The notes under the pieces were generated by a model that saw nothing but the letters and a program-made list of their open reading frames with translations, ran no database searches and was not told the origin of the DNA. From Nitrospirota bacterium (GTDB lineage Bacteria > Nitrospirota > UBA9217): a stretch of DNA of 64,000 bases. The stretch is from the NCBI GenBank assembly GCA_963749655.1, contig CAVVOB010000015.1, positions 64,001-128,000 of the forward strand, read 5' to 3'. Shown piece after piece: positions 1 to 64,000 of this stretch (positions within the stretch are counted from its first letter, which is position 1; every line of letters starts with the position of its first letter). The position numbers and the translations under genes were made by a program.

Positions 1-697
1 GGCTCTCGAGGCCGACAATGCGACGCTGAATGACCTCCTCAAAGCGAAGAAGGGTGAATTGAGCGCGAAAATCAACGAACTTCTGGGCAGGCTGTCGGAG
101 CGGGAGACGGCGCTCAATCAAAAGGACGCACAGATCGATGCTCTTTCAAGGCAGATTGCGGTCCTGAACCAGGAAAAGGAACAGGCGATCAAGGAGAAGG
201 AAAAATCGATCGCCGAAATGAAAAAGACCTACGACAGCCTGATGGGTGAAATGAACGAGGAAATCAAGAAAGGCGAGATAACCATCACCCAGCTGAAGGA
301 CAAGCTTTCCGTCAACCTTGTGGAAAAGATCCTCTTTGATTCGGGAAGCGCCGAGATCAAGAAGGAAGGGAAAAAAGTCCTTGACCGCGTTGCCGAGATC
401 CTGGCAAAGGTGCTGGACAAGCAGATCAGGGTGGAGGGTTACACGGATAATGTGCCGATCAGTTCGAGGCTTGCCGCCAAGTTCCCGACGAACTGGGAGC
501 TCTCAACTGCAAGGGCCACGACCGTGGCGCGTTATCTCCAGGACAAAGGCATCGACCCGAAGATCCTGAGCGCCTGCGGATATTCCGAGTACCGGCCCGT
601 GGCCTTGAATGACAGTGACGAAGGAAGGGCGAAAAACAGAAGGATCGAGATCAGCCTGATACCGAAGGAGATTGACAGTGCGGGACCAAAGCAGTAA
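1..697 (+). CDS. OmpA/MotB-family peptidoglycan-binding protein with coiled-coil stalk (5' truncated by window edge)
   Basis: Coiled-coil region, then the MotB-type OmpA_C motifs LFDSGSA, IRVEGYTDN, NWELSTARA, GRAKNRRIEI. The frame is open to the window start. Confidence 0.85.
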   Translation, partial: ALEADNATLNDLLKAKKGELSAKINELLGRLSERETALNQKDAQIDALSRQIAVLNQEKEQAIKEKEKSIAEMKKTYDSLMGEMNEEIKKGEITITQLKDKLSVNLVEKILFDSGSAEIKKEGKKVLDRVAEILAKVLDKQIRVEGYTDNVPISSRLAAKFPTNWELSTARATTVARYLQDKGIDPKILSACGYSEYRPVALNDSDEGRAKNRRIEISLIPKEIDSAGPKQ

Positions 698-799
698 GTG
701 ATGAGTCGGGAGTCACGGAGGAACGGCTGAACGCGACCATGAGGCGGCTTTCCTTCGTGACTCTTTATCCTAACCCAGACAAGCCGGAAAAACTGCTTA

Positions 800-885
800 G
801 CCACAAAAATCACAAAAAACACGAAAGAAGACCAAAGTCAAAATCGTTTTGGGATTACTTCTGTGACTTATGTGCTTTTTGTGGC
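800..885. repeat. 9-bp-periodic inverted repeat element
   Basis: gccacaaaaatcacaaaaaacacgaaag ... cttctgtgacttatgtgctttttgtggc. Confidence 0.7.
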
Positions 886-943
886 AAAATATTCTTGCCT
901 GTTTGAGAAGAATTGGATTTGCAACTGACTAAAGCGGCAATTG

Positions 944-1113
944 GAACCGCAGATGATGATTTCGTAAAAAGGCTTAATCGCCAATGGGCAGTCATTCCGG
1001 CTTGTCCGGAATCGTTTTAGCCGCTCCCGTCAGGTGGTTCAGGGCTTTTGATATAAATCTCTGATGTATCCGTGTTCATCCGTGTTCATCAGTGGTTAAC
1101 TGCTTTATTCAGA
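944..1113. repeat. 9-bp-periodic inverted repeat element with nested MITE end and REP-like hairpin
   Basis: 1044-1113 closely matches 7345-7415. It contains a tgatgatttcgtaaaaag end and a gtcattccggcttgtccggaatc hairpin. Confidence 0.6.
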
Positions 1114-1117
1114 TTTA

Positions 1118-2807
1118 TTAAACTTTCTTCACGATCCTGTTCAGCGTTATTTCAAAGGCCGCGCAGGGCATGGTTATCTGCGTGCGCTCCAGCACCTCGG
1201 GCCGCACTTCCCCGATGATTCCCAGTTCCGAACCGGACATCTTGATCCTGCCGCACCGTCCCGCAACAAAGAGCGGGTGGTCTGCCGGTTCGAGGGTGTA
1301 TTCGAGGCCGAGATAGTAGAGCAGAATATCGAGTGTCGAATGCATCTCCGAGAAATTCGCCGCCGGATGGGCGATCAGCGCGCCCAGATTCAGCTCGGTG
1401 CGCGACCCCATGTTCGCCTGTCGCGTCGAATATGGCCACGTCGCCCACCTCGAAGATACGATGGGGATAGAAAGCCTTCGAGCTTGCCGCTTCCACGCCC
1501 AGGAGCGACGGAATGATCCTGTTCCTGAGCACTGAATAGGCGAGGGACATGATATTGTCCACCTCGACCAGTCTTTCCCCTTCCCCCATTGCGTAGTCCA
1601 GTTCCTCGCGGGAGCAGAGGATGTTGGACATGATCTCCTGGAACCCCGAACCGATCAGGGTGTCCCGCACCGAGTCCGAAAGCAGCTCAATGTCCGAGAT
1701 CGCGCCGACCGTGGACTGCCGCGGCATCACCGGCTTGAAGGAGTCGTATCCCCTGCTGATCGCGTAATCCTCGACCAGGTCCACGGGATGCATGATGTCG
1801 TCCCGGTAGGGCGGCGACACGACGGTTACCGAGCCGCGCGACGTCGTCACCACGTGGCCGTAGGCCGTGAGCCTTGCCTTCACATCGTCGGGCGTCACTT
1901 CCTCGCCCAGGCCGGCTGAAAAACCGGAAAGCGGCACCTTGAACTTCCCTGACGTGTCTGCAGGGAACGCAACCCGCTTGCCGAATTCGGTGTCATAGGG
2001 ATAGCTCACGAGAACAGGCTCGATCTCGGCGCCGCGGTCGTAAAAACTCGCAGCCAGAATGTTGAGGGTCAGCACCGTCATGCGCATGTCCGTGCCCGTC
2101 ACCTCGATCAGCACGTTTCTGGTCTCGGGCTTCACCTCGCCGATCTCCCTGCTGTTGATGATCGGGGGGAACGAAAGCACCCGGTCCATGCTGTCGGTCA
2201 GGACAGGATACTCGGCAAAGGGTTTGACGATGCCCCCGTAGGCGATGCCTTTGGGATGACGCTCGAGAATCTCGGCCAGTGTCAGCTTCTCCTCCATCCC
2301 GAGGGGAGTAAACGATACGGAAGCAGGGGCGGCCAGCCGGTAATGGACGGGGAACATGATGCGGTCGAGTTCATAGATGCCGATCGACACGGTGGAGCGT
2401 TTCCTGCCGAAGATTTCCGCAAGCTTGTCCTGGCTCTGGATCATCTGGGTCAGGGTGTCTTCATTCATGCGGATGCCGCTGGCCGTGCACGCCGCGATAA
2501 AGGGGCGCACCGCCTTCATCCCCTTCGCGACGACGATCTCGCGCGTCGCCTTCCTGCCGTGGTCGAAGAACGGGTAGGTCTCGGGCTTCCCGGTCAGGGC
2601 GATCCGGATCTGGCGCGCAACGCCTTCGGCAGACCAGAGATCGGGCCGGTTGCTGTCCGACAGCTCGACCTTCATGTCGTCCGTCTCGGCGTTGTATTCC
2701 TTGAGCTCGGCCTTCGCCAGCATGAGCTTCTTCTCAAGTGCGTCGATGGTGAGCTTTTTGCCGATCAGGCCGTCGAGGTCGCGTTTTTTAATGTCTATTG
2801 TAGGCAT
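1118..2807 (-). CDS. pheT: Phenylalanyl-tRNA synthetase beta subunit, archaeal/spirochaete type (about 560 aa; frameshift near 1415)
   Basis: NRPDLWSAEG, SFPPIINS, PPYRDDIMHPVDLVED and FEVGDV motifs. The C-terminus continues in ORF 1118..1411 (IIGEVRPEVL). It is adjacent to pheS. Confidence 0.9.
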
Positions 2808-2816
2808 TGTTTTTTA

Positions 2817-2971
2817 GCCACGAATTAACACGAATTTTCACGAATAGATCTAAACCTGACGTCAATTCATGCAATTCGTTACTCGTTATTAGATCAGATA
2901 CTTTTCCCGGATAACTATCTCATTACTGTCTTTTATGTTTTAAATTCGTGTCAATTCGTGAAATTCGTGGC
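2817..2971. repeat. 9-bp-periodic inverted repeat element
   Basis: gccacgaattaacacgaattttcacgaat ... attcgtgtcaattcgtgaaattcgtggc. The arms are identical to those at 44115 and 45589. Confidence 0.8.
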
Positions 2972-2998
2972 AAAACATTTTGAACTACCCGCTGCGAA

Positions 2999-4564
2999 TC
3001 ACCCCAGCTGGATCTTTTTCGTTCGGATAAAGTCCAAATCCCTCGAGAACAGATCGCGGATATCCTGGATCCCCAGCGCCACCATGGCCATGCGGTCGAG
3101 GCCCAGGCCCCAGGCTATCACCGGGACGTTCACGCCGAGCGGCACCGTAACTTCCGGCCGGAAAAGGCCCGCTCCGCCCAGTTCCATCCAGCCCAGCTTG
3201 GAGTGCTTCACGTGCAGCTCCACCGAAGGTTCGGTGAACGGAAAGTAGGCGGGCCGGAACTGGAACTCTCCCGCCTTTGCGATCTCCTGGCCGAAGAGCT
3301 TCAACAGCCCGAGGAGCGCCGTAAAATTAATGTCTTCGCCGAGGACGATGCCTTCCACCTGATAGAAGTCCGGGGCATGGGTGGCATCCACGGCGTCGTA
3401 GCGGAAGCACCGGGCGATGGAAAAATACTTCCCCGGGATCTTCGGACCCGACGCGAGCGTGCGCGCTGACACGGCGGTGCCCTGGCTCCTCAGGATGAGG
3501 CGCTTGGCCCGCTCCAGGTCGAAGGCGTAGCGCCAGCCCGTGGACCCCGTCTGGCCGCCGTCCTTGTGCGCTGCGGCGACCTTCTTTCCGAACGGCGCCT
3601 CGATCTCTTTGCTCCGGGAAGGCTCCTTGACGAAATAGACGTCATGGATGTTCCGCGCAGGATGGAACTGGGGCATGAAAAGTGCGTCCATGTCCCAGAA
3701 TTCGTTTTCCACGAGCGGGCCCCGCATTTCCTCGAATCCCATGCCGACGAACTTGTACTTCACGAAGTCGAGGAACTCACGGTACGGATGCTTCCGGCCG
3801 ATGCTCTGGCGCGGCGGCTTGAGGGCGATATTGTAGGCCCGGAACTTTTTGTTCTTCCACGAACCCTGCTTCAGCATCTCCGGGGTGAGCACCGACAGCT
3901 CCTCGCCGGTTTCGCCCCGCTCCTTCAGCTGCGCCAGGAGCGCCTTGCCCGCTGCAGACAGGGAATAGGACCGGTTCTTCTTGTCGGTGATGCGGAAGAT
4001 GCCTTTCGACTTCCCCCGCTTGTGGAAATTGGATTGAATGGCAGGCTGTTCCAGGTTGGAAAAAGAGGAAAGATCGGAGGATTGTTTCCCACCGACGCTC
4101 CTGATGAGTGTTGACAGGAATTCATAGGCTGAGAGGTCGGCTCCGGCGGAGAGTTCCAGAATGCCGCCCTGAACGATCTGCACGGTCTTCGCTTCCTTGA
4201 GCGCGCCGACCGCGGAGCTCACTTCGGACGGATCCATTCCCCAGGTCTGGATGATGTCCTTGACGGTAAGCTTCCTGCCCTCGCGGAGCGCATTGATGAT
4301 CCGAATTTCAGGAGTTCCTTTTTCAAGGTACTCCTTTCCTGTTTCCGTGAGACTGACGAGGGAGGTCGTGGATATTTCCTGGACCTCGAGCAGCCCTTTG
4401 GTCTGGAGCCAGCCTGAAGCCATGTCGAGGCGCGATTCATCGAGGCCGGCGGCGCTCAGGAGGCCGGGCGAGGTCAGGGTTTGTTCCTTCTGAAACGCGA
4501 GAATGACCTTGATTTCCAGCGGATGGAGACTTTCGATGAGTGACTTCTGCTCAGAATCGTTCAT
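2999..4564 (-). CDS. pheS: Phenylalanyl-tRNA synthetase alpha subunit, long archaeal/eukaryote type
   Basis: 521 aa with an N-terminal extension. Motifs FWDMDALFMPQFHPAR, RCFRYD, FPFTEPS, WGLGLDR. Confidence 0.93.
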   Translation of the reverse strand: MNDSEQKSLIESLHPLEIKVILAFQKEQTLTSPGLLSAAGLDESRLDMASGWLQTKGLLEVQEISTTSLVSLTETGKEYLEKGTPEIRIINALREGRKLTVKDIIQTWGMDPSEVSSAVGALKEAKTVQIVQGGILELSAGADLSAYEFLSTLIRSVGGKQSSDLSSFSNLEQPAIQSNFHKRGKSKGIFRITDKKNRSYSLSAAGKALLAQLKERGETGEELSVLTPEMLKQGSWKNKKFRAYNIALKPPRQSIGRKHPYREFLDFVKYKFVGMGFEEMRGPLVENEFWDMDALFMPQFHPARNIHDVYFVKEPSRSKEIEAPFGKKVAAAHKDGGQTGSTGWRYAFDLERAKRLILRSQGTAVSARTLASGPKIPGKYFSIARCFRYDAVDATHAPDFYQVEGIVLGEDINFTALLGLLKLFGQEIAKAGEFQFRPAYFPFTEPSVELHVKHSKLGWMELGGAGLFRPEVTVPLGVNVPVIAWGLGLDRMAMVALGIQDIRDLFSRDLDFIRTKKIQLG

Positions 4565-4652
4565 AAGATGCGGATAAGATTACGTTGATTGCCGATTTTT
4601 GTCAAGAAAAAACAGATTGACGGGCGTCGGAACGGTGTGCTAAGGTACGCTC

Positions 4653-5063
4653 ATGACGAACCACAAGACCAGACCGAGGCTGAGCTACACGCTGCTCTGC
4701 GACGACGTGCGCCAGGAGCTGGGCGGAAAATTCAGCCTCATGGGGCTGTTCGAAAGCATCTCGGCCGGGGTCTTCCCCGCCACCCATCACCGCTTCGCCA
4801 TCATAAACGAATGGACAGGGGGACGGGGAGAGTTCACGACCAGCATCAGACTGCTCGCGCCGGACCGCGAGCAGGTACTCTCGGATACCACGTCGCGCTT
4901 TCAACTCTTCAATGAAGGGCAGCGGCACCGGGATATTTCAGTCCGCTTCAATACGACGTTCAAGGTCCCCGGGACATACTGGATCGAAGTGCTGATTGAC
5001 GGCGAGCAGGCGGGCATGGTCGCCCTCCCGGTCCAGATGATCACCGAACAGACGGTCCACTAA
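4653..5063 (+). CDS. Conserved hypothetical protein (DUF6941-like)
   Basis: LLCDDVRQE..GKFSLMG and F..PGTYWIEVLIDG pattern. Confidence 0.65.
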   Translation: MTNHKTRPRLSYTLLCDDVRQELGGKFSLMGLFESISAGVFPATHHRFAIINEWTGGRGEFTTSIRLLAPDREQVLSDTTSRFQLFNEGQRHRDISVRFNTTFKVPGTYWIEVLIDGEQAGMVALPVQMITEQTVH

Positions 5064-5205
5064 CAGGCTGTTGAAAAATATTTTGAAGACCTCAGCCGTC
5101 ATTCCTGCGCAGGCAGGAATCCAGTGTTCTTAATATGATTCTGCTGGATGCCAGCCTTCACTGGCATGACGAAACTTGTCGCGCTTGAGCTTTTTCAACA
5201 ACCTG
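5064..5205. mobile_element. MITE with CAGGYTGTTGAAAAA terminal inverted repeats, CTAA target duplication and an internal REP-like hairpin
   Basis: ctaa|caggctgttgaaaaa ... tttttcaacaacctg|ctaa. An inverted second copy lies at 59981-60119. Confidence 0.8.
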
Positions 5206-5264
5206 CTAAGCCCTTCCGATGGCAGCTGCTCGTCTGCCCTGAAATCGCGCTATCCCCCGTAACG

Positions 5265-5954
5265 TCACTCCAGCGTAACGATCGTTTCGCTCCCGAGCTT
5301 TGCCCGAATGTCTTTCTGAAGTTTTTCCGCAGACTCCTTGTTCGTGAAGCTGCCCACCCGCACCCGGAACCATTTCCCCTTGCCCGACACTTCCGATGCA
5401 ACGACAAAGGCCGCGAAACCGTCCTGCTTCAATCTTTTCACATCCTGTTCCGCGGAATCCCGGTCCTGGTGCGAGGACACCTGGATCGTGTAGCGTATTT
5501 TCGAGGACGCGGGCTTTGCCAGAGCTACTTTCTTCTCCTGTGCAACCTGTGTTTTTACGGTCTTTTGCTTCGCAGGCTCCGATGGCGCGGCCTTCTTCTC
5601 GATTCCTGCTTCCCTGTTCTTTTCCGCAGGATGTTGGGCCTTTGTCGATTCCGCTTCAACTGCCTGTTTCTTCTCCGCCTTGGCGTCTGAATCCGGGGTC
5701 TTAGGCTTGAGATCGATAGATACGGTTTTGTTGTCTTTTCCCGTCAGCGTTTTATAAAACGTGAAATCTTCCGGCTTGGGCAGATTCTTCGACACCACGT
5801 CGGGCAACGGCGGCAGATTTTCCCCCGGTGTCGCCTGCTTGGCCTGATAGCGCCCCACGTAGTAGCCCAGGAGGAAAAAACCCGCCATCAGGGCCACGCC
5901 TGCCGGGATAAGGATCAGATTAGATATAATGCCGCCGCGCTCGTTCTTCTTCAT
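5265..5954 (-). CDS. SPOR-domain cell-division protein (FtsN/DedD-like)
   Basis: N-terminal TM, FTFYKTL motif, low-complexity linker, C-terminal YTIQVSS...WFRVRVGSF SPOR domain. Confidence 0.85.
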   Translation of the reverse strand: MKKNERGGIISNLILIPAGVALMAGFFLLGYYVGRYQAKQATPGENLPPLPDVVSKNLPKPEDFTFYKTLTGKDNKTVSIDLKPKTPDSDAKAEKKQAVEAESTKAQHPAEKNREAGIEKKAAPSEPAKQKTVKTQVAQEKKVALAKPASSKIRYTIQVSSHQDRDSAEQDVKRLKQDGFAAFVVASEVSGKGKWFRVRVGSFTNKESAEKLQKDIRAKLGSETIVTLE

Positions 5955-5970
5955 GGTCCTCCCTCGTGTC

Positions 5971-6078
5971 AGTTAACAGTTTTGAGTTAATAGTGTTTAG
6001 TTGCAACCCGAAACTCAAAACTAAGGACTCAAAACTCTTGTCCTCTTTGCCCTATGCCCTTTGCTCTATGCTCTATGC
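5971..6078. repeat. 7-bp-periodic low-complexity repeats
   Basis: agttttgagttaatagtgtttagtt / aactcaaaactaaggactcaaaact, followed by (ctwtgcy)n. Confidence 0.6.
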
Positions 6079-7114
6079 TATAAACATCGCATCGCCGTAA
6101 CTATAGAACCGGTAGCGTTCCCCTATGGCCGCCCGGTAAGCCGACAGGATCCGTTCCCTGCCGCCGAATGCCGACACCAGCATGAGCAGCGTCGACTTGG
6201 GAAGATGAAAATTCGTGATCAACCCGTCCGTTGCGCGAAACCGGTATCCGGGATAGATGAACAATTCCGACTGCCCTGCGCCGGCAGCGACGCCTTCGGG
6301 CGTGAATGCCGATTCGATCGTCCGCACGCTCGTGGTCCCCACGGCAATGACGCGTCTGCCCTCGTGTTTCGCGCGGTTGAGGGCCGCAGCCGCTTCCGGG
6401 GACACCTCGTATTGTTCGGCCAGCATCCGGTGCTCCGTGATCCGCTCCACCCGGACAGGCTGAAACGTTCCCGGCCCCACATGGAGCGTGACGGTAATGA
6501 CTTCGACGCCCTTGCGCGCCAGCGAAGAAAGAAGCTCGCTGCTGAAATGAAGCCCCGCCGTGGGCGCAGCAACGGCGCCTTCCTGGGAAGCGTAGACGGT
6601 CTGATACCGCTCGCGGTCGGCCTCCGAAGCCTCACGGGTTATATAGGGAGGAAGGGGGACCTTCCCCACCTGCTGCAGCAGCGAGCGGATATCGTCGCTG
6701 CCGTGAAAACGCACTCTCCGCGTGCCTTCCCGCTGTTCTCCGGCGATTTCCGCCTCCACCCCCGGCGAGATCTGGAGCCTTGTACCCGGCTTCAGGCGGC
6801 CCTTGACCAGGGCGTCCCAGAGATTGCGCTCCCGTTCTGCAAGAAGGAAGACTCTCGGCTTTCCCGCCTCCCGGCTTGATTGCTGCCAGCCTGCAGGGAA
6901 AAACCTTTGTGTTGTTCAGAACAAGCAGGTCCCCTGAATTGAGATAGGAAGGAATGTCTGAAAAGACCCTGTGCTCCAGGGAGTCTGATCCGCGCTGCAC
7001 GACCATCAGCCGGGACGCGTCCCGTTTTGCCGATGGTTCCTGCGCTATCAGTTCCTGGGGGAGATCGAAGTCAAAATCGGAAAGCCGGAGATGTTCCTGG
7101 GCAAGAACGGTCAT
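6073..7114 (-). CDS. queA: S-adenosylmethionine:tRNA ribosyltransferase-isomerase (frameshift near 6850)
   Basis: LSDFDFDLPQELIAQEP, PLPPYI, YQTVYA, AAPTAGLHF, NFHLPKSTL, YRFYSYGDAM, split over two ORFs. Confidence 0.92.
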
Positions 7115-7268
7115 GGCCGGATATTACCATACTGCGGCCTCGCGCCGCAACTGAACAAATACGCTGCCGGTCCGGGGCGAAGAACGGCAAGGACCGGGTG
7201 ATGCATCGGCCTCAACCTTTGGACAACGTTGACGACTATTCGGCCTATCATCCTCAGTACCGCATTGG

Positions 7269-7415
7269 AACCACAGATTAACACAGATGAAAAACAAAAT
7301 CAGGAACATACATCATTTCGGTGTCGCACCCGCCTGGTGAATCAGGCTTTTGATTTAACTTTCGGATTTATCCGTGTTTATCCGTGTTCATCAGTGGTTA
7401 ACTGCTTTTTTCAGG
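7269..7415. repeat. 9-bp-periodic inverted repeat element
   Basis: aaccacagattaacacagatg ... tatccgtgtttatccgtgttcatcagtggtt. Confidence 0.75.
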
Positions 7416-7456
7416 ATAAGCGGCAATAGTGAATCGCTGACGTCCTGCTTGTGACG

Positions 7457-8641
7457 TTATTCCAGCGATTGCCGCCATTCCCGCTGAAATTCGTCGTAGG
7501 AAATGAGGAACGAGTCGTTCACCGCCTTGCCGGTATTCGCGCCTGCGGCGAGGCTGTCCAGCATGGCCTTGACCCGGTACATGCCGAAGGAATCGACCGC
7601 ATACCGTACCGACGATAGACTCAGGAGATAGGCGTACATGGCCTGATTCGCTTCCAGCTTTGCGAAGGAGCCTTCGAGGGCCGAGAGAGGGGGGACCTTA
7701 CCCGACTGCATGAGCCTCTTCAGCATCCCCTGCTGATGGCCGTCGATTTCACGGCCTTCGAAATACTGGGCAAGACCTTCGTTGAGCCAGGTGGGGCATC
7801 GCGGTGTTATGGCGCGCACAACGGCATGGGTATATTCGTGGTAAAGCAGGCCCTTCAGTCCCGGCGTTTCTTCGTTGATTCCGCCGACAGGGATGCGGAT
7901 CTTGCCGTCGTAGATTCCTCCGCTCCATCCCGGAGCGTCAGTCACTTCCTGGAACTGCTTGCCCGTATACAGGATCACCTGGATTTCACGGTCGGGATAG
8001 TATGACAGCGCTTTTCCAATCTCGCCGTATGCGTCTTCGAGGATCCGGAGCACGATCCTTCCTGCTTCTATCTTTTCTCTGCCCTCGTACTTCGTCAGGA
8101 AATGACTGGTCACGTCGCGGTTGAAGTCCTTTTCCGCACCGTGCTCTTTTCTGATGCGGTCGAGCCGCGCCTTTATCTGCCCGTCCGAAGGATTCAGCGC
8201 GAGCGCTTTTTCCCAATACGCCGCCGCGGTTTCAAGATCGTCCTTGCGATAATAAAGCTCGCCGAGCACCTGATAGGCCGTTCCCTCCTTCGGGCTGAGC
8301 TCGATCACGCGGTTGAGTTCCTGCTCCGCGTACCGGTCGTCATGCAAATGAAAGTACACCATCCCGAGTCCGAGGTGGGCGGCAAAATCGGCATCATAAT
8401 ACCGGAGCGCCTCCTCGAATAAGTCCCGTGCGGTCTCATAACTGCCGTTCTTCAGCTGCTCCATGCCGTCGCGGACGTGGCGGGAATAGGTGTTCTGTTC
8501 GGCAGTTCCGGCGGACACCGATACGGGAGCTACCAGCAGAGTAAAAATAAGTCCGATTAAATGTGCTTTCACGCGCTGATGAGCAAGCATTCGCATATTT
8601 TCCGGTATATCCCTTCTCACTTCCGGCTTCTGACCACTCAA
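7457..8641 (-). CDS. TPR-repeat protein with C-terminal peptidase MA-like zinc metalloprotease domain
   Basis: Signal/TM segment, TPR helices, HEYTH...WLNEGLAQYFE. Start uncertain. Confidence 0.8.
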   Translation of the reverse strand: MSGQKPEVRRDIPENMRMLAHQRVKAHLIGLIFTLLVAPVSVSAGTAEQNTYSRHVRDGMEQLKNGSYETARDLFEEALRYYDADFAAHLGLGMVYFHLHDDRYAEQELNRVIELSPKEGTAYQVLGELYYRKDDLETAAAYWEKALALNPSDGQIKARLDRIRKEHGAEKDFNRDVTSHFLTKYEGREKIEAGRIVLRILEDAYGEIGKALSYYPDREIQVILYTGKQFQEVTDAPGWSGGIYDGKIRIPVGGINEETPGLKGLLYHEYTHAVVRAITPRCPTWLNEGLAQYFEGREIDGHQQGMLKRLMQSGKVPPLSALEGSFAKLEANQAMYAYLLSLSSVRYAVDSFGMYRVKAMLDSLAAGANTGKAVNDSFLISYDEFQREWRQSLE

Positions 8642-9036
8642 TCTTTCATGACCTTCACCATCACCCGCCGGTCCCGCGGGCCGTCGAATTCGCAGAAGAA
8701 CACCGCCTGCCAGGTCCCCAGAGCGAGACGTCCCTCTTCTACCAGAACGGTCTGCGAAATCCCCACCAGGCTCGACTTGATGTGAGCAGCCGAATTGCCT
8801 TCCGTATGGCCGTAATGGTCTTCAAAAGGGATGATCTTGTTCAGCTCCTTCAGCATGTCGCGTCCGACATTGGGGTCGGAATTCTCATTGATCGTGACAG
8901 CCGCCGTCGTATGGGGAACGTAAATGTGACATGCACCTGACCGGATGCCGCTCTCGGCAACGAGCCGCTGCACCCCCTGTGTGATGTCCACCAGTTCCGT
9001 TCTGGAATTCGTCTTCACCCTGAGCTGTTTGATCAT
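8638..9036 (-). CDS. yjbQ: YjbQ / UPF0047 family protein
   Basis: PHTTAAVTINEN, HTEGNSAAHIKS, LGTWQAVFFCEFDGPR. Confidence 0.9.
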   Translation of the reverse strand: MIKQLRVKTNSRTELVDITQGVQRLVAESGIRSGACHIYVPHTTAAVTINENSDPNVGRDMLKELNKIIPFEDHYGHTEGNSAAHIKSSLVGISQTVLVEEGRLALGTWQAVFFCEFDGPRDRRVMVKVMKD

Positions 9037-9082
9037 GCAAACCCTCCGATTTCAATTCCACATTCCGCAATCCGTAATTTTG

Positions 9083-10720
9083 CTACGGTTCAATTCCCAC
9101 GTCTTCGCGTCCTCTCCCCCGCTTCTCCTCGACGATCGGGAAGATAATATGGGTAATGAGGGAATTGATGCGCGCCAGGTTCCCGATGAGGTCCAGGTGG
9201 ATATGGCTTGTTTCGATGGATTCACGCAGTCCCTTGCGAAGCCGGTCGAAATGGGCCTGCACCAGTTCGCGCTCCATGATTGCCAGGTCCTCTTTGTTGC
9301 GGAGCACACGGTCTGCAAGATCACGGTCATTGCCTGCAAAGGCCGACACGGCGACATCGAAATTTTCGACCGTTTTTTTGTGGAATGAGATCATCTCGTC
9401 CATCCCCTCCGTGGAGAAGGTGATCCCCTTGTTGATCCGCTTGAGGGCGAGGGGCATGATGTTGCGGTCGATGATGTCGCCGATGCTTTCCATGTTCCGG
9501 GCCATTTCGAGAACGGCCATGGCCCTCCGCGACTGGGATTCCGTCAGACGGGAAGACGACAGCCTTGTGATATAAAGCCGGATGTGGCGGTCAAGCAAAT
9601 CGATGAGATTGTCCTTGTTCTTGATTCTGTCAATGATGCCGGATTCGTCGCTTTGAAAAGCGTTGAGGGAATCGACGAGCATCTCCCGCACAATGTCGGA
9701 TTCGCGCAAGGCCTCCCGCGAAGCCTGTCCAAGCGCGAGGGCAGGCGTGCCGAGCACGTGATCGTCCAGGTACATGGGACCGAACTTCTTTTCCTCCGCT
9801 TTTTCCGGCACCAGTTTCACGATCAGGCGGGAGAACAGCCCGGTGAAGGGAAGGAAGACGAGCGCCATGATGACGTTGAACAGCGTATGGGCATTCGCGA
9901 TCTGTCGGCTCAGGTCAGATGCTGTGAACGAAACGAGGTGGGTGAAGGGTCCGAGGAACGGCAAAAAGAGAATGACGCCGAAGGTCTTGAACAGCACATG
10001 CGCCCAGGCGACGCGGCGTGCTTCGGACGGGGAACGGAGGCTTGCGAGAAACGCCGTGGCGCAGGTGCCGATGTTCGCACCGAGAATGATGTTGATCGAG
10101 GCGTCGAGCGGGATCAGGCCCGCTGATGCAAGAACGAGGGCGATGCTCATGGTCGCCGCGCTGCTGTGGATGAGGGCGGTGATCCCGGCCGACAGAACGA
10201 TCCCCGGAACGGGCGATCCGGTCAGGGCGATGATGACCTGCCGGAACAGCTCATTTCCCTGAAGCGGGGCCATGGCCTCGGTCATGATCTTGAGCGACAG
10301 GATGACGAACCCGAAACCCAGCACCCCCTGCCCCGCGTTCCTGACCAGCTGCTTCTTCGTAAACAGCGTGAAGACCAGGCCTATGCCGATCAGCAGGACT
10401 GCGTAGTCCGTGACGTGAAAGGCGATGAGCTGGACCGTGAGCGTGGCGCCTATGTCGGCGCCGAGGATGACGGCCAGGGTCTGGCGAAAGTTCATGAGCC
10501 CCGCGCTCACGAATCCCACCAGCATGACCGAGGTTGCGCTGCTCGACTGGATCAGACCGGTGATAAACGCGCCGCTGCCCACGGCGGCCAGCCGGTTGCT
10601 CGTGAGGGAGCGGAGAAGCGAGCGGATCCTCGATCCGGCGGCATTCTGGAGCCCGTCGTTCAGAAGCTTGATGCCGTACAGGAGCAGGAGGACTCCGCCG
10701 AAGAGACTGAACAGGATCAT
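9083..10720 (-). CDS. Na+/Pi cotransporter family protein with PhoU domains
   Basis: QSSSAT and HSSAAT repeats, GADIG/GANIGT, cytoplasmic PhoU-like C-terminus. Confidence 0.9.
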   Translation of the reverse strand: MILFSLFGGVLLLLYGIKLLNDGLQNAAGSRIRSLLRSLTSNRLAAVGSGAFITGLIQSSSATSVMLVGFVSAGLMNFRQTLAVILGADIGATLTVQLIAFHVTDYAVLLIGIGLVFTLFTKKQLVRNAGQGVLGFGFVILSLKIMTEAMAPLQGNELFRQVIIALTGSPVPGIVLSAGITALIHSSAATMSIALVLASAGLIPLDASINIILGANIGTCATAFLASLRSPSEARRVAWAHVLFKTFGVILFLPFLGPFTHLVSFTASDLSRQIANAHTLFNVIMALVFLPFTGLFSRLIVKLVPEKAEEKKFGPMYLDDHVLGTPALALGQASREALRESDIVREMLVDSLNAFQSDESGIIDRIKNKDNLIDLLDRHIRLYITRLSSSRLTESQSRRAMAVLEMARNMESIGDIIDRNIMPLALKRINKGITFSTEGMDEMISFHKKTVENFDVAVSAFAGNDRDLADRVLRNKEDLAIMERELVQAHFDRLRKGLRESIETSHIHLDLIGNLARINSLITHIIFPIVEEKRGRGREDVGIEP

Positions 10721-10763
10721 GGACGTACTATGCCCAATTTTGCGCCGCCCGTCAAGTCAATCT

Positions 10764-13385
10764 TCATGCGACACCCCGCCGCTGCCTCACGAATTCCAGC
10801 TCCTCCGTGTCGTTCGTCACCTTGCCGTCAAGTCTGGCGATCAGCAGTTCTGCCATGATCTGCCGGTACCGCGGCCCCGGCGGGATACCGAGGTGTTTGA
10901 GGTCGTCCCCCGTGAGCGATATACGGATCGTGCGGAGGCGGGTGAGGTACAACGATATGTATTTTCTGGCACGTTCCTGACGCGCTTTGGCCATCATCAG
11001 GAGTATGGCCTCGATGTCCAGCGCCGAGAGCAGTTCATAAATCCTGCTGGGCGGCAGCTCCGACTCTTTGTAGAATATGTACAGAATGTCACGGGTGCGG
11101 ATCCTCGCCTGTCGCACCCGTTCCCGGGTGCGGACCGGAACCGCAAGGCGTTCAAGCGCCTCGGCTGCCGACGCATCCTTCATCCTGTCCATCAGCCCGA
11201 GCAAATACACGAACCACCGGTCGACTTTCAGGTCAAGGTAGAGCAACCTGAACCAGGTCAGGGTCTCGCCGATGCCGGAAAACAGCCGTTCGAGCTCCGT
11301 CGATCCCTTCAAGTTGGGGTGAAAGAACTTGAGGAGGTCCAGCTCTTTCATCCGCTTTAAAACTTTGAGCGGCTCCGCCTCGGAAAACATCAGAACAAGC
11401 TCCGTGTAGATCCGCTCGCCTGTCAGGCGGTCGAACAGCTTCATGGCCACCGCCGTCTTGATCAGGTTCTGGGTATGCTTGCTCAGGTGGAAGTCGAAGC
11501 GCTGTTCGAACCTGATGGCCCGCAGCACCCTCGTCGGGTCCTCGACAAAAGACAGGCTGTGCAGCACCCGTATTGTCCTGTCCTTGATGTCGCGCAGCCC
11601 GCCGAAAAAGTCTATGAGGTCTCCATACCGCTGATGATTGAGACGGACTGCAAGGGTGTTGATTGTGAAATCCCTGCGATAGAGGTCTTTTTTTATGGAA
11701 GACAATTCAACCGTGGGTAGGGCTGCCGGTGACTGATAGTATTCAAGCCGCGCCGTTGCAATATCGAGTTTGAGCCCGTTGGGAAGCACGACGACCGCAG
11801 TACCGAACTTCTGGTGTGTTTTCATGCGGCCCCCCGCCTTTTGCACCAGCATGCCGGCGAAGGTGATGCCGTCTCCTTCTACGACGATATCGACGTCACG
11901 GTTCACGACGCGCAGAAAGAGATCACGCACGATGCCGCCCACCAGGTAGACCGGAAATCCGATCTCGTCTCCGATGTCACCGACGACATGGAGGGCATCG
12001 CGCACGTCCGGCGGAACGCGCTCCTCGATCAGGCCCCGGATGTTCCTCATCGACCGAAGCGATGCGTCGTCCGATTCGGGCACGTCGGCGAGCCGTTCCT
12101 CGTGAAGCGAACGAAGCAGATCAGTGCGGGTAATGGCGCCCACGAGCGTCCCCGTCCGGTTGAGAACGGGAAGGAACCGCTGGTGTTCTTCGATCATTAT
12201 CCGCTCAACCTGGCCGAGCGGCGTGTCCGGAGATACCAGGGGACCGCCGCTGGTCATGAAATCATCCACCCGCTGCTTCCCCAAGCCGTGAAAGAGGGCC
12301 TTTTGAACCACCTCGCGCGTGATGATTCCCCGGTAGGACTCTCCATCCAGCACCGGGAGGACATTGACACTGAACCGTGTCATGGCTTCACCGGCGTCGG
12401 CTATGGTGCTGTCGAGGGGTATCGTCTTCACCGGTGAGGTCATGATCTCACCGGCGTCGGGACCGGGTTTAATGTGCTTCTTCAGGATATCGATGAGGCG
12501 TTCGCGGGTCTGAAGATAGGTCATGTCCCTGACCACGGCGGAAGCGGCGGTGGCATGGCCGCCGCCGCCCAGCTGCTCAAGCACCAGCCCCGCGTTCACC
12601 TGAGGGATGCGGCAGCGTGCGATGACGTGGGTCTTGTCGCCCATCTGTACGACAAGGAAGAGCACGTCAACGCTCTCCATGTCCCGGATTTTATGCGCAA
12701 GGTTCGCAAGATCGGGGACAAAATGAGGAATTGCCAGTGAGGAGATAATAACGGGCACGCCGTTGATATCGTAGCTCTTCGCGGTCTCGATCAGATTGTT
12801 CAGGATCGAGATCTGCTCCGCAGTCGGCTCACGTGAAATGAAGTCGGCGATGATGTTCAGCTGTGCCCCCTGGGAAACAAGAAAGGCCGCGGCCAGGATA
12901 TCCCGCTCGGTGGTCGAAATAAAGGTAAGAGATCCCGTTTCCTCGTAGATGCCGAGCGCCATGATCGTTGCTTCAAGCGCAGTCAGGGGGATGTTCCGCT
13001 TCCGGAGCTGCTCGACCATGATGGTGGTCGTGGCTCCGATCTCCTCGATCGCCTCATACTCCCCTCGGATGTCTCCTTCCGCATGAGGGTGGTGGTCATA
13101 GATGTGCACCGACACATCGGGACGCTTCAAGGCGGCGGCGAGCTTCCCGAGCCGCATCGGATTCCGGTTGTCGACGATGATGAGACGGGTTACGGCGTCG
13201 ACATCGACATTCTTCAGGCGCTCGAATTCGAGCGCATAAAACATGGATTCCAGGAAAAAATCCCGCATGCTCTTTTCCTGAGAACCGGGAAAAACGAGTT
13301 TTGCGTCGGGATAAAGCTTCTTCGCCGCGACCATTGAAGCCAGAGCGTCGAAGTCGGCATTCGTATGGCTGGTTATGACTTCCAT
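10764..13385 (-). CDS. DHH-CBS-tRNA nucleotidyltransferase (probably A-adding enzyme)
   Basis: HTNADFD, DHH, GGGGH, CBS pair, VGGIVRD..DVDIV, DLYRRDFTIN, EDPTRVLRA. Confidence 0.88.
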   Translation of the reverse strand: MEVITSHTNADFDALASMVAAKKLYPDAKLVFPGSQEKSMRDFFLESMFYALEFERLKNVDVDAVTRLIIVDNRNPMRLGKLAAALKRPDVSVHIYDHHPHAEGDIRGEYEAIEEIGATTTIMVEQLRKRNIPLTALEATIMALGIYEETGSLTFISTTERDILAAAFLVSQGAQLNIIADFISREPTAEQISILNNLIETAKSYDINGVPVIISSLAIPHFVPDLANLAHKIRDMESVDVLFLVVQMGDKTHVIARCRIPQVNAGLVLEQLGGGGHATAASAVVRDMTYLQTRERLIDILKKHIKPGPDAGEIMTSPVKTIPLDSTIADAGEAMTRFSVNVLPVLDGESYRGIITREVVQKALFHGLGKQRVDDFMTSGGPLVSPDTPLGQVERIMIEEHQRFLPVLNRTGTLVGAITRTDLLRSLHEERLADVPESDDASLRSMRNIRGLIEERVPPDVRDALHVVGDIGDEIGFPVYLVGGIVRDLFLRVVNRDVDIVVEGDGITFAGMLVQKAGGRMKTHQKFGTAVVVLPNGLKLDIATARLEYYQSPAALPTVELSSIKKDLYRRDFTINTLAVRLNHQRYGDLIDFFGGLRDIKDRTIRVLHSLSFVEDPTRVLRAIRFEQRFDFHLSKHTQNLIKTAVAMKLFDRLTGERIYTELVLMFSEAEPLKVLKRMKELDLLKFFHPNLKGSTELERLFSGIGETLTWFRLLYLDLKVDRWFVYLLGLMDRMKDASAAEALERLAVPVRTRERVRQARIRTRDILYIFYKESELPPSRIYELLSALDIEAILLMMAKARQERARKYISLYLTRLRTIRISLTGDDLKHLGIPPGPRYRQIMAELLIARLDGKVTNDTEELEFVRQRRGVA

Positions 13386-13474
13386 AGTTATATTGGAAAA
13401 TTGCGGAAATTGCGGATTTTAATCTCTGAAATTTGCATGTAGCATTCCGAAATCCGCATTCACATTCGTTTGCA

Positions 13475-14356
13475 TCATCCCCTCGGATGATATTTTTCAT
13501 GTATTCGCCGGAGCCGCTCCTTTGATACATGGGTATAGATCTGCGTTGTTGATATGTCAGAATGTCCCAGCATGGCCTGGACCGACCGCAGGTCCGCGCC
13601 GTTGTCCAGCAGGTGGGTGGCAAAGGAATGCCTGAGCGTATGGGGCGATACGTTTCTTTCAATGCCCCCCTTCCTGGCATAGAACTTGATGCGTTCCCAG
13701 AACATCTGTCGCGTGATTCTCATCCGCTTTGAGCTGATGAACAAATAGTCGGAGTCGGCGGTCTTCAAGAGAGCACGCCGCCCGTGGTCCAGATAATTCT
13801 GCAGATGAACAGACGCAGCCTCGCCGATCGGAACGGCTCTTTCTTTGGATCCCTTTCCGATGACCATGAGAAATCCGCGTTCCAGATTCACGTCGTTGAG
13901 CCTTAGTTCGACAAGCTCGCTCACACGGAGACCTGTTGCGTAGAGCAGCTCCAGCATGGCCTTGTCGCGCATTCCGATATTGGTTGCACGATCTGGCTGA
14001 TCGAGAAGCACATCGACATCGGCTGCAGAGATCGTCCGGGGAAGGCGCTGCCACCCCCGGGGAGTGTCGAGATTGGACGTCGGATCGCGGTCGGACAGGC
14101 CGTCGATCTGCAGGTACTTATGAAATCCTTTGATTGCGGCAAGACACCGGGCAAGCGAAGCGGGGGCTATCCCGGAGGAGGAACGGAACGCTAAAAAAGT
14201 GGCCACATCATCCTGAGAGATTTCGTCCGGCGCCGCAGCGCCGACGAATTCGAAATAGCCGCGGAGGTCCCGCTCATAGGACAAAATCGTGTTGCGGGCA
14301 AGTCCTTTTTCAACGGCGAGATAATTCAAGTATTTCCCGATGATCAAGTAGTCCAT
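13475..14356 (-). CDS. xerD: Site-specific tyrosine recombinase XerD
   Basis: LYATGLRVSEL, GKGSKER, SPHTLRHSFATH, LGHSDISTTQIYTH, YHPRG C-terminus. Confidence 0.92.
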   Translation of the reverse strand: MDYLIIGKYLNYLAVEKGLARNTILSYERDLRGYFEFVGAAAPDEISQDDVATFLAFRSSSGIAPASLARCLAAIKGFHKYLQIDGLSDRDPTSNLDTPRGWQRLPRTISAADVDVLLDQPDRATNIGMRDKAMLELLYATGLRVSELVELRLNDVNLERGFLMVIGKGSKERAVPIGEAASVHLQNYLDHGRRALLKTADSDYLFISSKRMRITRQMFWERIKFYARKGGIERNVSPHTLRHSFATHLLDNGADLRSVQAMLGHSDISTTQIYTHVSKERLRRIHEKYHPRG

Positions 14357-14555
14357 GGCATTCCGTGCACCGGTTGATCCTGATGTCTGATTTTATGTCA
14401 TTGCACGGGAAAAAGCAAGGATATGGCGGGATAACGCAGATTGAAGCCCCTGGCACCGCTGTCGGACTTGACGGCGCTGCCGGCGGAGTGCGGAACTGCG
14501 AGATTGCAGCACTCGGTGCAGTGCGGTGAATGCCTTCGGGAAGAGCGGAGGACAA

Positions 14556-15557
14556 TCAGGGGGCTTTCAGGTACTGAAAGACCTCGATCCTTTTATTAAT
14601 CTGGTCGGCAACGTAAATACGGTCGTTTTCGTCTATGGCGATGGCAGCAGGCAGATGGAATTGGCCCGCCCGGGGGCCGAGCCCGCCGATGAACATCAGG
14701 GTATTTCCTTCCTGGTCGAAAATCTGGAAATTGCTGAAGGCCCCATCAGTCACATAGATGTGGCCGTCGGAATCAACGGCGATCCCTTTTGGATTTGCGA
14801 ATTGCCCCGGCTGGTCCCCGACGCTCCCGAACTTTCTCAGGAACTTGCCGTCCGCCGTGAATATCTGCACTCTGAAATTACCGCTGTCGAGAACATATAC
14901 GGTTCCCGCATGATCGACCGTAATGGACAGCGGGAGATTGAATTTTCCGTCATCCCTTCCCAGGCCGCCGAAGGTAAACAGGGTTTTGCCTGCAAGGTCG
15001 AGAACCCGCACTTTGTGACTGTTCCGTTCGACTACATACAACCTTCCCAGCGAATCGTTGATGGCGACGGCCACCGGCCTGTTCTCCACGGGAAAGCTGG
15101 TTTTATAGGTGCGATTAGCGCCATATACCATAATTTTCGATAAACCCGCATCTGCAATATACACGTTGCCCTTTGCATCAGCTGCTATCGAAGCCGGACT
15201 TCGCAACCCTTCTCTGAAGCCCAGCAGGAACATCCGTTTTTCCGAGAAAGCGAAGATCATTGCGTTTTTCAAGATGAGGTCGGTAACATAGAGCTTGCCG
15301 CCCTGTGAAAAAACGCCGTATGGTCTCTCCATTGTGTCGATATAGTCCTTGCCGAAAAGCTTTTCTTTGAACGAATAGACTCTGTCGATATCGTCTTCTG
15401 AATAAATGGACTCGACGTACTTGATTCGCGGTTGATCGGGCGGCAAGGGCCAGAGCAGGTTGGTGGGCTCAACACGCCTGTTCGCGGGATTGCAGGCAAA
15501 AACAGGCAGCAACAAAAGCATTGAAACGGCAATAAGGGAGCTACGACGAAATGTCAT
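14556..15557 (-). CDS. NHL-repeat beta-propeller lipoprotein
   Basis: Lipobox VFAC, WPLPPDQPRI motif, multiple F..P.GIAVD NHL repeats. Confidence 0.85.
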   Translation of the reverse strand: MTFRRSSLIAVSMLLLLPVFACNPANRRVEPTNLLWPLPPDQPRIKYVESIYSEDDIDRVYSFKEKLFGKDYIDTMERPYGVFSQGGKLYVTDLILKNAMIFAFSEKRMFLLGFREGLRSPASIAADAKGNVYIADAGLSKIMVYGANRTYKTSFPVENRPVAVAINDSLGRLYVVERNSHKVRVLDLAGKTLFTFGGLGRDDGKFNLPLSITVDHAGTVYVLDSGNFRVQIFTADGKFLRKFGSVGDQPGQFANPKGIAVDSDGHIYVTDGAFSNFQIFDQEGNTLMFIGGLGPRAGQFHLPAAIAIDENDRIYVADQINKRIEVFQYLKAP

Positions 15558-15567
15558 CGGGAAAAAC

Positions 15568-16608
15568 TCATTTCACATATTGGAAGGTCTGCACACGGCC
15601 GTTTGTTTGATCGGCGATGTAGATACGATTTTGCTCATCAATGTAGATGCCCGCCGGCATCCAAAAATCTCCGGAAAGACTCCCTGTTCTTCCCCAAGTC
15701 AGCAGGAAAATGCCTTCCGGATCGAACACAAGGATATTATTGCTTACCGAATCGGTAACGTATAAGTGTCCGTCGGCATCCACCGCTATGCCTTTCGGCT
15801 GAATGGCATACCCGGGCATTGTACCAGAAAGACTGAAGGACTTCAAGAATTTACCCTCGGAATCGTACTCATACACGCTCCTGCGAAGGGTATCGAGTAC
15901 GAAAACGTTCCCCTTGGAATCAAGGGCGACCGCGCCGGGAAACTTGAAATCCTCGGACTTTTTCCCCGTGGCACCGATATCGAACAGATGATCGCCGTTC
16001 GTACTGAACACTTTCACCTGATGGGTGTGAGTGTCAGCGACATAGAGTCTGTTGCGAAAATTATCGACAGCGAGGCCTCCTGGTCTGGAGAGGGAGTTTA
16101 TCTGCCTGGATATGGGCCCGAGGGTGCCGCCGAGGACTAAGCTGACATTTCCATTTCTGTCAAAGCCGAATACTTTTCCCTGCTGCGCATCAGAGACAAA
16201 AACGACGCCTGCAGAGTCCACAGCGATGCCGGAAGGAGAGAGCAATTTCAGCTGACTTCCCGCGGTCGGAGCCGCATTGTTCAGGATCGTAACGTTGCGG
16301 TTCCCTCTGTCGAATATGAACACCCGGGCGGGCGATGCATCGGTCACATAAACGCGGAAAGCATCGGCGTAGACGGAATTAGGCGCCTGAAGGGTAGTAG
16401 CGCGGTCGGTGTTGTATGCAATGTCCTTGAAGCTTTCCCCGCGAAGGCTCGCTTCGTTCCGGAGGGTTTCCACATAGAGAAACGAAAGGCCTTTCTGCGC
16501 GGCTGCATCCTCTTTTCCGATGATGACGCTGCAGCCGGCAGCGCAAAGAGCGACAATGAAAAGTCCTGTGTATAAGGTTCGTGAGATCATAGGTAATTTT
16601 GCCTGCAT
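15568..16608 (-). CDS. NHL-repeat beta-propeller lipoprotein
   Basis: Lipobox AAGC and NHL repeats (PSGIAVD, PGGLAVD, PKGIAVD). Confidence 0.85.
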   Translation of the reverse strand: MQAKLPMISRTLYTGLFIVALCAAGCSVIIGKEDAAAQKGLSFLYVETLRNEASLRGESFKDIAYNTDRATTLQAPNSVYADAFRVYVTDASPARVFIFDRGNRNVTILNNAAPTAGSQLKLLSPSGIAVDSAGVVFVSDAQQGKVFGFDRNGNVSLVLGGTLGPISRQINSLSRPGGLAVDNFRNRLYVADTHTHQVKVFSTNGDHLFDIGATGKKSEDFKFPGAVALDSKGNVFVLDTLRRSVYEYDSEGKFLKSFSLSGTMPGYAIQPKGIAVDADGHLYVTDSVSNNILVFDPEGIFLLTWGRTGSLSGDFWMPAGIYIDEQNRIYIADQTNGRVQTFQYVK

Positions 16609-16659
16609 TCAAACTGGGACAATTATAGCATATATTTTCTTCCAGATGAAACCAGAAAA

Positions 16660-18549
16660 TCATTTCTTCCGATGGCAAATAGTGCACAATTCATTGCGAT
16701 TTCTGATATCGTAGGCAAACAGATCCTTGGATTCTGCGCTGTGTGGATCATGACAACTGGAACAGGTCAGGCGCCGTCCCGGACGCAGCGGATCGGATTT
16801 GAGCCTGGTAGGATGCGTGATCCCCGTCAGGAGGCCGGTGATGACATGGACACCCGATGCTTTTTCCGAGTGGCAGGTGGTGCACACATCCCACGTTGAC
16901 TTTCTGAGCCAGAAACGCTGGTTGCTGGCGTGCGGATCATGACAGAGAGTGCAGTAACCAGCCTCGGTTGGCCCGTGTTTAAAGGTTTTAGCGAGCACTT
17001 CGCCGTGGCATTTAAGACAGACTTCCTTCACGGTCAGGTTGTTTGTTGTGGCGGCATCCTGATCGAAAACCCTTGCATACTGTTTGGACCCGAGAACATA
17101 GGTTATTTTCGTCTGGGCCGGAAGCTGAGCGCCCTTTGCGTCTTTTTTTACGACATAGGAGAGGGTTTCGGAGAAATTCCCGTCCATATTTCCAAGGTCC
17201 CAAACCAGATCGGAATCCTTTGCCCTGGGTTCCTTGGCGCTTCCCTGGAAATGCCCGCTCCCCTTCAAATAATGGACACCGGAAGGAATCCTTTCTGTGA
17301 GAGTAATTTTTTCAACCCTTGGCCCCTTAGTATAGGACATACTGATGAGCACCCTTTCCCGGTCCGTGAGAAGGGGTAGGTTCCGGCTGTTCGTTATCGC
17401 AACGTCGGCAGGATATACGACTACCTCGACGCGGTTGTTGAGTTCTCTGCCCTCCTGTGTACCATTGTCGGCCTTGGGCAGTGTGTCGCCCATGCCGACC
17501 GCAGTGATGTTTCTCGCCGGCGCGATCTTCGCTTCCTCCAATAATGCCGCGACGGCCTTTGCACGTTCCGCGGACAAAGCTTCGTTACTGACGAAGCCCT
17601 TCCCTTTTTTCGGCCCATTGTCCGTATGCCCTTCAATGCGTACACGGTCTCCCGGACTCGCTTTCACGTAAGCAATAACGTCTTTCAGTATTTCCAGGGC
17701 TTTATTCCGCGAAACGAGGACCGCGCTGGACGGCATGAACAGCTCCGTGCTCGAAAGCGTGTAGAGTACCGGTTCGACCGGCTGCACGGTTTTGGCGACC
17801 CTCCAGGGATCAAAGGACAAGAATTGATATTTCACAGGGTAGATGGCCGGGTCGTGACAACCGAGACAGTTCCAGACGGCCGCGGGACCATGCACATGGA
17901 TGCCTGTCGGTATGCTGTTGTGACAGGTGAAGCAGAGAACATCTTCAGGCTTTTTATGGGCGTAATCTTCGCTCGTCGCCTCCATCCGGTGACAGCCCGA
18001 GCATTCCGCTTCGTGTTCTCGTGAATGAAAAAGAGCCTGAGTAAAACCGGCCGGCGGCGCCCCTTTGAACGACGCCTCCCGGTTATATACGCGAAGATCG
18101 CGAGTTGCGTAGGTCTTCAAGACAGTCAGGTTCTTTTCATTCTTTACCTGAATGATGAACCTGACGGTGATCGTGTTTGCCCCCGGCTGGAGTGCAAGCC
18201 CCTGGGAAGCATGCTTTCCCGTAGAGCTGTCGATGACGGGATATTCTGTTTTATTGTTTACGACGGCCTGGAAAAACGGGGTTTTCGACCAGTCGGCGGC
18301 GGGGTCGAGGACGAGATTCACCCTGCTGTTGACCAGCGAATCCGGTCTGGGATAGAGGATTTTTACAGGCGGAGCATCCGCAGCCAGAACGTATGTTTCT
18401 GCACACAGGCAAGCAAGAACCAACGGAACTATGCAAACAAATAATCTGGTCAAAAGATGCCCCTGGTCATCGTTCCCGGTCAACGATTTGAAATGAGAGA
18501 CGCTTCTTCCGTGAGAGACGGGCTCAGCGGGAGTAGGTCTTTTGTTCAT
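16660..18549 (-). CDS. Octaheme c-type cytochrome with inserted OmpA-like domain
   Basis: 8 CXXCH motifs (3 N-terminal, 5 C-terminal) flanking IEGHTDN...LSAERA...NNRVEV. Confidence 0.85.
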   Translation of the reverse strand: MNKRPTPAEPVSHGRSVSHFKSLTGNDDQGHLLTRLFVCIVPLVLACLCAETYVLAADAPPVKILYPRPDSLVNSRVNLVLDPAADWSKTPFFQAVVNNKTEYPVIDSSTGKHASQGLALQPGANTITVRFIIQVKNEKNLTVLKTYATRDLRVYNREASFKGAPPAGFTQALFHSREHEAECSGCHRMEATSEDYAHKKPEDVLCFTCHNSIPTGIHVHGPAAVWNCLGCHDPAIYPVKYQFLSFDPWRVAKTVQPVEPVLYTLSSTELFMPSSAVLVSRNKALEILKDVIAYVKASPGDRVRIEGHTDNGPKKGKGFVSNEALSAERAKAVAALLEEAKIAPARNITAVGMGDTLPKADNGTQEGRELNNRVEVVVYPADVAITNSRNLPLLTDRERVLISMSYTKGPRVEKITLTERIPSGVHYLKGSGHFQGSAKEPRAKDSDLVWDLGNMDGNFSETLSYVVKKDAKGAQLPAQTKITYVLGSKQYARVFDQDAATTNNLTVKEVCLKCHGEVLAKTFKHGPTEAGYCTLCHDPHASNQRFWLRKSTWDVCTTCHSEKASGVHVITGLLTGITHPTRLKSDPLRPGRRLTCSSCHDPHSAESKDLFAYDIRNRNELCTICHRKK

Positions 18550-19858
18550 GGCACCCCGGCGCGCATGATCCTCCGGTCTTGCTCGGGCTGTAATTCATCG
18601 GCATGAGCCAGCCGTTGAACCCCACCGTCTGCCGAACATGATGCAATGACCCGCTGTCGGCGTGGACTTCATGACAGGCCCTGCAGGTCCTCCCTTTTGC
18701 CGCCTTGTTTACATGAAAATAATGAAGATTCTTTCGCCCGTTCCTGAAAGCGGTAGCGTCGTCCGTTCGTGGCTCCTGGAAGGCCGTTTTGTCATGACAG
18801 GAGAAACAGAGCGCATACTTGCCGTCGGAATAGGACGTGTAGAAATCTGCCGGATAATAGCGCGTCAAAATGCGCCAATAGTCCGATCCATGGGGATTGT
18901 GACAGGAGGTGCAGTCCTTGTTCTGTACTGGGCCATGACTGTTCTTCTGGGTTGCAAGCCAAGTTTTCATGTCCATGATCCTGCCGCGTTCCGTATCGAA
19001 TTGTTTGTTATGGCAGCGCAGACAAAGGTCCATCTCAGGCTCGGGCAGGAGGCGTGCGTTGTCGGAGTAGTGCGGATCGTGGCAATTCAAGCACGTTTTG
19101 GCGTCGATCATGGGACCATGCTTGACTGCGGCTTTTTCCATCAGCGACGTTTCGCCCGGATGGCACTTGGAGCACAAGGCCGGGACCGGAGCCGACATCA
19201 TCGCTTTGTTCGCAGATCCGTGCGGGTTGTGGCATTGCACGCACGATTGCCGGACAGGCTGATGAGATGACTTCTTTATTTTCAGACCGTCTTCTTTGTC
19301 AGGATGGCAGGTAAAACACAGCTTATTCCCCTCCGCAATCAGTCTGTGCGGAAAATCACTTTGATGGTTGTCATGACAGCCGGAACAGTCGCCTCCGGCC
19401 ACGGGAGGGTGCATGACCTTCTGCTTCATCATGCTGTCAGGATGGCACTGGAAGCAAAGGCTGGGTACGGTGTCCTTCAGCATGCCTTTATTCGGAGAAC
19501 CGTGGGGATTATGGCACGTAGTACAGTCTTTCCCCATGATCGGAGCATGAACCGTCTTTTTCGTGTTTTTCGGCTCATGGCACATATAGCAGAGGTCTGA
19601 ATCTGATTGGACCAGGGAAATCGTCAGGTTACCCGGATGCTTCGCATTCTTTTTTGCAGGTTCCTGCGTCACCTGGTGACAAGTGGAGCATCCATCCTTG
19701 ACAGGAGCATGAACAAACTTGAATTTCGTGAATTTAGAGTGGCAGGAGCCCGAGATGCAGGATTCGGTTTGAGAGAAGGACGGAGAAACGAGCATGGTGT
19801 TCATCGTGACGATCAACAAGGAGAACAATAAAATGTCCCTTATAGGTTCTTTATTCAT
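18524..19858 (-). CDS. Multiheme c-type cytochrome (13 CXXCH plus CX4CH and CX3CH), paired-CXXCH type
   Basis: Signal peptide and H.PV...CxxCHxPH repeats. The start at 19858 has a GGGAG RBS and lies downstream of a sigma54 promoter. Confidence 0.9.
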   Translation of the reverse strand: MNKEPIRDILLFSLLIVTMNTMLVSPSFSQTESCISGSCHSKFTKFKFVHAPVKDGCSTCHQVTQEPAKKNAKHPGNLTISLVQSDSDLCYMCHEPKNTKKTVHAPIMGKDCTTCHNPHGSPNKGMLKDTVPSLCFQCHPDSMMKQKVMHPPVAGGDCSGCHDNHQSDFPHRLIAEGNKLCFTCHPDKEDGLKIKKSSHQPVRQSCVQCHNPHGSANKAMMSAPVPALCSKCHPGETSLMEKAAVKHGPMIDAKTCLNCHDPHYSDNARLLPEPEMDLCLRCHNKQFDTERGRIMDMKTWLATQKNSHGPVQNKDCTSCHNPHGSDYWRILTRYYPADFYTSYSDGKYALCFSCHDKTAFQEPRTDDATAFRNGRKNLHYFHVNKAAKGRTCRACHEVHADSGSLHHVRQTVGFNGWLMPMNYSPSKTGGSCAPGCHEQKTYSR

Positions 19859-19937
19859 ATTCGTAAAACTCCCTGTTGTTTGTAAATGATTGGCGAGATG
19901 ATGATTGATAAATATTCTTTTTATCCAAGGTAAAAAC

Positions 19938-19953
19938 TGCAAATTATGTGCCC
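19938..19953 (-). promoter_or_regulatory. Sigma54 -24/-12 promoter
   Basis: Minus strand GGGCACATAATTTGCA (GG-N10-GC), with an IHF-like AATCATAGTCTTG at 19978-19990. Confidence 0.7.
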
Positions 19954-20035
19954 GTAAAAAGAAATCAGAAATACTAGCAAGACTATGATTTTATGAAGAT
20001 AATTAATCTACTATCTAATATGAATTAACATCTTT

Positions 20036-20072
20036 TGAGCAAATATGCTCATAACAATTAATTATCGCTCTA
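20036..20072. promoter_or_regulatory. Putative enhancer (bEBP upstream activating site)
   Basis: Palindrome TGAGC-N6-GCTCA plus a CGCTCTA element, repeated at 28535-28572. Confidence 0.6.
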
Positions 20073-20248
20073 GAGGAAAAGGACCGCCGAGAAAAAAGAA
20101 TTACCCTTAATTACGTACGGCCGGCAAAAACCGCTTTTCCGGCAACGTAAAATACCAATCCCTACAATCGATCTGTAGTCCGGATCACGGGAAAAAAGGG
20201 GCGCGTACGCTCAGTGCGGGGAAAACGGACAAGGGGGGACCAAGCCCA

Positions 20249-21010
20249 TTATTCAAGATCGGGATGACAGCGCTTACAATCCTGAATCGGGAAAGCAACA
20301 GTCAGATGGCAGGCTCCGCAGAACATTCCTTTATTGATGTAGTCCATGCGGAAATGCTTTGTGCCTTTTTTCTGGATATTAAAGATATCAGGATGACAGT
20401 CTGCGCAATCAAGCCACTCTGTATGCTTCAGATGAGGAAAAACGGCTCTGGTCTTTATCATGTTCCATTCCGGTTCAAGACGCAGGTTTTTGTCGAAGGG
20501 AATCGGCTCATAATTATCCGTAAGGCTCTGATGCGGTTTTATCATTTTTTTCCTGAGAGCCTTCACCCAGTTCACTTGATCGCCGTATCTCGCCCGGGGA
20601 AGGTTGTCCAGTTCCGAGTACCTGGCGTCTGTGGATCCGATGTTTCCGGTATGGCAGAGCAGACAGGTCTCTTCGGTGACTGCGAACGCAATGGTTCCGT
20701 TATGGCAGGCGCCGCAATACTCGCCCTTTTTGATCTTTGCGTCGGTGATGTCGGTTGCATTCGCTTTCATTGCGAAATTAAGCTCAAAGTGACAGACACG
20801 GCACGTATAATACCGCCGATGGACCCAATGGGAAAAAGACACTGGCGGATGCGTGCTGCTGGCGGTCAATCTGCTGATGAGGACATTGCCGTACCGTGCA
20901 GGCGGAGGGAGTTGCGGAAGGTTAAAAACGTCGTCGAACTGGGTGCCGGCAGCCATTGCGGCATGACTCACGGCACCCAGCAGAACGAAGAAAAAAACTA
21001 CTACTCGCAT
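20249..21010 (-). CDS. Hexaheme cytochrome with two c7-type triheme domains
   Basis: Signal peptide, FSHWVHR..YTCRVCH, 6 CXXCH motifs. Confidence 0.88.
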   Translation of the reverse strand: MRVVVFFFVLLGAVSHAAMAAGTQFDDVFNLPQLPPPARYGNVLISRLTASSTHPPVSFSHWVHRRYYTCRVCHFELNFAMKANATDITDAKIKKGEYCGACHNGTIAFAVTEETCLLCHTGNIGSTDARYSELDNLPRARYGDQVNWVKALRKKMIKPHQSLTDNYEPIPFDKNLRLEPEWNMIKTRAVFPHLKHTEWLDCADCHPDIFNIQKKGTKHFRMDYINKGMFCGACHLTVAFPIQDCKRCHPDLE

Positions 21011-21062
21011 AAATTACCTGGCTTTGCCATCTGCCAATCGTGAAGTTCCTGCATGAAACCGA

Positions 21063-21848
21063 CTAATAGACTTCTTTCAAATGACAAAGTTGACAATCAT
21101 AGAACGGGAACGCAACCTTTGCATGACAGGCGCCGCAATACTTTCCGGCGAAGATATCCTGCATGTTGTATTTCGTCGATCCCTTTTTTGCTCCGAAAAT
21201 TTCAGGATGACACAATTCGCAGCCGTTGATTTCGGCGTGGATCTTGTGAGAAAAGATGATGTCCGGCATACCCAGGATCGTTGACTTGATGTCAAAGTCC
21301 TTCGGATTGGGGATGGCCTGTCGCTTGATGGAAATCCCCTCGACCAGGTCCTTGAGCTTGATCTGCCCGGCGGCCTCGGCTTTCATCCAGTCAACCCTGT
21401 TTCCAAACCGAGCCTGAGGGTAGTTCTTTAAATATTCGTTGAAATCATATTTGAACTTTACGTCCTTGCCGTAGGAATGGCAGCGGTCGCAGTTCTGCGT
21501 CTCGGACACAACCTTGTCGCGCGAGGTAGGACCGAAGGCCTCTTTCCCGTTGTGGCAGGAGCCGCAGTAAAGATTGTTCTTGTTGTCAGCTTCCCTGATG
21601 TCGCTGCCGCCGGCCTCCATGGCGAAACCAAGGTCCACGTGGCAGACCCTGCAGGTATACTTCGATCGGTGGAGCCAATGTTTGAACACTACCGGAGCTA
21701 TATTGCTTTTCTCCGAATAGTTGTTTATGACTACGTTACCGAACTCCTCGGGTCGCGGCATTCTTTTCTTGGTGCCGAAGTTGGCTGCAACCGCAAGGGA
21801 TGCAAACACCAGCACAAACACGGCAATGATCAGAACTTTGAATTTCAT
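21063..21848 (-). CDS. Hexaheme cytochrome with two c7-type triheme domains
   Basis: Signal peptide, FKHWLHR..YTCRVCH, 6 CXXCH motifs. Paralog of 20249..21010. Confidence 0.88.
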   Translation of the reverse strand: MKFKVLIIAVFVLVFASLAVAANFGTKKRMPRPEEFGNVVINNYSEKSNIAPVVFKHWLHRSKYTCRVCHVDLGFAMEAGGSDIREADNKNNLYCGSCHNGKEAFGPTSRDKVVSETQNCDRCHSYGKDVKFKYDFNEYLKNYPQARFGNRVDWMKAEAAGQIKLKDLVEGISIKRQAIPNPKDFDIKSTILGMPDIIFSHKIHAEINGCELCHPEIFGAKKGSTKYNMQDIFAGKYCGACHAKVAFPFYDCQLCHLKEVY

Positions 21849-21936
21849 AATACCTTCTCCTTCCTCAGTTTATCATCTGCTGCAAGGCGTCCTTATTGAC
21901 GCGAACTCACTCGGACCATGATGGACCACCGGTGCT

Positions 21937-23390
21937 CTACCGGTGGCAGCTCAGGCACAAATCCGCCGGTTTCTCCGCTTTATAGCGGAAGAGATCCGAC
22001 CAGTCGGAGCTGTGCGGATTATGACAGCTGACGCAGGCCATCTTTCTCCCCGGCCGCCTCGGATCGTCCGCGCTGTCGAGAGGATGTCCGGCCTGTGATC
22101 CCTTTGCCTTGAGCCCCGGCAGCGTCGTTTTCGGGTGGGGATTGTTAAAGATGCCTTTGTGGCACTTCCTGCATGATTCATTTCCTTCGAACTTCGACAA
22201 ATTTTTGTACGGTGATGTGTGGTTGCCGTGGCAATCGTAGCACTTCCCGTCAGCGACAGGCTTATGCACGTTCTTGCCGGTGAATCCCTCGGTATTGTGG
22301 CAGGTGTAGCACAGGTCAGGCACTTTTCCGCTCAGGAGCTTGGGATTCTGGCTCTGATGCACGGTGTGGCATCCATTGCACATGCCGATCTTGAAGGGAC
22401 CGTGTTTTTCCTTGCCCCCCAGCTCCTCATTCATATGGCAATCAAAGCAGAGGGCCGGTGTCGATTTCGTCAGCAAATATTTCGACTTTGCAACATGAGC
22501 ATTGTGGCACGTCGTGCACCTCCCGCCCGCTACCGGCTTGTGTCCGTACTTCGCGCCTGTAAAGGATTTCTTATCATGGCACTTGTAGCACAGGTCCGGC
22601 TGCTTTGCCTGCAGAAGCTTCTCTGTTTTTGATTGATGCGAGGTATGACAGGACGAGGCAGTTGCCTTCCTCAACGGGAGCGTGCACGATCCCCCCGGTG
22701 TAGGCGCTCTTGTCGTGGCAGGAGTAGCAGAGGCCGGGTGAATCCGCTACAAGCAGATTTCTTGCGTTCTCGGAGTGCGGGTTATGGCAAGAATTGCATT
22801 TGCCGGAGATTACCGGTTGATGCTGCATCGCGCCTCTTGTCGGCAACGCTCGCCTTATCATGACACCGGAAACAAAGTTCAGGCATGCTGAAGGTCAGCA
22901 GTTTTTCGCTGTTGTCCGAACTGTGGGCCTCATGACAAAACATGCAGAGACCGGCGGCAGTGGGGAAATGAACGTTTTTCTTGGCAGCGATCTTCTTATC
23001 GTGGCACTTGTAGCACAGGTCCGGCATGGCCGTAGTCAGCAGCTTGACGTTGTTGGATGAATGCGGGTTGTGGCAGGATGTGCATTTGCTCGTGCCGATC
23101 GGCTTGTGCTGATACTGCTTTAAAAAAAGACCTCTGCTGTGGCAGTCATAACACAGATCAGGCTGATCGGCCTTAAGGCTCAAAGTGGCCTTGTCCTTGC
23201 TGGCATGAGGATTTTCGTGGCAGGCGCTGCACCCCTTCTTCATTGCTGCATGGAGCACCTTCCCCTTGCTCATTGCCTCATGACATTTATTGCAGTCCTG
23301 GTCCTGCGCCGCGGCCGAAGGACGCGCAAAAACGAGAAGAGATGCACAGAAGCATGCCATACAGAATGCGAGTAGGTTCTTACGTTTCAT
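21937..23390 (-). CDS. Large multiheme cytochrome (about 19 hemes; two frameshifts near 22830 and 22660)
   Basis: Three overlapping ORFs continue one paired-CXXCH repeat (7+2+10 motifs, one spanning a frameshift). Signal peptide present. Confidence 0.82.
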
Positions 23391-23453
23391 GTCCCTTTCC
23401 AGTCTTGCCCGAAGAAGCTCAGAATAGGATCGCTGCTCCAGCCACTGCGGAGT

Positions 23454-24751
23454 TTACTTGATCTGCCGTATAAATTGTTTGAGTTCGGAGTCATCGGGGG
23501 CGATCTTGAGAGCCCGTTCCCAGGTATCTTTCGCCCTGTCCTTCTTCCCGATTGCGTAATACCCCGATCCGAGCCTCTTCCAGGCAAGGATATTCTTCGG
23601 CTGCAGTTCAATGACGATGGTGCACTCCTGGATGGCCAGGTCGTAACGCCCGTCGTAAATATGATTCAATGCGGCGAAGAGGTATTGATCAACGATATTC
23701 ATGTCGCCCACCGGGGCTTCCATGGTCGTCAGGATGGAGACATACTTGAGCTCAAGGAATCCCTTGACCGCAATGGTCAGCGACGTCGGGTTCAGTTGAA
23801 ACGCATACCAGGCTGCGGCCATGGAGGCTTTGCGGTTGCCGTCGACGGCGATGTAGTGCGCCATCGCCGTTCTCATCATGTCGCCTGCCAGGTTCGCGTC
23901 GTCAATGCGAAGCGCCACTTTGGCGACATCTTCGAGCCGCGAGATCATGGTCTTGACGTCGATGTCGGTCGGGTTGTCGGCAAGGATCTTGCTGTAATAG
24001 TCGCGCGCGGTTATGTAGTCGCCCCGTTCATAGGCCTGTTTCGCATCGGCGTAGATGGTCTTCATTTTCTCACGAACTGCCGACGCTATGTACCGGGAAG
24101 CGGCTTCCTGCTTGTCGTCGATATCGAGGATCTTCTTCCATTCGGCAATCGCCAGATCGTACTGTTTGTCCTTCATGTAGGCGTCGGCCTGGTCGTAGTG
24201 TTTCTTGGTCCGGACATCGACGACATTGCTTTTTGCCTTGTTCAGGAGGCTCAGGGCTTTACGGTCGTAAGGTCTTACCGCGAGGATCTTCTCCAACTCG
24301 TTGACCGCGGACGATAGTCGTTTTCCTGGATGAACTTCTCGGCCTGCTCGTGCATCTCGTTGGTGGTCTTATCGGTAATGAGATTTTTCGTTGTGTCTAT
24401 CAGGGTCGCGAACCTGCGGTCGTCGGGGTTCATCTTCAGCAGCTTGTCCCACGTCTCGATCGCCTTGGCGTAATCCTCGTTCAGGAACGCGTCGGTCGCT
24501 TCCTTGCAGAACGGCTCCATCGACTGCTGTCTGGCCAGCGCCAGATAGCGGGATGCGGTCTTGTCGAAAGGATCGATGGAGAGGATCTCGTTCAACAGAG
24601 GCGCCGCCTGCTCGAATTTCCCCTCTCGGAGGAGAGCGACGACGTCCTTCTTGAGCTGATCGATCCGCTCGACCTGCTTCGGCGTTACGGCTTCAGCGCC
24701 GGCTGCAATGCAGAACAGAAGCAACAGAATAAGAGCAAAAGACTTTTTCAC
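23454..24751 (-). CDS. Secreted TPR-repeat protein (frameshift near 24310)
   Basis: Signal peptide AEA. TPR helices run across ORFs 24275..24751 and 23454..24296. Confidence 0.8.
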
Positions 24752-25417
24752 CCTTTGACTCCTCTGACCACGGTGATTTCGATGCGCCGGTTTTTTGCCC
24801 GTCCGGCGTCATCTTCGTTTGAAGAGGCGGGCCGATACTCGCCGAAACCGTGGGCTACCAGCCGCTCGGGGGGGATCCCCTTGTTGATGAAAAAATAAAT
24901 GACGCTGAAGGCCCGCGCCGACGACAGTTCCCAGTTCGACTGGTACTGCTGGGTGTGAATGGGAACATTGTCGGTGTGACCTTCTGCAATGATGCTGTTG
25001 CCCATGGGCTTCAGCTGACTCTCCAGATAGTCCAGGAAAAACAGGATGTCCTTCTTGAGGTCGGCGCTGCCGCTGTCGAAAAGGGCGAAGGCTCTCCATG
25101 TTGATCTCGATGTTGTGCGGGGTCATCTTGATGCGGATTTTGTCTTCCAATCCGTTTTTCTTGATGAAGTCCCGTACATTCTGGGCCAGCGCGATCTCCA
25201 GTTTCATCTGCTTGACCCGCGGATCGTTCGGGTTGGTCGATGCAAGATCGGAAAGCGCTGTTTCATATTCCACGGAATTGACCGAGGAAAAGGCGTAGAA
25301 CATGATGAAGAGAATGACGAGGGTGAGCATCAGGGTGCTGTAGGGCAGCATCCAGAGCTCGGTCTCCTCCATCTGTTCTTCGGTATAATGTACGAATTTC
25401 TGAAGAACCGATATCAC
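24748..25417 (-). CDS. MotB-like stator B subunit lacking the conserved Asp (frameshift near 25090)
   Basis: WMLPYSTLMLTL TM helix. OmpA-like EGHTDN, SNWELSSARA, GRAKNRRIEI. Confidence 0.82.
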
Positions 25418-26084
25418 AGCGTGCTCCTGGGCTGACGCACGATCGTCAGCTCGATTCGCCTGTTCCGTGCGCGATGTTCTTCCGAATCATTCGGAAACGC
25501 CGGATGGAATTCGCCGTAGCCCGCGGCAACAAGCTGTTTCGGATCCATTCCTGATGAGGTGAAAAAGTTGACGACGCCGACTGCCCTGGCAATGGATAAT
25601 TCCCAGTTGGACCGGTAGGCTCCCCCGCGCACGGGTGTCGGGTCAGTATGGCCTTCGATGATAATGTCGTTCGGAAAGGGCTCGAACATACCCTACCAGA
25701 CTCTCCAGGACGTTGACTGTTCCGGGGTTCAGCTTGGCGCTGCCTATGGAAAAGAACGATTCGGGATTCAAAGCTATCTTAACGGACTTCTCGCCGACCT
25801 CTATGGTCGCTTTGCCGGCCAGCTTGCCCTCGGTCACCGCCTGCTGGAGCATGCGGATGGCTTCTTCTTCCCGCTGCAGCTTTGCCTGACGCTCGAGTTC
25901 CACCTGGTCGCGCGCCGATCTGTTGATGACCGTACTTTCCATGCCCGAAACGACCATCTGCTTATCTGCTGCGGTCATGCGGGTCATGGCAAAGAGCATG
26001 AGGAAAGAAAAGCATGAGGTTCGTGGTAATATCGGAGAAGATAATGAGCCAGATATTCCCTATTTCTTTTCGTTTTTCCGTCAT
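25414..26084 (-). CDS. motB: MotB-like stator B subunit with conserved Asp (frameshifts near 26005 and 25690)
   Basis: ATG at 26084 reads MTEKRKEIGNIWLIIFSDITTNLMLFF. The C-terminus has EGHTD, SNWELSIARA, RARNRRIEL. Confidence 0.8.
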
Positions 26085-26124
26085 GTCGTCGTCAGCCTTA
26101 CAGTTCTTCCTCGGGTCTCAACGG

Positions 26125-26896
26125 TTATTTCTGCCGCATATGAGCCATGATGAATGCAGTCAGTTTCTTCCGCAGAATGAGCGGCACATCGCCCTGCTGG
26201 ATCGACATGATGCCTTCAGCGATCATCTCTTTGTTGATGATGTCGCGTTCGCTGTGGTCCGTGAGCTTCGTGGCGATCGGGATGAAGACATTCGCGGAAA
26301 AGATCCCGTAAAAGGTCGCCGTGACGGCGTTCGACATGGCGGCGCCCATGCTCGAGGGATTGGACAGGTTGCGCAGCATGTCCACGATGCCCATGAGTGT
26401 GCCGAGCAGTCCGAAAATGGGGGCGACCGTGGCCATCGTCCTGAATGCTCCGGAGACCTTCTGCTGGTTATGACGCGTGTAGAATATCTCCCGGCCGAGG
26501 TTGTCCTTGATCACGTCATGATCGAGGCCGTCCACGAGCATCTGCACTCCATGAATGAGAAATTTGTCGGTCTGGTTGGGCAGTTCCGACGGAAGACTCT
26601 CGATGCCCTCCCGCCGTGCCTTTCTCGGCAAGAGTGGAAAGATGATCGATCATGTTTTCCATGTCCTTGTCGCTGTGCTTGCTCGGGAACAGGAGGATGC
26701 GAAGCGACGGGACGATTTCCTTGATCACCGGCCAGGGATAGGCGATCAGGGTCGCGCTGAACGTACCCCCGTAAACGATGATCAGGGCCAGGGGATTGAA
26801 AAGCATATGCAGGATGTTGCCTGCAGCGAGAACATACAGGATCGTCAGCAGTATCGCGACGAGCCCGATTACGGTCATTTTATCGATTTTTTCCAT
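26125..26896 (-). CDS. motA: MotA/PomA-type stator A subunit (frameshift near 26625)
   Basis: PLALIIVYGGT, ARREG, APIFGLLGTLMG, ATFYG, EGIMSIQQG. Confidence 0.88.
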
Positions 26897-26898
26897 GG

Positions 26899-28330
26899 TT
26901 AGCTGTTTTCAACCTCCACGAGTCCTTCGCTGATCAGCCGCCTTACCAGAACCATCACATTCTGCTTCTCCCGGCGCAGCCGCGTCGCTGAGAGAGGACG
27001 ACTGAGGTCCATTTCTTCCTTGAGCCGTTCCGATGCTCCGGCGCTCAGGGAGGTAATGACTTTCTGCTGGATCTCGACAGGAAGGGATTTCAAAACCTGG
27101 GCAAAGAGCGTGGCGTCGATGTTCCGGTACAGCGTCTGAACGCCCTGCACGGGCAGATCCCGGATGATGTTCTCCAGGCTCTTCACTTTCTGTTTCAGGC
27201 GCGTCGCGGTCTGGGCGTCTTTCGTCTCGAGTGTTTTTACGATCTTGTCGCGGACGTCGTCGCTCGTCATATCGAGCAGCGTGACCAGCTTTGCTCTCGC
27301 CTCCTACGACGTACGCCAGCTTGCTTTTGACCATCTCTTCGAGGGCCGCGACCTTTTCCGTGTTGATTTCTTCCTTGCCGAGCGCGAGTGCAACTTCGAC
27401 CTGCCGCTCCTTCGGGAAAAGTTCAAGGAGCCTCATGGCGATCGCGGGGTCGAGATAATTCGCCACAACTGCTATATCCTGGGGGGTCTTGTCCTTCATC
27501 AGGAACGCCAGACTCTGGATGTCACGCTCCCGGATGAAGGAAAACGGAAGAGACTGGTCGGCAGCCGGCGCACCTGCTCCGGAGCGGTCCGCTTTGCCGG
27601 AAAGGACCTCCCGCTCGTAGCTGGACGTACGTTCGACCGTATTGACATTAACGGAAGTCGAAGATGCCCCCCCGCGAATGTGATTCCAGTCGATGTCCTT
27701 GAGCGCCGGGGCGATTTTTTTCAACGGGTCCATGAAGAACATCCCGACGGCGACGAGCATGAAGCCGCCGATGATCGTCAGGAGAAGCCAGAAGAGGTTC
27801 GGCGGGAAAAACAGGGATGACCAGTAAAAACCCTTGGATTCGAAGTCTACCTTCTTTATGTTGATCTGGTCGCCGCGATTCTGGTTGTAGCCGATGACGT
27901 TCTTTGCGATGTCCTCGATAAGAGTCGCGATCGACCCCGGAACGCTTTTGTCGATCCATATCGACAGGACGATCTTGTTGACCTTGTACTTGCTGCTCCC
28001 GGCGCCGAACAGCATTTCCGATTGCCCCGCGCCGAATTCCTTCTTTTCCGGAACTCCGGGAAGTACGAGGGCGTTCGTTTTTTTCTTTTCAAGAAGCTTA
28101 TCGCTGTCCCCCCGTGCCGACGCCAGCTCGGCATTCACGAAAATGACGACCCGGTCGGTGCCGGTGATTTCCATGATAACCTGCTTCAGCTTTCTTTCGA
28201 GCTGGTTCTCAAGGGAAATCTTGAGTGCATAGTCATCGTTGACCTCGGCGTGGGCCCGATGAACGGTTGCAGCAAATGTCAATGACAGCAGCAGAAGGCA
28301 GAGCACGAAGCGATTCAGTTTATGAACCAT
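26899..28330 (-). CDS. FliF ring-building (RBM3) domain - TM - FliG middle/C-terminal fusion protein (frameshift near 27291)
   Basis: Signal peptide. The FliF C-like part has LENQLERKL..G...VFVNAEL, LPGVP, KIVLSIWID, IGYNQNRGDQINI. After one TM come the FliG-like KTPQDIAVVANYLDP, VGG linker and LSAGASERLKEEM...VRRLISEG. Confidence 0.8.
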
Positions 28331-28445
28331 TTTTCCCGATCCCCTATGTCTATAAGTTTTGGATTAAATTGATGCGGCCTTTGCAGCAACGAAAAGAATC
28401 ATGCCGTTCTGTTCAGGCACATTTTTTTCATAACCTGCTAATGAA

Positions 28446-28461
28446 TGCAAATAGCATACCC
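28446..28461 (-). promoter_or_regulatory. Sigma54 -24/-12 promoter of the motor operon
   Basis: Minus strand GGGTATGCTATTTGCA (GG-N10-GC), with an IHF-like AATCGGTTTATTA at 28486-28498. Confidence 0.65.
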
Positions 28462-28534
28462 TTCACAAGGGGGAAAATTCACAGTTAATAAACCGATTTT
28501 ATTGGTAATTATGGAATGTACTACTACGACTCAA

Positions 28535-28572
28535 TGAGCGTATATGCTCAAACATTGTTGATTAGCGCTCTA
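28535..28572. promoter_or_regulatory. Putative enhancer (bEBP upstream activating site), second copy
   Basis: tgagcgtatatgctca...cgctcta, matching 20036-20072. Confidence 0.6.
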
Positions 28573-28753
28573 TCACTGCCGTCATATGTTCGATAGCGCG
28601 ACACAATAACATATTGATTCAACATTTGTAAAGTGGAATCTTGTCTTTTAATTGAATTGCGTGTATGATACCCCCCGCAGATTTTTACGGGACCATTCAC
28701 CAAAAAAAATTCCCAAAATATTGGGTGCTGAGACCCGAAAAAAGGACGGTACT

Positions 28754-30397
28754 ATGCGTAACGTAGCGGTTGGAATATTGGTTTGTTTCATGATGGTAAA
28801 CATTGTCGGTACAGAAGCGTCGGCCGCCAAAAAAGACTCCAAAAAAACGACAAAACAAACGACCGCAACGCCTGCACAAACCGGGCAGGAGGCGGCCGCA
28901 AAGCCGGAAAAGTCGGAACCGATCAATGCACGGTACACCGACAAAAGCGACGGCACGATCCTGGACAAGAATACCGGGCTTGTCTGGTTGAAAGACGCAA
29001 ATACCGGAAGTCTCCCTTTGCCGTACGAGGGGGCAAAACAGTACCTCCAGGAAATGAACAGCGGCAGGAAGCCCAATTTCGGCTTTACCGACTGGCGCCT
29101 GCCTACCATCAATGAAATTGAGACCCTCGTCGAAAAAACCAGGTTCTATCCGGCGCTTCCTGCGGGCCATCCCTTTACGAACGTGCAGAATAATTATTAC
29201 TGGTCTTCTTCAACGGGCAGAGATGTCATTGACTATGTATGGATCGTCGACATCGCCTCGGGCGAAATGACCATGGACTATGTGTCGGCATGCAGCTACA
29301 AATTCCTCTGGCCGGTGAGAAGCGGCTGGATGCCGACTACTGCGAAAGCCAGCACGGTCATGACCGGAGGTTTGAACGAATTCGGACAGCTCGGCGACGG
29401 TTCAACGGGAGACCGGGACGCCCTTCTGCCCGTCAGCGGGCTTGACAATGTCGTCCGGGTCTCCGCAGGACTTGAACATGCCGTAGCGCTCAAATCCGAC
29501 GGCTCGGTGTGGGCGTGGGGAAGAAACAACGGCGGCCAGCTCGGAAACGGCTCCAGTGAAGACAGCCGCGTTCCTGTCGCAGTCAAGGACCTCTGGAAGA
29601 TCACCGATGTGGCGGCCGGCATGTTCCATACGGTCGCACTCGCTTCAGACGGCGCCGTCTGGACCTGGGGAAGGAACTCCTACGGCCAGCTCGGAAACGG
29701 CTCGAACACCGACTCCAACACTCCCGTAAAGGTTAAGGGCCTGTCGGGCGTCGTCAAAATCTCTGCAGGGATGTATCATACCGTCGCGGTCAAATCGGAT
29801 GGAACCGTCTGGACCTGGGGGAGAAATGTCTACGGTCAGCTCGGGAACGGCTCGAATAAGGACGAAAACAGCCCGGTGCAGGCTTCCGGACTTTCCGGCG
29901 TGATCAACGCAGCAGCCGGTCTGCATCATACCATTGCCCTGAAATCGGATAAAACCGTCTGGGCATGGGGCTGGAACATCAACGGGATGCTGGGGGACGG
30001 GACAAGCACTGACCAGATGAAGCCGGTGAAGGTGCTGGGACTTTCCGACATCACAGACATCGAGGCCGGGCTCCATCATTCTATCGCACTCAAGACGGAC
30101 GGGACGGTCTGGGCATGGGGCGGCAACGAATACAGCCAGCTCGGGAACAAAACGGCGAATGGGGCCACTGCCGTGAAAATCGAGGGGTTGGGGAACATCA
30201 AGAAAGTTTCCGCAGGGACCTACCATTCCATTGCGGTGATGTCCGATGGGACGATCTGGGTGTGGGGCAAGGACCTGAAAACACAGCCCGCGAAGCCCTA
30301 TCCCGTGAGGATCTGGGATGTGGCCGGGATCAACGATGTGGCCGCAGGAAGGTTTTATACGGTCGTGCTGAGCGGGGGCAAAACAACGGCGCCATGA
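28754..30397 (+). CDS. Secreted DUF1566 (Lcl-type) plus RCC1-repeat beta-propeller protein
   Basis: Signal peptide. DGTILDKNTGLVW...DWRLPTINE..YWSSS, then about 7 repeats of ALKSDGTVWAWGxNxxGQLG. Confidence 0.82.
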   Translation: MRNVAVGILVCFMMVNIVGTEASAAKKDSKKTTKQTTATPAQTGQEAAAKPEKSEPINARYTDKSDGTILDKNTGLVWLKDANTGSLPLPYEGAKQYLQEMNSGRKPNFGFTDWRLPTINEIETLVEKTRFYPALPAGHPFTNVQNNYYWSSSTGRDVIDYVWIVDIASGEMTMDYVSACSYKFLWPVRSGWMPTTAKASTVMTGGLNEFGQLGDGSTGDRDALLPVSGLDNVVRVSAGLEHAVALKSDGSVWAWGRNNGGQLGNGSSEDSRVPVAVKDLWKITDVAAGMFHTVALASDGAVWTWGRNSYGQLGNGSNTDSNTPVKVKGLSGVVKISAGMYHTVAVKSDGTVWTWGRNVYGQLGNGSNKDENSPVQASGLSGVINAAAGLHHTIALKSDKTVWAWGWNINGMLGDGTSTDQMKPVKVLGLSDITDIEAGLHHSIALKTDGTVWAWGGNEYSQLGNKTANGATAVKIEGLGNIKKVSAGTYHSIAVMSDGTIWVWGKDLKTQPAKPYPVRIWDVAGINDVAAGRFYTVVLSGGKTTAP

Positions 30398-30418
30398 ACG
30401 GAGGTTACTGCTGCCTCT

Positions 30419-30736
30419 CTACTTGTTTTTGTTCGTTTCGATCATGAATTCGTACATGGCGCGGCAGTTCTTTAACCGCCGCAGATAAACTTTCTTTGCC
30501 GGATCGTTCGATGCCTGGATCTCCGGCGCGAGTTTGTCCGCCCGTTCAACAAGGGCCGACAGCTCCTTTGCGCTGAGAGAGCCCGAAGCATCCACCTTGG
30601 AGCAGATTTCTTCGAACGCCGCCTGCCATGCTTCTGCGGCGATGGCAGGACTGCCGGAGACGAGCGTGAACATGCCGGCCAGAATGAGGAGCGTGATGCC
30701 TTCTTTTATGGGTGAGAGGAGTCGATGATTTTTCAT
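30419..30736 (-). CDS. Small secreted helical protein
   Basis: Signal peptide, W..FEEICSK...LKNCRAMYEF with a Cys pair. Confidence 0.65.
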   Translation of the reverse strand: MKNHRLLSPIKEGITLLILAGMFTLVSGSPAIAAEAWQAAFEEICSKVDASGSLSAKELSALVERADKLAPEIQASNDPAKKVYLRRLKNCRAMYEFMIETNKNK

Positions 30737-30975
30737 ACGTCTATTTAATCGGAAAATAATTATTCTGTCAAGAATAATATTTTTCTTTTTCCTCCTGAGC
30801 TTTCTTGGCCGGTATACTTCTCCGGCCGAAATTATGTGCCGGTTCGCGCCGTATCGGGCACACGGAATTTCACCACTGCGGCCTTCCGCCTCCTGAAACG
30901 CAAAAAGTGCACAGCCCTCACCTGACGTCTGTTTTCATCGCCCCGCCTTTCCGCGGTCCGACCTTCTTTGCAGGA

Positions 30976-32355
30976 TCAAAGGATCCCAAATCGTTTCATT
31001 CTCCGTCTGAACGCGTCTCGGGGCATCTTCAGCAGCTGGGCTGCTTTCGTCTGGTTGCCGCTTGTCATATCGAGCGCTTTTCGTACCAGTGCGTTTTCGA
31101 CATCCTCGAGGGCCAACCCCGTCTCGGGAATGACGAATCCATCAAGGGAAACAGGGGTGCTCATCGATGATACTTCAGGAGAACGCCCTTCGAGAATTTC
31201 GGGAGAAAGATGTTCCGGTCGGAGCTCGTCGTCGATCTCCAGGATCATCGCCCGTTCGATGACGTTCTTCAACTCCCTCACATTCCCGGGCCAGGAATAG
31301 GTCAGAAGGATCTGTTCCGCCTCCTGCGATATGCCGCGCACATGCTTGTGACACTCCTGGTTGAAATACTCGATGAAATGGTGCGCCAGAAGCAGAATAT
31401 CCCGCCCGCGATCCCTGAGCGGCGGAAGGTTGATCGGCACGACCTGAAGGCGGTAGTAGAGGTCTTTCCGGAAAGTTCCGTCGGTCATGGCCTTTGAAAG
31501 CTCATGGTTCGTAGCCGACACCATCCGGACATCTACTTTGATGTCCTTGACCCCTCCGACCCGCTTAAAGGTCTTCTCCTCCAGCAGCCGGAGCAGTTTG
31601 GCCTGCATGCTCAGGTGCATGTCGCCGATCTCGTCGAGGAATACCGTTCCGCCGTCGGCCAGCTCGAAAAGTCCCTTCTTTGCGTTTTTCGCGTCGGTGA
31701 AAGCGCCTTTTTCGTGGCCCATCAGCTCGCTCTCGAGGAGGTTCACGGGTAAAGCCGCGCAGTTGATCGCCATGAAAGGCTGGTCGCCCCGGGCGCTGCT
31801 GAAATGAATAGCCTTGGCCACCAGCTCCTTGCCCGTTCCGCTTTCTCCCTGGATAAGGACCGTCGTAGCATCGCTCTTTGCTATCTTCAGGATAAGGTTC
31901 TTGATCCGCACCATTTCTTCACATTCGCCGAATATGGCATCTACCCTGCTCCTGCATTCCTGGCGAAGCTGCTTCACCTGAATGCGGAGTGAGCCGGCCT
32001 CCAGAGCCTTCTTTATGACAAAGGTGATCTCTTCCAGGTTAAAGGGCTTGCTCAGATAGTCATAGGCCCCGAGCTTCATGGCCTTGACCGCCGTTTCCAC
32101 CATGCCGTAGGCGGTGATCATGATCACCATGAGACCGCGTTCCTGGACCTTCAAGGTGCTCAGGAGCTCCAGGCCGGTCATTTCCGGAAGACGGTTATCG
32201 AGAAGCACCAGATCAGGCTGGTCCTCGTTGATCAGTTCCAGGCCTTTTTCCGCCGACTCAGCGGTCATGACCTCGTACCCTTCCTTTACCAGGTGCTGTT
32301 CCAGGGTCCACCGGATCAGTTTCTCGTCGTCAATAACCAGGATTTTATGCGCCAT
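30976..32355 (-). CDS. Sigma54-dependent response regulator (NtrC/AtoC family)
   Basis: Receiver domain, GESGTGKE, GAFTDA, WPGNVREL, C-terminal HTH. Confidence 0.93.
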   Translation of the reverse strand: MAHKILVIDDEKLIRWTLEQHLVKEGYEVMTAESAEKGLELINEDQPDLVLLDNRLPEMTGLELLSTLKVQERGLMVIMITAYGMVETAVKAMKLGAYDYLSKPFNLEEITFVIKKALEAGSLRIQVKQLRQECRSRVDAIFGECEEMVRIKNLILKIAKSDATTVLIQGESGTGKELVAKAIHFSSARGDQPFMAINCAALPVNLLESELMGHEKGAFTDAKNAKKGLFELADGGTVFLDEIGDMHLSMQAKLLRLLEEKTFKRVGGVKDIKVDVRMVSATNHELSKAMTDGTFRKDLYYRLQVVPINLPPLRDRGRDILLLAHHFIEYFNQECHKHVRGISQEAEQILLTYSWPGNVRELKNVIERAMILEIDDELRPEHLSPEILEGRSPEVSSMSTPVSLDGFVIPETGLALEDVENALVRKALDMTSGNQTKAAQLLKMPRDAFRRRMKRFGIL

Positions 32356-32370
32356 AGTCAGGTGCTCCTC

Positions 32371-33849
32371 TTATGCTCGGTCGTTCCGAGGGTACGGGAA
32401 CGTAATGATGAAGCTCGCCCCCTTCCCCGGGGTGCTGATCACGTTGATCTCGCCCCCATGCTGCTCGATAATTCGCTGGGTGATCGACAGGCCGAGCCCT
32501 GTTCCCTGCTGTCGGGTCGTGAAAAAGGGATTGAATATCCGGCCGAGATTTTCAACGGAGATGCCTTTCCCCGAGTCCGTGAAGGTTACTTCCACCGATC
32601 CCGCGCTCTCCCCCCCGGGCTTGTACGCCCTTGTTTCCACCAGGAACGTACCGCCCTCGGGCATTGCCTGGATGGCGTTCAGCGCGATATTAATGAGCGC
32701 CTGCTGAATAAGGTCCGGATCGAGCGTCAGCCAGGGCAGTCCCGGAGAAAGCTTCCGTTCGGCGGCTATTCCGTTCTTGGCGAACTGGGGCGCAAGGAAA
32801 TCGTGAATCTTGCTGATCAGCTCGTTGATGTCCACCAGGGTCATCTTCGGTTCGGGCGGTCTCGCAAAGGAGAGCAGGTTGCGCACCGCCTTGTCCATGC
32901 GTTCCACCTGCGACAGGACTTCTTCCAGCACCACCCGCTTCTGGTCACCCACAGCCTGGTCCTTCTTGAGCACCTGGATAACGCCGGCTATTCCCGCCAG
33001 GGGGTTCTTGATCTCGTGGGCGATGCCTGCGGCCATCTCGCCGATGGAAGCCAGCCGGTCCGCCCGCTTCATCTGCTCATAGTGGTACCGTTCAACACGC
33101 CTTCGCGCCCGCTCCAGTTTTGTCAGGAGCGAATTGAAGGCTTCGCCCAGCCGGCCGATGTCGTCGGAGCTCTTGACGTCGACGCGGGCTTCAAGTCCGC
33201 GTTCCGCGCGTTCCATCGTGACGATCAATTCCTGAATAGGGTCCGTCACGAAATGCGTCAGAAACAGGGACAGAGAGACTGCCAGGATCGCCGTTACGCC
33301 GAAAGCCCAGAGAAACATCGTCTTGCTCAGTTCGCCGACCTTCTCCTGGGTCTGGGCCATGGAGACGTCCACGGCCAGAATGCCGTTCAACTTGACCTTC
33401 GTACCGTGGCAGTGAAAGCAGCGGGCGTCGTTCTCGATGGGGAACAGAACGGAAAAAATGCCCTCTTCCCGCCGCTTGATCGGCTTCTTGAATTTGCTCG
33501 CAAGAAACCATTTTTGCGTAAAGGCATCCACTCTCCTGCCGATCATCCACGGTTTGGAGGATTTCAGGACGACCCCATTGGGGCTGAAAATCTTCACTTC
33601 CTGGATATTGTGGTACCCGCCGACCGCCTCCAGGATGTGCTGGACCTCTTTGCTTTTTCCGTCCAGCATGGCGTTAGCCAGGCTTCGATCGATCGTATTG
33701 GAAATGATCAGGACGTTGTCTTCGAGGGAGTCTTCCATCTGGGCGCGCTGATACCGGATGTTGATCCAGGTGCCCAGTCCGATGGTCACCGCAAGGATCG
33801 CTGAAACGGAAATAATGATCTTGCTTTTGAGGCTGGAGATGATCGTCAC
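32371..33849 (-). CDS. Sensor histidine kinase with periplasmic c-heme motif and HAMP domain
   Basis: Two TMs, periplasmic CFHCH, AHEIKNPL, NAIQAM, GTGLGL. The GTG start overlaps the pyrD stop (GTGA). Confidence 0.88.
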   Translation of the reverse strand: MTIISSLKSKIIISVSAILAVTIGLGTWINIRYQRAQMEDSLEDNVLIISNTIDRSLANAMLDGKSKEVQHILEAVGGYHNIQEVKIFSPNGVVLKSSKPWMIGRRVDAFTQKWFLASKFKKPIKRREEGIFSVLFPIENDARCFHCHGTKVKLNGILAVDVSMAQTQEKVGELSKTMFLWAFGVTAILAVSLSLFLTHFVTDPIQELIVTMERAERGLEARVDVKSSDDIGRLGEAFNSLLTKLERARRRVERYHYEQMKRADRLASIGEMAAGIAHEIKNPLAGIAGVIQVLKKDQAVGDQKRVVLEEVLSQVERMDKAVRNLLSFARPPEPKMTLVDINELISKIHDFLAPQFAKNGIAAERKLSPGLPWLTLDPDLIQQALINIALNAIQAMPEGGTFLVETRAYKPGGESAGSVEVTFTDSGKGISVENLGRIFNPFFTTRQQGTGLGLSITQRIIEQHGGEINVISTPGKGASFIITFPYPRNDRA

Positions 33850-34808
33850 CCTGCATTTACCCTGCCGATGAGATCGGCAAGTCTCCCTGCGCCCTGTTCC
33901 TGCAGCACCTGTTCCATCCCGGCGAGCACGTCGAGGGTCGCGCGGGGATTGACGAAGTTCGCCGTTCCGACGGCGACGGCTGTGGCGCCCGCCAGGATGA
34001 ATTCCAGGGCGTCCTCGCCGTTCATGATGCCGCCCATGCCGATGATCGGCAGGGGGACCGCTTTCGCCGTCTGCCAGACCATGCGGACAGCCACGGGCCT
34101 GATCGCCGGTCCGGACAGGCCGCCGGTGCAGTTCGCGAGACGCGGCTTCCCGCACCTCACATCGATCGCCATGCCGAGCAGCGTGTTGATGAGGGACAAT
34201 CCGTCGCAACCCGCGTCGCGCGCCGCCTTGGCGAACTCGGTGATATCGGTCACGTTCGGCGACAGCTTGGCGATGACAGGCAGCTTTGTGGCTTTCCTTA
34301 CCGCGGACAGAAGCTCAAAGGCCGCTGAAAGGTTCGTGCCGAATACGATGCCGCCCGCTTTTACGTTCGGACAGGAGATGTTCACTTCGAGTCCGGCGAT
34401 GCCGGGGACATCGCTGAGGCGCTCGGCCACGCCGACGTAGTCTTCGAGGCTGTATCCGAAGATGTTCACGATCACCGCCGTATCGAAATTCCGAAGGTAC
34501 GGCATCTTCCGGGTGATGAACACTTCGACACCGGGGTTTTCGAGCCCGATCGCGTTCAGCATTCCCGACGGTGTTTCCCAGATCCGCGGCGGCGGGTTCC
34601 CCTTGATCGGTTTGAGCGAGACGCCCTTGACGATCACGCCCCCGAGCTTGTTCAGATCGACGAATTCCGAAAATTCATCGCCGTAGCCGAAGGTGCCGGA
34701 GGCCGTCAGCACGGGGTTCTTCAGCCTGATGCCGGCAAAATCGACCGAGAGGTCGGGCTTCGTGATTGCGGATTGCGAATTGCGAATTGCGGATTTTTTA
34801 TCCTTCAT
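33846..34808 (-). CDS. pyrD: Dihydroorotate dehydrogenase B catalytic subunit
   Basis: NPVLTASGTFG, NAIGLENPG, NISCPNV, KLSPNVTDI, GGLSGPAI. Confidence 0.93.
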   Translation of the reverse strand: MKDKKSAIRNSQSAITKPDLSVDFAGIRLKNPVLTASGTFGYGDEFSEFVDLNKLGGVIVKGVSLKPIKGNPPPRIWETPSGMLNAIGLENPGVEVFITRKMPYLRNFDTAVIVNIFGYSLEDYVGVAERLSDVPGIAGLEVNISCPNVKAGGIVFGTNLSAAFELLSAVRKATKLPVIAKLSPNVTDITEFAKAARDAGCDGLSLINTLLGMAIDVRCGKPRLANCTGGLSGPAIRPVAVRMVWQTAKAVPLPIIGMGGIMNGEDALEFILAGATAVAVGTANFVNPRATLDVLAGMEQVLQEQGAGRLADLIGRVNAG

Positions 34809-34929
34809 TTCGCACATCCCCTCGGTATCGTACAAGAAGCACGGCCTCTTCCGCAATCGATCCTTGTAAATCCACATCCGCAGCACTCCACATCTCCTAA
34901 TTCGCGATCCGCAATTCGAAATCCGCAAT
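34764..34929. repeat. 7-bp-periodic inverted repeat (ttgcgra)n / (tycgcaa)n overlapping the pyrD 5' end
   Basis: gattgcggattgcgaattgcgaattgcggatt ... tcgcgatccgcaattcgaaatccgcaat. Confidence 0.7.
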
Positions 34930-34939
34930 TGAAAAGCTA

Positions 34940-35764
34940 CTATTTCCTCTGCGGCATCGGCAGTTTCACCTGCTCCGCCCACTCGATCTCCCTGGAATCG
35001 AACACCGGTCCGTCCTTGCACACGCGTTTATAGCCGCCGGCTTTTACTCCGACCGAGCATCCCATACACGCGCCGAGGCCGCAGGCCATGCGTTCTTCCA
35101 TGGAGACATAGCAGGAAATCGAGTGTTCCGCCGCGATCCTGCTGACCGCCGAGAGCATCGCATGGGGCCCGCAGGCATAGATCGCGAGATGGGCTTTTGT
35201 TTCAATCTTCTCGAGAAAGGCATTCAGCAGGTCGGTGGACATCCCCTGGCGGCCTGAGCTCCCGTCTTCGGTTGCGATGTGAACTTTCGCGGTGTGGTCT
35301 TTGATGCTTTTCAGTACCCCGGCCGGCGGCAGGCATTCCCTGTTGCGCGCACCGGCAAAAAAATGCGCCGTCTTCCCGGCCCGGAGAGCAAAAAAATGAA
35401 GTGGCGGGAATCCGCTCCCCCCGGCGATGAGCAGCGGTACCAGGCCGCGCGGCGGGAGGGGAAAACCGTTGCCGATCGGTCCGAGCAGGGCAAGACTCTG
35501 CCCTTTTTCGATCCGCGTGAGCAAGGTCGTACCCCTGCCAACGACGCGGTAAAAGATCTCGATTGATGTTCTGGACAATACGGAGGAAATACCGAAGGGA
35601 CGCGCCAGGAGCGGATCCAGGTTCTCCGACACCCTCAGCATGACGAACTGGCCGGGAATGGCGGCTGCGGCCGTTTCCGGGGCATGGAGCACAAGCCGAT
35701 AGTAGCCCCGACCGGCGGCCTGATGAGAACGCACGACGGCCTGGTGAAACCTACTCGACGGCAA
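34940..35764 (-). CDS. pyrK: Dihydroorotate dehydrogenase electron-transfer subunit
   Basis: PGQFVML, RPFGI, GPIGNGF, MACGLGACMGC...RVCKDGPVF 2Fe-2S motif. Probable TTG start. Confidence 0.9.
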   Translation of the reverse strand: MPSSRFHQAVVRSHQAAGRGYYRLVLHAPETAAAAIPGQFVMLRVSENLDPLLARPFGISSVLSRTSIEIFYRVVGRGTTLLTRIEKGQSLALLGPIGNGFPLPPRGLVPLLIAGGSGFPPLHFFALRAGKTAHFFAGARNRECLPPAGVLKSIKDHTAKVHIATEDGSSGRQGMSTDLLNAFLEKIETKAHLAIYACGPHAMLSAVSRIAAEHSISCYVSMEERMACGLGACMGCSVGVKAGGYKRVCKDGPVFDSREIEWAEQVKLPMPQRK

Positions 35765-36233
35765 TCTCGATCTCCTGTATCTCATACTCCACGGTCTTTG
35801 CAGGCGTCTTGATCGTGACCACATCGCCCACCTTGTGAGTGATGAGCGCCTTGCCTACAGGAGACTGGACCGATATTTTCCCCTTCTTGAGGTCGGCTTC
35901 CTCCTGCCCCACGAGCGTATATTTCTTGATATCGCCGGAGTCCGTGTCGGCGAGCGTGACCGTCGAGCCGAACACGACCTTTTCGTTCGTGAGCTTGGAG
36001 ACGTCGATGATCTGGGCGTGCGAAAGCTTGTTCTCGAGCTCGCGTTTCTTGGCGTCGAGATGCCCCTGCCGCTCCTTGGCGGCGTGGTACTCGGCGTTCT
36101 CGGAGAGATCGCCGTGCGCCCGGGCCTCTTCGATGTCCCTGATGTTCTTGGGGCGCTCGATTTTCATGATGCGATCGAGCTCCTGCTTGAGCTTGGCGTA
36201 GCCCTCTTTCGTCATGGGAATCTTCTGCGTCAT
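35751..36233 (-). CDS. greA: Transcription elongation factor GreA
   Basis: [29 protein letters not shown]. Confidence 0.95.
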
Positions 36234-39200
36234 ATTCTGTGATACTCCTGAATGGACTTGACGGTTATGGCGTTCTTTTTGATCTCCGCGATGCCCCGTA
36301 CTGCCGCTTTTGCAGCGGAGATAGTCGTGAAATAAGGCACCCCCTTCATGAGGGTGGTCCTTCTGATCGAGTAGGAGTCCTTCTGTGACTGGGCGCCGGA
36401 GACCGTGTTGATCACCAGGTCGATCTGCATGTCCGTGATCTGGTCGACGATGTGCGGCCGCCCCTCGGTCACCTTGTTCACGGTCTCGACGGTAATGCCC
36501 CTCTTGCGCAGGTAGTCGGCCGTGCCCCTCGTTGCCACGATGGTGAAGCCCGACCGTTCCAGACCCTGCGCCACTTCGAGCAGGCCCGCTTTGTCCTTGT
36601 CCTTGACGCTCAGGAACACGCGGCCGGAAACGGGCATGGGATTGCCTGCCGCTATCTGGGACTTGGCGAACGACATGCCGAAGTCCATGTCGATCCCCAT
36701 GACCTCGCCGGTGGACTTCATCTCCGGCCCCAGGAGCGTGTCCACTCCCGGGAACTTTGCAAAGGGGAAGACCGCTTCCTTGACCGCAATGTGCTTGATG
36801 CTGACCGTCTTGGTGAAACCGAGCTGCGTCAATGTTTTTCCGGCCATGACCCTCGCCGCCAGCTTGGCCAGCGGCACGCCGATCGCCTTGCTGACGAAGG
36901 GAACGGTGCGGGACGCCCGGGGGTTGACCTCGAGGACGTAAATGCGGCCTTCCTTCACCGCGAACTGGATGTTCATGAGCCCGACGACGCCCAGTTCCAG
37001 CGCCAGCGCTTTGGCCTGGCGGTCGATGTCCTGGATGATCGGCTGGGGCAGCGAGAAGGGAGGCAGCGAACACGCCGAATCGCCGGAGTGGACGCCGGCC
37101 TCTTCGATGTGCTCCATGATGCCGGCGACAACCACCGCGGTCCCGTCGGAAATTGCGTCCACATCGATCTCGACGGCGTCTTCCAGATACTTGTCCACGA
37201 GCACCGGCCGTTCGGGCGAGGCCTTCACGGCGCGGGACATGTAGTTGCGGAGGCTGTCTTCGTCGTAGACGATCTCCATGGCCCGTCCGCCCAGCACGTA
37301 GGACGGCCGCACCATGACGGGGTAGCCTATGCGGTTCGCCGCGTCCACGGCCTCGTCGCACGACACCGCCGTTCCGCTCTCGGCCTGCAGGAGTCCGAGC
37401 TTGTCGAGGAGTTCCTTGAAGCGCTTCCGGTCCTCGGCCCGGTCGATGCTGTCGGGAGTCGTGCCGAGAATGCGTACCCCCGCCTGCTCGAGCGGCACTG
37501 CGAGCTTCAGCGGCGTCTGGCCGCCGAACTGGACGATGACGCCCACCGGCTTTTCCCGGTGTATAATATGTAAAACATCTTCCAGTGTCAAGGGTTCAAA
37601 ATACAGGCGGTCCGAGGTGTCATAGTCGGTGCTCACGGTCTCGGGGTTGCAGTTCACCATGATCGTTTCGAAGCCGTCGTCCTTGAGCGCGAACGCCGCG
37701 TGCACGCAGCAGTAATCGAACTCGATCCCCTGCCCGATCCGGTTCGGCCCCCCGCCCAGGATGACGATCTTCTTCCGGTCCGTCGGATTTGCCTCGCATT
37801 CGGCTTTCTGGAGTCGCGTACCGCCTGCCCCTGTAAGGGCGAACGGCCGTTCGCCCATACCGTATAAAACGGCTTTTCATAGGTGGAATACAGATAGGGC
37901 GTATGGGCCTCGAACTCCGCGGCGCAGGTGTCCACGGTCTTAAAAACCGGCAGGATGCCCAGCTCATAGCGCTTTTTCCTCACCGCATCCTCGGTCGTGG
38001 TGAACAGCCTGGCGAGTCTGCGGTCCGAGAAGCCGTATTCCTTTGCCTTGCGGAGCGGATGGTCGAGAGAGGGATTGGCGTCGCCCAGGATCTGCGAGGC
38101 ATTGTTCCGGAGTTCCTTTTCCATATCCGTGATCTGTTTTATCTGATAGAGGAACCAGGGATCGATCTTGGAAAGGCCGAACACCTCTTCGACGGTCATG
38201 CCCGTGCGGAAACCGTCGGCGATGTACCAGATCCGCTCCCAGTTGGGCACGCTGATTTTCTGCCTGATGTCGGCGACATCGTGCTCCCCGTCTCCGTCGC
38301 GGTCGCGGCGGGATTCGAATCCGTAGCGGTCGATCTCGAGCGACCGGAGGGCCTTTTGGAGCGACTCCTTGAACGTGCGGCCGATGGACATCGCCTCTCC
38401 CACGGATTTCATCTGCGTCGTGAGCGTGGCGTCCGCCTGGGGGAATTTTTCGAAGGCAAAGCGCGGGAATTTGACGACCACATAGTCGATCGTGGGCTCG
38501 AAGGACGCCGGCGTGGCCTTGGTGATGTCGTTCGTGATCTCGTCGAGCGTGAAGCCGACGGCAAGTTTTGCGGCGATCTTGGCGATGGCGAATCCCGTTG
38601 CTTTGGAAGCCAGCGCCGAGCTTCGCGACACGCGCGGGTTCATTTCGATAACGACGATCCGGCCGTCGTCGGGATTGACCCCGAACTGGATGTTCGATCC
38701 GCCGGTGTCCACGCCGATCTCCCGGATGATCCTGAGAGAGGCGTCGCGCATAAGCTGGTATTCCTTGTCCGTCAGGGTCTGCGCCGGCGCCACGGTGATA
38801 CTGTCGCCGGTATGGATGCCCATGGGGTCGAAGTTCTCGATGGAGCAGACGATGACCACATTGTCCTTGGTGTCCCGCATCACCTCGAGCTCGAATTCCT
38901 TCCAACCGACCACGGACTCCTCGATCAGCACCTGATGGACCGGGCTTGCCTCGAGTCCTCTCGTGATCAGTTCGGTGAACTCCTCCCGGTTGTAGGCGAT
39001 GCCGCCGCCCGTTCCGCCGAGGGTGAATGCCGGCCGCAGGATCGCGGGAAACCCGATCTGCTCCAGGATCACGTATGCCTGTTCCCGGCTCGTGGCAAAC
39101 CCGCTCTTCGGCACTTCCAGGCCGATATGCTCCATGGCCTTTTTGAAGAGCTCGCGGTCCTCCGCCTTCTTGATCGCCGGAAGCTTTGCGCCGATCAATT

Positions 39201-39540
39201 CCACGTTGTGCTTCGCCAATGCGCCGGACTCGGCAAGGGCAACGGCCGTGTTGAGCGCTGTCTGGCCCCCCATGGTCGGCAGCAGTGCATCGGGCCGCTC
39301 GCGCTCGATGATCTTCTCCACTACTTCCGGCGTGATGGGCTCGATATAGGTACGGTGCGCCATCTCGGGGTCCGTCATGATCGTGGCGGGGTTGGAGTTG
39401 ACGAGCACGATCTCGTACCCCTCCTCCTTGAGCGCCTTGCAGGCCTGCACGCCCGAGTAGTCGAACTCGCAGGCCTGTCCGATCACGATCGGCCCCGCGC
39501 CGATGATCAGGATTTTTTTAATGTCGGTTCTCTTCGGCAT
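36230..39540 (-). CDS. carB: Carbamoyl-phosphate synthase large subunit (frameshift near 37830)
   Basis: [30 protein letters not shown]. The second half has [17 protein letters not shown] and an MGS domain. Confidence 0.93.
37833..37860. repeat. REP-type palindrome inside carB
   Basis: gtaagggcgaacggccgttcgcccatac, with a perfect 20-bp palindromic core. Confidence 0.7.
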
Positions 39541-39596
39541 TTATCCCTTCCTCAACTCTAAACTCTAAACTCAGAACTCAAAACTTATAACTGCTG

Positions 39597-40499
39597 TTAA
39601 AACTCCTGCACCCACCCGTTCTCCAGTCCGTACTGCTGCATGATCCGGTAGGCCTCATCATACTCCCCAGCCGTGACCCTTCGCGACAGGTTCTTGAATT
39701 CATGCGCCCGGAAGGCGGGAAAGTACTGGGACATGAGGCTGATATGCACGTCCTTTGAAATCTCTTCCGACAGGAACTGCATTACTTCTTTCGTGCCCGA
39801 CAAACCGCTCGGCAGAACGAGGTGACGTACGATCAGACCGCGTTTCGCGATGCCGCTGCCGTCGAGCTCGAGATTGCCGACCTGCCGGAACATTTCCCGC
39901 ACCGCGGCCCGGTTGACTTCAGGATAATTCGGCGCAATCGAATACTTCATTGCCGCCGCCCCGATCCCGTACCGCATGTCGGGAAGATAGATATCGACGA
40001 TGCCGTCGAGCAGCCGGAGCGACTCTACCGAATCGTATCCGCTCGTGTTGTATACGATCGGGAGATGGAAATCCCGCTCCCTGGCGATGGCGAGAGCACG
40101 CAGGATCTGCGGCATGAAGTGCGTCGGCGTCACCAGGTTCAGGTTGTGGCACCCCTGCTCCTGGAGCCAGAGCATCTGACAGGCAAGCTCTCCCGGCGTC
40201 CGCTCCGCGCCGTTGCCCATCTGGCTGATGGGATAGTTCTGGCAATAAACGCACTTCAGGTTGCAGTTGGTGAAAAAGACCGTGCCCGAGCCTTTCGTGC
40301 CTGACAGCGGAGGCTCCTCACCGTGATGAGGGCTGACGCTGGAGATCACGGGGTTCAGGCCCGACCGGCAGAAGCCGAGTTTGTCGTTCTTCAGCCGGTT
40401 CACCCCGCATTCGCGGGGGCAGACGCGGCAGGACTCGAGGAAAGCATATGCTGTCTCGATCCGCTTTTGTAATTCCCCTTGTGAAACCTGCACTGCCAT
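39597..40499 (-). CDS. Radical SAM protein (PflX-like)
   Basis: CRVCPRECGVNR, HHGEEPP, CNLKCVYCQN, RHLVLP. Confidence 0.88.
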   Translation of the reverse strand: MAVQVSQGELQKRIETAYAFLESCRVCPRECGVNRLKNDKLGFCRSGLNPVISSVSPHHGEEPPLSGTKGSGTVFFTNCNLKCVYCQNYPISQMGNGAERTPGELACQMLWLQEQGCHNLNLVTPTHFMPQILRALAIARERDFHLPIVYNTSGYDSVESLRLLDGIVDIYLPDMRYGIGAAAMKYSIAPNYPEVNRAAVREMFRQVGNLELDGSGIAKRGLIVRHLVLPSGLSGTKEVMQFLSEEISKDVHISLMSQYFPAFRAHEFKNLSRRVTAGEYDEAYRIMQQYGLENGWVQEF

Positions 40500-40509
40500 G
40501 ATTCTCTTC

Positions 40510-40681
40510 AACCACGGATGAACACAGATGAGCACGGATATAACACTACAGCTCTTTCTGTGGTCTCAGTGGTCGCTCAATAAATTTATAAATTTGTCCG
40601 AATGAAGCTGCTTCTTTGCCGTTAACAGGCAAATGGGAATTTTTTCGCCTTATCAGTGTTCATCCGTGTTCATCTGTGGTT
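40510..40681. repeat. 9-bp-periodic inverted repeat element
   Basis: aaccacggatgaacacagatgagcacggata ... tatcagtgttcatccgtgttcatctgtggtt. Confidence 0.75.
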
Positions 40682-41807
40682 AAGCTGGACTTTTAAACTT
40701 CTCCATCATATCCACGAACCGCTGGAACAGGTATCTGCTGTCGTGCGGCCCCGGCGAAGCCTCGGGATGGTACTGCACGGAGAACGCGGGCAGGGTCTTG
40801 TGCTGCATCCCTTCGCAGGTCTTGTCGTTCAGGTTCATGTGGGTCATGACGACCTGGTCTTTCACCGTTTCCATGTCCACGGCGAAGCCGTGATTTTCCG
40901 CCGCAATCTCGACCTTGCGGGTCGTCAGGTCCATGATCGGCTGGTTGCCGCCATGGTGGCCGAACTTGAGCTTGTAGGTCTTCCCGCCCAGGGCAAGGCC
41001 CAGGAGCTGCTGCCCCAGGCAGATGCCGAAAACCGGTTTCTTGCCCAGGATCTTCCTGATATTTTCGACGGCGTAGGTGACCGGCTCGGGATCGCCCGGC
41101 CCGTTGGAGAGGAACACTCCGTCGGGATTCATCCCGAGCACCTCTTCCGCCGGCATGGTTGCGGGAACAACCGTCACATCGCAGCCGGCCTGCGTCAGAA
41201 GCCGAAGGATATTCCGCTTGATGCCGTAGTCGTAGGCGACGACCCGGTACCGCGTTGCCGGCTTCTTCCCGTATCCGGAGGCAAGGTCCCAGTCCGCTTC
41301 GTCCCAGTGATAGGGCTCCTTGCAGGTGACCTCCCGGGCAAGGTCGAGTCCGCTCATCTTCGGCAGCTTCCCCGCTTTTGCAAAAAGGCTCCCGGGATCC
41401 AGGTCTTTGGTCGAAATGACGCCGGGCTGGGCGCCGAAATCGCGGAGATGGCGCGTCAGGGCGCGGGTGTCGATACCGTGGATCCCGACGATGCCGTGGG
41501 CCTTCAGATAGTCGTGGAGCGTCCGCTTCATGCGCCAGTTGCTCGGCATGTCCATATATTCCTTCGCGATGAAGCCCTCGACATAAGGCTTGCCGGACTC
41601 TACGTCCTCGTCGTTGACGCCGTAGTTCCCTATCTGAGGGTAGGTCATCGTGACGATCTGGCCCTTGTACGACGGGTCAGTCAGGATCTCCTGGTATCCC
41701 GTCATGCTCGTGTTGAACACCACCTCACCCGAGGTCTCGCCCTCGGCGCCGAAGGAATATCCTTCGAAGACCGGTCCGTCCGCCAATGCAAGTATTGCCT
41801 TTTTCAT
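40680..41807 (-). CDS. carA: Carbamoyl-phosphate synthase small subunit
   Basis: GEVVFNTSMTGYQE, SNGPGDP, GICLGQQ, QYHPEASPGP. Confidence 0.95.
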   Translation of the reverse strand: MKKAILALADGPVFEGYSFGAEGETSGEVVFNTSMTGYQEILTDPSYKGQIVTMTYPQIGNYGVNDEDVESGKPYVEGFIAKEYMDMPSNWRMKRTLHDYLKAHGIVGIHGIDTRALTRHLRDFGAQPGVISTKDLDPGSLFAKAGKLPKMSGLDLAREVTCKEPYHWDEADWDLASGYGKKPATRYRVVAYDYGIKRNILRLLTQAGCDVTVVPATMPAEEVLGMNPDGVFLSNGPGDPEPVTYAVENIRKILGKKPVFGICLGQQLLGLALGGKTYKLKFGHHGGNQPIMDLTTRKVEIAAENHGFAVDMETVKDQVVMTHMNLNDKTCEGMQHKTLPAFSVQYHPEASPGPHDSRYLFQRFVDMMEKFKSPA

Positions 41808-41851
41808 TCGTTTTCTATCCTTCGATAAACCGTGATCGCAGGGCAGGCGCT

Positions 41852-42837
41852 TCACTGACCCTGACGTTTTGAATCGATCGTTTCAACGGTGCCGACGGGG
41901 GCGCTCACGATTTTCTCGGTGACGGGATGGATCTGGAACCGGTCTCTCACCTTTCCGTTCCGGTCGATCACCTCCGCGCTCACCTGGTCGTTGTCCACGG
42001 TCACATGAACAAAGTGATGAAACCCTCCGTCCTCGTCCTGGACATAGAGCGGAGCTCCCGCGCCTCCCGAAATGATGTGCTGAATGCCGTCAACCTCTTT
42101 TTTCTGATAAAAATGCTCATGACCCGCGAACACTGCATCAACGCCGGCCTTGACAAAAAGGGCCTCCAGCCGGTCCCGGTCCTCGGGATACTTGTCCAGG
42201 CAGTCACCCCAATGCCTTCCTTTCCGATATTCCGTATAGAGCGGATGGTGCAGGAAAACGAAGGTGTGCTTGTAGCCCGGCTTCGCAAGGACCTCTTCGA
42301 GCCATTTCAGCTGTTTGCCCGTGATCTTTTTCTCCTGGTCCTTCAGGTACGAATCAAGAACGATAAACAGCGAGTTGCCTGCTGCAAAGGAATAGAACAG
42401 CTCGTTCCCGGGGAGATCGACCTGATCTCGGTAGATCTGTTCGCTGGCCGGCATGATCGGGCTGATATCGTGATTTCCTACGGTCAGAAAAAAGGGACCT
42501 CTATCAATTTGGACAAAGACCAGAAGGCCATCCACTCCTGGGGATCGCCGGGTGTCTCGATAGCGTCGCCTGTCGTCACGACGAAATCCGGCTTAAGCGC
42601 CGTTGCCATGATGACCATCTTTTTATAAACGACTTTGTCGGACCGGTTGTCGCCGAAGACCACGAAACTGAACTTTCCTTCGAGCGGCCCGAGGGAGGCA
42701 AGCTTCTTCTCGATGTGCTGGTTCTGTATAGCGAACGCCGTCCCTGCGGAAACAAGAACGAAGACGATCAGAAGAGCTGCAGTCTTAGTCCGCAAAGAGA
42801 CTTTTCCCGATCCTGTCGGGAAATCCGCAATTCCCAC
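41852..42837 (-). CDS. Secreted calcineurin-like metallophosphoesterase (frameshift near 42500; start approximate)
   Basis: FGDNR, TGD, GNHD, HHP and GHEH motifs across two ORFs. Confidence 0.8.
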
Positions 42838-44099
42838 TAGACTCTCCCGCCCACGATGGTCTGCACCGCCCTTCCCCTGAGATTCCATCCGTTGAAAGGC
42901 GTGTTTTTCGATCTGGACTTGAACGTGCCTGCATCAACGGTCCAGGCCATGCCGGGATCGATGATCGTAATGTCGGCGTCTGCGCCCACGGAGAGGGTGC
43001 CCCTGTTGTTCCGGAGGATCGAGGCAGGATTGGCGCTCAACTTCCGAATCGCTCCTTCCAGGGAAAGAACTCCTTCGGTGACGAGATTGAGCGTAAGCCC
43101 GACCGCGGTCTCGAGCCCCACGATGCCGAAGGGCGCATAATCGAACTCGCCTGACTTCTCGTCCGCCGCATGGGGAGCATGGTCCGTGGCGATCACGTCG
43201 ATCACGCCGTCCTTCAGCCCCTCTTTGATCGCGGCCACGTCGACTGTTGTACGGAGAGGAGGATTCATTTTTGCCAGGGTATTGTACCCCCGCACAGCCT
43301 CTTCGGTCAAAGCAAAGTAATGCGGACACGTTTCAGCGGTTACCCTGATTCCGCGCGCTTTTGCATCGCGGACCATCCTGACCGACCCGGCGGTGCTCAC
43401 GTGCGCGATGTGGAGCCTCGCGCCGGTGAGTTCCGCCAGGGCGATGTCCCGACCGGTCATCACGTCTTCAGCGGCGCGCGGAATGCCGCGGAGTCCCAGT
43501 TCCGTAGAGACCACGCCCTCGTTCATCACCCCTTGTGCGGCAAGCGTGCTGTCCTCGCAGTGGGATATGACGAGCATGTCGAAGATCAGCGAGTACTCCA
43601 TTGCCCGCCGCATGATGGAGGCGTTCATGACCGGCTTGCCGTCGTCGGACACGGCGCAGCACCCGGCGGCGTGGAGCTCGCTCATCTCGGCCAGTTCTTC
43701 GCCCTTCGAGCCCTTCGTGATGGCGCCGATGGGGAAAACGCGGCAGGCGGCGTTCCTTGCCTGCGACAGGATGAACTCGGTGATCGAACGATTGTCGTTC
43801 ACGGGGTTCGTGTTCGGCATGCAGCAGACGGACGTGAATCCCCCTGCCTGCGCCGCCGCCGTTCCCGTGGCGATCGTTTCCTTGTATTCGAAACCCGGCT
43901 CACGCAGATGCACATGCATGTCGATCAGCCCCGGGACGACGATCCTCCCCGAGGCGTCGATCACCTGCGCTCCGTTCGCTGAAATCGAACCCGGCTTGCC
44001 GAGCTTCGCGATCTTGCCGTCCGACACCAGAAGATCGAGCTGTTCGTCGACCTTGTTTGCCGGATCCATTACACGACCGTTTTTAATAAGAATGTTCAT
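42837..44099 (-). CDS. pyrC: Dihydroorotase
   Basis: [30 protein letters not shown]. Confidence 0.94.
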
Positions 44100-44242
44100 A
44101 AGAATCCTTGGCTAGCCACGAATTAACACGAATTTTCACGAATGATAATAACATCCAAAAATAAGCCTAACGCCTTGGGAAGATAAAAACCGATTATCAC
44201 ACGAAGTCACGAAGCTCACAAAGAAAAACAGTCAAATGATTT

Positions 44243-45570
44243 CAGTAGTGTCCCAACGTTGAATTCGTAATAAGCTCTAACTTCGCATCAAGTAAAGAGA
44301 TTTACCTTAAAATGCAATTTATCGATTTGAAATTTATTCTGCCGATAGGCCATACTTCCGCATCCCCGCGGAAGGAGATGGACAGCTATGAACATCGGCA
44401 GAACCGTCTTTGCGCAATTGATGGAGTTCTTCCCCGCCTACGAATTCCGGAAATGCGTAGAGCGGTACAACGGCAACTACAAGGTGATCTCATTCACCTG
44501 TCTGGATCAGTTCCTTTGCATGGCCTTCGCTCAGCTCACATACCGAGAGAGTCTCCGGGACATCGAGGCCTGCCTGCGCGGTGCCAAGCCGAAACTGTAT
44601 CACATGGGCATCCGGAGCAAGGTCTCCAGAAACACCATCGCTCACGCCAACGAAACGCGCGATTGGAGGATCTACGCCGACTTCGCCCAGGTGCTGATCA
44701 AAATCGCCAGAGAGCTATACACCGAGGAGGATTTCGGTCTGGAACTGGACCAGACCGTGTATGCCTTCGACTCAACGATCCTCGATCTTTGCCTCTCGGT
44801 CTTTCCGTGGGCCACGTTCCGCAAAGGGAAAGCCGGGATCAAGCTGCATACGCTTCTGGATATCAAGGGCAATATCCCCGTGATTATCCGTATTACACCG
44901 GCGATAATTCACGATGTCAACATTCTCGACGATCTGCTTTTCGAGGCCGGAGCTATTTACGTTTTCGATCGAGCCTATGTGGATTTTGCTCGGCTCTACC
45001 GGATTCATCACTCCCGGGCGTTCTTCCTGAGCCGGGCAAAGAGCAACTTTGTCTTCAAGAGGCTGTACTCGCAGCCTATAGACAAATCCACCGGCTTGCG
45101 CGCAGATCAGATCATCATGGTAACCGGGTTCTACACCCTGAAAGACTATCCGGAGAAACTCCGACGCATCCGGTACTACGATACGGCGACCAAGAAGCGT
45201 TTCGTCTTTCTGACCAACAACTTCGACCTGCCGGCTATAACTATTGCGCAGCTTTACAAGTGTCGCTGGCAGGTGGAACTGTTCTTCAAGTGGATCAAGC
45301 AGCACCTTCGTATCAAGGCCTTCTATGGCACCACGGAGAATGCGGTAAAAACTCAGATATGGATCGCCATCTCCATTTACGTTCTCGTGGCCATTGTCAG
45401 AAAACGCCTGAAGCTCGACCGAACCCTTTATACGATTCTACAGATTCTGAGCGTGTCGTTGTTTGAGAAAATGCCCATCTTACAGGTACTATCTGCATCT
45501 GGCTATGAGAACGATACGCCCTATGACGATAACCAGTTGAATCTACAAATGTAACGTTGGGACACTACTG
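44243..45570 (+). mobile_element. IS4-family insertion sequence, complete
   Basis: Perfect 18-bp TIRs cagtagtgtcccaacgtt / aacgttgggacactactg. 9-bp TSD aaatgattt at 44234-44242 and 45571-45579. Confidence 0.93.
44388..45554 (+). CDS. IS4-family DDE transposase with DUF4372-like N-terminus
   Basis: DST, FDRAY, YKCRWQVELFFKWIKQHL. Confidence 0.92.
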   Translation: MNIGRTVFAQLMEFFPAYEFRKCVERYNGNYKVISFTCLDQFLCMAFAQLTYRESLRDIEACLRGAKPKLYHMGIRSKVSRNTIAHANETRDWRIYADFAQVLIKIARELYTEEDFGLELDQTVYAFDSTILDLCLSVFPWATFRKGKAGIKLHTLLDIKGNIPVIIRITPAIIHDVNILDDLLFEAGAIYVFDRAYVDFARLYRIHHSRAFFLSRAKSNFVFKRLYSQPIDKSTGLRADQIIMVTGFYTLKDYPEKLRRIRYYDTATKKRFVFLTNNFDLPAITIAQLYKCRWQVELFFKWIKQHLRIKAFYGTTENAVKTQIWIAISIYVLVAIVRKRLKLDRTLYTILQILSVSLFEKMPILQVLSASGYENDTPYDDNQLNLQM

Positions 45571-45620
45571 AAATGATTTAAGTTCTAAATTCGTGTCAAT
45601 TCGTGAAATTCGTGGCAAAA

Positions 45621-46550
45621 CTAAGCCTCTGCCTTTCCCCCGCCGGCCAGCAGGAACATCACCGCCATGCGGACCGCAACGCCGTTCGTTACCTGGTCGA
45701 GAATGACCGGCGTGCTGTCGGCAACCTCGGAGGATATCTCGACGCCCCGGTTCATGGGGCCGGGGTGCATCACCAAGGCGTGAGCGGCCGCCCGTCCCAG
45801 GCGCCGCTGATTCAGGCCGTACAGGGCAGCGTACTCGCGCACGCCGGGAAACAGCCCGGCGGCCTGGCGTTCGAGCTGCAGCCGCAGCATCATGACCACG
45901 TCGGCGCCCTCGACGGCCTCGTCCATGTTGTAATACACCTGCGCACCAAGGCAATTGATCCCCGGCGGGATCATGGTCGGCGGACCGCAAACCCGCACGC
46001 GGGCTCCCATGGTCGCGAGCCCGTACATGTTCGACCGGGCCACGCGGCTGTGCATGATGTCCCCCACGATGGCGACGGTCAGCCCTTCGATCTTTCCGAG
46101 CTTTTCCCGGATGGTGAACATGTCGAGCAGCGCCTGCGTCGGATGTTCATGAAAGCCGTCTCCGGCGTTGATCACCGAGCTCTTGAGCCTTCGGGAGAGG
46201 TACTCGGGGGCGCCGGAGCAGGAATGACGGACGATGATCATGTCGCACTTCATGGCCTCGATATTCCTGGCCGTGTCGAGGAGCGTCTCTCCCTTGACAA
46301 CGCTGCTCGCCGAGGTCGATATATTGATCACGTCCGCGGAAAGCCGCTTGCCGGCCAGTTCGAAAGAGGTCCGCGTCCTCGTGCTCGCTTCATAGAACAG
46401 GTTGATCACGGTCTTGCCGCGGAGGGTCGGCACTTTCTTGATGTCCCGTTCCGACACATCTTTGAACGTCTCCGCCGTGTCGAGGATCAGCCTGATCTCG
46501 TCGGCAGACATGCCTTTTATGCCGAGCAGGTCTTTTGAACTCAGTGACAT
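45621..46550 (-). CDS. pyrB: Aspartate carbamoyltransferase catalytic subunit
   Basis: [29 protein letters not shown]. Confidence 0.95.
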
Positions 46551-46638
46551 GCGTTAAACCCCTTCGTGGGTCATGGGGCCGGGGGCCAGGGTTCAGGGTT
46601 TTGCATTCCCTTGTCCCTGGCTACTGGACCCTGTCTTC

Positions 46639-47181
46639 TTACTCCCCCAGAATCACGACTTTCTCTTCGCCGCCGTCCTCGGCCAGCATGACTTCCACTT
46701 TTTCCCGGGCCGACGTCGGCAGGTTCTTGCCCACATAATCGGCGCGGATCGGCAGCTCCCGGTGGCCCCGGTCGACAAGCACGGCCAGCTGGATGCGCCG
46801 CGGCCTGCCGTAGTCCATAACGCTGTTCAACGCCGACCGGATGGTTCGGCCGGTAAAGATAACGTCATCGACCAGCACCATGACCTTGCCCTGGATATCA
46901 AAGGTGATGTCGGTCGCCTTGGGTACGGGCTGGGACTTCCGGGTTGAAAGATCGTCACGGTACATGGTGATATCCAAACTTCCCACGGGGATGTCGATCT
47001 TTTCGATCTCCCGGATCTTGGCCGCCAGCCGTTTGGACAGATGTACGCCGCCGTGCTGGATGCCGACGAGAACGATGTCTTTCGCACCCTTGTTCTTTTC
47101 CAGGATTTCGTGGGCAATGCGGATCAGCGCCCTGTCGATCCCGGTCTTATCGAGGATGAGTGCCTTTTCCTTGAGACTCAT
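46639..47181 (-). CDS. pyrR: Pyrimidine operon attenuator protein / uracil PRTase
   Basis: [36 protein letters not shown]. Confidence 0.95.
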
Positions 47182-47310
47182 TGAGAAAACTCCTTAACCA
47201 TGGCGGCCGGAGCGGGTCTGATCTCCCATACCGCGATACTAACCCGGCGATATTGTTTCTCTATTTCTGCGCGACTCCGCGTCCCCGCAATAAGACCGTA
47301 AAAAAGGCAC

Positions 47311-47344
47311 AAAAAAAACCTTCCCCCCTGAACGGGAGGAAGGT
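47311..47344 (-). terminator. Attenuator terminator of the pyr leader
   Basis: Minus-strand hairpin accttcctcccgttcaggggggaagg followed by a U8 tract. Confidence 0.8.
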
Positions 47345-47396
47345 CGTGCGCACTTGTTTTGAGCGTTATTCCGCTGTTATGGTTTTTCATTCGGAG

Positions 47397-47428
47397 CCCT
47401 TCCTGGCCTCACAGGACCAGACTTAAAG
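47397..47428 (-). promoter_or_regulatory. PyrR-binding RNA stem-loop
   Basis: Minus strand CUUUAAGUCUGGUCCUGUGAGGCCAGGAAGGG matches the PyrR binding-loop consensus (UCCnGnGAGG). An upstream TTGACA-N18-TATTTT promoter lies at 47469-47498. Confidence 0.85.
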
Positions 47429-47589
47429 AGTGTTGCTTACCGGACTAAACGTCATGCAGAACGATGCTAAAATACCTCAAACAGCGAAGCGGTGTCAAGT
47501 ACTTTCTTGGTGATCCCTGCTGTTTGCCCATAAGGTCGGAACCCCGGGCAGAGGGACTGAAAGGCCGAAGCTGCGACTGCACGATGATC

Positions 47590-48513
47590 TCATTTGTTGT
47601 GCTTCAAAATCCAGACCTTGGCCATAAGCCGGGCCGTGTCGATCTCCTGCGGCGTCAGACGTTTTTCAAGCTGATCGATATGCTCCCGCGCTTCTTTGCG
47701 GCCCGCGCTGTCGGCCAGGTACAGCCATTTATAGGCGACGACAAAATCAGTCGACGCCCCTTTTCCGTCGTAATGCATCATCCCGAGATTCAATAGAGCA
47801 TTTGCATATCCCTGTTCCGCCGACTTTTGATACAGATCGAGCGCAACCCGGTAATCCCGGGGAACGCCCATCCCGTTCTCGTGCATCAAAGCCAGGTAAT
47901 ACTGTGCGACTTCATTCCCCTGTTCAGCCGCTTTACGGAACCACTGAGCCGCCTCTTTATAATCCCGGGCTACGCCTATACCCTTGAAATGCAGCAGCCC
48001 GAGCAGGTACTGGGAACCGGCATATCCCTGCTCGGCGGACCGCAGATACCATCGAACCGCCGCTTTTTTGTCCTGCATCACTCCCCTGCCGTCGAAATAC
48101 ATGATGCCCAGGCTGTGCTGCGCAGGTGCGTAGCCTTGCTCCGCAGACTTGAGGTACCAGACAACCGCGATCTTGAAATCCCTGGTGAGACCCCGACCGT
48201 TTTCATGCATTTCGCCGAGCTGGTATTGCGCCGCGGCCAGGCCCTGGCGCGCGGAACGCTGGAACCAGTCCAGAGCCGAGGCGTGATTCTGGGGCATCCC
48301 CTGCCCGTATTCATGCATCATCCCGAGGTAATATTGAGCTTCGGAATTCCCGCTGTCCGCCGGGGGCTTCAATTCCTTCAAGGCTGCTTCATAGTTGCTT
48401 TTCCGGTATGCTGCGATTCCCTCCTGCAAACCCGCCAGCACGTTCGAAGCAAGCAAAGAGAAAAGCGCGGCAGCAAGTAAAGCGCCGATCAGATTATATC
48501 GTTTGTTGGCCAT
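47590..48513 (-). CDS. Secreted Sel1-repeat protein
   Basis: Signal peptide and about 6 repeats of AQYxLGxMxxxGxGV. Confidence 0.9.
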   Translation of the reverse strand: MANKRYNLIGALLAAALFSLLASNVLAGLQEGIAAYRKSNYEAALKELKPPADSGNSEAQYYLGMMHEYGQGMPQNHASALDWFQRSARQGLAAAQYQLGEMHENGRGLTRDFKIAVVWYLKSAEQGYAPAQHSLGIMYFDGRGVMQDKKAAVRWYLRSAEQGYAGSQYLLGLLHFKGIGVARDYKEAAQWFRKAAEQGNEVAQYYLALMHENGMGVPRDYRVALDLYQKSAEQGYANALLNLGMMHYDGKGASTDFVVAYKWLYLADSAGRKEAREHIDQLEKRLTPQEIDTARLMAKVWILKHNK

Positions 48514-48758
48514 GCGAGCACCTCGATATTATTCATCATGGTCATTCAGTGAATGAAAAAAACGCTCAATTATGGAAGAAGCAACCGAAAAGCAACGATG
48601 AACGGCAGGATCAACAGAATGAATCGAAGCATCAGACTTCAGTGAATTCCATCCGACAATCCTGCCAAAAAGATCTCAGCCGGGCGGGCATGCAACACCT
48701 GCAAAAATGGTTATCGTGCAAAATAATGAACAGAAAAGATTCCGCTGTTTGCCGCGGA

Positions 48759-49334
48759 TCAGCCCTTCAGCTTCTTAAGCAGCCATGCCATGTTCGTTCC
48801 CAGGTGCTTCATGGTCTGGACGCCTTCGGCGTCGTTGTTCACTTCGCCGGGTTGCCTGCCGATGCCGATGTTCCAGTAGCTCGATCCCGGAACGATCATC
48901 TCGTTGATGGTGAAAAAATAGTTCAGCGAATTGAACACGTGGATCGCGCCCGCCCGCCTGACCGCAACGACCGCCGCCCCCACCTTTCTCTTGTAAATGC
49001 CCGCGTTCGCGCGGCCCACCATGCCGCACCGTTCGATCAGCGCCTTCATGCCCGCGGACACGTCGGCGAAATACGTGGGCGATCCGAGAATGATGCCGTC
49101 GGCCTCGATCATTTTTCTGATGCATTCATTGATAATGTCCTTGTCAACGGCGCACTGCTGGTTCTTTTTTTCGAAACACTTGAAGCAGGCCATGCAGCCC
49201 TGGATCGGCTTTCCGGCGAGTGAATAGACCTCCGTCTCGATCCCCTCGGCCTTCAGTTCGTCGAGAACGAGGTTCAGCAACAAGGCTGTATTCCCTTCCT
49301 TCCGAACGCTGCCGTTAAAGGCAATGACTTTCAT
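48759..49334 (-). CDS. Iron-sulfur flavoprotein / flavodoxin-like NADPH-FMN reductase family
   Basis: GSVRKEGNT, CMACFKC...C, GSPTYF. Confidence 0.88.
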   Translation of the reverse strand: MKVIAFNGSVRKEGNTALLLNLVLDELKAEGIETEVYSLAGKPIQGCMACFKCFEKKNQQCAVDKDIINECIRKMIEADGIILGSPTYFADVSAGMKALIERCGMVGRANAGIYKRKVGAAVVAVRRAGAIHVFNSLNYFFTINEMIVPGSSYWNIGIGRQPGEVNNDAEGVQTMKHLGTNMAWLLKKLKG

Positions 49335-49535
49335 GAGTGCCTCCTGCTCAAAATCGTCGCACCAGGGCGGCGCGACAGGGACTGCCGGTACGAAAAATTC
49401 CGGGCTGTGTTTGAATGTTATATCACAAATCACGGATTTTGAACAATGGAATTTTCCGCATCCCTGAAGCCGATCCCCGGCCGATAATCGCCTTTACAAT
49501 CATAGATTGAACGACTACAATAAAAGAATTAAAAT

Positions 49536-49670
49536 TGATGAAATCGTAAAAAGCAAATTTTACCGCAGAGCGCGCAGAGAACGCAGAAGAAATCCTCATA
49601 AATTCCGACTAAATTTCTCTGCGACCTCGGCGTTCCCTGCGGTGCAAAGCCTTTTTTTACGAATTTGTCA
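49536..49670. mobile_element. MITE (TGAYnnnnTCGTAAAAA ends, AAAT TSD) enclosing a 9-bp-periodic inverted repeat
   Basis: aaat|tgatgaaatcgtaaaaag ... ctttttttacgaatttgtca|aaat. Confidence 0.7.
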
Positions 49671-49691
49671 AAATTGCGGATTAAAAAACAA

Positions 49692-52286
49692 ATGACCAAT
49701 CTCCCTAATCTCATCCGGCACATCAGCATCAAGCGCATCTGGCTCCAGAAGGTCAATACGCTCATGATCATTTCCGGGATCTGTCTCGGCGTTGCAGCGA
49801 TCGTGTCGATCGGCATCGTGAACAAGAGCGTGCTGCGCTCTTTCGAAGACTCGATCAACCGCGTGACCGGGCGTGCGGTCCTTCAGGTGACGGGAGCGGC
49901 TTCGGGATTTCCCGAAGCCATCATCGACCGCGTGCAGAGCGTCCCGGGCGTGGAGTACGCCGTGCCCGTGATCGACACCCAGGGCATCCTGGTGGGCGCA
50001 AAAGAGCGGTCGCTCATGATCCTGGGAGTGGATGTGCTCCAGGACTCCAACATCCGCGACTATAAGCTCTCGGAGGAGGATGCCGACATCCCCGACCCGC
50101 TCCTCTTCCTTGCCCGTCCTGATTCCATCCTCCTGACGAAAGAGCTTGCGGACCGGGAAAACATCAAGATCGATCAGACGATCCGGGTGCAGACCGTGCG
50201 GGGCATCAGGGACTTCCGCGTGCGCGGCCTTCTGAACCCCGAGGGTCCGGCGAAGGTCGCCTCGGGCAACATTGCCGTTATGGATTATCCCGCCGCCCAG
50301 ATGGCCTTCGGCAAGGAAGGACGGATCGACCGCGTCGATGTGAGCATTCTCCGGGGCGAAAACCTCGATGCAGTGCGAACGAGAATTGAAAGGGCCCTTC
50401 CCGGCGGATACAACGTCGTGACGCCCGAGGGAAGGACGAAGCAGGTCGAGCTCCTCGTCTCCCGCTTCCAGAAGAACATCAACCTCATCAGCTTCATTGC
50501 CGTGTTCGTCGGCATGTACCTCATCTACAACGCCGTCTCAATCTCCGTGGTGCAGCGCAGGAAGGAAGTCGGCATCCTCCGCGCCCTGGGCGCCACGCGG
50601 CGCCAGATCATCGCTCTCTTCATGGGAGAAACCTTCGTCATGGCAGTCGCAGGTTCCGCTCTCGGGCTCGGGCTGGGGAATGTCTTTGCCCGGTCCGCAC
50701 TCGGCATGGTCGGCCAGACGGTGTCGGAGCTGTATGTCAGAACCTCGGTAACGGAGGTCGCCGTCTCATGGACCAGTCTCGCGGCAGGTTTCATGACCGG
50801 CATCGCTGCCAGCCTCGCAGCCGCCTTTTTCCCTGCCCTGGCCAGCACCCGCATCACACCCGTGTCCGCCATCCGGTCGGTGGCTTATTCGCAAGACGGG
50901 TTCCTCTCCGGCAGAAGGCTGAACATGGCCTCCTCGGCGCTGGTCCTCGCGGCCGCCGGTCTTCTGGCGCTCTACGAGATGAGCGGAGACCAGTCCTTCT
51001 TCCACGCGACGATGACCATGTTCTCGGCCTCGATCTGCCTGCTCCTCGGCATATCGCTGGCGACTCCCGCCGCGCTCAAGGGCTTTCTCTCCTTCTTTCA
51101 CCGCGCTGTTTCCCCCCACGTCGGCGCCACGGCCAGGCTTGCCGGCCTGAATATCCAGAAGAACATCACCCGGAATGCAGTGGCGGCCGCCGCCATCTTC
51201 TTCGGCATCGCCGTGTTCGTGAGCTCCTCGGGCATCATTTACAGCACCAAGCAGTCGGTGCTCGATTGGATCGACTCCTATGTGCGGGGAGACATCATCG
51301 TGACCTCGGGCCACCCCATCGCGACCACCGGCGCCCAGAACATTCCCATGCCCGTGGACCTGTGGAAGGACATCGAAAAGGTCCCCGGCGTTCTCTCGGC
51401 CGATCCCTTCAGAAAGATATATACCGATTATCAGGGAAGACGCGTCCTGCTCCTGACCCTCGACATTACGCGAAGAATGGTCTACAGCCCCTTCAAGATA
51501 GCCCGGGGAAAACGCGAGGAGATGGCCCGGCTGCTGCCGAGCGGAAATTTCGTGGCCGTGAATGAAGCGCTCGCCGCCCAGGAAAGGCTCAAGCCGGGAG
51601 ACCGCATGGTCCTGCCCACGCCGGAAGGCCCGGTCCCCTTCACCGTCGCCGTCATCAACGTGGATTACAGCTCCGACTCAGGCTCCCTGCTCATGGACAT
51701 CCATACGTACCAGAAGTACTGGAAGGAATATTTGGCAGACTCGTTCTCGATCAAGATCAAGCCGGGCGCACGGGTCGAAGACGTCCGGGACGGCATCATC
51801 AAGAGACTCGGGAACGACCGGCAGCTCTTCGTGCTGCCTGCCCGCGAATTCAGGGGAGAGATCCGGAAGGTCATCGACCAGGGCTTCTCCGTGAACAACG
51901 CCGTCAACGCCATCACGCTTTTGATCGCCTGCCTCGGCATCGTCGTCACGCTCCTCGCATCGGTGCTCGAACGCACGCGGGAGATCGGCATTCTCCGCTC
52001 CATCGGTATGCTGCGGCGCCAGGTATCGCGTGTCGTGGTCCTGGAATCAGTGCTCCTCGGCATTGTCGGAGGGGTGCTCGGCTGCGGCGCCGGAATCGTT
52101 ATCGGTTGGATGAGCCTCGAGGGATTTCTGAAAAGCGACTACGGCGCGAGCATGGAGTACCACATTTACTACGCGTCCCTCTTCTGGGCCATGGCGCTCT
52201 CTGCGCTTCTGGCCGCACTGGCAGGCGTCTACCCCGCCCGCCGCGCTGCCCGGACGAATATTGTGGAAGCACTGTTCTATGAATGA
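49692..52286 (+). CDS. MacB/FtsX-family ABC transporter permease (double repeat)
   Basis: Two permease halves with RRKEVGILRALG and RTREIGILRSIG, plus large periplasmic domains. Confidence 0.88.
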   Translation: MTNLPNLIRHISIKRIWLQKVNTLMIISGICLGVAAIVSIGIVNKSVLRSFEDSINRVTGRAVLQVTGAASGFPEAIIDRVQSVPGVEYAVPVIDTQGILVGAKERSLMILGVDVLQDSNIRDYKLSEEDADIPDPLLFLARPDSILLTKELADRENIKIDQTIRVQTVRGIRDFRVRGLLNPEGPAKVASGNIAVMDYPAAQMAFGKEGRIDRVDVSILRGENLDAVRTRIERALPGGYNVVTPEGRTKQVELLVSRFQKNINLISFIAVFVGMYLIYNAVSISVVQRRKEVGILRALGATRRQIIALFMGETFVMAVAGSALGLGLGNVFARSALGMVGQTVSELYVRTSVTEVAVSWTSLAAGFMTGIAASLAAAFFPALASTRITPVSAIRSVAYSQDGFLSGRRLNMASSALVLAAAGLLALYEMSGDQSFFHATMTMFSASICLLLGISLATPAALKGFLSFFHRAVSPHVGATARLAGLNIQKNITRNAVAAAAIFFGIAVFVSSSGIIYSTKQSVLDWIDSYVRGDIIVTSGHPIATTGAQNIPMPVDLWKDIEKVPGVLSADPFRKIYTDYQGRRVLLLTLDITRRMVYSPFKIARGKREEMARLLPSGNFVAVNEALAAQERLKPGDRMVLPTPEGPVPFTVAVINVDYSSDSGSLLMDIHTYQKYWKEYLADSFSIKIKPGARVEDVRDGIIKRLGNDRQLFVLPAREFRGEIRKVIDQGFSVNNAVNAITLLIACLGIVVTLLASVLERTREIGILRSIGMLRRQVSRVVVLESVLLGIVGGVLGCGAGIVIGWMSLEGFLKSDYGASMEYHIYYASLFWAMALSALLAALAGVYPARRAARTNIVEALFYE

Positions 52287-52416
52287 TGCTCTCGCAAAAA
52301 GTCTTTTTAGCCGCAGAAGTCACAAAAGCTTAATAAATTATCATTGATTTTTCAAAGACTCTTTTTGTGCTTTTTGTGATTTTTGTGGCATATCTTGAAT
52401 TCTTACGACTACATCA
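52284..52416. mobile_element. MITE (TGATGnnnTCGYAA ends, TGAA TSD) enclosing a 9-bp-periodic inverted repeat
   Basis: tgaa|tgatgctctcgcaaaaagtc ... gaattcttacgactacatca|tgaa. Confidence 0.7.
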
Positions 52417-52547
52417 TGAATAAACACTAGATTTTCTCTCACCCCTGCTGCGTCGATGTTATGATCGTCACCTGGCCGCTATCCGCATATCCCACCGGGG
52501 ATAAGGCCAATAAACGCGCGGCTTTCTGTCCGTGAAGACTGTGGCAG

Positions 52548-55176
52548 CTATTTGCCGAAAAACCCGAGCAAATCGTTCCCCCAGATTGTCTCTCCCTCCG
52601 CGTTCGCATGACAACCGTCGGCGACTTGCGAAGACGTCAGCAACGAAAGATCAGGGCCCTTCAGGGCTTCGCCGTTCACGACCAGCTGGTTTGCAAGGTC
52701 CAGAGTCGCCTGGGACCCCGCGTCGGTATTGATGGAGCAATGGGCGCCGTCGAGCGGGTAGACCGGCACGCCGGTCACGTAAACCTTCGCAATCGGCGCC
52801 AACCGCTTGATCTCATTCAGGGCCAGCACTGCATCATCATAGGTTACGGAAGACGCGTCCGCATTCGGGCAGAGTTCCCACCAGATCGCGCGGGGATCGG
52901 GATACAAGGCGAGCATCGCACTGAACTTGGACCAGTAAGAGTCCGCTGAGCTTCCGGTCTTGAGCTGGCTCACCCAGACGCTCAAGCCCCCGCCCGCATA
53001 CCCGGTGTCTCCGCCCGGCCAGAGCTGTACTCCTCCCAGCGTGCGGTATCCGTTCACCGCGTTGATGCTGAGCGAACAGCCGACAAAGCCGATGGAATCC
53101 GCCTCGGCCGTCCAGTTCCCTACGAGCGACACGATCATACGGTCATCGGCTATATCTAGACGGGGAAGCCAGATAACTGTTTTGCCTTTTTTCAGAAGCG
53201 TCGCGGGCAGAGTTCCTGTAGCTGCGTGCCCGAGTTCCGTGTACCCGCTGCCGGTCCAGTCGGCAAGAGGAAGATAATAGGTATTTCCCGTATCGGTGGT
53301 CAGGCTCGCAAGTCCCATGGTAAGCGGATCAACGCTTGCATCAAAACTCCAGGTTGGATATGAGGTCGCATCGCTTGCCGGCACAGCATTCAGCCCCGCA
53401 AGCGTCCTGAATGCGCTGTAATCCGCGTTTCCGGCGCTGTCGAACATGCCGGTGCGTCCGGCGATAAACAGCCCACCGCCGCCTTGCGCGTAGTCGTGCA
53501 GAATTTGCGCTGCATCCGCACTCAACCAAGCCATGTCCGCCGCAATGACGCCGGAGTAATTATTCAGAATCTGAGGGTCGGCAACAATTTCCGCAACTTC
53601 TATCGGGTCGACCGCGATACCTGCTTTGTACAAGGCTTCGTAAAAGGTGATCCGGTCGCGGCTCCGGGAGTTCGTGCCCATCATATTGCCCAGCGTATAC
53701 TCGGCCTGTTCGGCTTTCGGATCGAGCACAATGGCGAGCGACGGGGTCGTAATCGAACGCACGGATGGATCGAACAGATGAGCATATTTCGCGGCTTCCG
53801 CCAGTTCGGTATCAGACCAGACCGGCAGGTTGCCTTCTGCCTCGATCGACCAGCCGATACCCGCTCCCGCCGCCGCAAGCATGGTTGAGAGCGATTGAAT
53901 GCGGTCGAGGCTCTCGACATTCTGGCCGCCATTGGCCGCCTTGGCGTTGTCTTCAAGCGCATAGGTAGCGAGCTTACCCACGCGACGGGCATAGGCGGCG
54001 AATGCATAGAGCGCATAGTTTTGCGTGTTCCATTCGCCCGGGGTTTCATCAAACGATGTGCGGGGATGGATGATCACCATATCGACCAGGGGAGATCGGG
54101 TCCATTCCATCCCGTCCGCGGAGCCGTTCCGTGCCACCGGCCCTGCAGGAGTAAAAAAAGAACCCGCGGGGTTGATCGTGAGAATGTGGTCAGGATCAAG
54201 GGATTTGACAAGGCCGATATTGTGCTCCCATTCCATGCCCTTTTCGTGGACACGAAAATCCAGCCCGTCCTTCATCTGAATCCGCGTATCTCCCGCGCTG
54301 TTGGCGCTTAATGCGGTTGAAGTCTCCGCGCTCAGCGGCAAGGGCATGTCCGCGGTCAGCAGGGTGACAATCGAATTACTCCAAGCCGTTCGCAGCTCCT
54401 CGTTTGTGATATATTTTCCCCCCAACCATGACCGAAACCGCCCTTTTGCATACGCTGAATAATCCGCCCAGCATTGCAGAGGCTGGGACGGATCCGAAAG
54501 ATAGGAAGGGCCGTAATTGTTCTCACGGGTCATGCCCACGCTCGGGCTCCAGCCGAGCAGGGCGGGATGGGTCCTGTATCGTAGAACGACCGCGCGAACG
54601 TATTCATCCATTGCCGCCCAGTAATCGGGATCGTTAAAGGCTGCTGCCTGCGACATGGCGTCAGCGGGCGGCGCGGTCTGGTCGTAACCGATCTGGAGTT
54701 CGTCCTGGTGCTGCGCAGCCCACCATTCCGGCGGATTACTGACCCAGATGGTCGGCAGCAGATAGATGCCTTGCTGATGCGCGTAATCGAACAGTGCGTC
54801 CATATTCGCGAAATCGAGGTCCTCGCCGATGACGCCGGGCTGCGCCGAAGTTTTGAACATCGGCGAGTGAAAATAGAGCTCGAACGCGAGATAGGTGACG
54901 CCCGTTGCCTTTGCCTTGTCCACATACCCTTTGAACGTATCGAGCCAGCCTGCGGAATCGTATGCCTCGGTCGACTCGACATTATAGACGTACAGACTGG
55001 TCGGTGCCACGGGCTGATCATTGATCAGCAGGGTGGGGACGCCATTTTGTTTTTCCACCCGGGAAACCGAGGCAGGTCCCGTGTCTCGCCGGATCCCCGC
55101 CCGTACCACCTTTGCAGCCCGTGAGGATCAGTGACATTGAAAAGATCACCGTCAGCAGCTCAAGAGTTCTCTTCAT
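52548..55176 (-). CDS. Glycoside hydrolase (GH42/beta-galactosidase-like) lipoprotein (frameshift near 55090)
   Basis: ATG at 55176 gives lipobox LTGC. DFANMDALFDYA, PPEWW, RYRTHPALLGW and FRSWL..KY..L..AW motifs, plus a trimerisation-like domain. Confidence 0.65.
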
Positions 55177-55251
55177 GACTATCCCTTCTGGCAGTTCATG
55201 CCAATACGGCGCGCTACTTTCAGCGTGATGAGGGTATTTCCCGCAGCCGGA

Positions 55252-56734
55252 TCACGGATAGGAGACTTCCAGGAACTTCGGTGCGTTCTCCGCTTCCAGT
55301 GTCAGACTTTGCGCGGGAGTGACGGTGCTCGTCGATCCGTCGACCTTCGTAAGCAAGACTGAGGAAGGGACGCTGCCGAGGTTCAGCAAGTAGGTCAGCT
55401 TCTCGCCGTCCAGCGCGATCTTCTGGCCGCTCACATACTTGAAGGGCTTGAAGAAGATGTAAAGCTCTTTTTTGCCCGATCCGAACTGCTCCACCCACGC
55501 CCGGTTCTCGTTGTCGAACGCGCCGCTCACATGGCCCGCGTAGGAATAGTCTTTCAACTTAGACCACAAGAGGGCCATGGCCTTCACATGCATGGTGACC
55601 GTGCCGTCGGCGTTGAGCGAACTCAGGGCAGCTTCTCCGATCGTGCCCCGTGGAGCGATCTTAAGAGGAAGGGCGCCCGAGAGGGCCGGCGTCGAATTGC
55701 TCATGAGCGTCCGCTTGAGCACAAGCTCCTGGACCACGTAGGCCGCATCGAGGGCGTCGCTCTCGCTCGTCATCGTCTGCCCGGGGTCGGCGGCGTTGTC
55801 GTGCTCCGTGTCGACGATATTCCGGTCCTGCCAGCCGTTGTTGTCGAGGGCGGCGCGGACCTGAAGGATACCGGGAACGTTTGCGTATTTGTTCACGAGT
55901 GGCGTCATGGTCGGCGGATAGGGGCCCGTCATTCTTTGTCCGATCTTTGCCCGGATGGAATAGCCGTGAAAGGCCCAGAAATCGAACTTGGCCCCATTGT
56001 TCTTGTCGAGGAAGTATTCTATGACCGCTATGAATGCACCGTCGCTGCCGGAGTCGCTGTCCACCCAGTACTCGAAGCCCGGCGTGCCGACGGCGATGTC
56101 CGGATACTTGCTTTTGATGCGATCATAGGTCTTGTTGGTAAGCTCGACGAGCTGGGCATTCGACCCTTTCCAGGTGCTCCAGTTATCGGTCCCCGGATGC
56201 GGGCTGTTTACCAGCTCGATCATCCGGATGGATGCCGTTGTCTTGTAGCGCCCGACGAACCAGTCCACAAAGTTCACATAGTCATCGATCAAGCTCCGTG
56301 GTGATGGTTTGCGTCTCGTTCGATTCTGAGCATGGGGACCATGCTCCAGCCGTTGGCCTGGTAGAGCTGTGGCCACTTCGTCCATGTTGAAGGAAACATT
56401 GCATTGGCTTGCCTTGGGCAGACAGTATGGTGCGGAATAGGTCACACCGCCGTCCGTGGTGGAGAAGAAAGCCCGCTGAAATGCGGAACTTGACATATTT
56501 CGTCCCGAGGGTGTTGTTGATGGCGTCGACTGCAGCTGCAGCCTCTGAAGGCAGATCGGAGGCATTCGCTGTGTTGACGTTTCCTTCAGTCCCCCAGAGG
56601 AAGCCGTCAGCATCGATTGAGTTCAGGAAAGTTTTTGATGATGAGCTCTCCGCTGATGTTTTGCCGCTGGTATTGCAGCTCATTATACTGACTGCCATAA
56701 ATAAGACCATTCCTGCTTCCATTACGTTCCTCAT
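55252..56734 (-). CDS. Putative clan GH-A glycoside hydrolase-like lipoprotein (several frameshifts)
   Basis: Lipobox IMSC, YDRIKSKYPD, FDFWAFHGY and DTE motifs. Split over overlapping ORFs. Confidence 0.5.
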
Positions 56735-56893
56735 GACAGGTCCTCCGGAGAATACGGTATCTTGTCTCAGGCATACCTCTTTCGACACGCTTTTAGAACA
56801 AAAGTTGTATGTTATATAAAAAATAATCGGCTGGTGTGCAGAGCGCTGCAGGGGGAAAGGGGGATTACTCCGTTGCAGATTGTCGGTTTGCTT

Positions 56894-57963
56894 CTAAAGT
56901 CCGAGCTGTCCGTATTCATTCTCGCAAGGCGGACCAACAGAAATGAACATTTTCCCTTCAGCCGGGACCATGACGACTGAAGCAACTGACAGGGATGCGA
57001 ATACCGGGGGCGCTTCAGGATCGACATGCGTGCAGACGGATTTGGGATGCCCTTCATGATCGGCTAAAAATTCCATCATCAACTCCGGGGTGATCGATCC
57101 GTGAGCGCCGGCGATGAGCGCTCGCAGCCGGTCCGCGCGCTTGAACGAATCGCGGATATACGTATACGCGCCGTCGGTCTTCTTGTACTTCCCGGTCTCA
57201 TAATGGTTCGCGTGAACGAGGACGCCCCTGACCGGTTCCAGAATCGCATAGTCATCATACACGCTTTCAATCCCCGACATGGCTCCTGTTCTGTCCGCGA
57301 TGTGCACATACCCGACGCCGCGCGCCGTCCTGCGAAGAGCGTTCATTGCATCATCCGCGGTCTTTCCCGCATTGCCGCATACAGGTAAAAAGCAAAGGGC
57401 ACGTGGCCCGTCACCGGAGCCGGCGGACAGATTGTCATGTTCGCGCAATTCCCCACGCCGTCCGAGGTCAGGTACACGCCTCCATACCCGTTCAGAAAAA
57501 GACCGAGCATACGTTTGCCGTCCGACCGCCTGATGCGGACGATATCGATTGTTGAGTCGGGATGCCAGTCGACATTCTGGCCGAGGAGAGTGATGCCGTT
57601 CTTCGTCGCCGGTCCCGTGACCGCAAAAGACGTGCACATCCCGGCGAGACCGGGATAGTTCACGAACAGCTCACTGTAGCATTGCAGGCTGAAAATCTCG
57701 TCGAAGGTGAGCCCTGAACCATCCGCCATCCCCTTCACGCGCTCAATGGCGCCGGGATCAAAGGCCCGGACGTTGTCCAGGTACTTTCGCGCGGCCATGG
57801 TCACGGCGTCACGCTCCGCCTGATAAGGCATTAGCTTCATGCTCTTGAACATCAGCGCAGCGGCCTTCCGGAGTTTTTCCCGCGCCTGTTCGCCGTACTG
57901 TCTTCCGATCTCGTATTCGCTTCCGCTGCATTCGATGACAGAAAGGGCATTCCGTTTCCTCAT
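56894..57963 (-). CDS. C45-family peptidase / acyltransferase (Ntn hydrolase; frameshift near 57370)
   Basis: YEIGRQYG, CTSFA, GQNVDW, VHANHY. Confidence 0.8.
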
Positions 57964-57998
57964 GGGTTCCCCCGGAGACCGATTCTAAGATCATTATC

Positions 57999-58088
57999 AT
58001 CCGCAGATGACACAGATCGCGCAGATAAACCAAAATCTGGAAGTTCTTTTATTCCTTAAATCTGCGTACATCTGCGAAATCTGCGGAT
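57999..58088. repeat. 9-bp-periodic inverted repeat element
   Basis: atccgcagatgacacagatcgcgcagat ... atctgcgtacatctgcgaaatctgcggat. Confidence 0.75.
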
Positions 58089-58121
58089 AAATGTTTTTCT
58101 TCACCGGCCTGAGCCTGTGCA

Positions 58122-58997
58122 TCAGTATTTGCTCAGAATGTCAATCACCGCATTATTGAACTCTTCCGGTTTCTCCACATTTACCATATGCCCCGCGCCG
58201 GGAATGATCACCTTCTTCGCTCCCGGTATGCCCTTTTCGAGCGCCTCTACGGTCTTCGTGATCGTCTGTACGTCACGGTCGCCTCTGATCACGAACGTCG
58301 GAACGCGGATCTCGGACAAGCGCTGTACGGCTAGCGGGAAAGGCGGCCGGGGGAAGAAGATGTTGATCAGCCAGACGCGGGAATTTTCGATCGCAATGGG
58401 CCGGAGCTTGGCGGCCACTGCCGGGTTTTCCATGGCCGCGGCGTTATAAGCGCTCCGAAGCCATGCCTCGCCGGCCGGCGTGCCGTCGTCGTTCTCTATG
58501 GAATACACGATTTTCATCAGTTCTATGGTGTCCTCGGCCGTAAAGGGGAATCCGCTCAGGCCCGGCGCGACCGGGATCAGTGTCGCAACCATCTCGGGAT
58601 GGGTGAGCGTAAAATCGATCGCGATCCTTCCGCCCATGGACAATCCGATGACGTAGGCCTTCCGTACGTTCAGATATTTGAGCAGCTGATTCAGATCGTC
58701 ATCATCCGAGTAGGGCTTGGTCGGCGCCGGCGATTTGCCGTACCCCCGCACGTCGTAACGGATCAGGGTGTAGCGGTCCGGGAAAGCGGAGAACTGGTCG
58801 TCCCACATCCGACGGTCGAACCCTCCGGAATGGATAAAGACGACTGCCGGCCCCTTCCCCTTCATTTCGTAATACAGCTTGGTCCCGTTCACTTCCGCGA
58901 AACCTGATTTCATTTCCCCTCCTATCCCCGCGGCCGGAAGCGCAAAGACGCCGGCCAATACCACTGTCAGTGCGAAAAACCTACTCAGATCGAACAT
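58122..58997 (-). CDS. Alpha/beta-fold hydrolase
   Basis: DVRGYGKS, GLSMGG nucleophile elbow, GDRD, GAGH. Confidence 0.9.
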   Translation of the reverse strand: MFDLSRFFALTVVLAGVFALPAAGIGGEMKSGFAEVNGTKLYYEMKGKGPAVVFIHSGGFDRRMWDDQFSAFPDRYTLIRYDVRGYGKSPAPTKPYSDDDDLNQLLKYLNVRKAYVIGLSMGGRIAIDFTLTHPEMVATLIPVAPGLSGFPFTAEDTIELMKIVYSIENDDGTPAGEAWLRSAYNAAAMENPAVAAKLRPIAIENSRVWLINIFFPRPPFPLAVQRLSEIRVPTFVIRGDRDVQTITKTVEALEKGIPGAKKVIIPGAGHMVNVEKPEEFNNAVIDILSKY

Positions 58998-59107
58998 GGA
59001 ATCTTTCCTATTGAAAGACGATAGATAAAACCATTTGATATCGTATGGCGGATGGTATCACGAAGCGCATTATTCCGTATTGTAAAAATGCGACAGGATG
59101 GATTGGT

Positions 59108-59848
59108 TCAGATCGCTCCGGGCGGCGTGTGCATCAGCGACTTGAAGTCGCGGATGAAGTGGGATTGATCGGTATAGCCCCATTCGCAGGCCAGATCAAC
59201 GAGGTTCGCCCTGGCCGCGCCGGAGCGAAGCTGCGAGAGGATGTTCTGGAACCTGACGAGGCGGATGAACTGCTTGGGCGACATACCTGAATTCTCGCGG
59301 AACATGCGCTCAAGGGTCCTGGTCGTCGTTCCCAAAGCGTTTGCGAGCGCATCAACTCTGATCCGGCCTCCGGAAGTCTCGACGAGATCTGCCGCACGGC
59401 GGTACGTTCCCCCCGGCGTGACCGATGCCAATCCTGCCCTGCGGAAGAATTCCTCGAGGAGTCTTTGTTTTGCATCGAAGCCCTGCACAGCGGCAAGCCG
59501 CCCGCCCAGCTCGTCGACGGGAGTTCCGAGCACCCGGTGAAGGTCCGCCCATGTATTGACCAGTTCGCCGGCGGCAACGTCCGCCACGCGCGGCATGATC
59601 CCGGGATTGAACCATACGCAGAAGTAGTCGCAGCCGTTCATCATGGGAATGCGCTGCAGCTCGGTGAACGGGCCGACATACAGCACCTTGCAGCGGGACT
59701 CGGACAGGATAAAGACCAGGTCGAAGTTGCCGTCAGGCGGCGCATCGAGCACCCAACTGCCTCTCCCGACCCTCCTCGGCAGCATCCAGAATTTCTTGAT
59801 CAATCCGTCGAATTCTTCATGCGGTTTTTTTTCGATGCGATGAAGCAT
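59108..59848 (-). CDS. AraC-family transcriptional regulator
   Basis: PDG N-terminal motif, RTLERMF..G.SPK, GYTDQSHFIRDFK. Confidence 0.88.
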   Translation of the reverse strand: MLHRIEKKPHEEFDGLIKKFWMLPRRVGRGSWVLDAPPDGNFDLVFILSESRCKVLYVGPFTELQRIPMMNGCDYFCVWFNPGIMPRVADVAAGELVNTWADLHRVLGTPVDELGGRLAAVQGFDAKQRLLEEFFRRAGLASVTPGGTYRRAADLVETSGGRIRVDALANALGTTTRTLERMFRENSGMSPKQFIRLVRFQNILSQLRSGAARANLVDLACEWGYTDQSHFIRDFKSLMHTPPGAI

Positions 59849-59980
59849 TGCCCTCTCCGAATGATTACAAATACATCCGTCCTGCGTATTCCCGTTTACC
59901 CCCGGATGACCATAGCGACATTCCGATCGTCGCATGCGTCACAGGCCGCAACAACGCTTTCCGGTCAATCGTAGCTCTAA

Positions 59981-60119
59981 CAGGTTGTTGAAAAAGCTCA
60001 CGCGCGACGAATTTCATCGTGCCAGCGAAGGCTGGCATCCAGAATCATATTACAAACACTGGATTCCTGCCTGCGCAGGAATGACGGCTAAGGTCTTCAA
60101 GACGTTTTTCAACAGCCTG
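59981..60119. mobile_element. MITE, inverted copy of 5064-5205
   Basis: ctaa|caggttgttgaaaaa ... tttttcaacagcctg|ctaa. Confidence 0.8.
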
Positions 60120-60706
60120 CTAATGCCTCAATCGCTTTTCCAACTCTTCTTTTGTGTTTTCCAGAGGCACCACGATCTTCCCTGATTTGTTTATAGCGCC
60201 CCATTTGACTCCGGTGACAGACCGATGCTCACCTTCCGGAACTTGGCTGCATTCGCGGCATACGACAGCGAATACCTCCGCTAAACGGGAAAGCAAAGTC
60301 GTATTCGGGTTTTATGACGACATTCAGCTCCTTGTCGACAAAGCCGAACTTGGCCCCTGATAGGGTCCTCGCAAGTCCTTCGGAAAAATAGTCTGCGCCA
60401 TTGTCGTACAGGTAGACACGGACTGCTTTGCCCGATCTTGATACATAAAATACCTTGTCGCCCGCCAACAGTTCGGCCGGTCCGTCCTTGAAAACTCATT
60501 TTACCGAGATGGTCCGGACGAATGCGGAAGCCGTCTTCGCCGACGAAATCGCCGCATTCTCCCTGTGAAGTAAGTTCGGACTGATGATTACGGTCGGACT
60601 GACGGGACACATACCTGCAATCCGCCGCCGCGGCAGTCTTTGCTGTTGAGACGGAAAAAAGAATGATCATAATGAAAAAGCAGCATCTCTTCGACGATCT
60701 CTTCAT
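60120..60706 (-). CDS. WG-repeat secreted protein (frameshifted)
   Basis: Signal peptide, DNGADYFSEGLAR, KFGFVD...VIKPEYDFAFPF. Split ORFs. Confidence 0.7.
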
Positions 60707-60739
60707 TCGACGCTCCTTTCATTGAGGCGAACAAGGCCC

Positions 60740-61465
60740 CTACTTCACGACCCTCTTCGCGCCGTCGGGATAGGTCGTTATAATACTCTCGAAGGGCGTA
60801 CGGGAATCCCGCTGGTAGCTGAATTCGGTCCTGATCACTTCCTCCGCCGTTTCGTCGGCCTTGAACATGCGGGTCAGGATGAGCCGGTTCGCGGCGTCGT
60901 ATGCATAGGTCGTATAGGTCACGACCTTCTCATGCTTGCCCCGGACGACCTTTATCATCTCCTGGATCGTCGTCCTTACGCTGTCGGCAACCCCGACCAG
61001 GAACCCTCCGGCAGTGGCAATGACCAGCGGCGCAACGACGATGGCAAGCATGACCACGGCCGCATCGCGGTCGCCGTGGATTTGCGTATGACCGGCGACG
61101 TTGGCCGTAACCCCCGTCCCCTGGGCTCCGGCCTGGAACCCCTTGCCTGTCCATTCATAAATGACCCTGAAGGGTTTGCTGAAGTCGCTCTCCGACCCTG
61201 CCACGACGACATCATATGATATCTCTGTCCGCCCGTCGAGCAATTCCACGATAGTGAAGCGGTCCCCTTCACGGGTCGGCCTTTCCTTGAGGCGCGGCCC
61301 CAACAGGGGGAGGCCGTTCGGATCGTATTCAATATAGGGTATAAGTATTTCCTGCGACTGCGCATGATGGTTTTCAAGACGCACCTGTTTCGGGCCGCAG
61401 CCGGCAGCAAGAACAACGAGGCACGAAAGATTTACCAGCACTCTGAAAAGCGGTGAAGTTCGCAT
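60740..61465 (-). CDS. Hypothetical lipoprotein (start approximate)
   Basis: Lipobox AAGC, internal hydrophobic segment, YD-like YAYDAANRL. Confidence 0.6.
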   Translation of the reverse strand: MRTSPLFRVLVNLSCLVVLAAGCGPKQVRLENHHAQSQEILIPYIEYDPNGLPLLGPRLKERPTREGDRFTIVELLDGRTEISYDVVVAGSESDFSKPFRVIYEWTGKGFQAGAQGTGVTANVAGHTQIHGDRDAAVVMLAIVVAPLVIATAGGFLVGVADSVRTTIQEMIKVVRGKHEKVVTYTTYAYDAANRLILTRMFKADETAEEVIRTEFSYQRDSRTPFESIITTYPDGAKRVVK

Positions 61466-61539
61466 ATGTGTTCTCATGTCCCGACGGCTATCGGATCGCA
61501 TCGATGATCCATGCTTAATTTTGCCTGCCCGGCCTTCCA

Positions 61540-61872
61540 TCAATCGGAGTTTCTTCTCCGCTCATCGACATCTTTCATTTTCAACGCAGCCATATTCCCG
61601 GCAATATTGTCATCATCATCGCTGATCAGAGTGGCCAGATCATAGCCCATTCCTTTTAATTCATTCGACCATACTATTCTGGAGGTGGCTATGTCAATGC
61701 AATACAGTTGGCCGTAGGTATGCGCATAAATGAAGTTTCCCCTCTTGACCATATTAACAAACCCGTTTCCGGACTTCAGCCATGATTGGCTGAGCGCTAT
61801 TTCCTTGACGGTCTTGCCGGTTCCTGCGTCAACGACAGCGATCTTCCCTTTGGAACCTATATACAGATATGA
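61540..61872 (-). CDS. Small PQQ-like beta-propeller repeat protein
   Basis: AVVDAGTGK, LYCIDIATSRIVWSNELKGMG. Confidence 0.6.
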   Translation of the reverse strand, partial: SYLYIGSKGKIAVVDAGTGKTVKEIALSQSWLKSGNGFVNMVKRGNFIYAHTYGQLYCIDIATSRIVWSNELKGMGYDLATLISDDDDNIAGNMAALKMKDVDERRRNSD

Positions 61873-61971
61873 CATTATCATCCTCCTTCTGTCGCTGTTT
61901 CAACTGGCTGACGCCCTACCCGACCTGCGGTCCCAGTGTGTCGGTGAAACGGCTTATTACGTACGCGCAGA

Positions 61972-62238
61972 TTATCCGCTTTTGTCCGGAAAGTCGAAGA
62001 AGGATTCTTCACTCTCTTCGGTAAAAAAGAACAATCGATATTCGTTCCTGCCGTAGTCGGTAACGATCATCATTCTGGTATGTTTTGGTGTTTCAGGTTC
62101 TTCTGCCAAAAACTTCATGCCGGTTCTTGCATTATCCTCAAAGAACTTGTTCCAGTAATCGGGCCCCCAACCCGCGGCGTCTCCGCCCCCGAGCTTGAAA
62201 TAGAGGTTTTTAAATTCTTCTTTAGTCACTTCTTTCAT
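61972..62238 (-). CDS. Hypothetical protein
   Basis: 88-aa ORF with protein-like composition, co-oriented with its neighbours. Confidence 0.55.
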   Translation of the reverse strand: MKEVTKEEFKNLYFKLGGGDAAGWGPDYWNKFFEDNARTGMKFLAEEPETPKHTRMMIVTDYGRNEYRLFFFTEESEESFFDFPDKSG

Positions 62239-62327
62239 TTGGTTTAAAGTTTTGATCCGACAGTTTCTAATAATGTCGGGTTTCGCTCTGCCTACACGAT
62301 CTACCGCCTAAAAAACGTTTTTGATCA

Positions 62328-62800
62328 CTATTCCTTTCGCCATTCCTTACAAGTACCAAACAGCCCGAATCCATAACGACAATTTACTTGTTCAACTCCA
62401 TATTCACGGGAAATCATACTTGTGACTTCTGAACTAATTTTTCCGAACGGTTGGGGAGTCCATAATGTGGGAAAGGTGTCCTCTATCTTTATCGTTGGCC
62501 CACCACTACTGTCCGATATTTCGAGTGTTGTCGTGCTAAACGCCCAAGTCTTGCAACTGAATAATCGCTCTTGTGATATTTCTTTCTTCTTACAACTTAA
62601 TGAATTTTCCTTCACGATTGGAGAAAGTGAGTCCTTAGCATTCTCAAAAGTGAATCTTTTAAGAACCGTCGATTGCTGTTCGATAGTTACTGGCTGCAGT
62701 TTAACGATATTATGCATATCACAACTCGTCACTATGAAAATAGGGAAGATGGTAAGAAGAGCGTATATTGAATGTAATTTTCTTATCATTTTAACTTTCA
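62328..62800 (-). CDS. AT-rich hypothetical lipoprotein (start approximate)
   Basis: Hydrophobic signal ending VTSC. Visibly lower GC than the rest of the window. Confidence 0.5.
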
Positions 62801-62915
62801 TAGCTCCCTTGTTTTGCCTGTATTTCCACACATGATACGTTTTTGAATTGCAATTATGACAAATACTATGACTTCCGTGAGAATAGTGATACCTTATGAA
62901 GAAATACAGCAGTCT

Positions 62916-62988
62916 GTAGGTCGGGTCGCGTTTTATGACCCGACAGCTTCTAATCATGTCGGGTTTCGCTCCGTTCTACCCGACCCGC
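62916..62988. repeat. GTAG-type REP doublet, with related half-copies near 61910 and 62275
   Basis: gtaggtcgggtcgcgttttatgacccgaca...tgtcgggtttcgctccgttctacccgacc. Confidence 0.6.
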
Positions 62989-63174
62989 TCATCGCACTAA
63001 AGGCCGCAGTCCGTCCGCACGTCCCGTTTTACGATCCCTATGACTGTATCAGAAAGCGGTTTTTCTGTAAACAGTGTTCAGAAACAAAATCTCGGCCGCT
63101 GGTAATTGTAATTTTGTAATACCCGTCAACCACACCAGAAATCGTTATGCTTTTTATTGTCGGAGATTGAATCG

Positions 63175-63207
63175 AAAAAAAAGGGCTTGCAGTTTTTGCA
63201 AGCCCTA
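63175..63207 (-). terminator. Intrinsic terminator downstream of the Kazal-repeat gene
   Basis: agggcttgca...tgcaagccct hairpin with a U tract on the minus strand. Confidence 0.7.
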
Positions 63208-63247
63208 ACATTATTATTGAAGGAAACGTATGCGATTATGGATGAAA

Positions 63248-64000
63248 TTATTGCAAATTAATCCCGGCCGCTGCAGCCTCGCAGGAGTTTGCATAGGAGT
63301 TCCCATCGCAACCCAGCACCGGATTATAAAACGACAAACACAACCCGGGGCGCTGTGAACATGCCCCCGTTCCTTCACAATCGCCTGACGTTTTTGCGCA
63401 ATATTGCGTCGAAAGGCATTCAACATTCGTAATGCATCCTGTCGGCGCCGGAGGTGCTGCGCAATTCCCTTTGCTTGCGATGGCAATGCCTGAGACTGCA
63501 GCCTCGCATTCGCTTGAATAGGTTGTGCCGTTGCACCCACAGACCGGATCTGCCGCTTGGACGCAAAGCGACGGCCGTGCCGTGCAGGAACCCTGGCCGG
63601 TGCAGTCTCCCAGCCCTTTGGTGCAATATTCGCCGGCAGTGCATTGCGAATTGTCAAGACAAGCGGTCGGCTGAGGAGGCATAACTACGCAGGCGCCCAG
63701 AGAGGTAACGGACACACCTGCGACAGCGGCTTCACATTCATTTGCATATGTGCTGCCGTCGCAGCCGCATACCGGATCATAATTCTGAAGACAACCGATC
63801 GGCCGGGATCCGCATGTTCCCTGGTCCGGGCAGCTCCCCACGGCCTTCACACAATATTCTCCGCTGCCGCACTGGCTGTTGTCCGCGCAGGAAACAGGTG
63901 GCGGCGGAGTAATCTGGCAGGCCCCTTTAAAAAGAAGGTTCGCGCCCGCCAGCGCTGCAACACAGTCGTTGGAGTAGGTTACGCCGTCGCAGCCGCAAAC
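63248..64000 (-). CDS. Cys-rich Kazal-type repeat protein (5' end outside window)
   Basis: Tandem repeats C..NSQC..GEYC.K..G.C...G.C..RP..C....PVCGCDG.TY.N.CEA with Pro linkers. Confidence 0.8.
   Translation of the reverse strand, partial: VCGCDGVTYSNDCVAALAGANLLFKGACQITPPPPVSCADNSQCGSGEYCVKAVGSCPDQGTCGSRPIGCLQNYDPVCGCDGSTYANECEAAVAGVSVTSLGACVVMPPQPTACLDNSQCTAGEYCTKGLGDCTGQGSCTARPSLCVQAADPVCGCNGTTYSSECEAAVSGIAIASKGNCAAPPAPTGCITNVECLSTQYCAKTSGDCEGTGACSQRPGLCLSFYNPVLGCDGNSYANSCEAAAAGINLQ

Follow-up and report, generated by a model that had tools for sequence, protein, structure and literature searches.

GldLM, which serves Bacteroidota gliding and the T9SS, and AglRQS, which serves Myxococcus gliding, are non-flagellar ion-driven motors of the 5:2 type that move surface proteins. 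They belong to TolQ/ExbB-like or GldL lineages, and AglQ/AglS provides a precedent for the use of two different B-type subunits. To our knowledge, neither system has a FliG-like rotor or an RBM3 ring. As far as the accessible parts of the reports describe, Vibrio and Salmonella FliF-FliG fusions engineered in the laboratory form MS-rings (PMC10941966, PMC11481574), and thus a single-chain fusion can build a ring. However, those constructs join full-length FliF to full-length FliG inside a complete flagellum, as opposed to the natural, truncated and stand-alone fusion described here. Free-living Elusimicrobiota without flagellar structural genes have been found to hold numerous motAB, flbD and fliG homologues of unclear role, according to the accessible part of a preprint (bioRxiv 10.1101/2022.07.08.499144). 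In the literature searched, such a motor is mentioned only in passing.

We analyzed a 64,000-nucleotide stretch of a Nitrospirota genome (contig CAVVOB010000015.1; hereafter the window), with gene calls from open reading frames (ORFs) and Pfam searches on 19 fragments. The initial annotation had described a minus-strand run of a FliF/FliG fusion, motA, two motB genes, a TPR gene, a ~19-heme cytochrome and two hexaheme cytochromes, followed by a second operon with a 15-heme cytochrome, an OmpA-octaheme protein and two NHL proteins, and all of these genes were recovered by ORFs and Pfam (Table 1). The 19-heme gene carries 18 CxxCH motifs over three fragments in the window and 19 in the intact ortholog, and it scored 192.8 bits against TIGR03508 (cut-off 192.2). 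The count of 15 in the second operon resulted from 13 CxxCH, one Cx3CH and one Cx4CH motif.

Table 1. Features of the motor operon, the second cytochrome operon and their surroundings (positions in the window)
Feature	Position	Strand	Details
NHL-repeat beta-propeller protein, lipoprotein-like signal peptide	14556-15557	-	Pfam NHL
NHL-repeat beta-propeller protein, lipoprotein-like signal peptide	15568-16608	-	Pfam NHL
OmpA-domain octaheme cytochrome	16660..18549	-	OmpA + 8 CxxCH
Cytochrome with 15 heme motifs, MtrC/OmcA-like domains	18524..19858	-	ORF 18524-19942; probable ATG 19858
Sigma-54-type promoter of second cytochrome operon	19939..19953	-	GGCACATAATTTGC; upstream of the orthologous gene in 7/8 loci
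Second dyad copy	20037..20070	-	84 nt upstream of second sigma-54 promoter
Second hexaheme c7-type cytochrome, intact	20249..21010	-	6 CxxCH; ends motor operon
Hexaheme cytochrome, two c7-type triheme domains, intact	21063..21848	-	6 CxxCH; TIGR04257
19-heme periplasmic cytochrome, paired CXXCH, DmsE/GSU2203-like	21937..23390	-	Frame breaks ~22834, ~22655
TPR gene, secreted, fifth core gene	23454..24751	-	Pfam; intact ortholog 431 aa; frame break ~24313
motB2, motB paralog, plug and OmpA domain	24748..25417	-	Frame break ~25089
motB1, plug, TM with channel Asp, OmpA-like peptidoglycan-binding domain	25414..26087	-	Frame breaks ~26002, ~25689
motA, flagellar stator type	26125..26896	-	MotA_N + MotA_ExbB (2e-24); frame break ~26624
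Fusion rotor gene, FliF(RBM3)-TM-FliG	26899..28330	-	Pfam; intact ortholog 471 aa; frame break ~27289
Sigma-54-type promoter, GG-N10-GC	28445..28460	-	GGTATGCTATTTGCAT; 115-130 nt upstream of fusion start codon
35-nt dyad, GAGCG.TAAT ... GAGCATAT..GCTC	28536..28570	-	75 nt upstream of motor-operon promoter
Secreted protein, Lcl_C (lectin-like) + RCC1 beta-propeller, divergent	28652..30397	+	Pfam
Sigma-54-dependent response regulator	30976-32355	-	Adjoins operon in own-family loci extending there
Sensor kinase with one CxxCH motif	about 32389-33849	-	Adjoins operon in own-family loci extending there

The fusion protein starts with a signal/TM1 segment and a periplasmic domain resembling FliF RBM3; TM2 and a linker then lead to FliG_M and FliG_C. 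Pfam matched YscJ_FliF_C (2.4e-5), FliG_M (6.9e-8) and FliG_C (1.3e-15). An AF2 model was compared with known structures by VIA Z scores and Foldseek. Residues 31-164 superimposed on Salmonella FliF RBM3 (230-438) with a Z of 14.4 and an rmsd of 2.0 Å over 99 residues, as opposed to Z values of 8.9 for PrgK and 8.8 for SpoIIIAG, two other ring-building folds. Residues 256-468 matched FliG MC (Z 15.8), and residues 379-467 matched FliG_C from a MotAB-FliG complex (Z 13.2, rmsd 1.7). As in the flagellar rotor, the RBM3 fold, the second TM helix, both FliG folds, the Gly-Gly hinge and the charged torque helix are present. The hinge is invariant (G338, G339), and the torque-helix pattern R-x-x-(Q/E)-E with an upstream Lys is retained in most of the 29 aligned fusion proteins of both phyla. 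However, the FliF and FliG parts lie here on one polypeptide, which lacks RBM1, RBM2, FliG_N and the FliF C-terminal peptide, and the FliF collar insert of about 110 aa is shrunk to about 38 low-confidence residues in the model. In the alignment, FliG_M shows only a degenerate EHPQ motif, and a short insert in the RBM3-like domain carries an invariant LPGVP. None of the motor proteins reached the NCBIfam equivalog cut-offs for FliG, FliF, MotA or MotB.

MotA is of the flagellar type: it could be aligned over its full length with solved structures of flagellar MotA/PomA (E 1e-41 to 1e-23), and its best NCBIfam matches were MotA/PomA/MotP, with TolQ at only 7e-4. At the R90 position it retains the basic pair, and the column of E. 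coli MotA E98 is occupied by Q, A or S in Nitrospirota and by other non-acidic residues in Elusimicrobiota. Pfam identified MotB_plug and OmpA in both MotB proteins, which share the plug and the OmpA-like anchor with flagellar stators. The channel Asp was found in 26/26 aligned rows grouped as MotB1. In MotB2 of the window it is replaced by Thr (PYSTLM), and this position was Thr in 14/14 rows from Nitrospirota, whereas Elusimicrobiota have Ser/Asn or Asp there. Two MotB paralogs, one of them without the Asp, and a dedicated TPR gene distinguish this locus from the flagellar motor. The TPR gene follows motB2 in every Nitrospirota locus extending that far, and its product showed nothing beyond generic TPR matches in the PDB. 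Compared with GldLM and AglRQS, the locus combines a flagellar-type MotA with a FliG torque domain. It also resembles Zorya (ZorAB) in its MotB-like proteins with a peptidoglycan anchor, and the ZorB models matched both MotBs (1e-23 to 1e-9). However, no ZorA match was obtained, the Zorya models did not match the fusion, TPR or RCC1 proteins, and no effector genes were seen.

The absence of fliM/N, export-gate, rod and flagellin genes, noted earlier for the window, extends to the whole genome (86.6% complete), in which PF00771 (export gate), PF00669 (flagellin), PF01514 (FliF N-part), PF01052 (FliM/N) and PF00460 (rod) gave no match; in contrast to the flagellum, neither FliM/N nor an export gate, rod, hook or filament was found in it. 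The core fusion-motA-motB-motB-TPR was found in 17/401 Nitrospirota genomes, of which 14 lack FlhA, and in 84/251 Elusimicrobiota genomes, often in several copies, with FlhA missing from 81 of these carriers. The carriers include a 100%-complete genome (G020) and a single-contig genome that is 96% complete by marker count (G256), and FliMN_C and rod proteins were absent from the five carriers tested. Gene order was kept in all 15 Nitrospirota-type loci extending that far and in the 10 Elusimicrobiota type-1 loci. The survey of the two phyla did not place the homologs in flagellar clusters. The proposal of a self-contained rotor and stator is supported, and the set is conserved and lies outside any flagellar regulon. 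The Elusimicrobiota type-1 core is flanked by large fn3/CarboxypepD_reg/CHU_C surface proteins, and its position beside such proteins, some of which carry a CHU_C sorting domain, recalls GldLM and AglRQS. The fliG and motAB homologues of the preprint are very likely these genes; its accessible part describes neither the FliF RBM3 fusion nor the five-gene core, and it covers neither the pairing of MotBs, nor members from Nitrospirota, nor a link to cytochromes.

As predicted from these sequences, the core probably encodes an ion-driven rotor-stator machine that is built from flagellar parts but stands alone, independent of any flagellum. By homology, we infer ring formation, rotation, a MotB1/MotB2 heterodimer and the output of the machine. 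The fusion joins the ring-building RBM3 of FliF and its second membrane helix to the middle and torque-bearing C-terminal domains of FliG, and should thus form a membrane ring, with FliG facing the cytoplasm and a small S-ring-like face on the periplasmic side, and with neither export gate nor rod, FliM or FliN. Force exerted by peptidoglycan-anchored stators on the charged, conserved torque helix would rotate the ring; these stators most likely consist of MotA5 around a MotB1/MotB2 pair, with the ion-binding Asp in MotB1 only, and would most likely be driven by the proton-motive force. The secreted TPR protein may act in the periplasm as a scaffold or as a coupling part.

The window copy contains eight frame breaks, located by tblastn and blastn, which raise the question of decay: the flagellum could have been lost, leaving the rotor-stator genes as pseudogenes with real frameshifts. 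All eight breaks are packed within 6.4 kb (21940-28330), while the other ortholog-bearing genes in 12000-34000 have none, the genome carries no other flagellar genes, and G001 and G002 of the same genus are flagellated and lack the fusion. However, seven breaks are single extra bases relative to both orthologs, the TPR-gene break is a net -1, and no nonsense codons were observed. The fragments are 64-90% identical to their G020 counterparts, the same range as for intact orthologs. Many genomes carry intact orthologs, and G020 has the intact eight-gene operon with overlaps or gaps of ≤38 nt. Near-identical metagenome contigs, which represent related strains and not provably this one, lack the extra base at all four of the eight sites that they cover, including the fusion-gene break (in a 98%-identical contig) and the motB1 breaks. 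The housekeeping gene carB is also split in this genome, and similar splits occur in and around the motor cluster of two other few-contig assemblies. We therefore read the breaks as probable assembly errors rather than decay, considering the intact orthologs, the contigs without the extra base and the broken carB. Since most carriers of the family, in both phyla, are flagellum-less, it is also not the leftover of a recent loss. A relic is very unlikely.

It is somewhat less improbable, albeit still unlikely, that no large ring rotates and that the MotAB-like units act like TolQR/ExbBD, delivering proton-motive force as conformational work, with the membrane-anchored FliG-like protein as a static dock or adaptor or as a sensor of stator activity. 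The lack of an axial structure, FliM and FliN, the reduced collar, the non-acidic residue equivalent to E98, and the FecR-domain and ECF sigma genes beside some Elusimicrobiota loci, which recall TonB-dependent signaling, are compatible with such an energizer. Several features speak against it. No other fold fits the periplasmic domain nearly as well as the ring-forming FliF RBM3, conservation of the FliG hinge and of the torque-helix charges spans both phyla, MotA is of the flagellar type with a TolQ match at only 7e-4, and neither MotB has lost the plug or the peptidoglycan-binding domain that characterize anchored stators. For the cytochromes, a plausible but less likely reading is that they are mere neighbors, inserted in one lineage alongside a general envelope or surface-motility motor unrelated to electron transfer. 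The proposed tie to the motor stood in 10/12 loci of the window's own family, where the 19-heme gene and both hexaheme genes come after the TPR gene, and in the distant Nitrospirota-type locus L075, where the arrangement is kept although the fusion protein is only 44% identical. It did not extend to G231, G243, G256 and G273, nor to the 10 Elusimicrobiota type-1 loci, none of which has multiheme genes downstream of the core. These absences indicate that the conserved unit is the five-gene core, and by sequence comparison the cytochromes appear to be a lineage-specific, though co-regulated, addition. Three cytochrome genes inside the operon at gaps of ≤38 nt in the intact ortholog, the arrangement in L075, and a rare dyad and sigma-54 promoter common to both operons beside a heme-bearing kinase nevertheless speak against mere proximity.

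The dyad, likely an enhancer-binding site, has only two matches in the 4.27-Mb genome, ahead of the motor operon and of the second cytochrome operon, and together with the sigma-54 promoter it is also conserved in relatives. The same sigma-54-type element lies upstream of the fusion gene in 5/15 loci, and the Lcl_C/RCC1 gene keeps its position in all own-family loci extending there as well as in G256 and L075. We infer that the heme-bearing sensor kinase and the sigma-54 regulator co-activate both operons, which would tie the motor of this Nitrospirota lineage to electron transfer outside the cell or in the periplasm. Beyond the Nitrospirota branch, the cytochrome link does not hold. The initial annotation had proposed possible roles in secreting, assembling or moving a cytochrome conduit. 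The output of the rotor-stator machine would be an envelope or surface process, and our best guess is the moving or positioning of surface or periplasmic proteins in the fashion of the gliding motors. Taken together, the gene set suggests a rotary machine, ion-driven and not yet described, whose job is something other than swimming.

The region from 14556 to 28330 of the window contained two minus-strand gene runs, as identified by ORF analysis and Pfam searches on 19 fragments. These searches bore out the gene set and heme counts of the initial annotation, which had described a candidate flagellum-independent rotary motor co-transcribed with multiheme cytochromes. Run 1 starts with a gene for a single-chain fusion of FliF (RBM3), a transmembrane (TM) helix and FliG (M and C domains), followed by motA, motB1, motB2 and a TPR gene; we refer to these five genes as the motor core. 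In G020, a 100% complete genome with intact orthologs, the eight-gene operon is unbroken, with gene overlaps or gaps of at most 38 nt, and it encodes a fusion of 471 aa, a MotB1 of 225 aa, a MotB2 of 222 aa and a TPR protein of 431 aa. The lack of flagellar genes noted earlier for the window holds for the whole 86.6%-complete genome, in which FlhA, flagellin, the FliF N-part, FliM/N and rod proteins were all absent.

Features of the motor-cytochrome locus and its upstream region (window positions)
Feature	Position	Strand	Content
Run 1, fusion	26899-28330	-	YscJ_FliF_C, FliG_M, FliG_C (Pfam)
Run 1, motA	26125-26896	-	MotA_N + MotA_ExbB
Run 1, motB1	25414-26087	-	MotB_plug + OmpA
Run 1, motB2	24748-25417	-	MotB_plug + OmpA
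Run 1, TPR gene	23454-24751	-	TPR
Run 1, paired-CXXCH cytochrome	21937-23390	-	18 CxxCH over three fragments; 19 in intact ortholog
Run 1, two hexaheme c7-type cytochromes	21063-21848, 20249-21010	-	
Run 2, cytochrome	18524-19858	-	13 CxxCH + 1 Cx3CH + 1 Cx4CH
Run 2, OmpA-octaheme	16660-18549	-	
Run 2 tail, two NHL proteins		-	
Divergent Lcl_C/RCC1 protein, upstream of run 1	28652-30397		Lcl_C/RCC1 (Pfam)
Sigma-54 response regulator, upstream of run 1			
Sensor kinase, upstream of run 1	32389-33849	-	one CxxCH
Sigma-54-type promoter	28445-28460		GG-N10-GC with TTGCA; 115-130 nt upstream of fusion start
Second sigma-54-type promoter	19939-19953		upstream of 15-motif cytochrome gene
34-35-nt dyads	28536-28570, 20037-20070		75 and 84 nt upstream of the respective promoters
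Frame breaks (eight)	about 27289, 26624, 26002, 25689, 25089, 24313, 22834, 22655		

The Pfam matches of the fusion were FliG_C (2.9e-15), FliG_M (2.5e-8) and YscJ_FliF_C (5.9e-6). Its AF2 model (mean pLDDT of 70.9) showed an N-terminal hydrophobic helix, an alpha-beta-beta-alpha-beta domain at residues 34-161, a long TM helix at 175-210 followed by a disordered linker, and FliG helices at 263-462. In structural comparisons with VIA-align, residues 31-164 could be superimposed on the RBM3/collar region of Salmonella FliF (residues 230-438) with a Z score of 14.4 and an rmsd of 2.0-2.4 A over 99 residues, as opposed to scores of only 8.6-8.9 with PrgK, SpoIIIAG and EscJ. Residues 256-468 matched FliG M+C (H. 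pylori FliG 117-335; Z 15.8), and residues 379-467 matched the FliG_C chain of a MotAB-FliG complex (Z 13.2, rmsd 1.7 A). Foldseek agreed with these fold matches. The arrangement of RBM3 followed by TM2 seen in FliF is therefore present in the fusion, as judged from VIA-align, Pfam and the AF2 model. RBM1/RBM2 (PF01514, YscJ_FliF N-part) had no match in the fusion or anywhere in the genome. FliG_N, the FliG domain that binds the FliF C-terminus, had no Pfam match in the fusion either, and the TM helix and RBM3 stand in its place. The periplasmic domain is interrupted by an insert of ~38 residues (75-112, pLDDT below 50) that may be a counterpart of the long beta-collar insert of FliF RBM3. It contains an LPGVP motif, in which L90-P91-G92-V93 were invariant in 18 sequences and P91-G92 in 40.

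Several features of FliG are retained in the fusions. The Gly-Gly hinge joining FliG_M and FliG_C (G338, G339) was invariant in 18 sequences, and the torque-helix pattern R-L-(K/R)-(Q/E)-E-(M/I/L) was found in most of 29 fusion proteins from two phyla. We take its positions to be those of E. coli R281, D288 and D289, from the motif and not from an alignment with E. coli FliG. The numbering of these E. coli torque-helix charges is that of PMC12505986. The EHPQR motif, also named so in PMC6290876, was degenerate in the corresponding column of the fusions (RTPQ, KTAQ, ERPE and similar). FliM/FliN (PF01052) were absent in 5/5 carriers (genomes with the full-length fusion) tested. The EHPQ motif of FliG_M is the FliM-binding motif, and its degeneration fits the missing FliM/N. 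The fusion scored below the NCBIfam FliG equivalog (TIGR00207, 74.9 bits vs a cut-off of 226.7). The flagellar FliF ring has about 33-34 subunits; a four-copy complex prediction for residues 31-172, run without controls, scored 0.01 vs a mark of 0.42 and is not evidence either way.

The MotA protein has four TM helices and a cytoplasmic torque domain, and its nearest relatives are flagellar MotA/PomA. Residues 17-263 aligned to residues 2-247 of a solved MotA with an E value of 1.4e-41, and 10/10 matches of this PDB sequence search were MotA or PomA. At the R90 position, MotA retained a basic pair (RR, RK or KK). Eight residues further on, the column occupied by E in the solved MotA held Q, A or S in Nitrospirota and other non-acidic residues in Elusimicrobiota, and a conserved acidic residue lay two to three positions past the E98-equivalent column. 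Both MotB proteins kept MotB_plug and OmpA. The channel Asp was present in 26/26 rows grouped as MotB1; in MotB2, Thr replaced it in 14/14 Nitrospirota rows, while the Elusimicrobiota rows had Ser or Asn (four rows) or Asp (all others). With Thr instead of Asp, MotB2 taken alone falls outside a definition by the channel Asp. A B-subunit that lacks this Asp should be unable to conduct ions alone, and it occurs strictly with MotB1, which suggests that one MotA pentamer may enclose a MotB1/MotB2 heterodimer. Like the fusion, the stator proteins fell below their NCBIfam equivalogs (MotA best 187.1 bits vs 340; MotB best 143.5-155.8 vs 283).

Comparison with the intact orthologs in G020 and G022 by tblastn revealed eight frame breaks in the window. 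In nucleotide alignments, seven of them were caused by one base that is present in the window but in neither ortholog, with no long homopolymer at any of the seven sites, and the break in the TPR gene was a net -1. We compared these sites with short-read contigs of related strains that were 95-99% identical in the overlap and stemmed from three metagenome runs, belonging to three studies; the shares in these DNA runs were small (0.05-0.09), and the runs were used for indel sites only. No RNA run was among the runs listed. At all four break sites covered by the contigs (27295, 26619, 26007 and 25683), the contigs had one base fewer, and the breaks at 25089, 24313, 22834 and 22655 lay outside contig coverage. 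The broken pieces were 64-90% identical to the G020 proteins, which is the range of intact orthologs from other genomes. We also counted frameshift-like ORF overlaps over the whole genome (712 junctions), but this recovered only 1/8 known breaks and was dropped as insensitive. We read the eight breaks as probable assembly indel errors. They are clustered within 6.4 kb, and this clustering has no explanation under the assembly-error reading.

Other irregularities of frame were observed. At position 26897, the fusion/motA junction, the window has an extra base relative to G020 and G022 that is common to the closest metagenome contigs, and this base looks like natural variation and not an error. 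A frame break near 37850 divides the housekeeping gene carB (36230-39540, minus strand) between two ORFs that overlap, 36230-37858 and 37654-39540, a sign of assembly indel errors beyond the motor cluster too. In two other few-contig assemblies, genes in or around the cluster are broken as well: the genes for RCC1, the 13-heme cytochrome and OmpA-octaheme are split in G231 (locus L053), and those for the fusion and TPR protein in G243 (locus L060), where two overlapping MotA matches were also found.

Each gene run is preceded by a sigma-54-type promoter paired with a dyad, and the dyad pattern had just these two matches in the 4.27-Mb genome. A whole-window scan with the sigma-54 consensus was below chance overall (34 matches vs 57.7 expected); only the two dyad-paired sites were used. 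Sigma-70 and terminator scans gave nothing above shuffles. With the strict pattern, promoter and dyad were found together upstream of the fusion gene in 5/15 loci, which represent four genera; for the cytochrome gene, 7/8 loci had the promoter upstream and 6/8 the dyad. An NtrC-type regulator and a heme-motif kinase are conserved beside the operon, and we infer that they may bind and control the predicted dyad and promoter sites. In the kinase, the single CxxCH lies within the N-terminal sensor part, and the G020 counterpart (14792-16282 of locus L009) likewise has a single N-terminal CxxCH. This kinase, adjoining the sigma-54 regulator, may be a heme-based redox sensor.

A protein search with the fusion as single query returned 86 clusters of ~470 aa, of which the named ones were Nitrospirota and several carried the label "flagellar motor switch protein FliG"; an alignment-based search returned the same 86 clusters and nothing further. 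An exhaustive profile search yielded 306 clusters (50% identity) at E <= 1e-30, and nearly all of the best 150 of these were full-length. Among the 20 cluster representatives looked up, the names were limited to Nitrospirota, "bacterium BMS3Abin07" and Elusimicrobiota; further carriers found by scanning named genomes were "Bacterium BMS3Bbin05" and one Elusimicrobia MAG. Across 401 Nitrospirota genomes, the scores were bimodal: 17 had the full-length fusion (E 1e-223 to 4e-77), and 213 had ordinary FliG alone (~330 aa, about 1e-20 to 1e-32). Fourteen of the 17 carriers belong to the window's family, and the fusion was absent from 14/14 other genomes of its genus. Two of these, G001 and G002, have flagella without the fusion; the regulator-kinase-pyrD-carB synteny that flanks the window cluster is kept in both (G002:C2:2369956-2385905 and G001:C3), without a fusion gene. 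In an Elusimicrobiota sample, 84/251 genomes contained full-length homologs, often 2-5 per genome, with lengths of roughly 480-520 or 640-700 residues, or above.

Homologs lay outside flagellar clusters. FlhA was present in 3/17 Nitrospirota carriers and absent in 14, including G256, a single-contig genome that is 96% complete by marker count. In the Elusimicrobiota sample, whose genomes have no stated completeness, FlhA was found in 6/251 genomes, only 3 of them carriers, so 81/84 carriers were without it. A quick maximum-likelihood tree of 42 FliG M+C regions, drawn with midpoint rooting and with one long branch misplaced, separated 28/29 fusions from the 13 ordinary FliGs of Nitrospirota (SH-aLRT 89). 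Fusions of Nitrospirota formed one group (94) nested among the Elusimicrobiota type-1 fusions (97). The ESM Atlas contains look-alike clusters with FliG_C/FliG_M on 480-680-aa proteins, which it reports most often from Cloacimonadota, Bdellovibrionota, Bacteroidota and Thermodesulfobacteriota; either this family or analogous FliG proteins anchored in the membrane may thus extend beyond two phyla. The Elusimicrobia MAG of locus L079 (record title with "NC_groundwater_1499") encodes a 550-aa fusion homolog. It may be the Elusimicrobiota genome "1499" for which a preprint mentions a magnetosome gene cluster (10.1101/2022.07.08.499144).

The gene order fusion-motA-motB1-motB2-TPR was found in 15/15 Nitrospirota-type loci that reach these genes. 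The divergent Lcl_C/RCC1 gene was upstream in all own-family loci reaching it, in G256 and in L075, a distant Nitrospirota-type locus. All 10 Elusimicrobiota type-1 loci fetched had the fusion followed by motA and two motB-like genes, with a TPR gene next in nine. The proposed linkage with cytochromes was conserved in part: the 19-heme and two hexaheme genes followed the TPR gene in 10/12 own-family loci and in L075, whose fusion is only 44% identical, but not in G231, G243, G256 or G273, and multiheme genes were downstream of the core in 0/10 Elusimicrobiota type-1 loci (one, L094, had a 4-heme ORF 5.9 kb upstream). What is conserved is thus the motor core of five genes, to which the cytochromes were added in Nitrospirota. 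The neighbors of the type-1 loci encode FecR-domain proteins, large CarboxypepD_reg/fn3 proteins and 640-aa proteins of unknown kind. Type-2 fusions of Elusimicrobiota (L104, L105 and L107) are longer (650-685 aa) with a C-terminal TPR; a 550-570-aa TPR gene precedes the fusion gene, and unknown 1,081-1,174-aa proteins and 787-aa fn3/CHU_C proteins follow. Within 18 kb, L107 has two copies of the fusion gene along with two motA-motB pairs. As for the other products of the window cluster, the 19-heme ortholog just passed the DmsE model (TIGR03508, 192.8 bits vs a cut-off of 192.2), the TPR protein matched only generic or designed TPR in the PDB sequence search, and the Pfam matches of the cluster included no porin that might be an MtrB-like beta-barrel partner in the outer membrane.

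We compared the system of the window locus with known machines that might account for its genes. It is not a flagellum. A Zorya defense system was rejected because MotA had no ZorA match in PADLOC, which gave only generic ZorB matches for the MotBs. A Tol/Ton system was rejected because TolQ scored only 7e-4 against MotA (NCBIfam). Engineered FliF-FliG fusions are reported to form rings in Vibrio (PMC10941966, PMC11481574). Two preprints touch on the natural case: motAB and fliG homologues are numerous in non-flagellated Elusimicrobiota, with an unclear role (10.1101/2022.07.08.499144), and rotor proteins in filament-less genomes raise the possibility of another function (10.1101/2024.12.05.626484). 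The initial annotation did not recognise the arrangement as a characterised system, and our literature searches turned up no account of a FliF-FliG fusion system that is natural and non-flagellar, supplementary gene lists aside.

The finding is real and conserved, and it is not ordinary. The best reading of these sequence data is that the motor core would form a stand-alone, PMF-driven FliG/MotAB rotor-stator with an envelope or surface output, probably co-regulated with multiheme cytochromes in the window's lineage. More tentatively, and with some doubt on our part, it may represent a new class of rotary machine, in which a natural single-chain MS-ring/FliG rotor and one-Asp MotA5-MotB1-MotB2 stators, with no flagellum, would power a surface or periplasmic process. 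In Elusimicrobiota this could be a gliding-like movement of adhesins; for these Nitrospirota, the machine could, under redox control, deploy or move a multiheme apparatus for electron transfer. Every known use of the FliG-MotA torque interface is flagellar; if the proposal is true, this would be the first non-flagellar one, and such a system could serve as a living model for a rotor that is minimal or pre-flagellar.

In these phyla, the label "flagellar motor switch protein FliG" does not imply flagella. The question of rotors without filaments now has a defined object, a five-gene core with ~300 clusters (50% identity) that spans two phyla, mostly flagellum-less, and is often present in multiple copies per genome. 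Should the motor prove functional, it would bear on the minimal parts list of a rotor, on how the 5:2 stator tolerates a B-subunit pair with a single Asp, and on the ways in which uncultured bacteria of groundwater and sediment move, or handle surface proteins and electron conduits.

Follow-up and report, generated by a model that had tools for sequence, protein, structure and literature searches.

The gene read on the minus strand from position 28330 to 26899 of a 64,000-nucleotide stretch of a Nitrospirota contig (hereafter the window) raises the question of whether a FliF-type ring and FliG can share one chain and work outside a flagellum. To our knowledge, FliG and the FliF ring have so far been found only inside flagella, around the type III export gate. 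The evidence given below leads us to regard the locus as a real, conserved and apparently undescribed non-flagellar rotor-stator module, made of a fused FliF(RBM3)-TM-FliG(M/C) gene and of the genes that adjoin it. The relevant features of the window are the following.

26899..28330, minus strand: fused FliF(RBM3)-TM-FliG(M/C) gene, in two frames in the window (ORFs, Pfam, intact homologues, located frame change)
28247..28330, minus strand: signal peptide, residues 1–28, ending in ...AHA and followed by EVNDD (hydropathy; cleavage inferred from the -3/-1 rule)
27836..28246, minus strand: periplasmic FliF-type RBM3, residues ≈29–165, where a short insert of low confidence replaces the beta-collar (fold comparison, GFSxxRGD motif)
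27722..27814, minus strand: single transmembrane helix, residues ≈173–203 (hydropathy; helix 176–211 in the model)
27545..27721, minus strand: cytoplasmic linker, a conserved juxtamembrane ALKxIDWxxIRG and then a variable low-confidence stretch (alignment; model pLDDT)
27296..27544, minus strand: FliG middle domain (Pfam FliG_M, profile search, fold comparison)
27290..27296, minus strand: frame break in the fused gene, the window being one base longer than relatives and other-run contigs (protein alignment, contigs)
26899..27290, minus strand: FliG C-terminal domain with the torque helix (Pfam FliG_C, residue map to E. coli FliG, fold comparison)
26125..26896, minus strand: MotA, flagellar-stator type, one frame change near 26606–26631 (family models, relatives, run X2 contig)
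25414..26084, minus strand: MotB1, TM helix with the Asp32 equivalent and OmpA domain, frame changes at ≈26004 and ≈25676–25692 (family models, relatives, X1 contig)
24748..25417, minus strand: MotB2, plug and OmpA domain, Asp32 equivalent replaced by Thr, frame change at ≈25088–25092 (family models, relatives)
23454..24751, minus strand: secreted TPR protein, a single ORF of 421–432 aa in relatives, split here near 24311–24314 (family search, relatives)
16660..23390, minus strand: six genes for multihaem cytochromes c, one of which also encodes an OmpA domain (family search)
14556..16608, minus strand: two NHL-repeat beta-propeller proteins (family search)
28446..28461, minus strand: candidate sigma-54-like -24/-12 element GGGTATGCTATTTGCA, located 131 nt ahead of the start codon (similar element in relatives)
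28652..30397, plus strand: divergently transcribed RCC1-repeat / Lcl_C protein whose N-terminus resembles a signal segment, a conserved neighbour (family search, relatives)
30419..30736, minus strand: conserved 105-aa protein (no family match)
30976..34209, minus strand: sigma-54-dependent response regulator and HAMP histidine kinase (family search)

In the window the fused gene is covered by two overlapping open frames. The longer one, 26909..28330, has 473 aa, only the first ≈345 of which are real, and the shorter one, 26899..27270, has 123 aa. The intact protein of a relative aligned without any protein gap to 28330–27290 in one frame and to 27291–26902 in the following one, thus confirming the position of the break near 27291 proposed by a previous reading of the sequence only. 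The same reading had proposed to remove one base by hand and had taken the stretch for a single chain. Contigs of two other sequencing runs lack exactly one base at 27295 (X1) and 27296 (X3), and 78 of the 87 matches retrieved by the homologue search are uninterrupted proteins of 458–483 aa with FliG_C on the same chain. Across 27295 the X1 contig differs otherwise from the window at 4 of 253 positions, and a 94% identical relative, P0002, reads GGEGKLVTLLDM over the break site. Programmed frameshifting was rejected, a single frame coding for the whole protein both in relatives and in the contigs of other runs; the break near 27291–27296 is most likely a 1-base assembly insertion.

The fused gene is not the only one interrupted, at least eight frame changes being counted within 21940–28330 (6.4 kb), while the RCC1, cyt3-5, response regulator and kinase genes are intact. 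Together with the observation that the break sites are not long homopolymers, and with the absence of the fused gene from all 10 other genomes of the same genus, so that the lineage may be losing it, this would agree with an operon truly decaying in this genome, the frame breaks being real mutations in a pseudogene of a system that relatives still use. We consider such a decay rather improbable. At all three of the eight sites where other-run contigs are informative, these lack exactly one base (27295/27296; 26619 in MotA, run X2; 25683 in MotB1, run X1), none bridging ≈26004, ≈24312, ≈22845 and ≈22666 and only a short loose-ended piece reaching ≈25090. Moreover, carB, normally one gene, is split in the same way at 37654–37858, protein identity to relatives is 75–92% on either side of each break with no in-frame stops, and another long-contig MAG (L012) also has the fused gene called as two pieces (P0081 and P0084).

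Three Pfam families were recognised along the restored chain, namely YscJ_FliF_C (PF08345) at residues 113–163 (E 6.2e-6, 27.2 bits vs a cut-off of 23.8), FliG_M (PF14841) at residues 272–341 (E 3.7e-8, 33.9 bits vs 25) and, on the second frame, FliG_C (PF01706; E 1.3e-15, 58 bits vs 23.3). On the contrary, Pfam found no match in the fused protein to FliG_N (PF14842), the alignment with FliG beginning only at residue ≈104, or to YscJ_FliF (RBM1/2, PF01514), the latter being unmatched in the genome as well. The fused protein also missed the NCBIfam equivalog cut-offs for FliG (TIGR00207, 62.4 bits vs 226.7) and FliF (TIGR00206, 24.7 bits vs 129.75). The domain plan suggested by the sequence-only reading, one chain of RBM3, one TM and FliG M/C with RBM1/RBM2 and FliG-N missing, is accordingly borne out by the Pfam, profile and fold comparisons.

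Only two hydrophobic stretches were detected by hydropathy, at residues 1–27 and ≈173–203. The first had been described as a cleavable-looking signal peptide ending in AHA; in an alignment of 29 fused proteins (mean column identity 68%), an A immediately precedes the conserved mature N-terminus in 26 rows, a T in two and an S in one, and under the -3/-1 rule the segment would indeed fit a Sec signal that is cleaved. In the linker that follows the membrane helix, A209 and L210 are invariant and W215, I218, R219 and G220 nearly so.

The structural check against FliF and FliG gave a match for both. Residues 31–164 of the monomer model superposed on residues 232–438 of Salmonella FliF with Z 13.5–13.6 (rmsd 1.9–2.3 Å over 97–99 residues), the next ring-building folds scoring lower (PrgK 8.8, EscJ 8.6, SpoIIIAG 8.2). 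For the cytoplasmic part, Z was 16.7 with FliG residues 104–323 and 13.2 with the FliG_C of 8ucs_H (rmsd 1.6). Foldseek with the same model retrieved FliG at E 3e-9 and the FliF S-ring at E 1.4e-4, and a sequence-profile search of the PDB retrieved T. maritima FliG at E 3.8e-26. Family profiles aligned by hhalign with full E. coli FliF recovered only the last RBM3 elements, at 368–433 (E 4.4e-3) and 400–433 (E 4.6e-4), with low probability, the GFSxxRGD motif being common to the fused protein and E. coli FliF 400–433. The RBM3 claim rests on the fold comparison because the sequence alone is weak.

The mean pLDDT of the model is 68, with values below 50 at the collar insert (73–112) and in the linker (219–258). 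RBM3 follows an alpha-beta-[insert]-beta-alpha-beta topology and spans ≈134 residues, compared with ≈207 in Salmonella FliF, the insert accounting for ≈40; we propose, from a model of low confidence in this region, that the beta-collar may be much shortened. Prediction of four copies of the periplasmic domain (residues 29–172) scored 0.23 vs a mark of 0.42, which weighs neither for nor against a ring of the FliF kind (33–34 subunits or similar).

As for the residues through which FliG meets its partners, the EHPQ motif involved in FliM binding, previously read as KTPQ, was found as K-T-[A/P]-Q on mapping to E. coli FliG and as EQPR, EDPK or ESAE in distant members; this motif is conserved nowhere in the fused family. 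The MFLF of E. coli FliG, for which VKSL had been reported, reads [V/I]-K-S-[L/F] in the fused protein and its relatives, and distant members retain a hinge of MFxF type, [IV]F[TS]F. The Gly-Gly linker of FliG is invariant in the 29-protein alignment. The earlier statement that the torque-helix charges are kept stands only in part, three of five being retained (K264 as K; D288 as E, with Q in some relatives; D289 as E) and two lost (R281 replaced by an invariant G and R297 by S, E. coli numbering).

The putative partners of this helix are encoded next to it. The ends of adjoining genes abut or overlap by 2–4 nt, and MotA, two MotB paralogues and the TPR protein lie directly downstream of the fused gene in all 15 Nitrospirota loci whose downstream sequence reaches 5 kb or more. 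Of 19 much more distant loci from metagenomes, all with sufficient flank, 16 have MotA and at least one MotB downstream, MotA not being seen in the remaining three (L054, L056 and L070). MotA carries MotA_N and MotA_ExbB domains and is closer to flagellar MotA/PomA (NF005997, E 1.8e-54) than to TolQ (E 4e-4), though missing all equivalog cut-offs (184.5 vs 340). It reads KARREG, so the ARREG noted at first sight is there with the R90 equivalent; this position is basic in seven of eight clade representatives (H in one), and P173 and P222 are invariant. MotB1 reads FSD in its TM helix, keeping the Asp32 equivalent, and MotB2 of this clade YST, both having plug and OmpA domains; in distant clades both paralogues keep Asp. 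P173 and P222 of MotA and D32 of MotB have roles in ion-coupled rotation in E. coli.

At the position of MotA E98, the partner of FliG R281, this clade has A, Q or P; only three of the eight clade representatives have E. With R281, R297 and mostly E98 lost, the rotor-stator interface is altered. A covariation between E98 and R281 was considered and dropped, R281 being lost in all the members seen while E98 is still E in three of eight clades. The remaining acidic residues at 288/289 correspond to those reported to pair with MotA R90 in E. coli (PMC12505986).

Based on these data, we favour, at somewhat better than even probability, a single gene whose product assembles into an inner-membrane ring that is turned by the adjacent flagellar-type stators and has its output in the envelope. 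Like FliF and FliG, the fused protein would build an inner-membrane ring, and the cytoplasmic FliG_C face of this ring would be engaged by the MotA5-MotB2 stator units encoded directly downstream, with MotB1 supplying the protonatable Asp that MotB2 does not have here, so that ion flow may turn the ring. The absence of FliF RBM1/2 and FliG-N would be explained by the covalent link, which takes the place of the FliF-C/FliG-N joint. Export apparatus, rod, FliM/N switch and filament all being absent, the output would have to lie in the periplasm or envelope, via the co-encoded secreted TPR protein and lineage-specific partners. Ring formation, torque uptake, rotation, its direction, which the sequence-only reading took to be probably a single one, and the driven load are what we infer from these parts.

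The same set of genes might instead build a static platform, which does not rotate and in which the contact between FliG and MotA works as a PMF-dependent clamp or sensor, the OmpA domains of MotB serving to fasten periplasmic and cytochrome complexes to the peptidoglycan. The altered rotor-stator charges (R281, R297 and MotA E98), a MotB2 devoid of Asp, the presence of two peptidoglycan-binding MotB paralogues and of an OmpA-cytochrome fusion in the cluster, and the lack of any rod, bearing or filament to turn would all be in line with it. However, MotA retains R90, P173 and P222 and MotB1 retains D32, Asp is present in both MotB paralogues of distant clades, the Gly-Gly hinge is invariant and the MFxF-type hinge persists in distant members, and a clamp would have no need for a whole FliG M/C conserved to the degree seen across the alignment columns. 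We find this platform unlikely.

Concerning the load that a turning ring would drive, in this lineage the partners may be the beta-propeller proteins and the multihaem cytochromes; in 12 of 15 related loci, the TPR gene is followed by the first four cytochrome c genes. In distant loci, we found instead TPR(+LysM) proteins, outer-membrane-barrel-like matches (UPF0164, PorV, TraF_2, FadL), giant BNR/fn3/Kelch proteins and histidine kinases, and the outer-membrane-barrel-like, LysM and giant surface proteins might be the partners there. For a 1012-aa neighbour from one distant locus, the Atlas gave only sub-0.9 leads, to coiled-coil proteins. Because partners differ among lineages, no single output can be read from the context. 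Expression is probably controlled by the adjacent sigma-54 two-component pair. The candidate promoter element was called on the sigma-54 -24/-12 consensus, and a similar xGGTAC-N5-TTGCA is present in L008, L009 and L014, that is in four of 12 upstream regions with that of the window. An integrase at 13475–14356, a slightly lower G+C at 14–30 kb and a gene order unlike that of relatives were also observed, and are only suggestive of a mobile island.

A further option for the output is a Tol-Pal-like envelope system, in which the stator would energise envelope integrity or the placing and turnover of periplasmic or surface proteins, and the fused ring would replace TolA as transducer, motility having no part in it. 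The composition of the cluster, a MotA/TolQ-family channel with OmpA-type B subunits, a TPR protein and beta-propellers (RCC1 and NHL here, Kelch and BNR elsewhere), parallels that of Tol-Pal, and the TPR protein weakly matches tol-pal YbgF (E 6.3e-10, below the cut-off). Nevertheless, the preference of MotA for the flagellar stator family over TolQ, the absence of TolA or TolB likeness from the family search of the cluster, and a second MotA_ExbB-family gene elsewhere in the genome that could serve Tol or Ton all argue against it, and we judge it quite improbable. It differs from the stator-turned ring in output alone, which neither explanation can name.

The lack of an export apparatus and of a FliM switch, both anticipated from the sequence, was then considered at the level of the genome, which is 86.6% complete and holds FliG_C solely at the fused gene. 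No match to FHIPEP/FlhA, YscJ_FliF (RBM1/2), FliMN_C or Flagellin_N was found in it, in agreement with both expectations. FHIPEP is likewise absent from seven of the eight other holders (90–100% complete), and within 8 kb neither the 17 Nitrospirota loci nor the distant ones inspected contain a flagellar gene. With an incomplete genome and one holder, G005, possessing FHIPEP, it may be asked whether the fused gene belongs to a genuine flagellum or type III secretion system that went unrecognised, the rest of its genes having escaped detection. Four separate flagellar or type III families would have to be missed in this genome, FHIPEP also in those seven more complete holders, and neighbouring flagellar genes at every locus; besides, the fused protein is devoid of RBM1/2, which surround the export gate. 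We find this explanation very improbable.

The fused gene is present in nine of the 201 genomes sampled in the phylum, and it lies in one frame in all eight other holders. A wider search returned 189 representatives at E ≤ 1e-30, and most of the 150 matches listed span the whole profile. All 28 distant members inspected have FliG_M and FliG_C, and nine of them YscJ_FliF_C, whose profile is matched in full (1–147) in distant members. An Elusimicrobia protein, P0239, is a full-length family member. As leads only, Atlas clusters with FliG_C/FliG_M/YscJ_FliF_C are commonest in Elusimicrobiota, and leads for holders extend to Nitrospirota, Elusimicrobiota, Cloacimonadota, Bdellovibrionota, Bacteroidota and Thermodesulfobacteriota. 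A broader reading, which we put forward tentatively and as doubtful, is that of a free-standing machine widespread in uncultured bacteria, a single-chain FliF-RBM3/FliG ring spun by stators without type III export at its centre and doing mechanical work in the envelope. Such work might consist in moving or extending surface or periplasmic assemblies, cytochromes and beta-propellers here and giant adhesin-like proteins elsewhere.

If the stator-turned ring holds, the rotor-stator pair would be shown to be able to exist as a module of its own, and the long-standing question of how the flagellar motor was assembled from parts would become testable by phylogeny and reconstitution. Should FliG and RBM3 of this family fall outside their flagellar counterparts in a phylogeny, the family would represent a living relative of a rotor-stator module predating, or standing apart from, the flagellum. 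One rotor protein with MotA and MotB would also be the simplest candidate yet for an in vitro ion-driven rotary motor, and the link with cytochromes in Nitrospirota and with giant surface proteins elsewhere may point to unrecognised mechanics in extracellular electron transfer or surface movement.

Among known systems, the closest is the flagellar rotor, in which the FliF MS-ring and FliG are driven by MotA5MotB2 stators. The RBM3 fold (Z 13.5) and GFSxxRGD, the FliG M/C fold with its Gly-Gly linker, and the flagellar-type MotA/MotB beside the gene with R90, P173, P222 and D32 kept are common to both, and sigma-54-type regulation near the fused gene is also alike. On the other hand, the flagellar rotor has two chains and the fused protein one, lacking RBM1/2 and FliG-N; a signal peptide stands in place of the second membrane helix of FliF, the EHPQ FliM site, R281 and R297 of flagellar FliG are missing, the cluster has two MotB paralogues, and none of the export gate, rod, switch and filament genes of a flagellum is matched in this genome. 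Laboratory FliF-FliG fusions of Salmonella and Vibrio are reported to assemble rings still (PMC6079021, PMC10941966, PMC11481574), so that a fused rotor subunit appears physically workable. As reported there, those constructs join full-length FliF to full-length FliG and were made or selected inside a complete flagellar system, whereas the fusion presented here is natural, pared to RBM3, one TM and FliG M/C, and carried by genomes without flagellar-gene matches.

We know of no FliG- or FliF-like partner in GldLM, AglRQS, TolQR, ExbBD or ZorAB; AglRQS has two B-type subunits, like this cluster. These are described as non-flagellar 5:2 ion-driven motors, GldLM serving gliding/T9SS (PMC9389320, PMC8986121). 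In them a MotA/MotB-family channel powers the envelope outside a flagellum, as is proposed here, and surface or giant, TPR and outer-membrane-barrel-like proteins are likewise found nearby in distant clades of the present family; unlike them, the stator here is of the flagellar branch and has kept its canonical rotor partner. Membership in two of these systems was rejected: neither MotA nor the fused protein is matched by a ZorA model, while ZorB models match MotB1 and MotB2 as they would any MotB, and for Tol-Pal the tolQ score is 20.2 bits vs a cut-off of 221, with no TolA or TolB family match.

No description of a natural FliF-RBM3/FliG fusion or of a non-flagellar FliG-MotAB machine was found in the full-text papers searched, which mostly leave out subscription journals. 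A preprint on unflagellated Elusimicrobiota lists fliG, motAB and flbD by annotation and, in the passages retrieved, calls their role unclear (bioRxiv 10.1101/2022.07.08.499144). The fliG/motAB genes of those passages are probably of the same family, although the text there contains no FliF-RBM3 fusion, signal peptide or conserved operon. A converse case is offered by the unflagellated Lysobacter enzymogenes, which is reported to keep residual flagellar T3SS genes for another use (PMC7277350, PMC7688988): what it retains is the export apparatus, whereas the present family lacks that apparatus and keeps the pair of rotor and stator.

Two open frames on the minus strand, 26909..28330 (473 aa) and 26899..27270 (123 aa), were found to cover the FliF/FliG-type fused gene, and the domain family scan placed the following matches in its product:

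Residues 113-163 of the long frame (within its first 346 residues), minus strand: YscJ_FliF_C, E 6.2e-6
Residues 272-341 of the long frame (within its first 346 residues), minus strand: FliG_M, E 3.7e-8
Short frame 26899..27270, minus strand: FliG_C, E 1.3e-15

No match to FliG_N or to YscJ_FliF (RBM1/2) was obtained for this product in the same scan, in agreement with the sequence-only reading of an RBM3 part joined to FliG middle and C domains, lacking RBM1/RBM2 and FliG-N. Only two hydrophobic stretches are present (residues 1-27 and about 173-203), the first ending in AHA and followed by a strongly conserved EVNDD, with A at position -1 in 26 of 29 family members (S in one, T in two). By rule-based prediction the N-terminus fits a cleavable Sec signal, in line with the signal peptide and single TM proposed earlier.

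That reading had also placed a frame break near 27291 and had counted two separate genes against itself. Indeed, alignment to an intact relative shifts the frame at this very point (28330-27290 in frame -1, 27291-26902 in frame -2), leaving the protein alignment ungapped. Querying with residues 1-346 gave 87 proteins, namely the window's own call, 78 uninterrupted homologues of 458-483 aa carrying FliG_C, and 8 shorter fragments; in P0002, the closest homologue (94% identical), GGEGKLVTLLDM reads unbroken over the break site. In other public sequencing runs, contigs are one base shorter than the window, at 27295 in X1 (a record of 253 nt that differs at 4 further positions) and at 27296 in X3. 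FliF(RBM3)-TM-FliG(M/C) is therefore very probably one conserved fused gene.

Alignment to relatives revealed at least eight frame changes between 21940 and 28330, two each in MotB1 and the first cytochrome gene and one each in the fused gene, MotA, MotB2 and the TPR gene, all of which lie in a single frame in the relatives. Real local decay is a less likely account of these breaks, kept as an explanation because they are concentrated and fall outside long homopolymers; against it, all three break sites with outside cover (27295/27296; 26619, in a run X2 contig; 25683, in a run X1 contig) show a one-base deletion in the other runs. We read the breaks as assembly insertions. The carB gene (carbamoyl-phosphate synthase large chain; 36230-39540, minus strand) is likewise split into two frames, 36230-37858 and 37654-39540, overlapping at 37654-37858, a sign that assembly indel errors reach beyond the motor operon.

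A 29-member profile searched against solved structures matched T. maritima FliG M/C (E 3.8e-26) and, weakly, FliF (E 0.048). The AlphaFold2 model (mean pLDDT 68) comprises an N-terminal alpha-beta-(low-confidence insert, 73-112)-beta-alpha-beta part, followed by a long membrane helix, a disordered linker and a helical array like FliG. Foldseek, a comparison proposed in the sequence-only reading, ranked FliG first (E 3e-9), followed by FliF S-ring and RBM3 entries (E 1.4e-4 and above). With VIA-align, residues 31-164 superposed on Salmonella FliF 232-438 (Z 13.5, rmsd 2.0-2.3 over 97-99 residues) and Vibrio FliF 260-452 (Z 13.6), other ring-building folds scoring clearly lower (PrgK domain 2, Z 8.8; EscJ, 8.6; SpoIIIAG, 8.2), and residues 259-472 on FliG 104-323 (Z 16.7). 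Together with the end of RBM3 shared in sequence with E. coli FliF, including the GFSxxRGD motif, these fold matches identify the modelled periplasmic domain as a FliF-type RBM3 whose collar is much reduced, and the modelled cytoplasmic part as FliG minus the N domain.

FliG motifs in the family (E. coli FliG numbering; alignment to FliG from the K-12 record)
EHPQ (125-128): K-T-[A/P]-Q
MFLF (233-236): [V/I]-K-S-[L/F]
Gly-Gly linker: invariant
K264: kept
D288: E or Q
D289: E
R281: invariant G
R297: S

The family alignment bears out the change of EHPQ to KTPQ and of MFxF to VKSL reported earlier; distant members have an [IV]F[TS]F hinge and lack EHPQ and R281. The claim that the torque-helix charges are kept is right only in part, since it holds at K264, D288 and D289 and fails at R281 and R297. 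Apart from these charges the earlier observation stood, and its interpretation is supported in part.

After the fused gene come MotA, MotB1 and MotB2, then a secreted TPR protein, successive genes being spaced, or overlapping, by 2-4 nt. MotA scored E 1.8e-54 with the flagellar MotA model versus 4e-4 with TolQ, remaining under the cut-off of every equivalog model. Relative to E. coli MotA, R90, P173 and P222 are kept and E98 is replaced by A, Q or P in the Nitrospirota clade; across eight clade representatives, position 90 is R/K in seven and H in one, and E98 is E in three. According to a stator-evolution paper (PMC12505986), MotA R90 contacts FliG D288/D289 and E98 contacts R281; on these contacts, one charge pair is therefore preserved in the window's system and the other is not. 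The Asp32 equivalent is kept in MotB1. MotB2 of the Nitrospirota clade (window 24748-25417, minus strand; related locus L004:10895-11563) has Thr at the site of the proton-carrying Asp, which distant clades retain in both paralogues; this may point to a MotB1/MotB2 heterodimer or a non-conducting anchor. Zorya was rejected, ZorA not being found by PADLOC.

FliG_C is confined to the fused gene in the genome that the window comes from (4.27 Mb, 86.6% complete), where FHIPEP, YscJ_FliF, FliMN_C and Flagellin_N gave no match, consistent with the earlier claim of no export apparatus and no FliM switch. The fused gene is held by 9/201 sampled genomes of the phylum (7/44 others of the same family, 0/10 others of the same genus, 1/3 in a second family), and FHIPEP was present in one of the eight other holders (90-100% complete).

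The 17 loci in species-representative genomes all derive from MAGs labelled Nitrospirota or from an unclassified bin. Where at least 5 kb lies downstream, the fused gene is followed by MotA and two MotB (15/15 loci); in 12 of the 15 related loci the TPR gene is in turn followed by four cytochrome genes. An RCC1/Lcl_C protein, a 105-aa protein and a sigma-54 response regulator recur as neighbours, also beside members only 45-48% identical. The following features were located in the window:

16660-23390, minus strand: six multihaem cytochrome c genes (doubled CXXCH, c7-type, MtrC/F-like domains; one fused to an OmpA domain), followed by two NHL beta-propeller genes
30419-30736, minus strand: 105-aa protein with a signal-like N-terminus, unmatched in Pfam, NCBIfam and PADLOC; conserved beside RCC1 even in relatives sharing only 36-45% identity
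28446-28461, minus strand: sigma-54-like -24/-12 element GGGTATGCTATTTGCA, 131 nt upstream of the fused gene
13475-14356, minus strand: tyrosine recombinase (phage-integrase family) bordering the cluster

Judging from sequence, the cytochrome/NHL genes resemble a module for extracellular electron transfer that is linked to the motor operon in those 12 related loci; the fifth and sixth cytochrome genes and both NHL genes sit on the opposite side relative to relatives. The -24/-12 element is a candidate sigma-54 promoter, in agreement with the adjacent sigma-54 activator, similar elements being present in 3 of 11 relatives' upstream regions (L008, L009, L014). G+C is 0.50-0.55 at 14-30 kb versus 0.56-0.62 on either side, with a sign change in GC skew. 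Given the recombinase, the G+C, the changed gene order and the gene's absence from the ten other same-genus genomes, the cluster may be an acquired or rearranged island.

Searched against 1.84 billion cluster representatives, the profile retrieved 189 proteins with E <= 1e-30; of the 150 matches listed, which are 430-735 aa long, most span its full length. FliG_M and FliG_C were found in all 28 distant proteins scanned, YscJ_FliF_C in 9 (several over the whole profile) and a C-terminal TPR region in 13; one distant protein is labelled Elusimicrobia. Atlas clusters with this domain set, taken as leads only, are commonest in Elusimicrobiota, Cloacimonadota, Bdellovibrionota, Bacteroidota and Thermodesulfobacteriota. 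Among 65 metagenome loci of a distant clade, at least 5 kb of downstream sequence is available for 19; of these, 16 have MotA with at least one MotB, 5 have two MotB, and L054, L056 and L070 show no MotA. Other neighbours that recur there are TPR or TPR+LysM proteins, Cache/HAMP histidine kinases, proteins (either ~320 aa long or fused and 540 aa long) that weakly match outer-membrane-barrel families (UPF0164, PorV, TraF_2, FadL), and giant proteins carrying BNR/YCF48, fn3, Kelch and FlgD_ig-like ends. What stays constant is a core of fused protein, MotA, MotB and a TPR protein, the remainder being lineage-dependent.

Three further arrangements were observed at distant loci. At L034, which belongs to a clade with a cytoplasmic TPR region at the end of the fused protein, the fused gene and MotA are separated by the gene for a coiled-coil protein of 1012 aa (9955-12993, plus strand). 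This protein is rich in Glu/Lys, has no family match and may be a cytoplasmic partner of the ring. L054 carries tandem fused FliF/FliG-type genes (7953-9506 and 9481-11628, the second with a C-terminal TPR region), with an AAA/T2SSE-like ATPase gene upstream and no MotA within 6.9 kb downstream. Giant proteins of 1592-2075 aa, encoded two genes upstream of the fused gene (L051:112-6339, L056:51-6260, L053:152-4930), combine a BNR/YCF48 propeller, fn3 and a C-terminal FlgD_ig-like domain and look like surface or secreted cargo.

On balance, we lean towards a stator-driven non-flagellar rotor. Single-chain subunits would form a ring in the inner membrane, whose FliG_C face would be engaged by peptidoglycan-anchored MotA/MotB stators, and ion flow via MotA/MotB1 would turn it, perhaps in one direction only. 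As there is no export gate, rod or switch, work would have to be taken up in the periplasm, where the TPR protein and lineage-specific envelope proteins are candidates.

Laboratory FliF-FliG fusions are reported to form rings (PMC6079021, PMC10941966 and PMC11481574), and unflagellated Elusimicrobiota carry motAB, flbD and fliG, in a role called unclear in a preprint (bioRxiv 10.1101/2022.07.08.499144). These, with reviews of non-flagellar 5:2 motors, came nearest to the fused architecture or operon, of which no published description was found in the accessible parts of the open full-text literature, most subscription journals lying outside it. We class the system as a non-flagellar, single-chain version of the rotor and stator parts of the flagellum. 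Unlike FliG proper, the fused protein has no N domain and no FliM site, and unlike FliF proper it has no RBM1/2; it also scores below the curated cut-offs of both and falls outside FliG and FliF proper, but it has its folds, and probably its way of working, in common with FliG and FliF.
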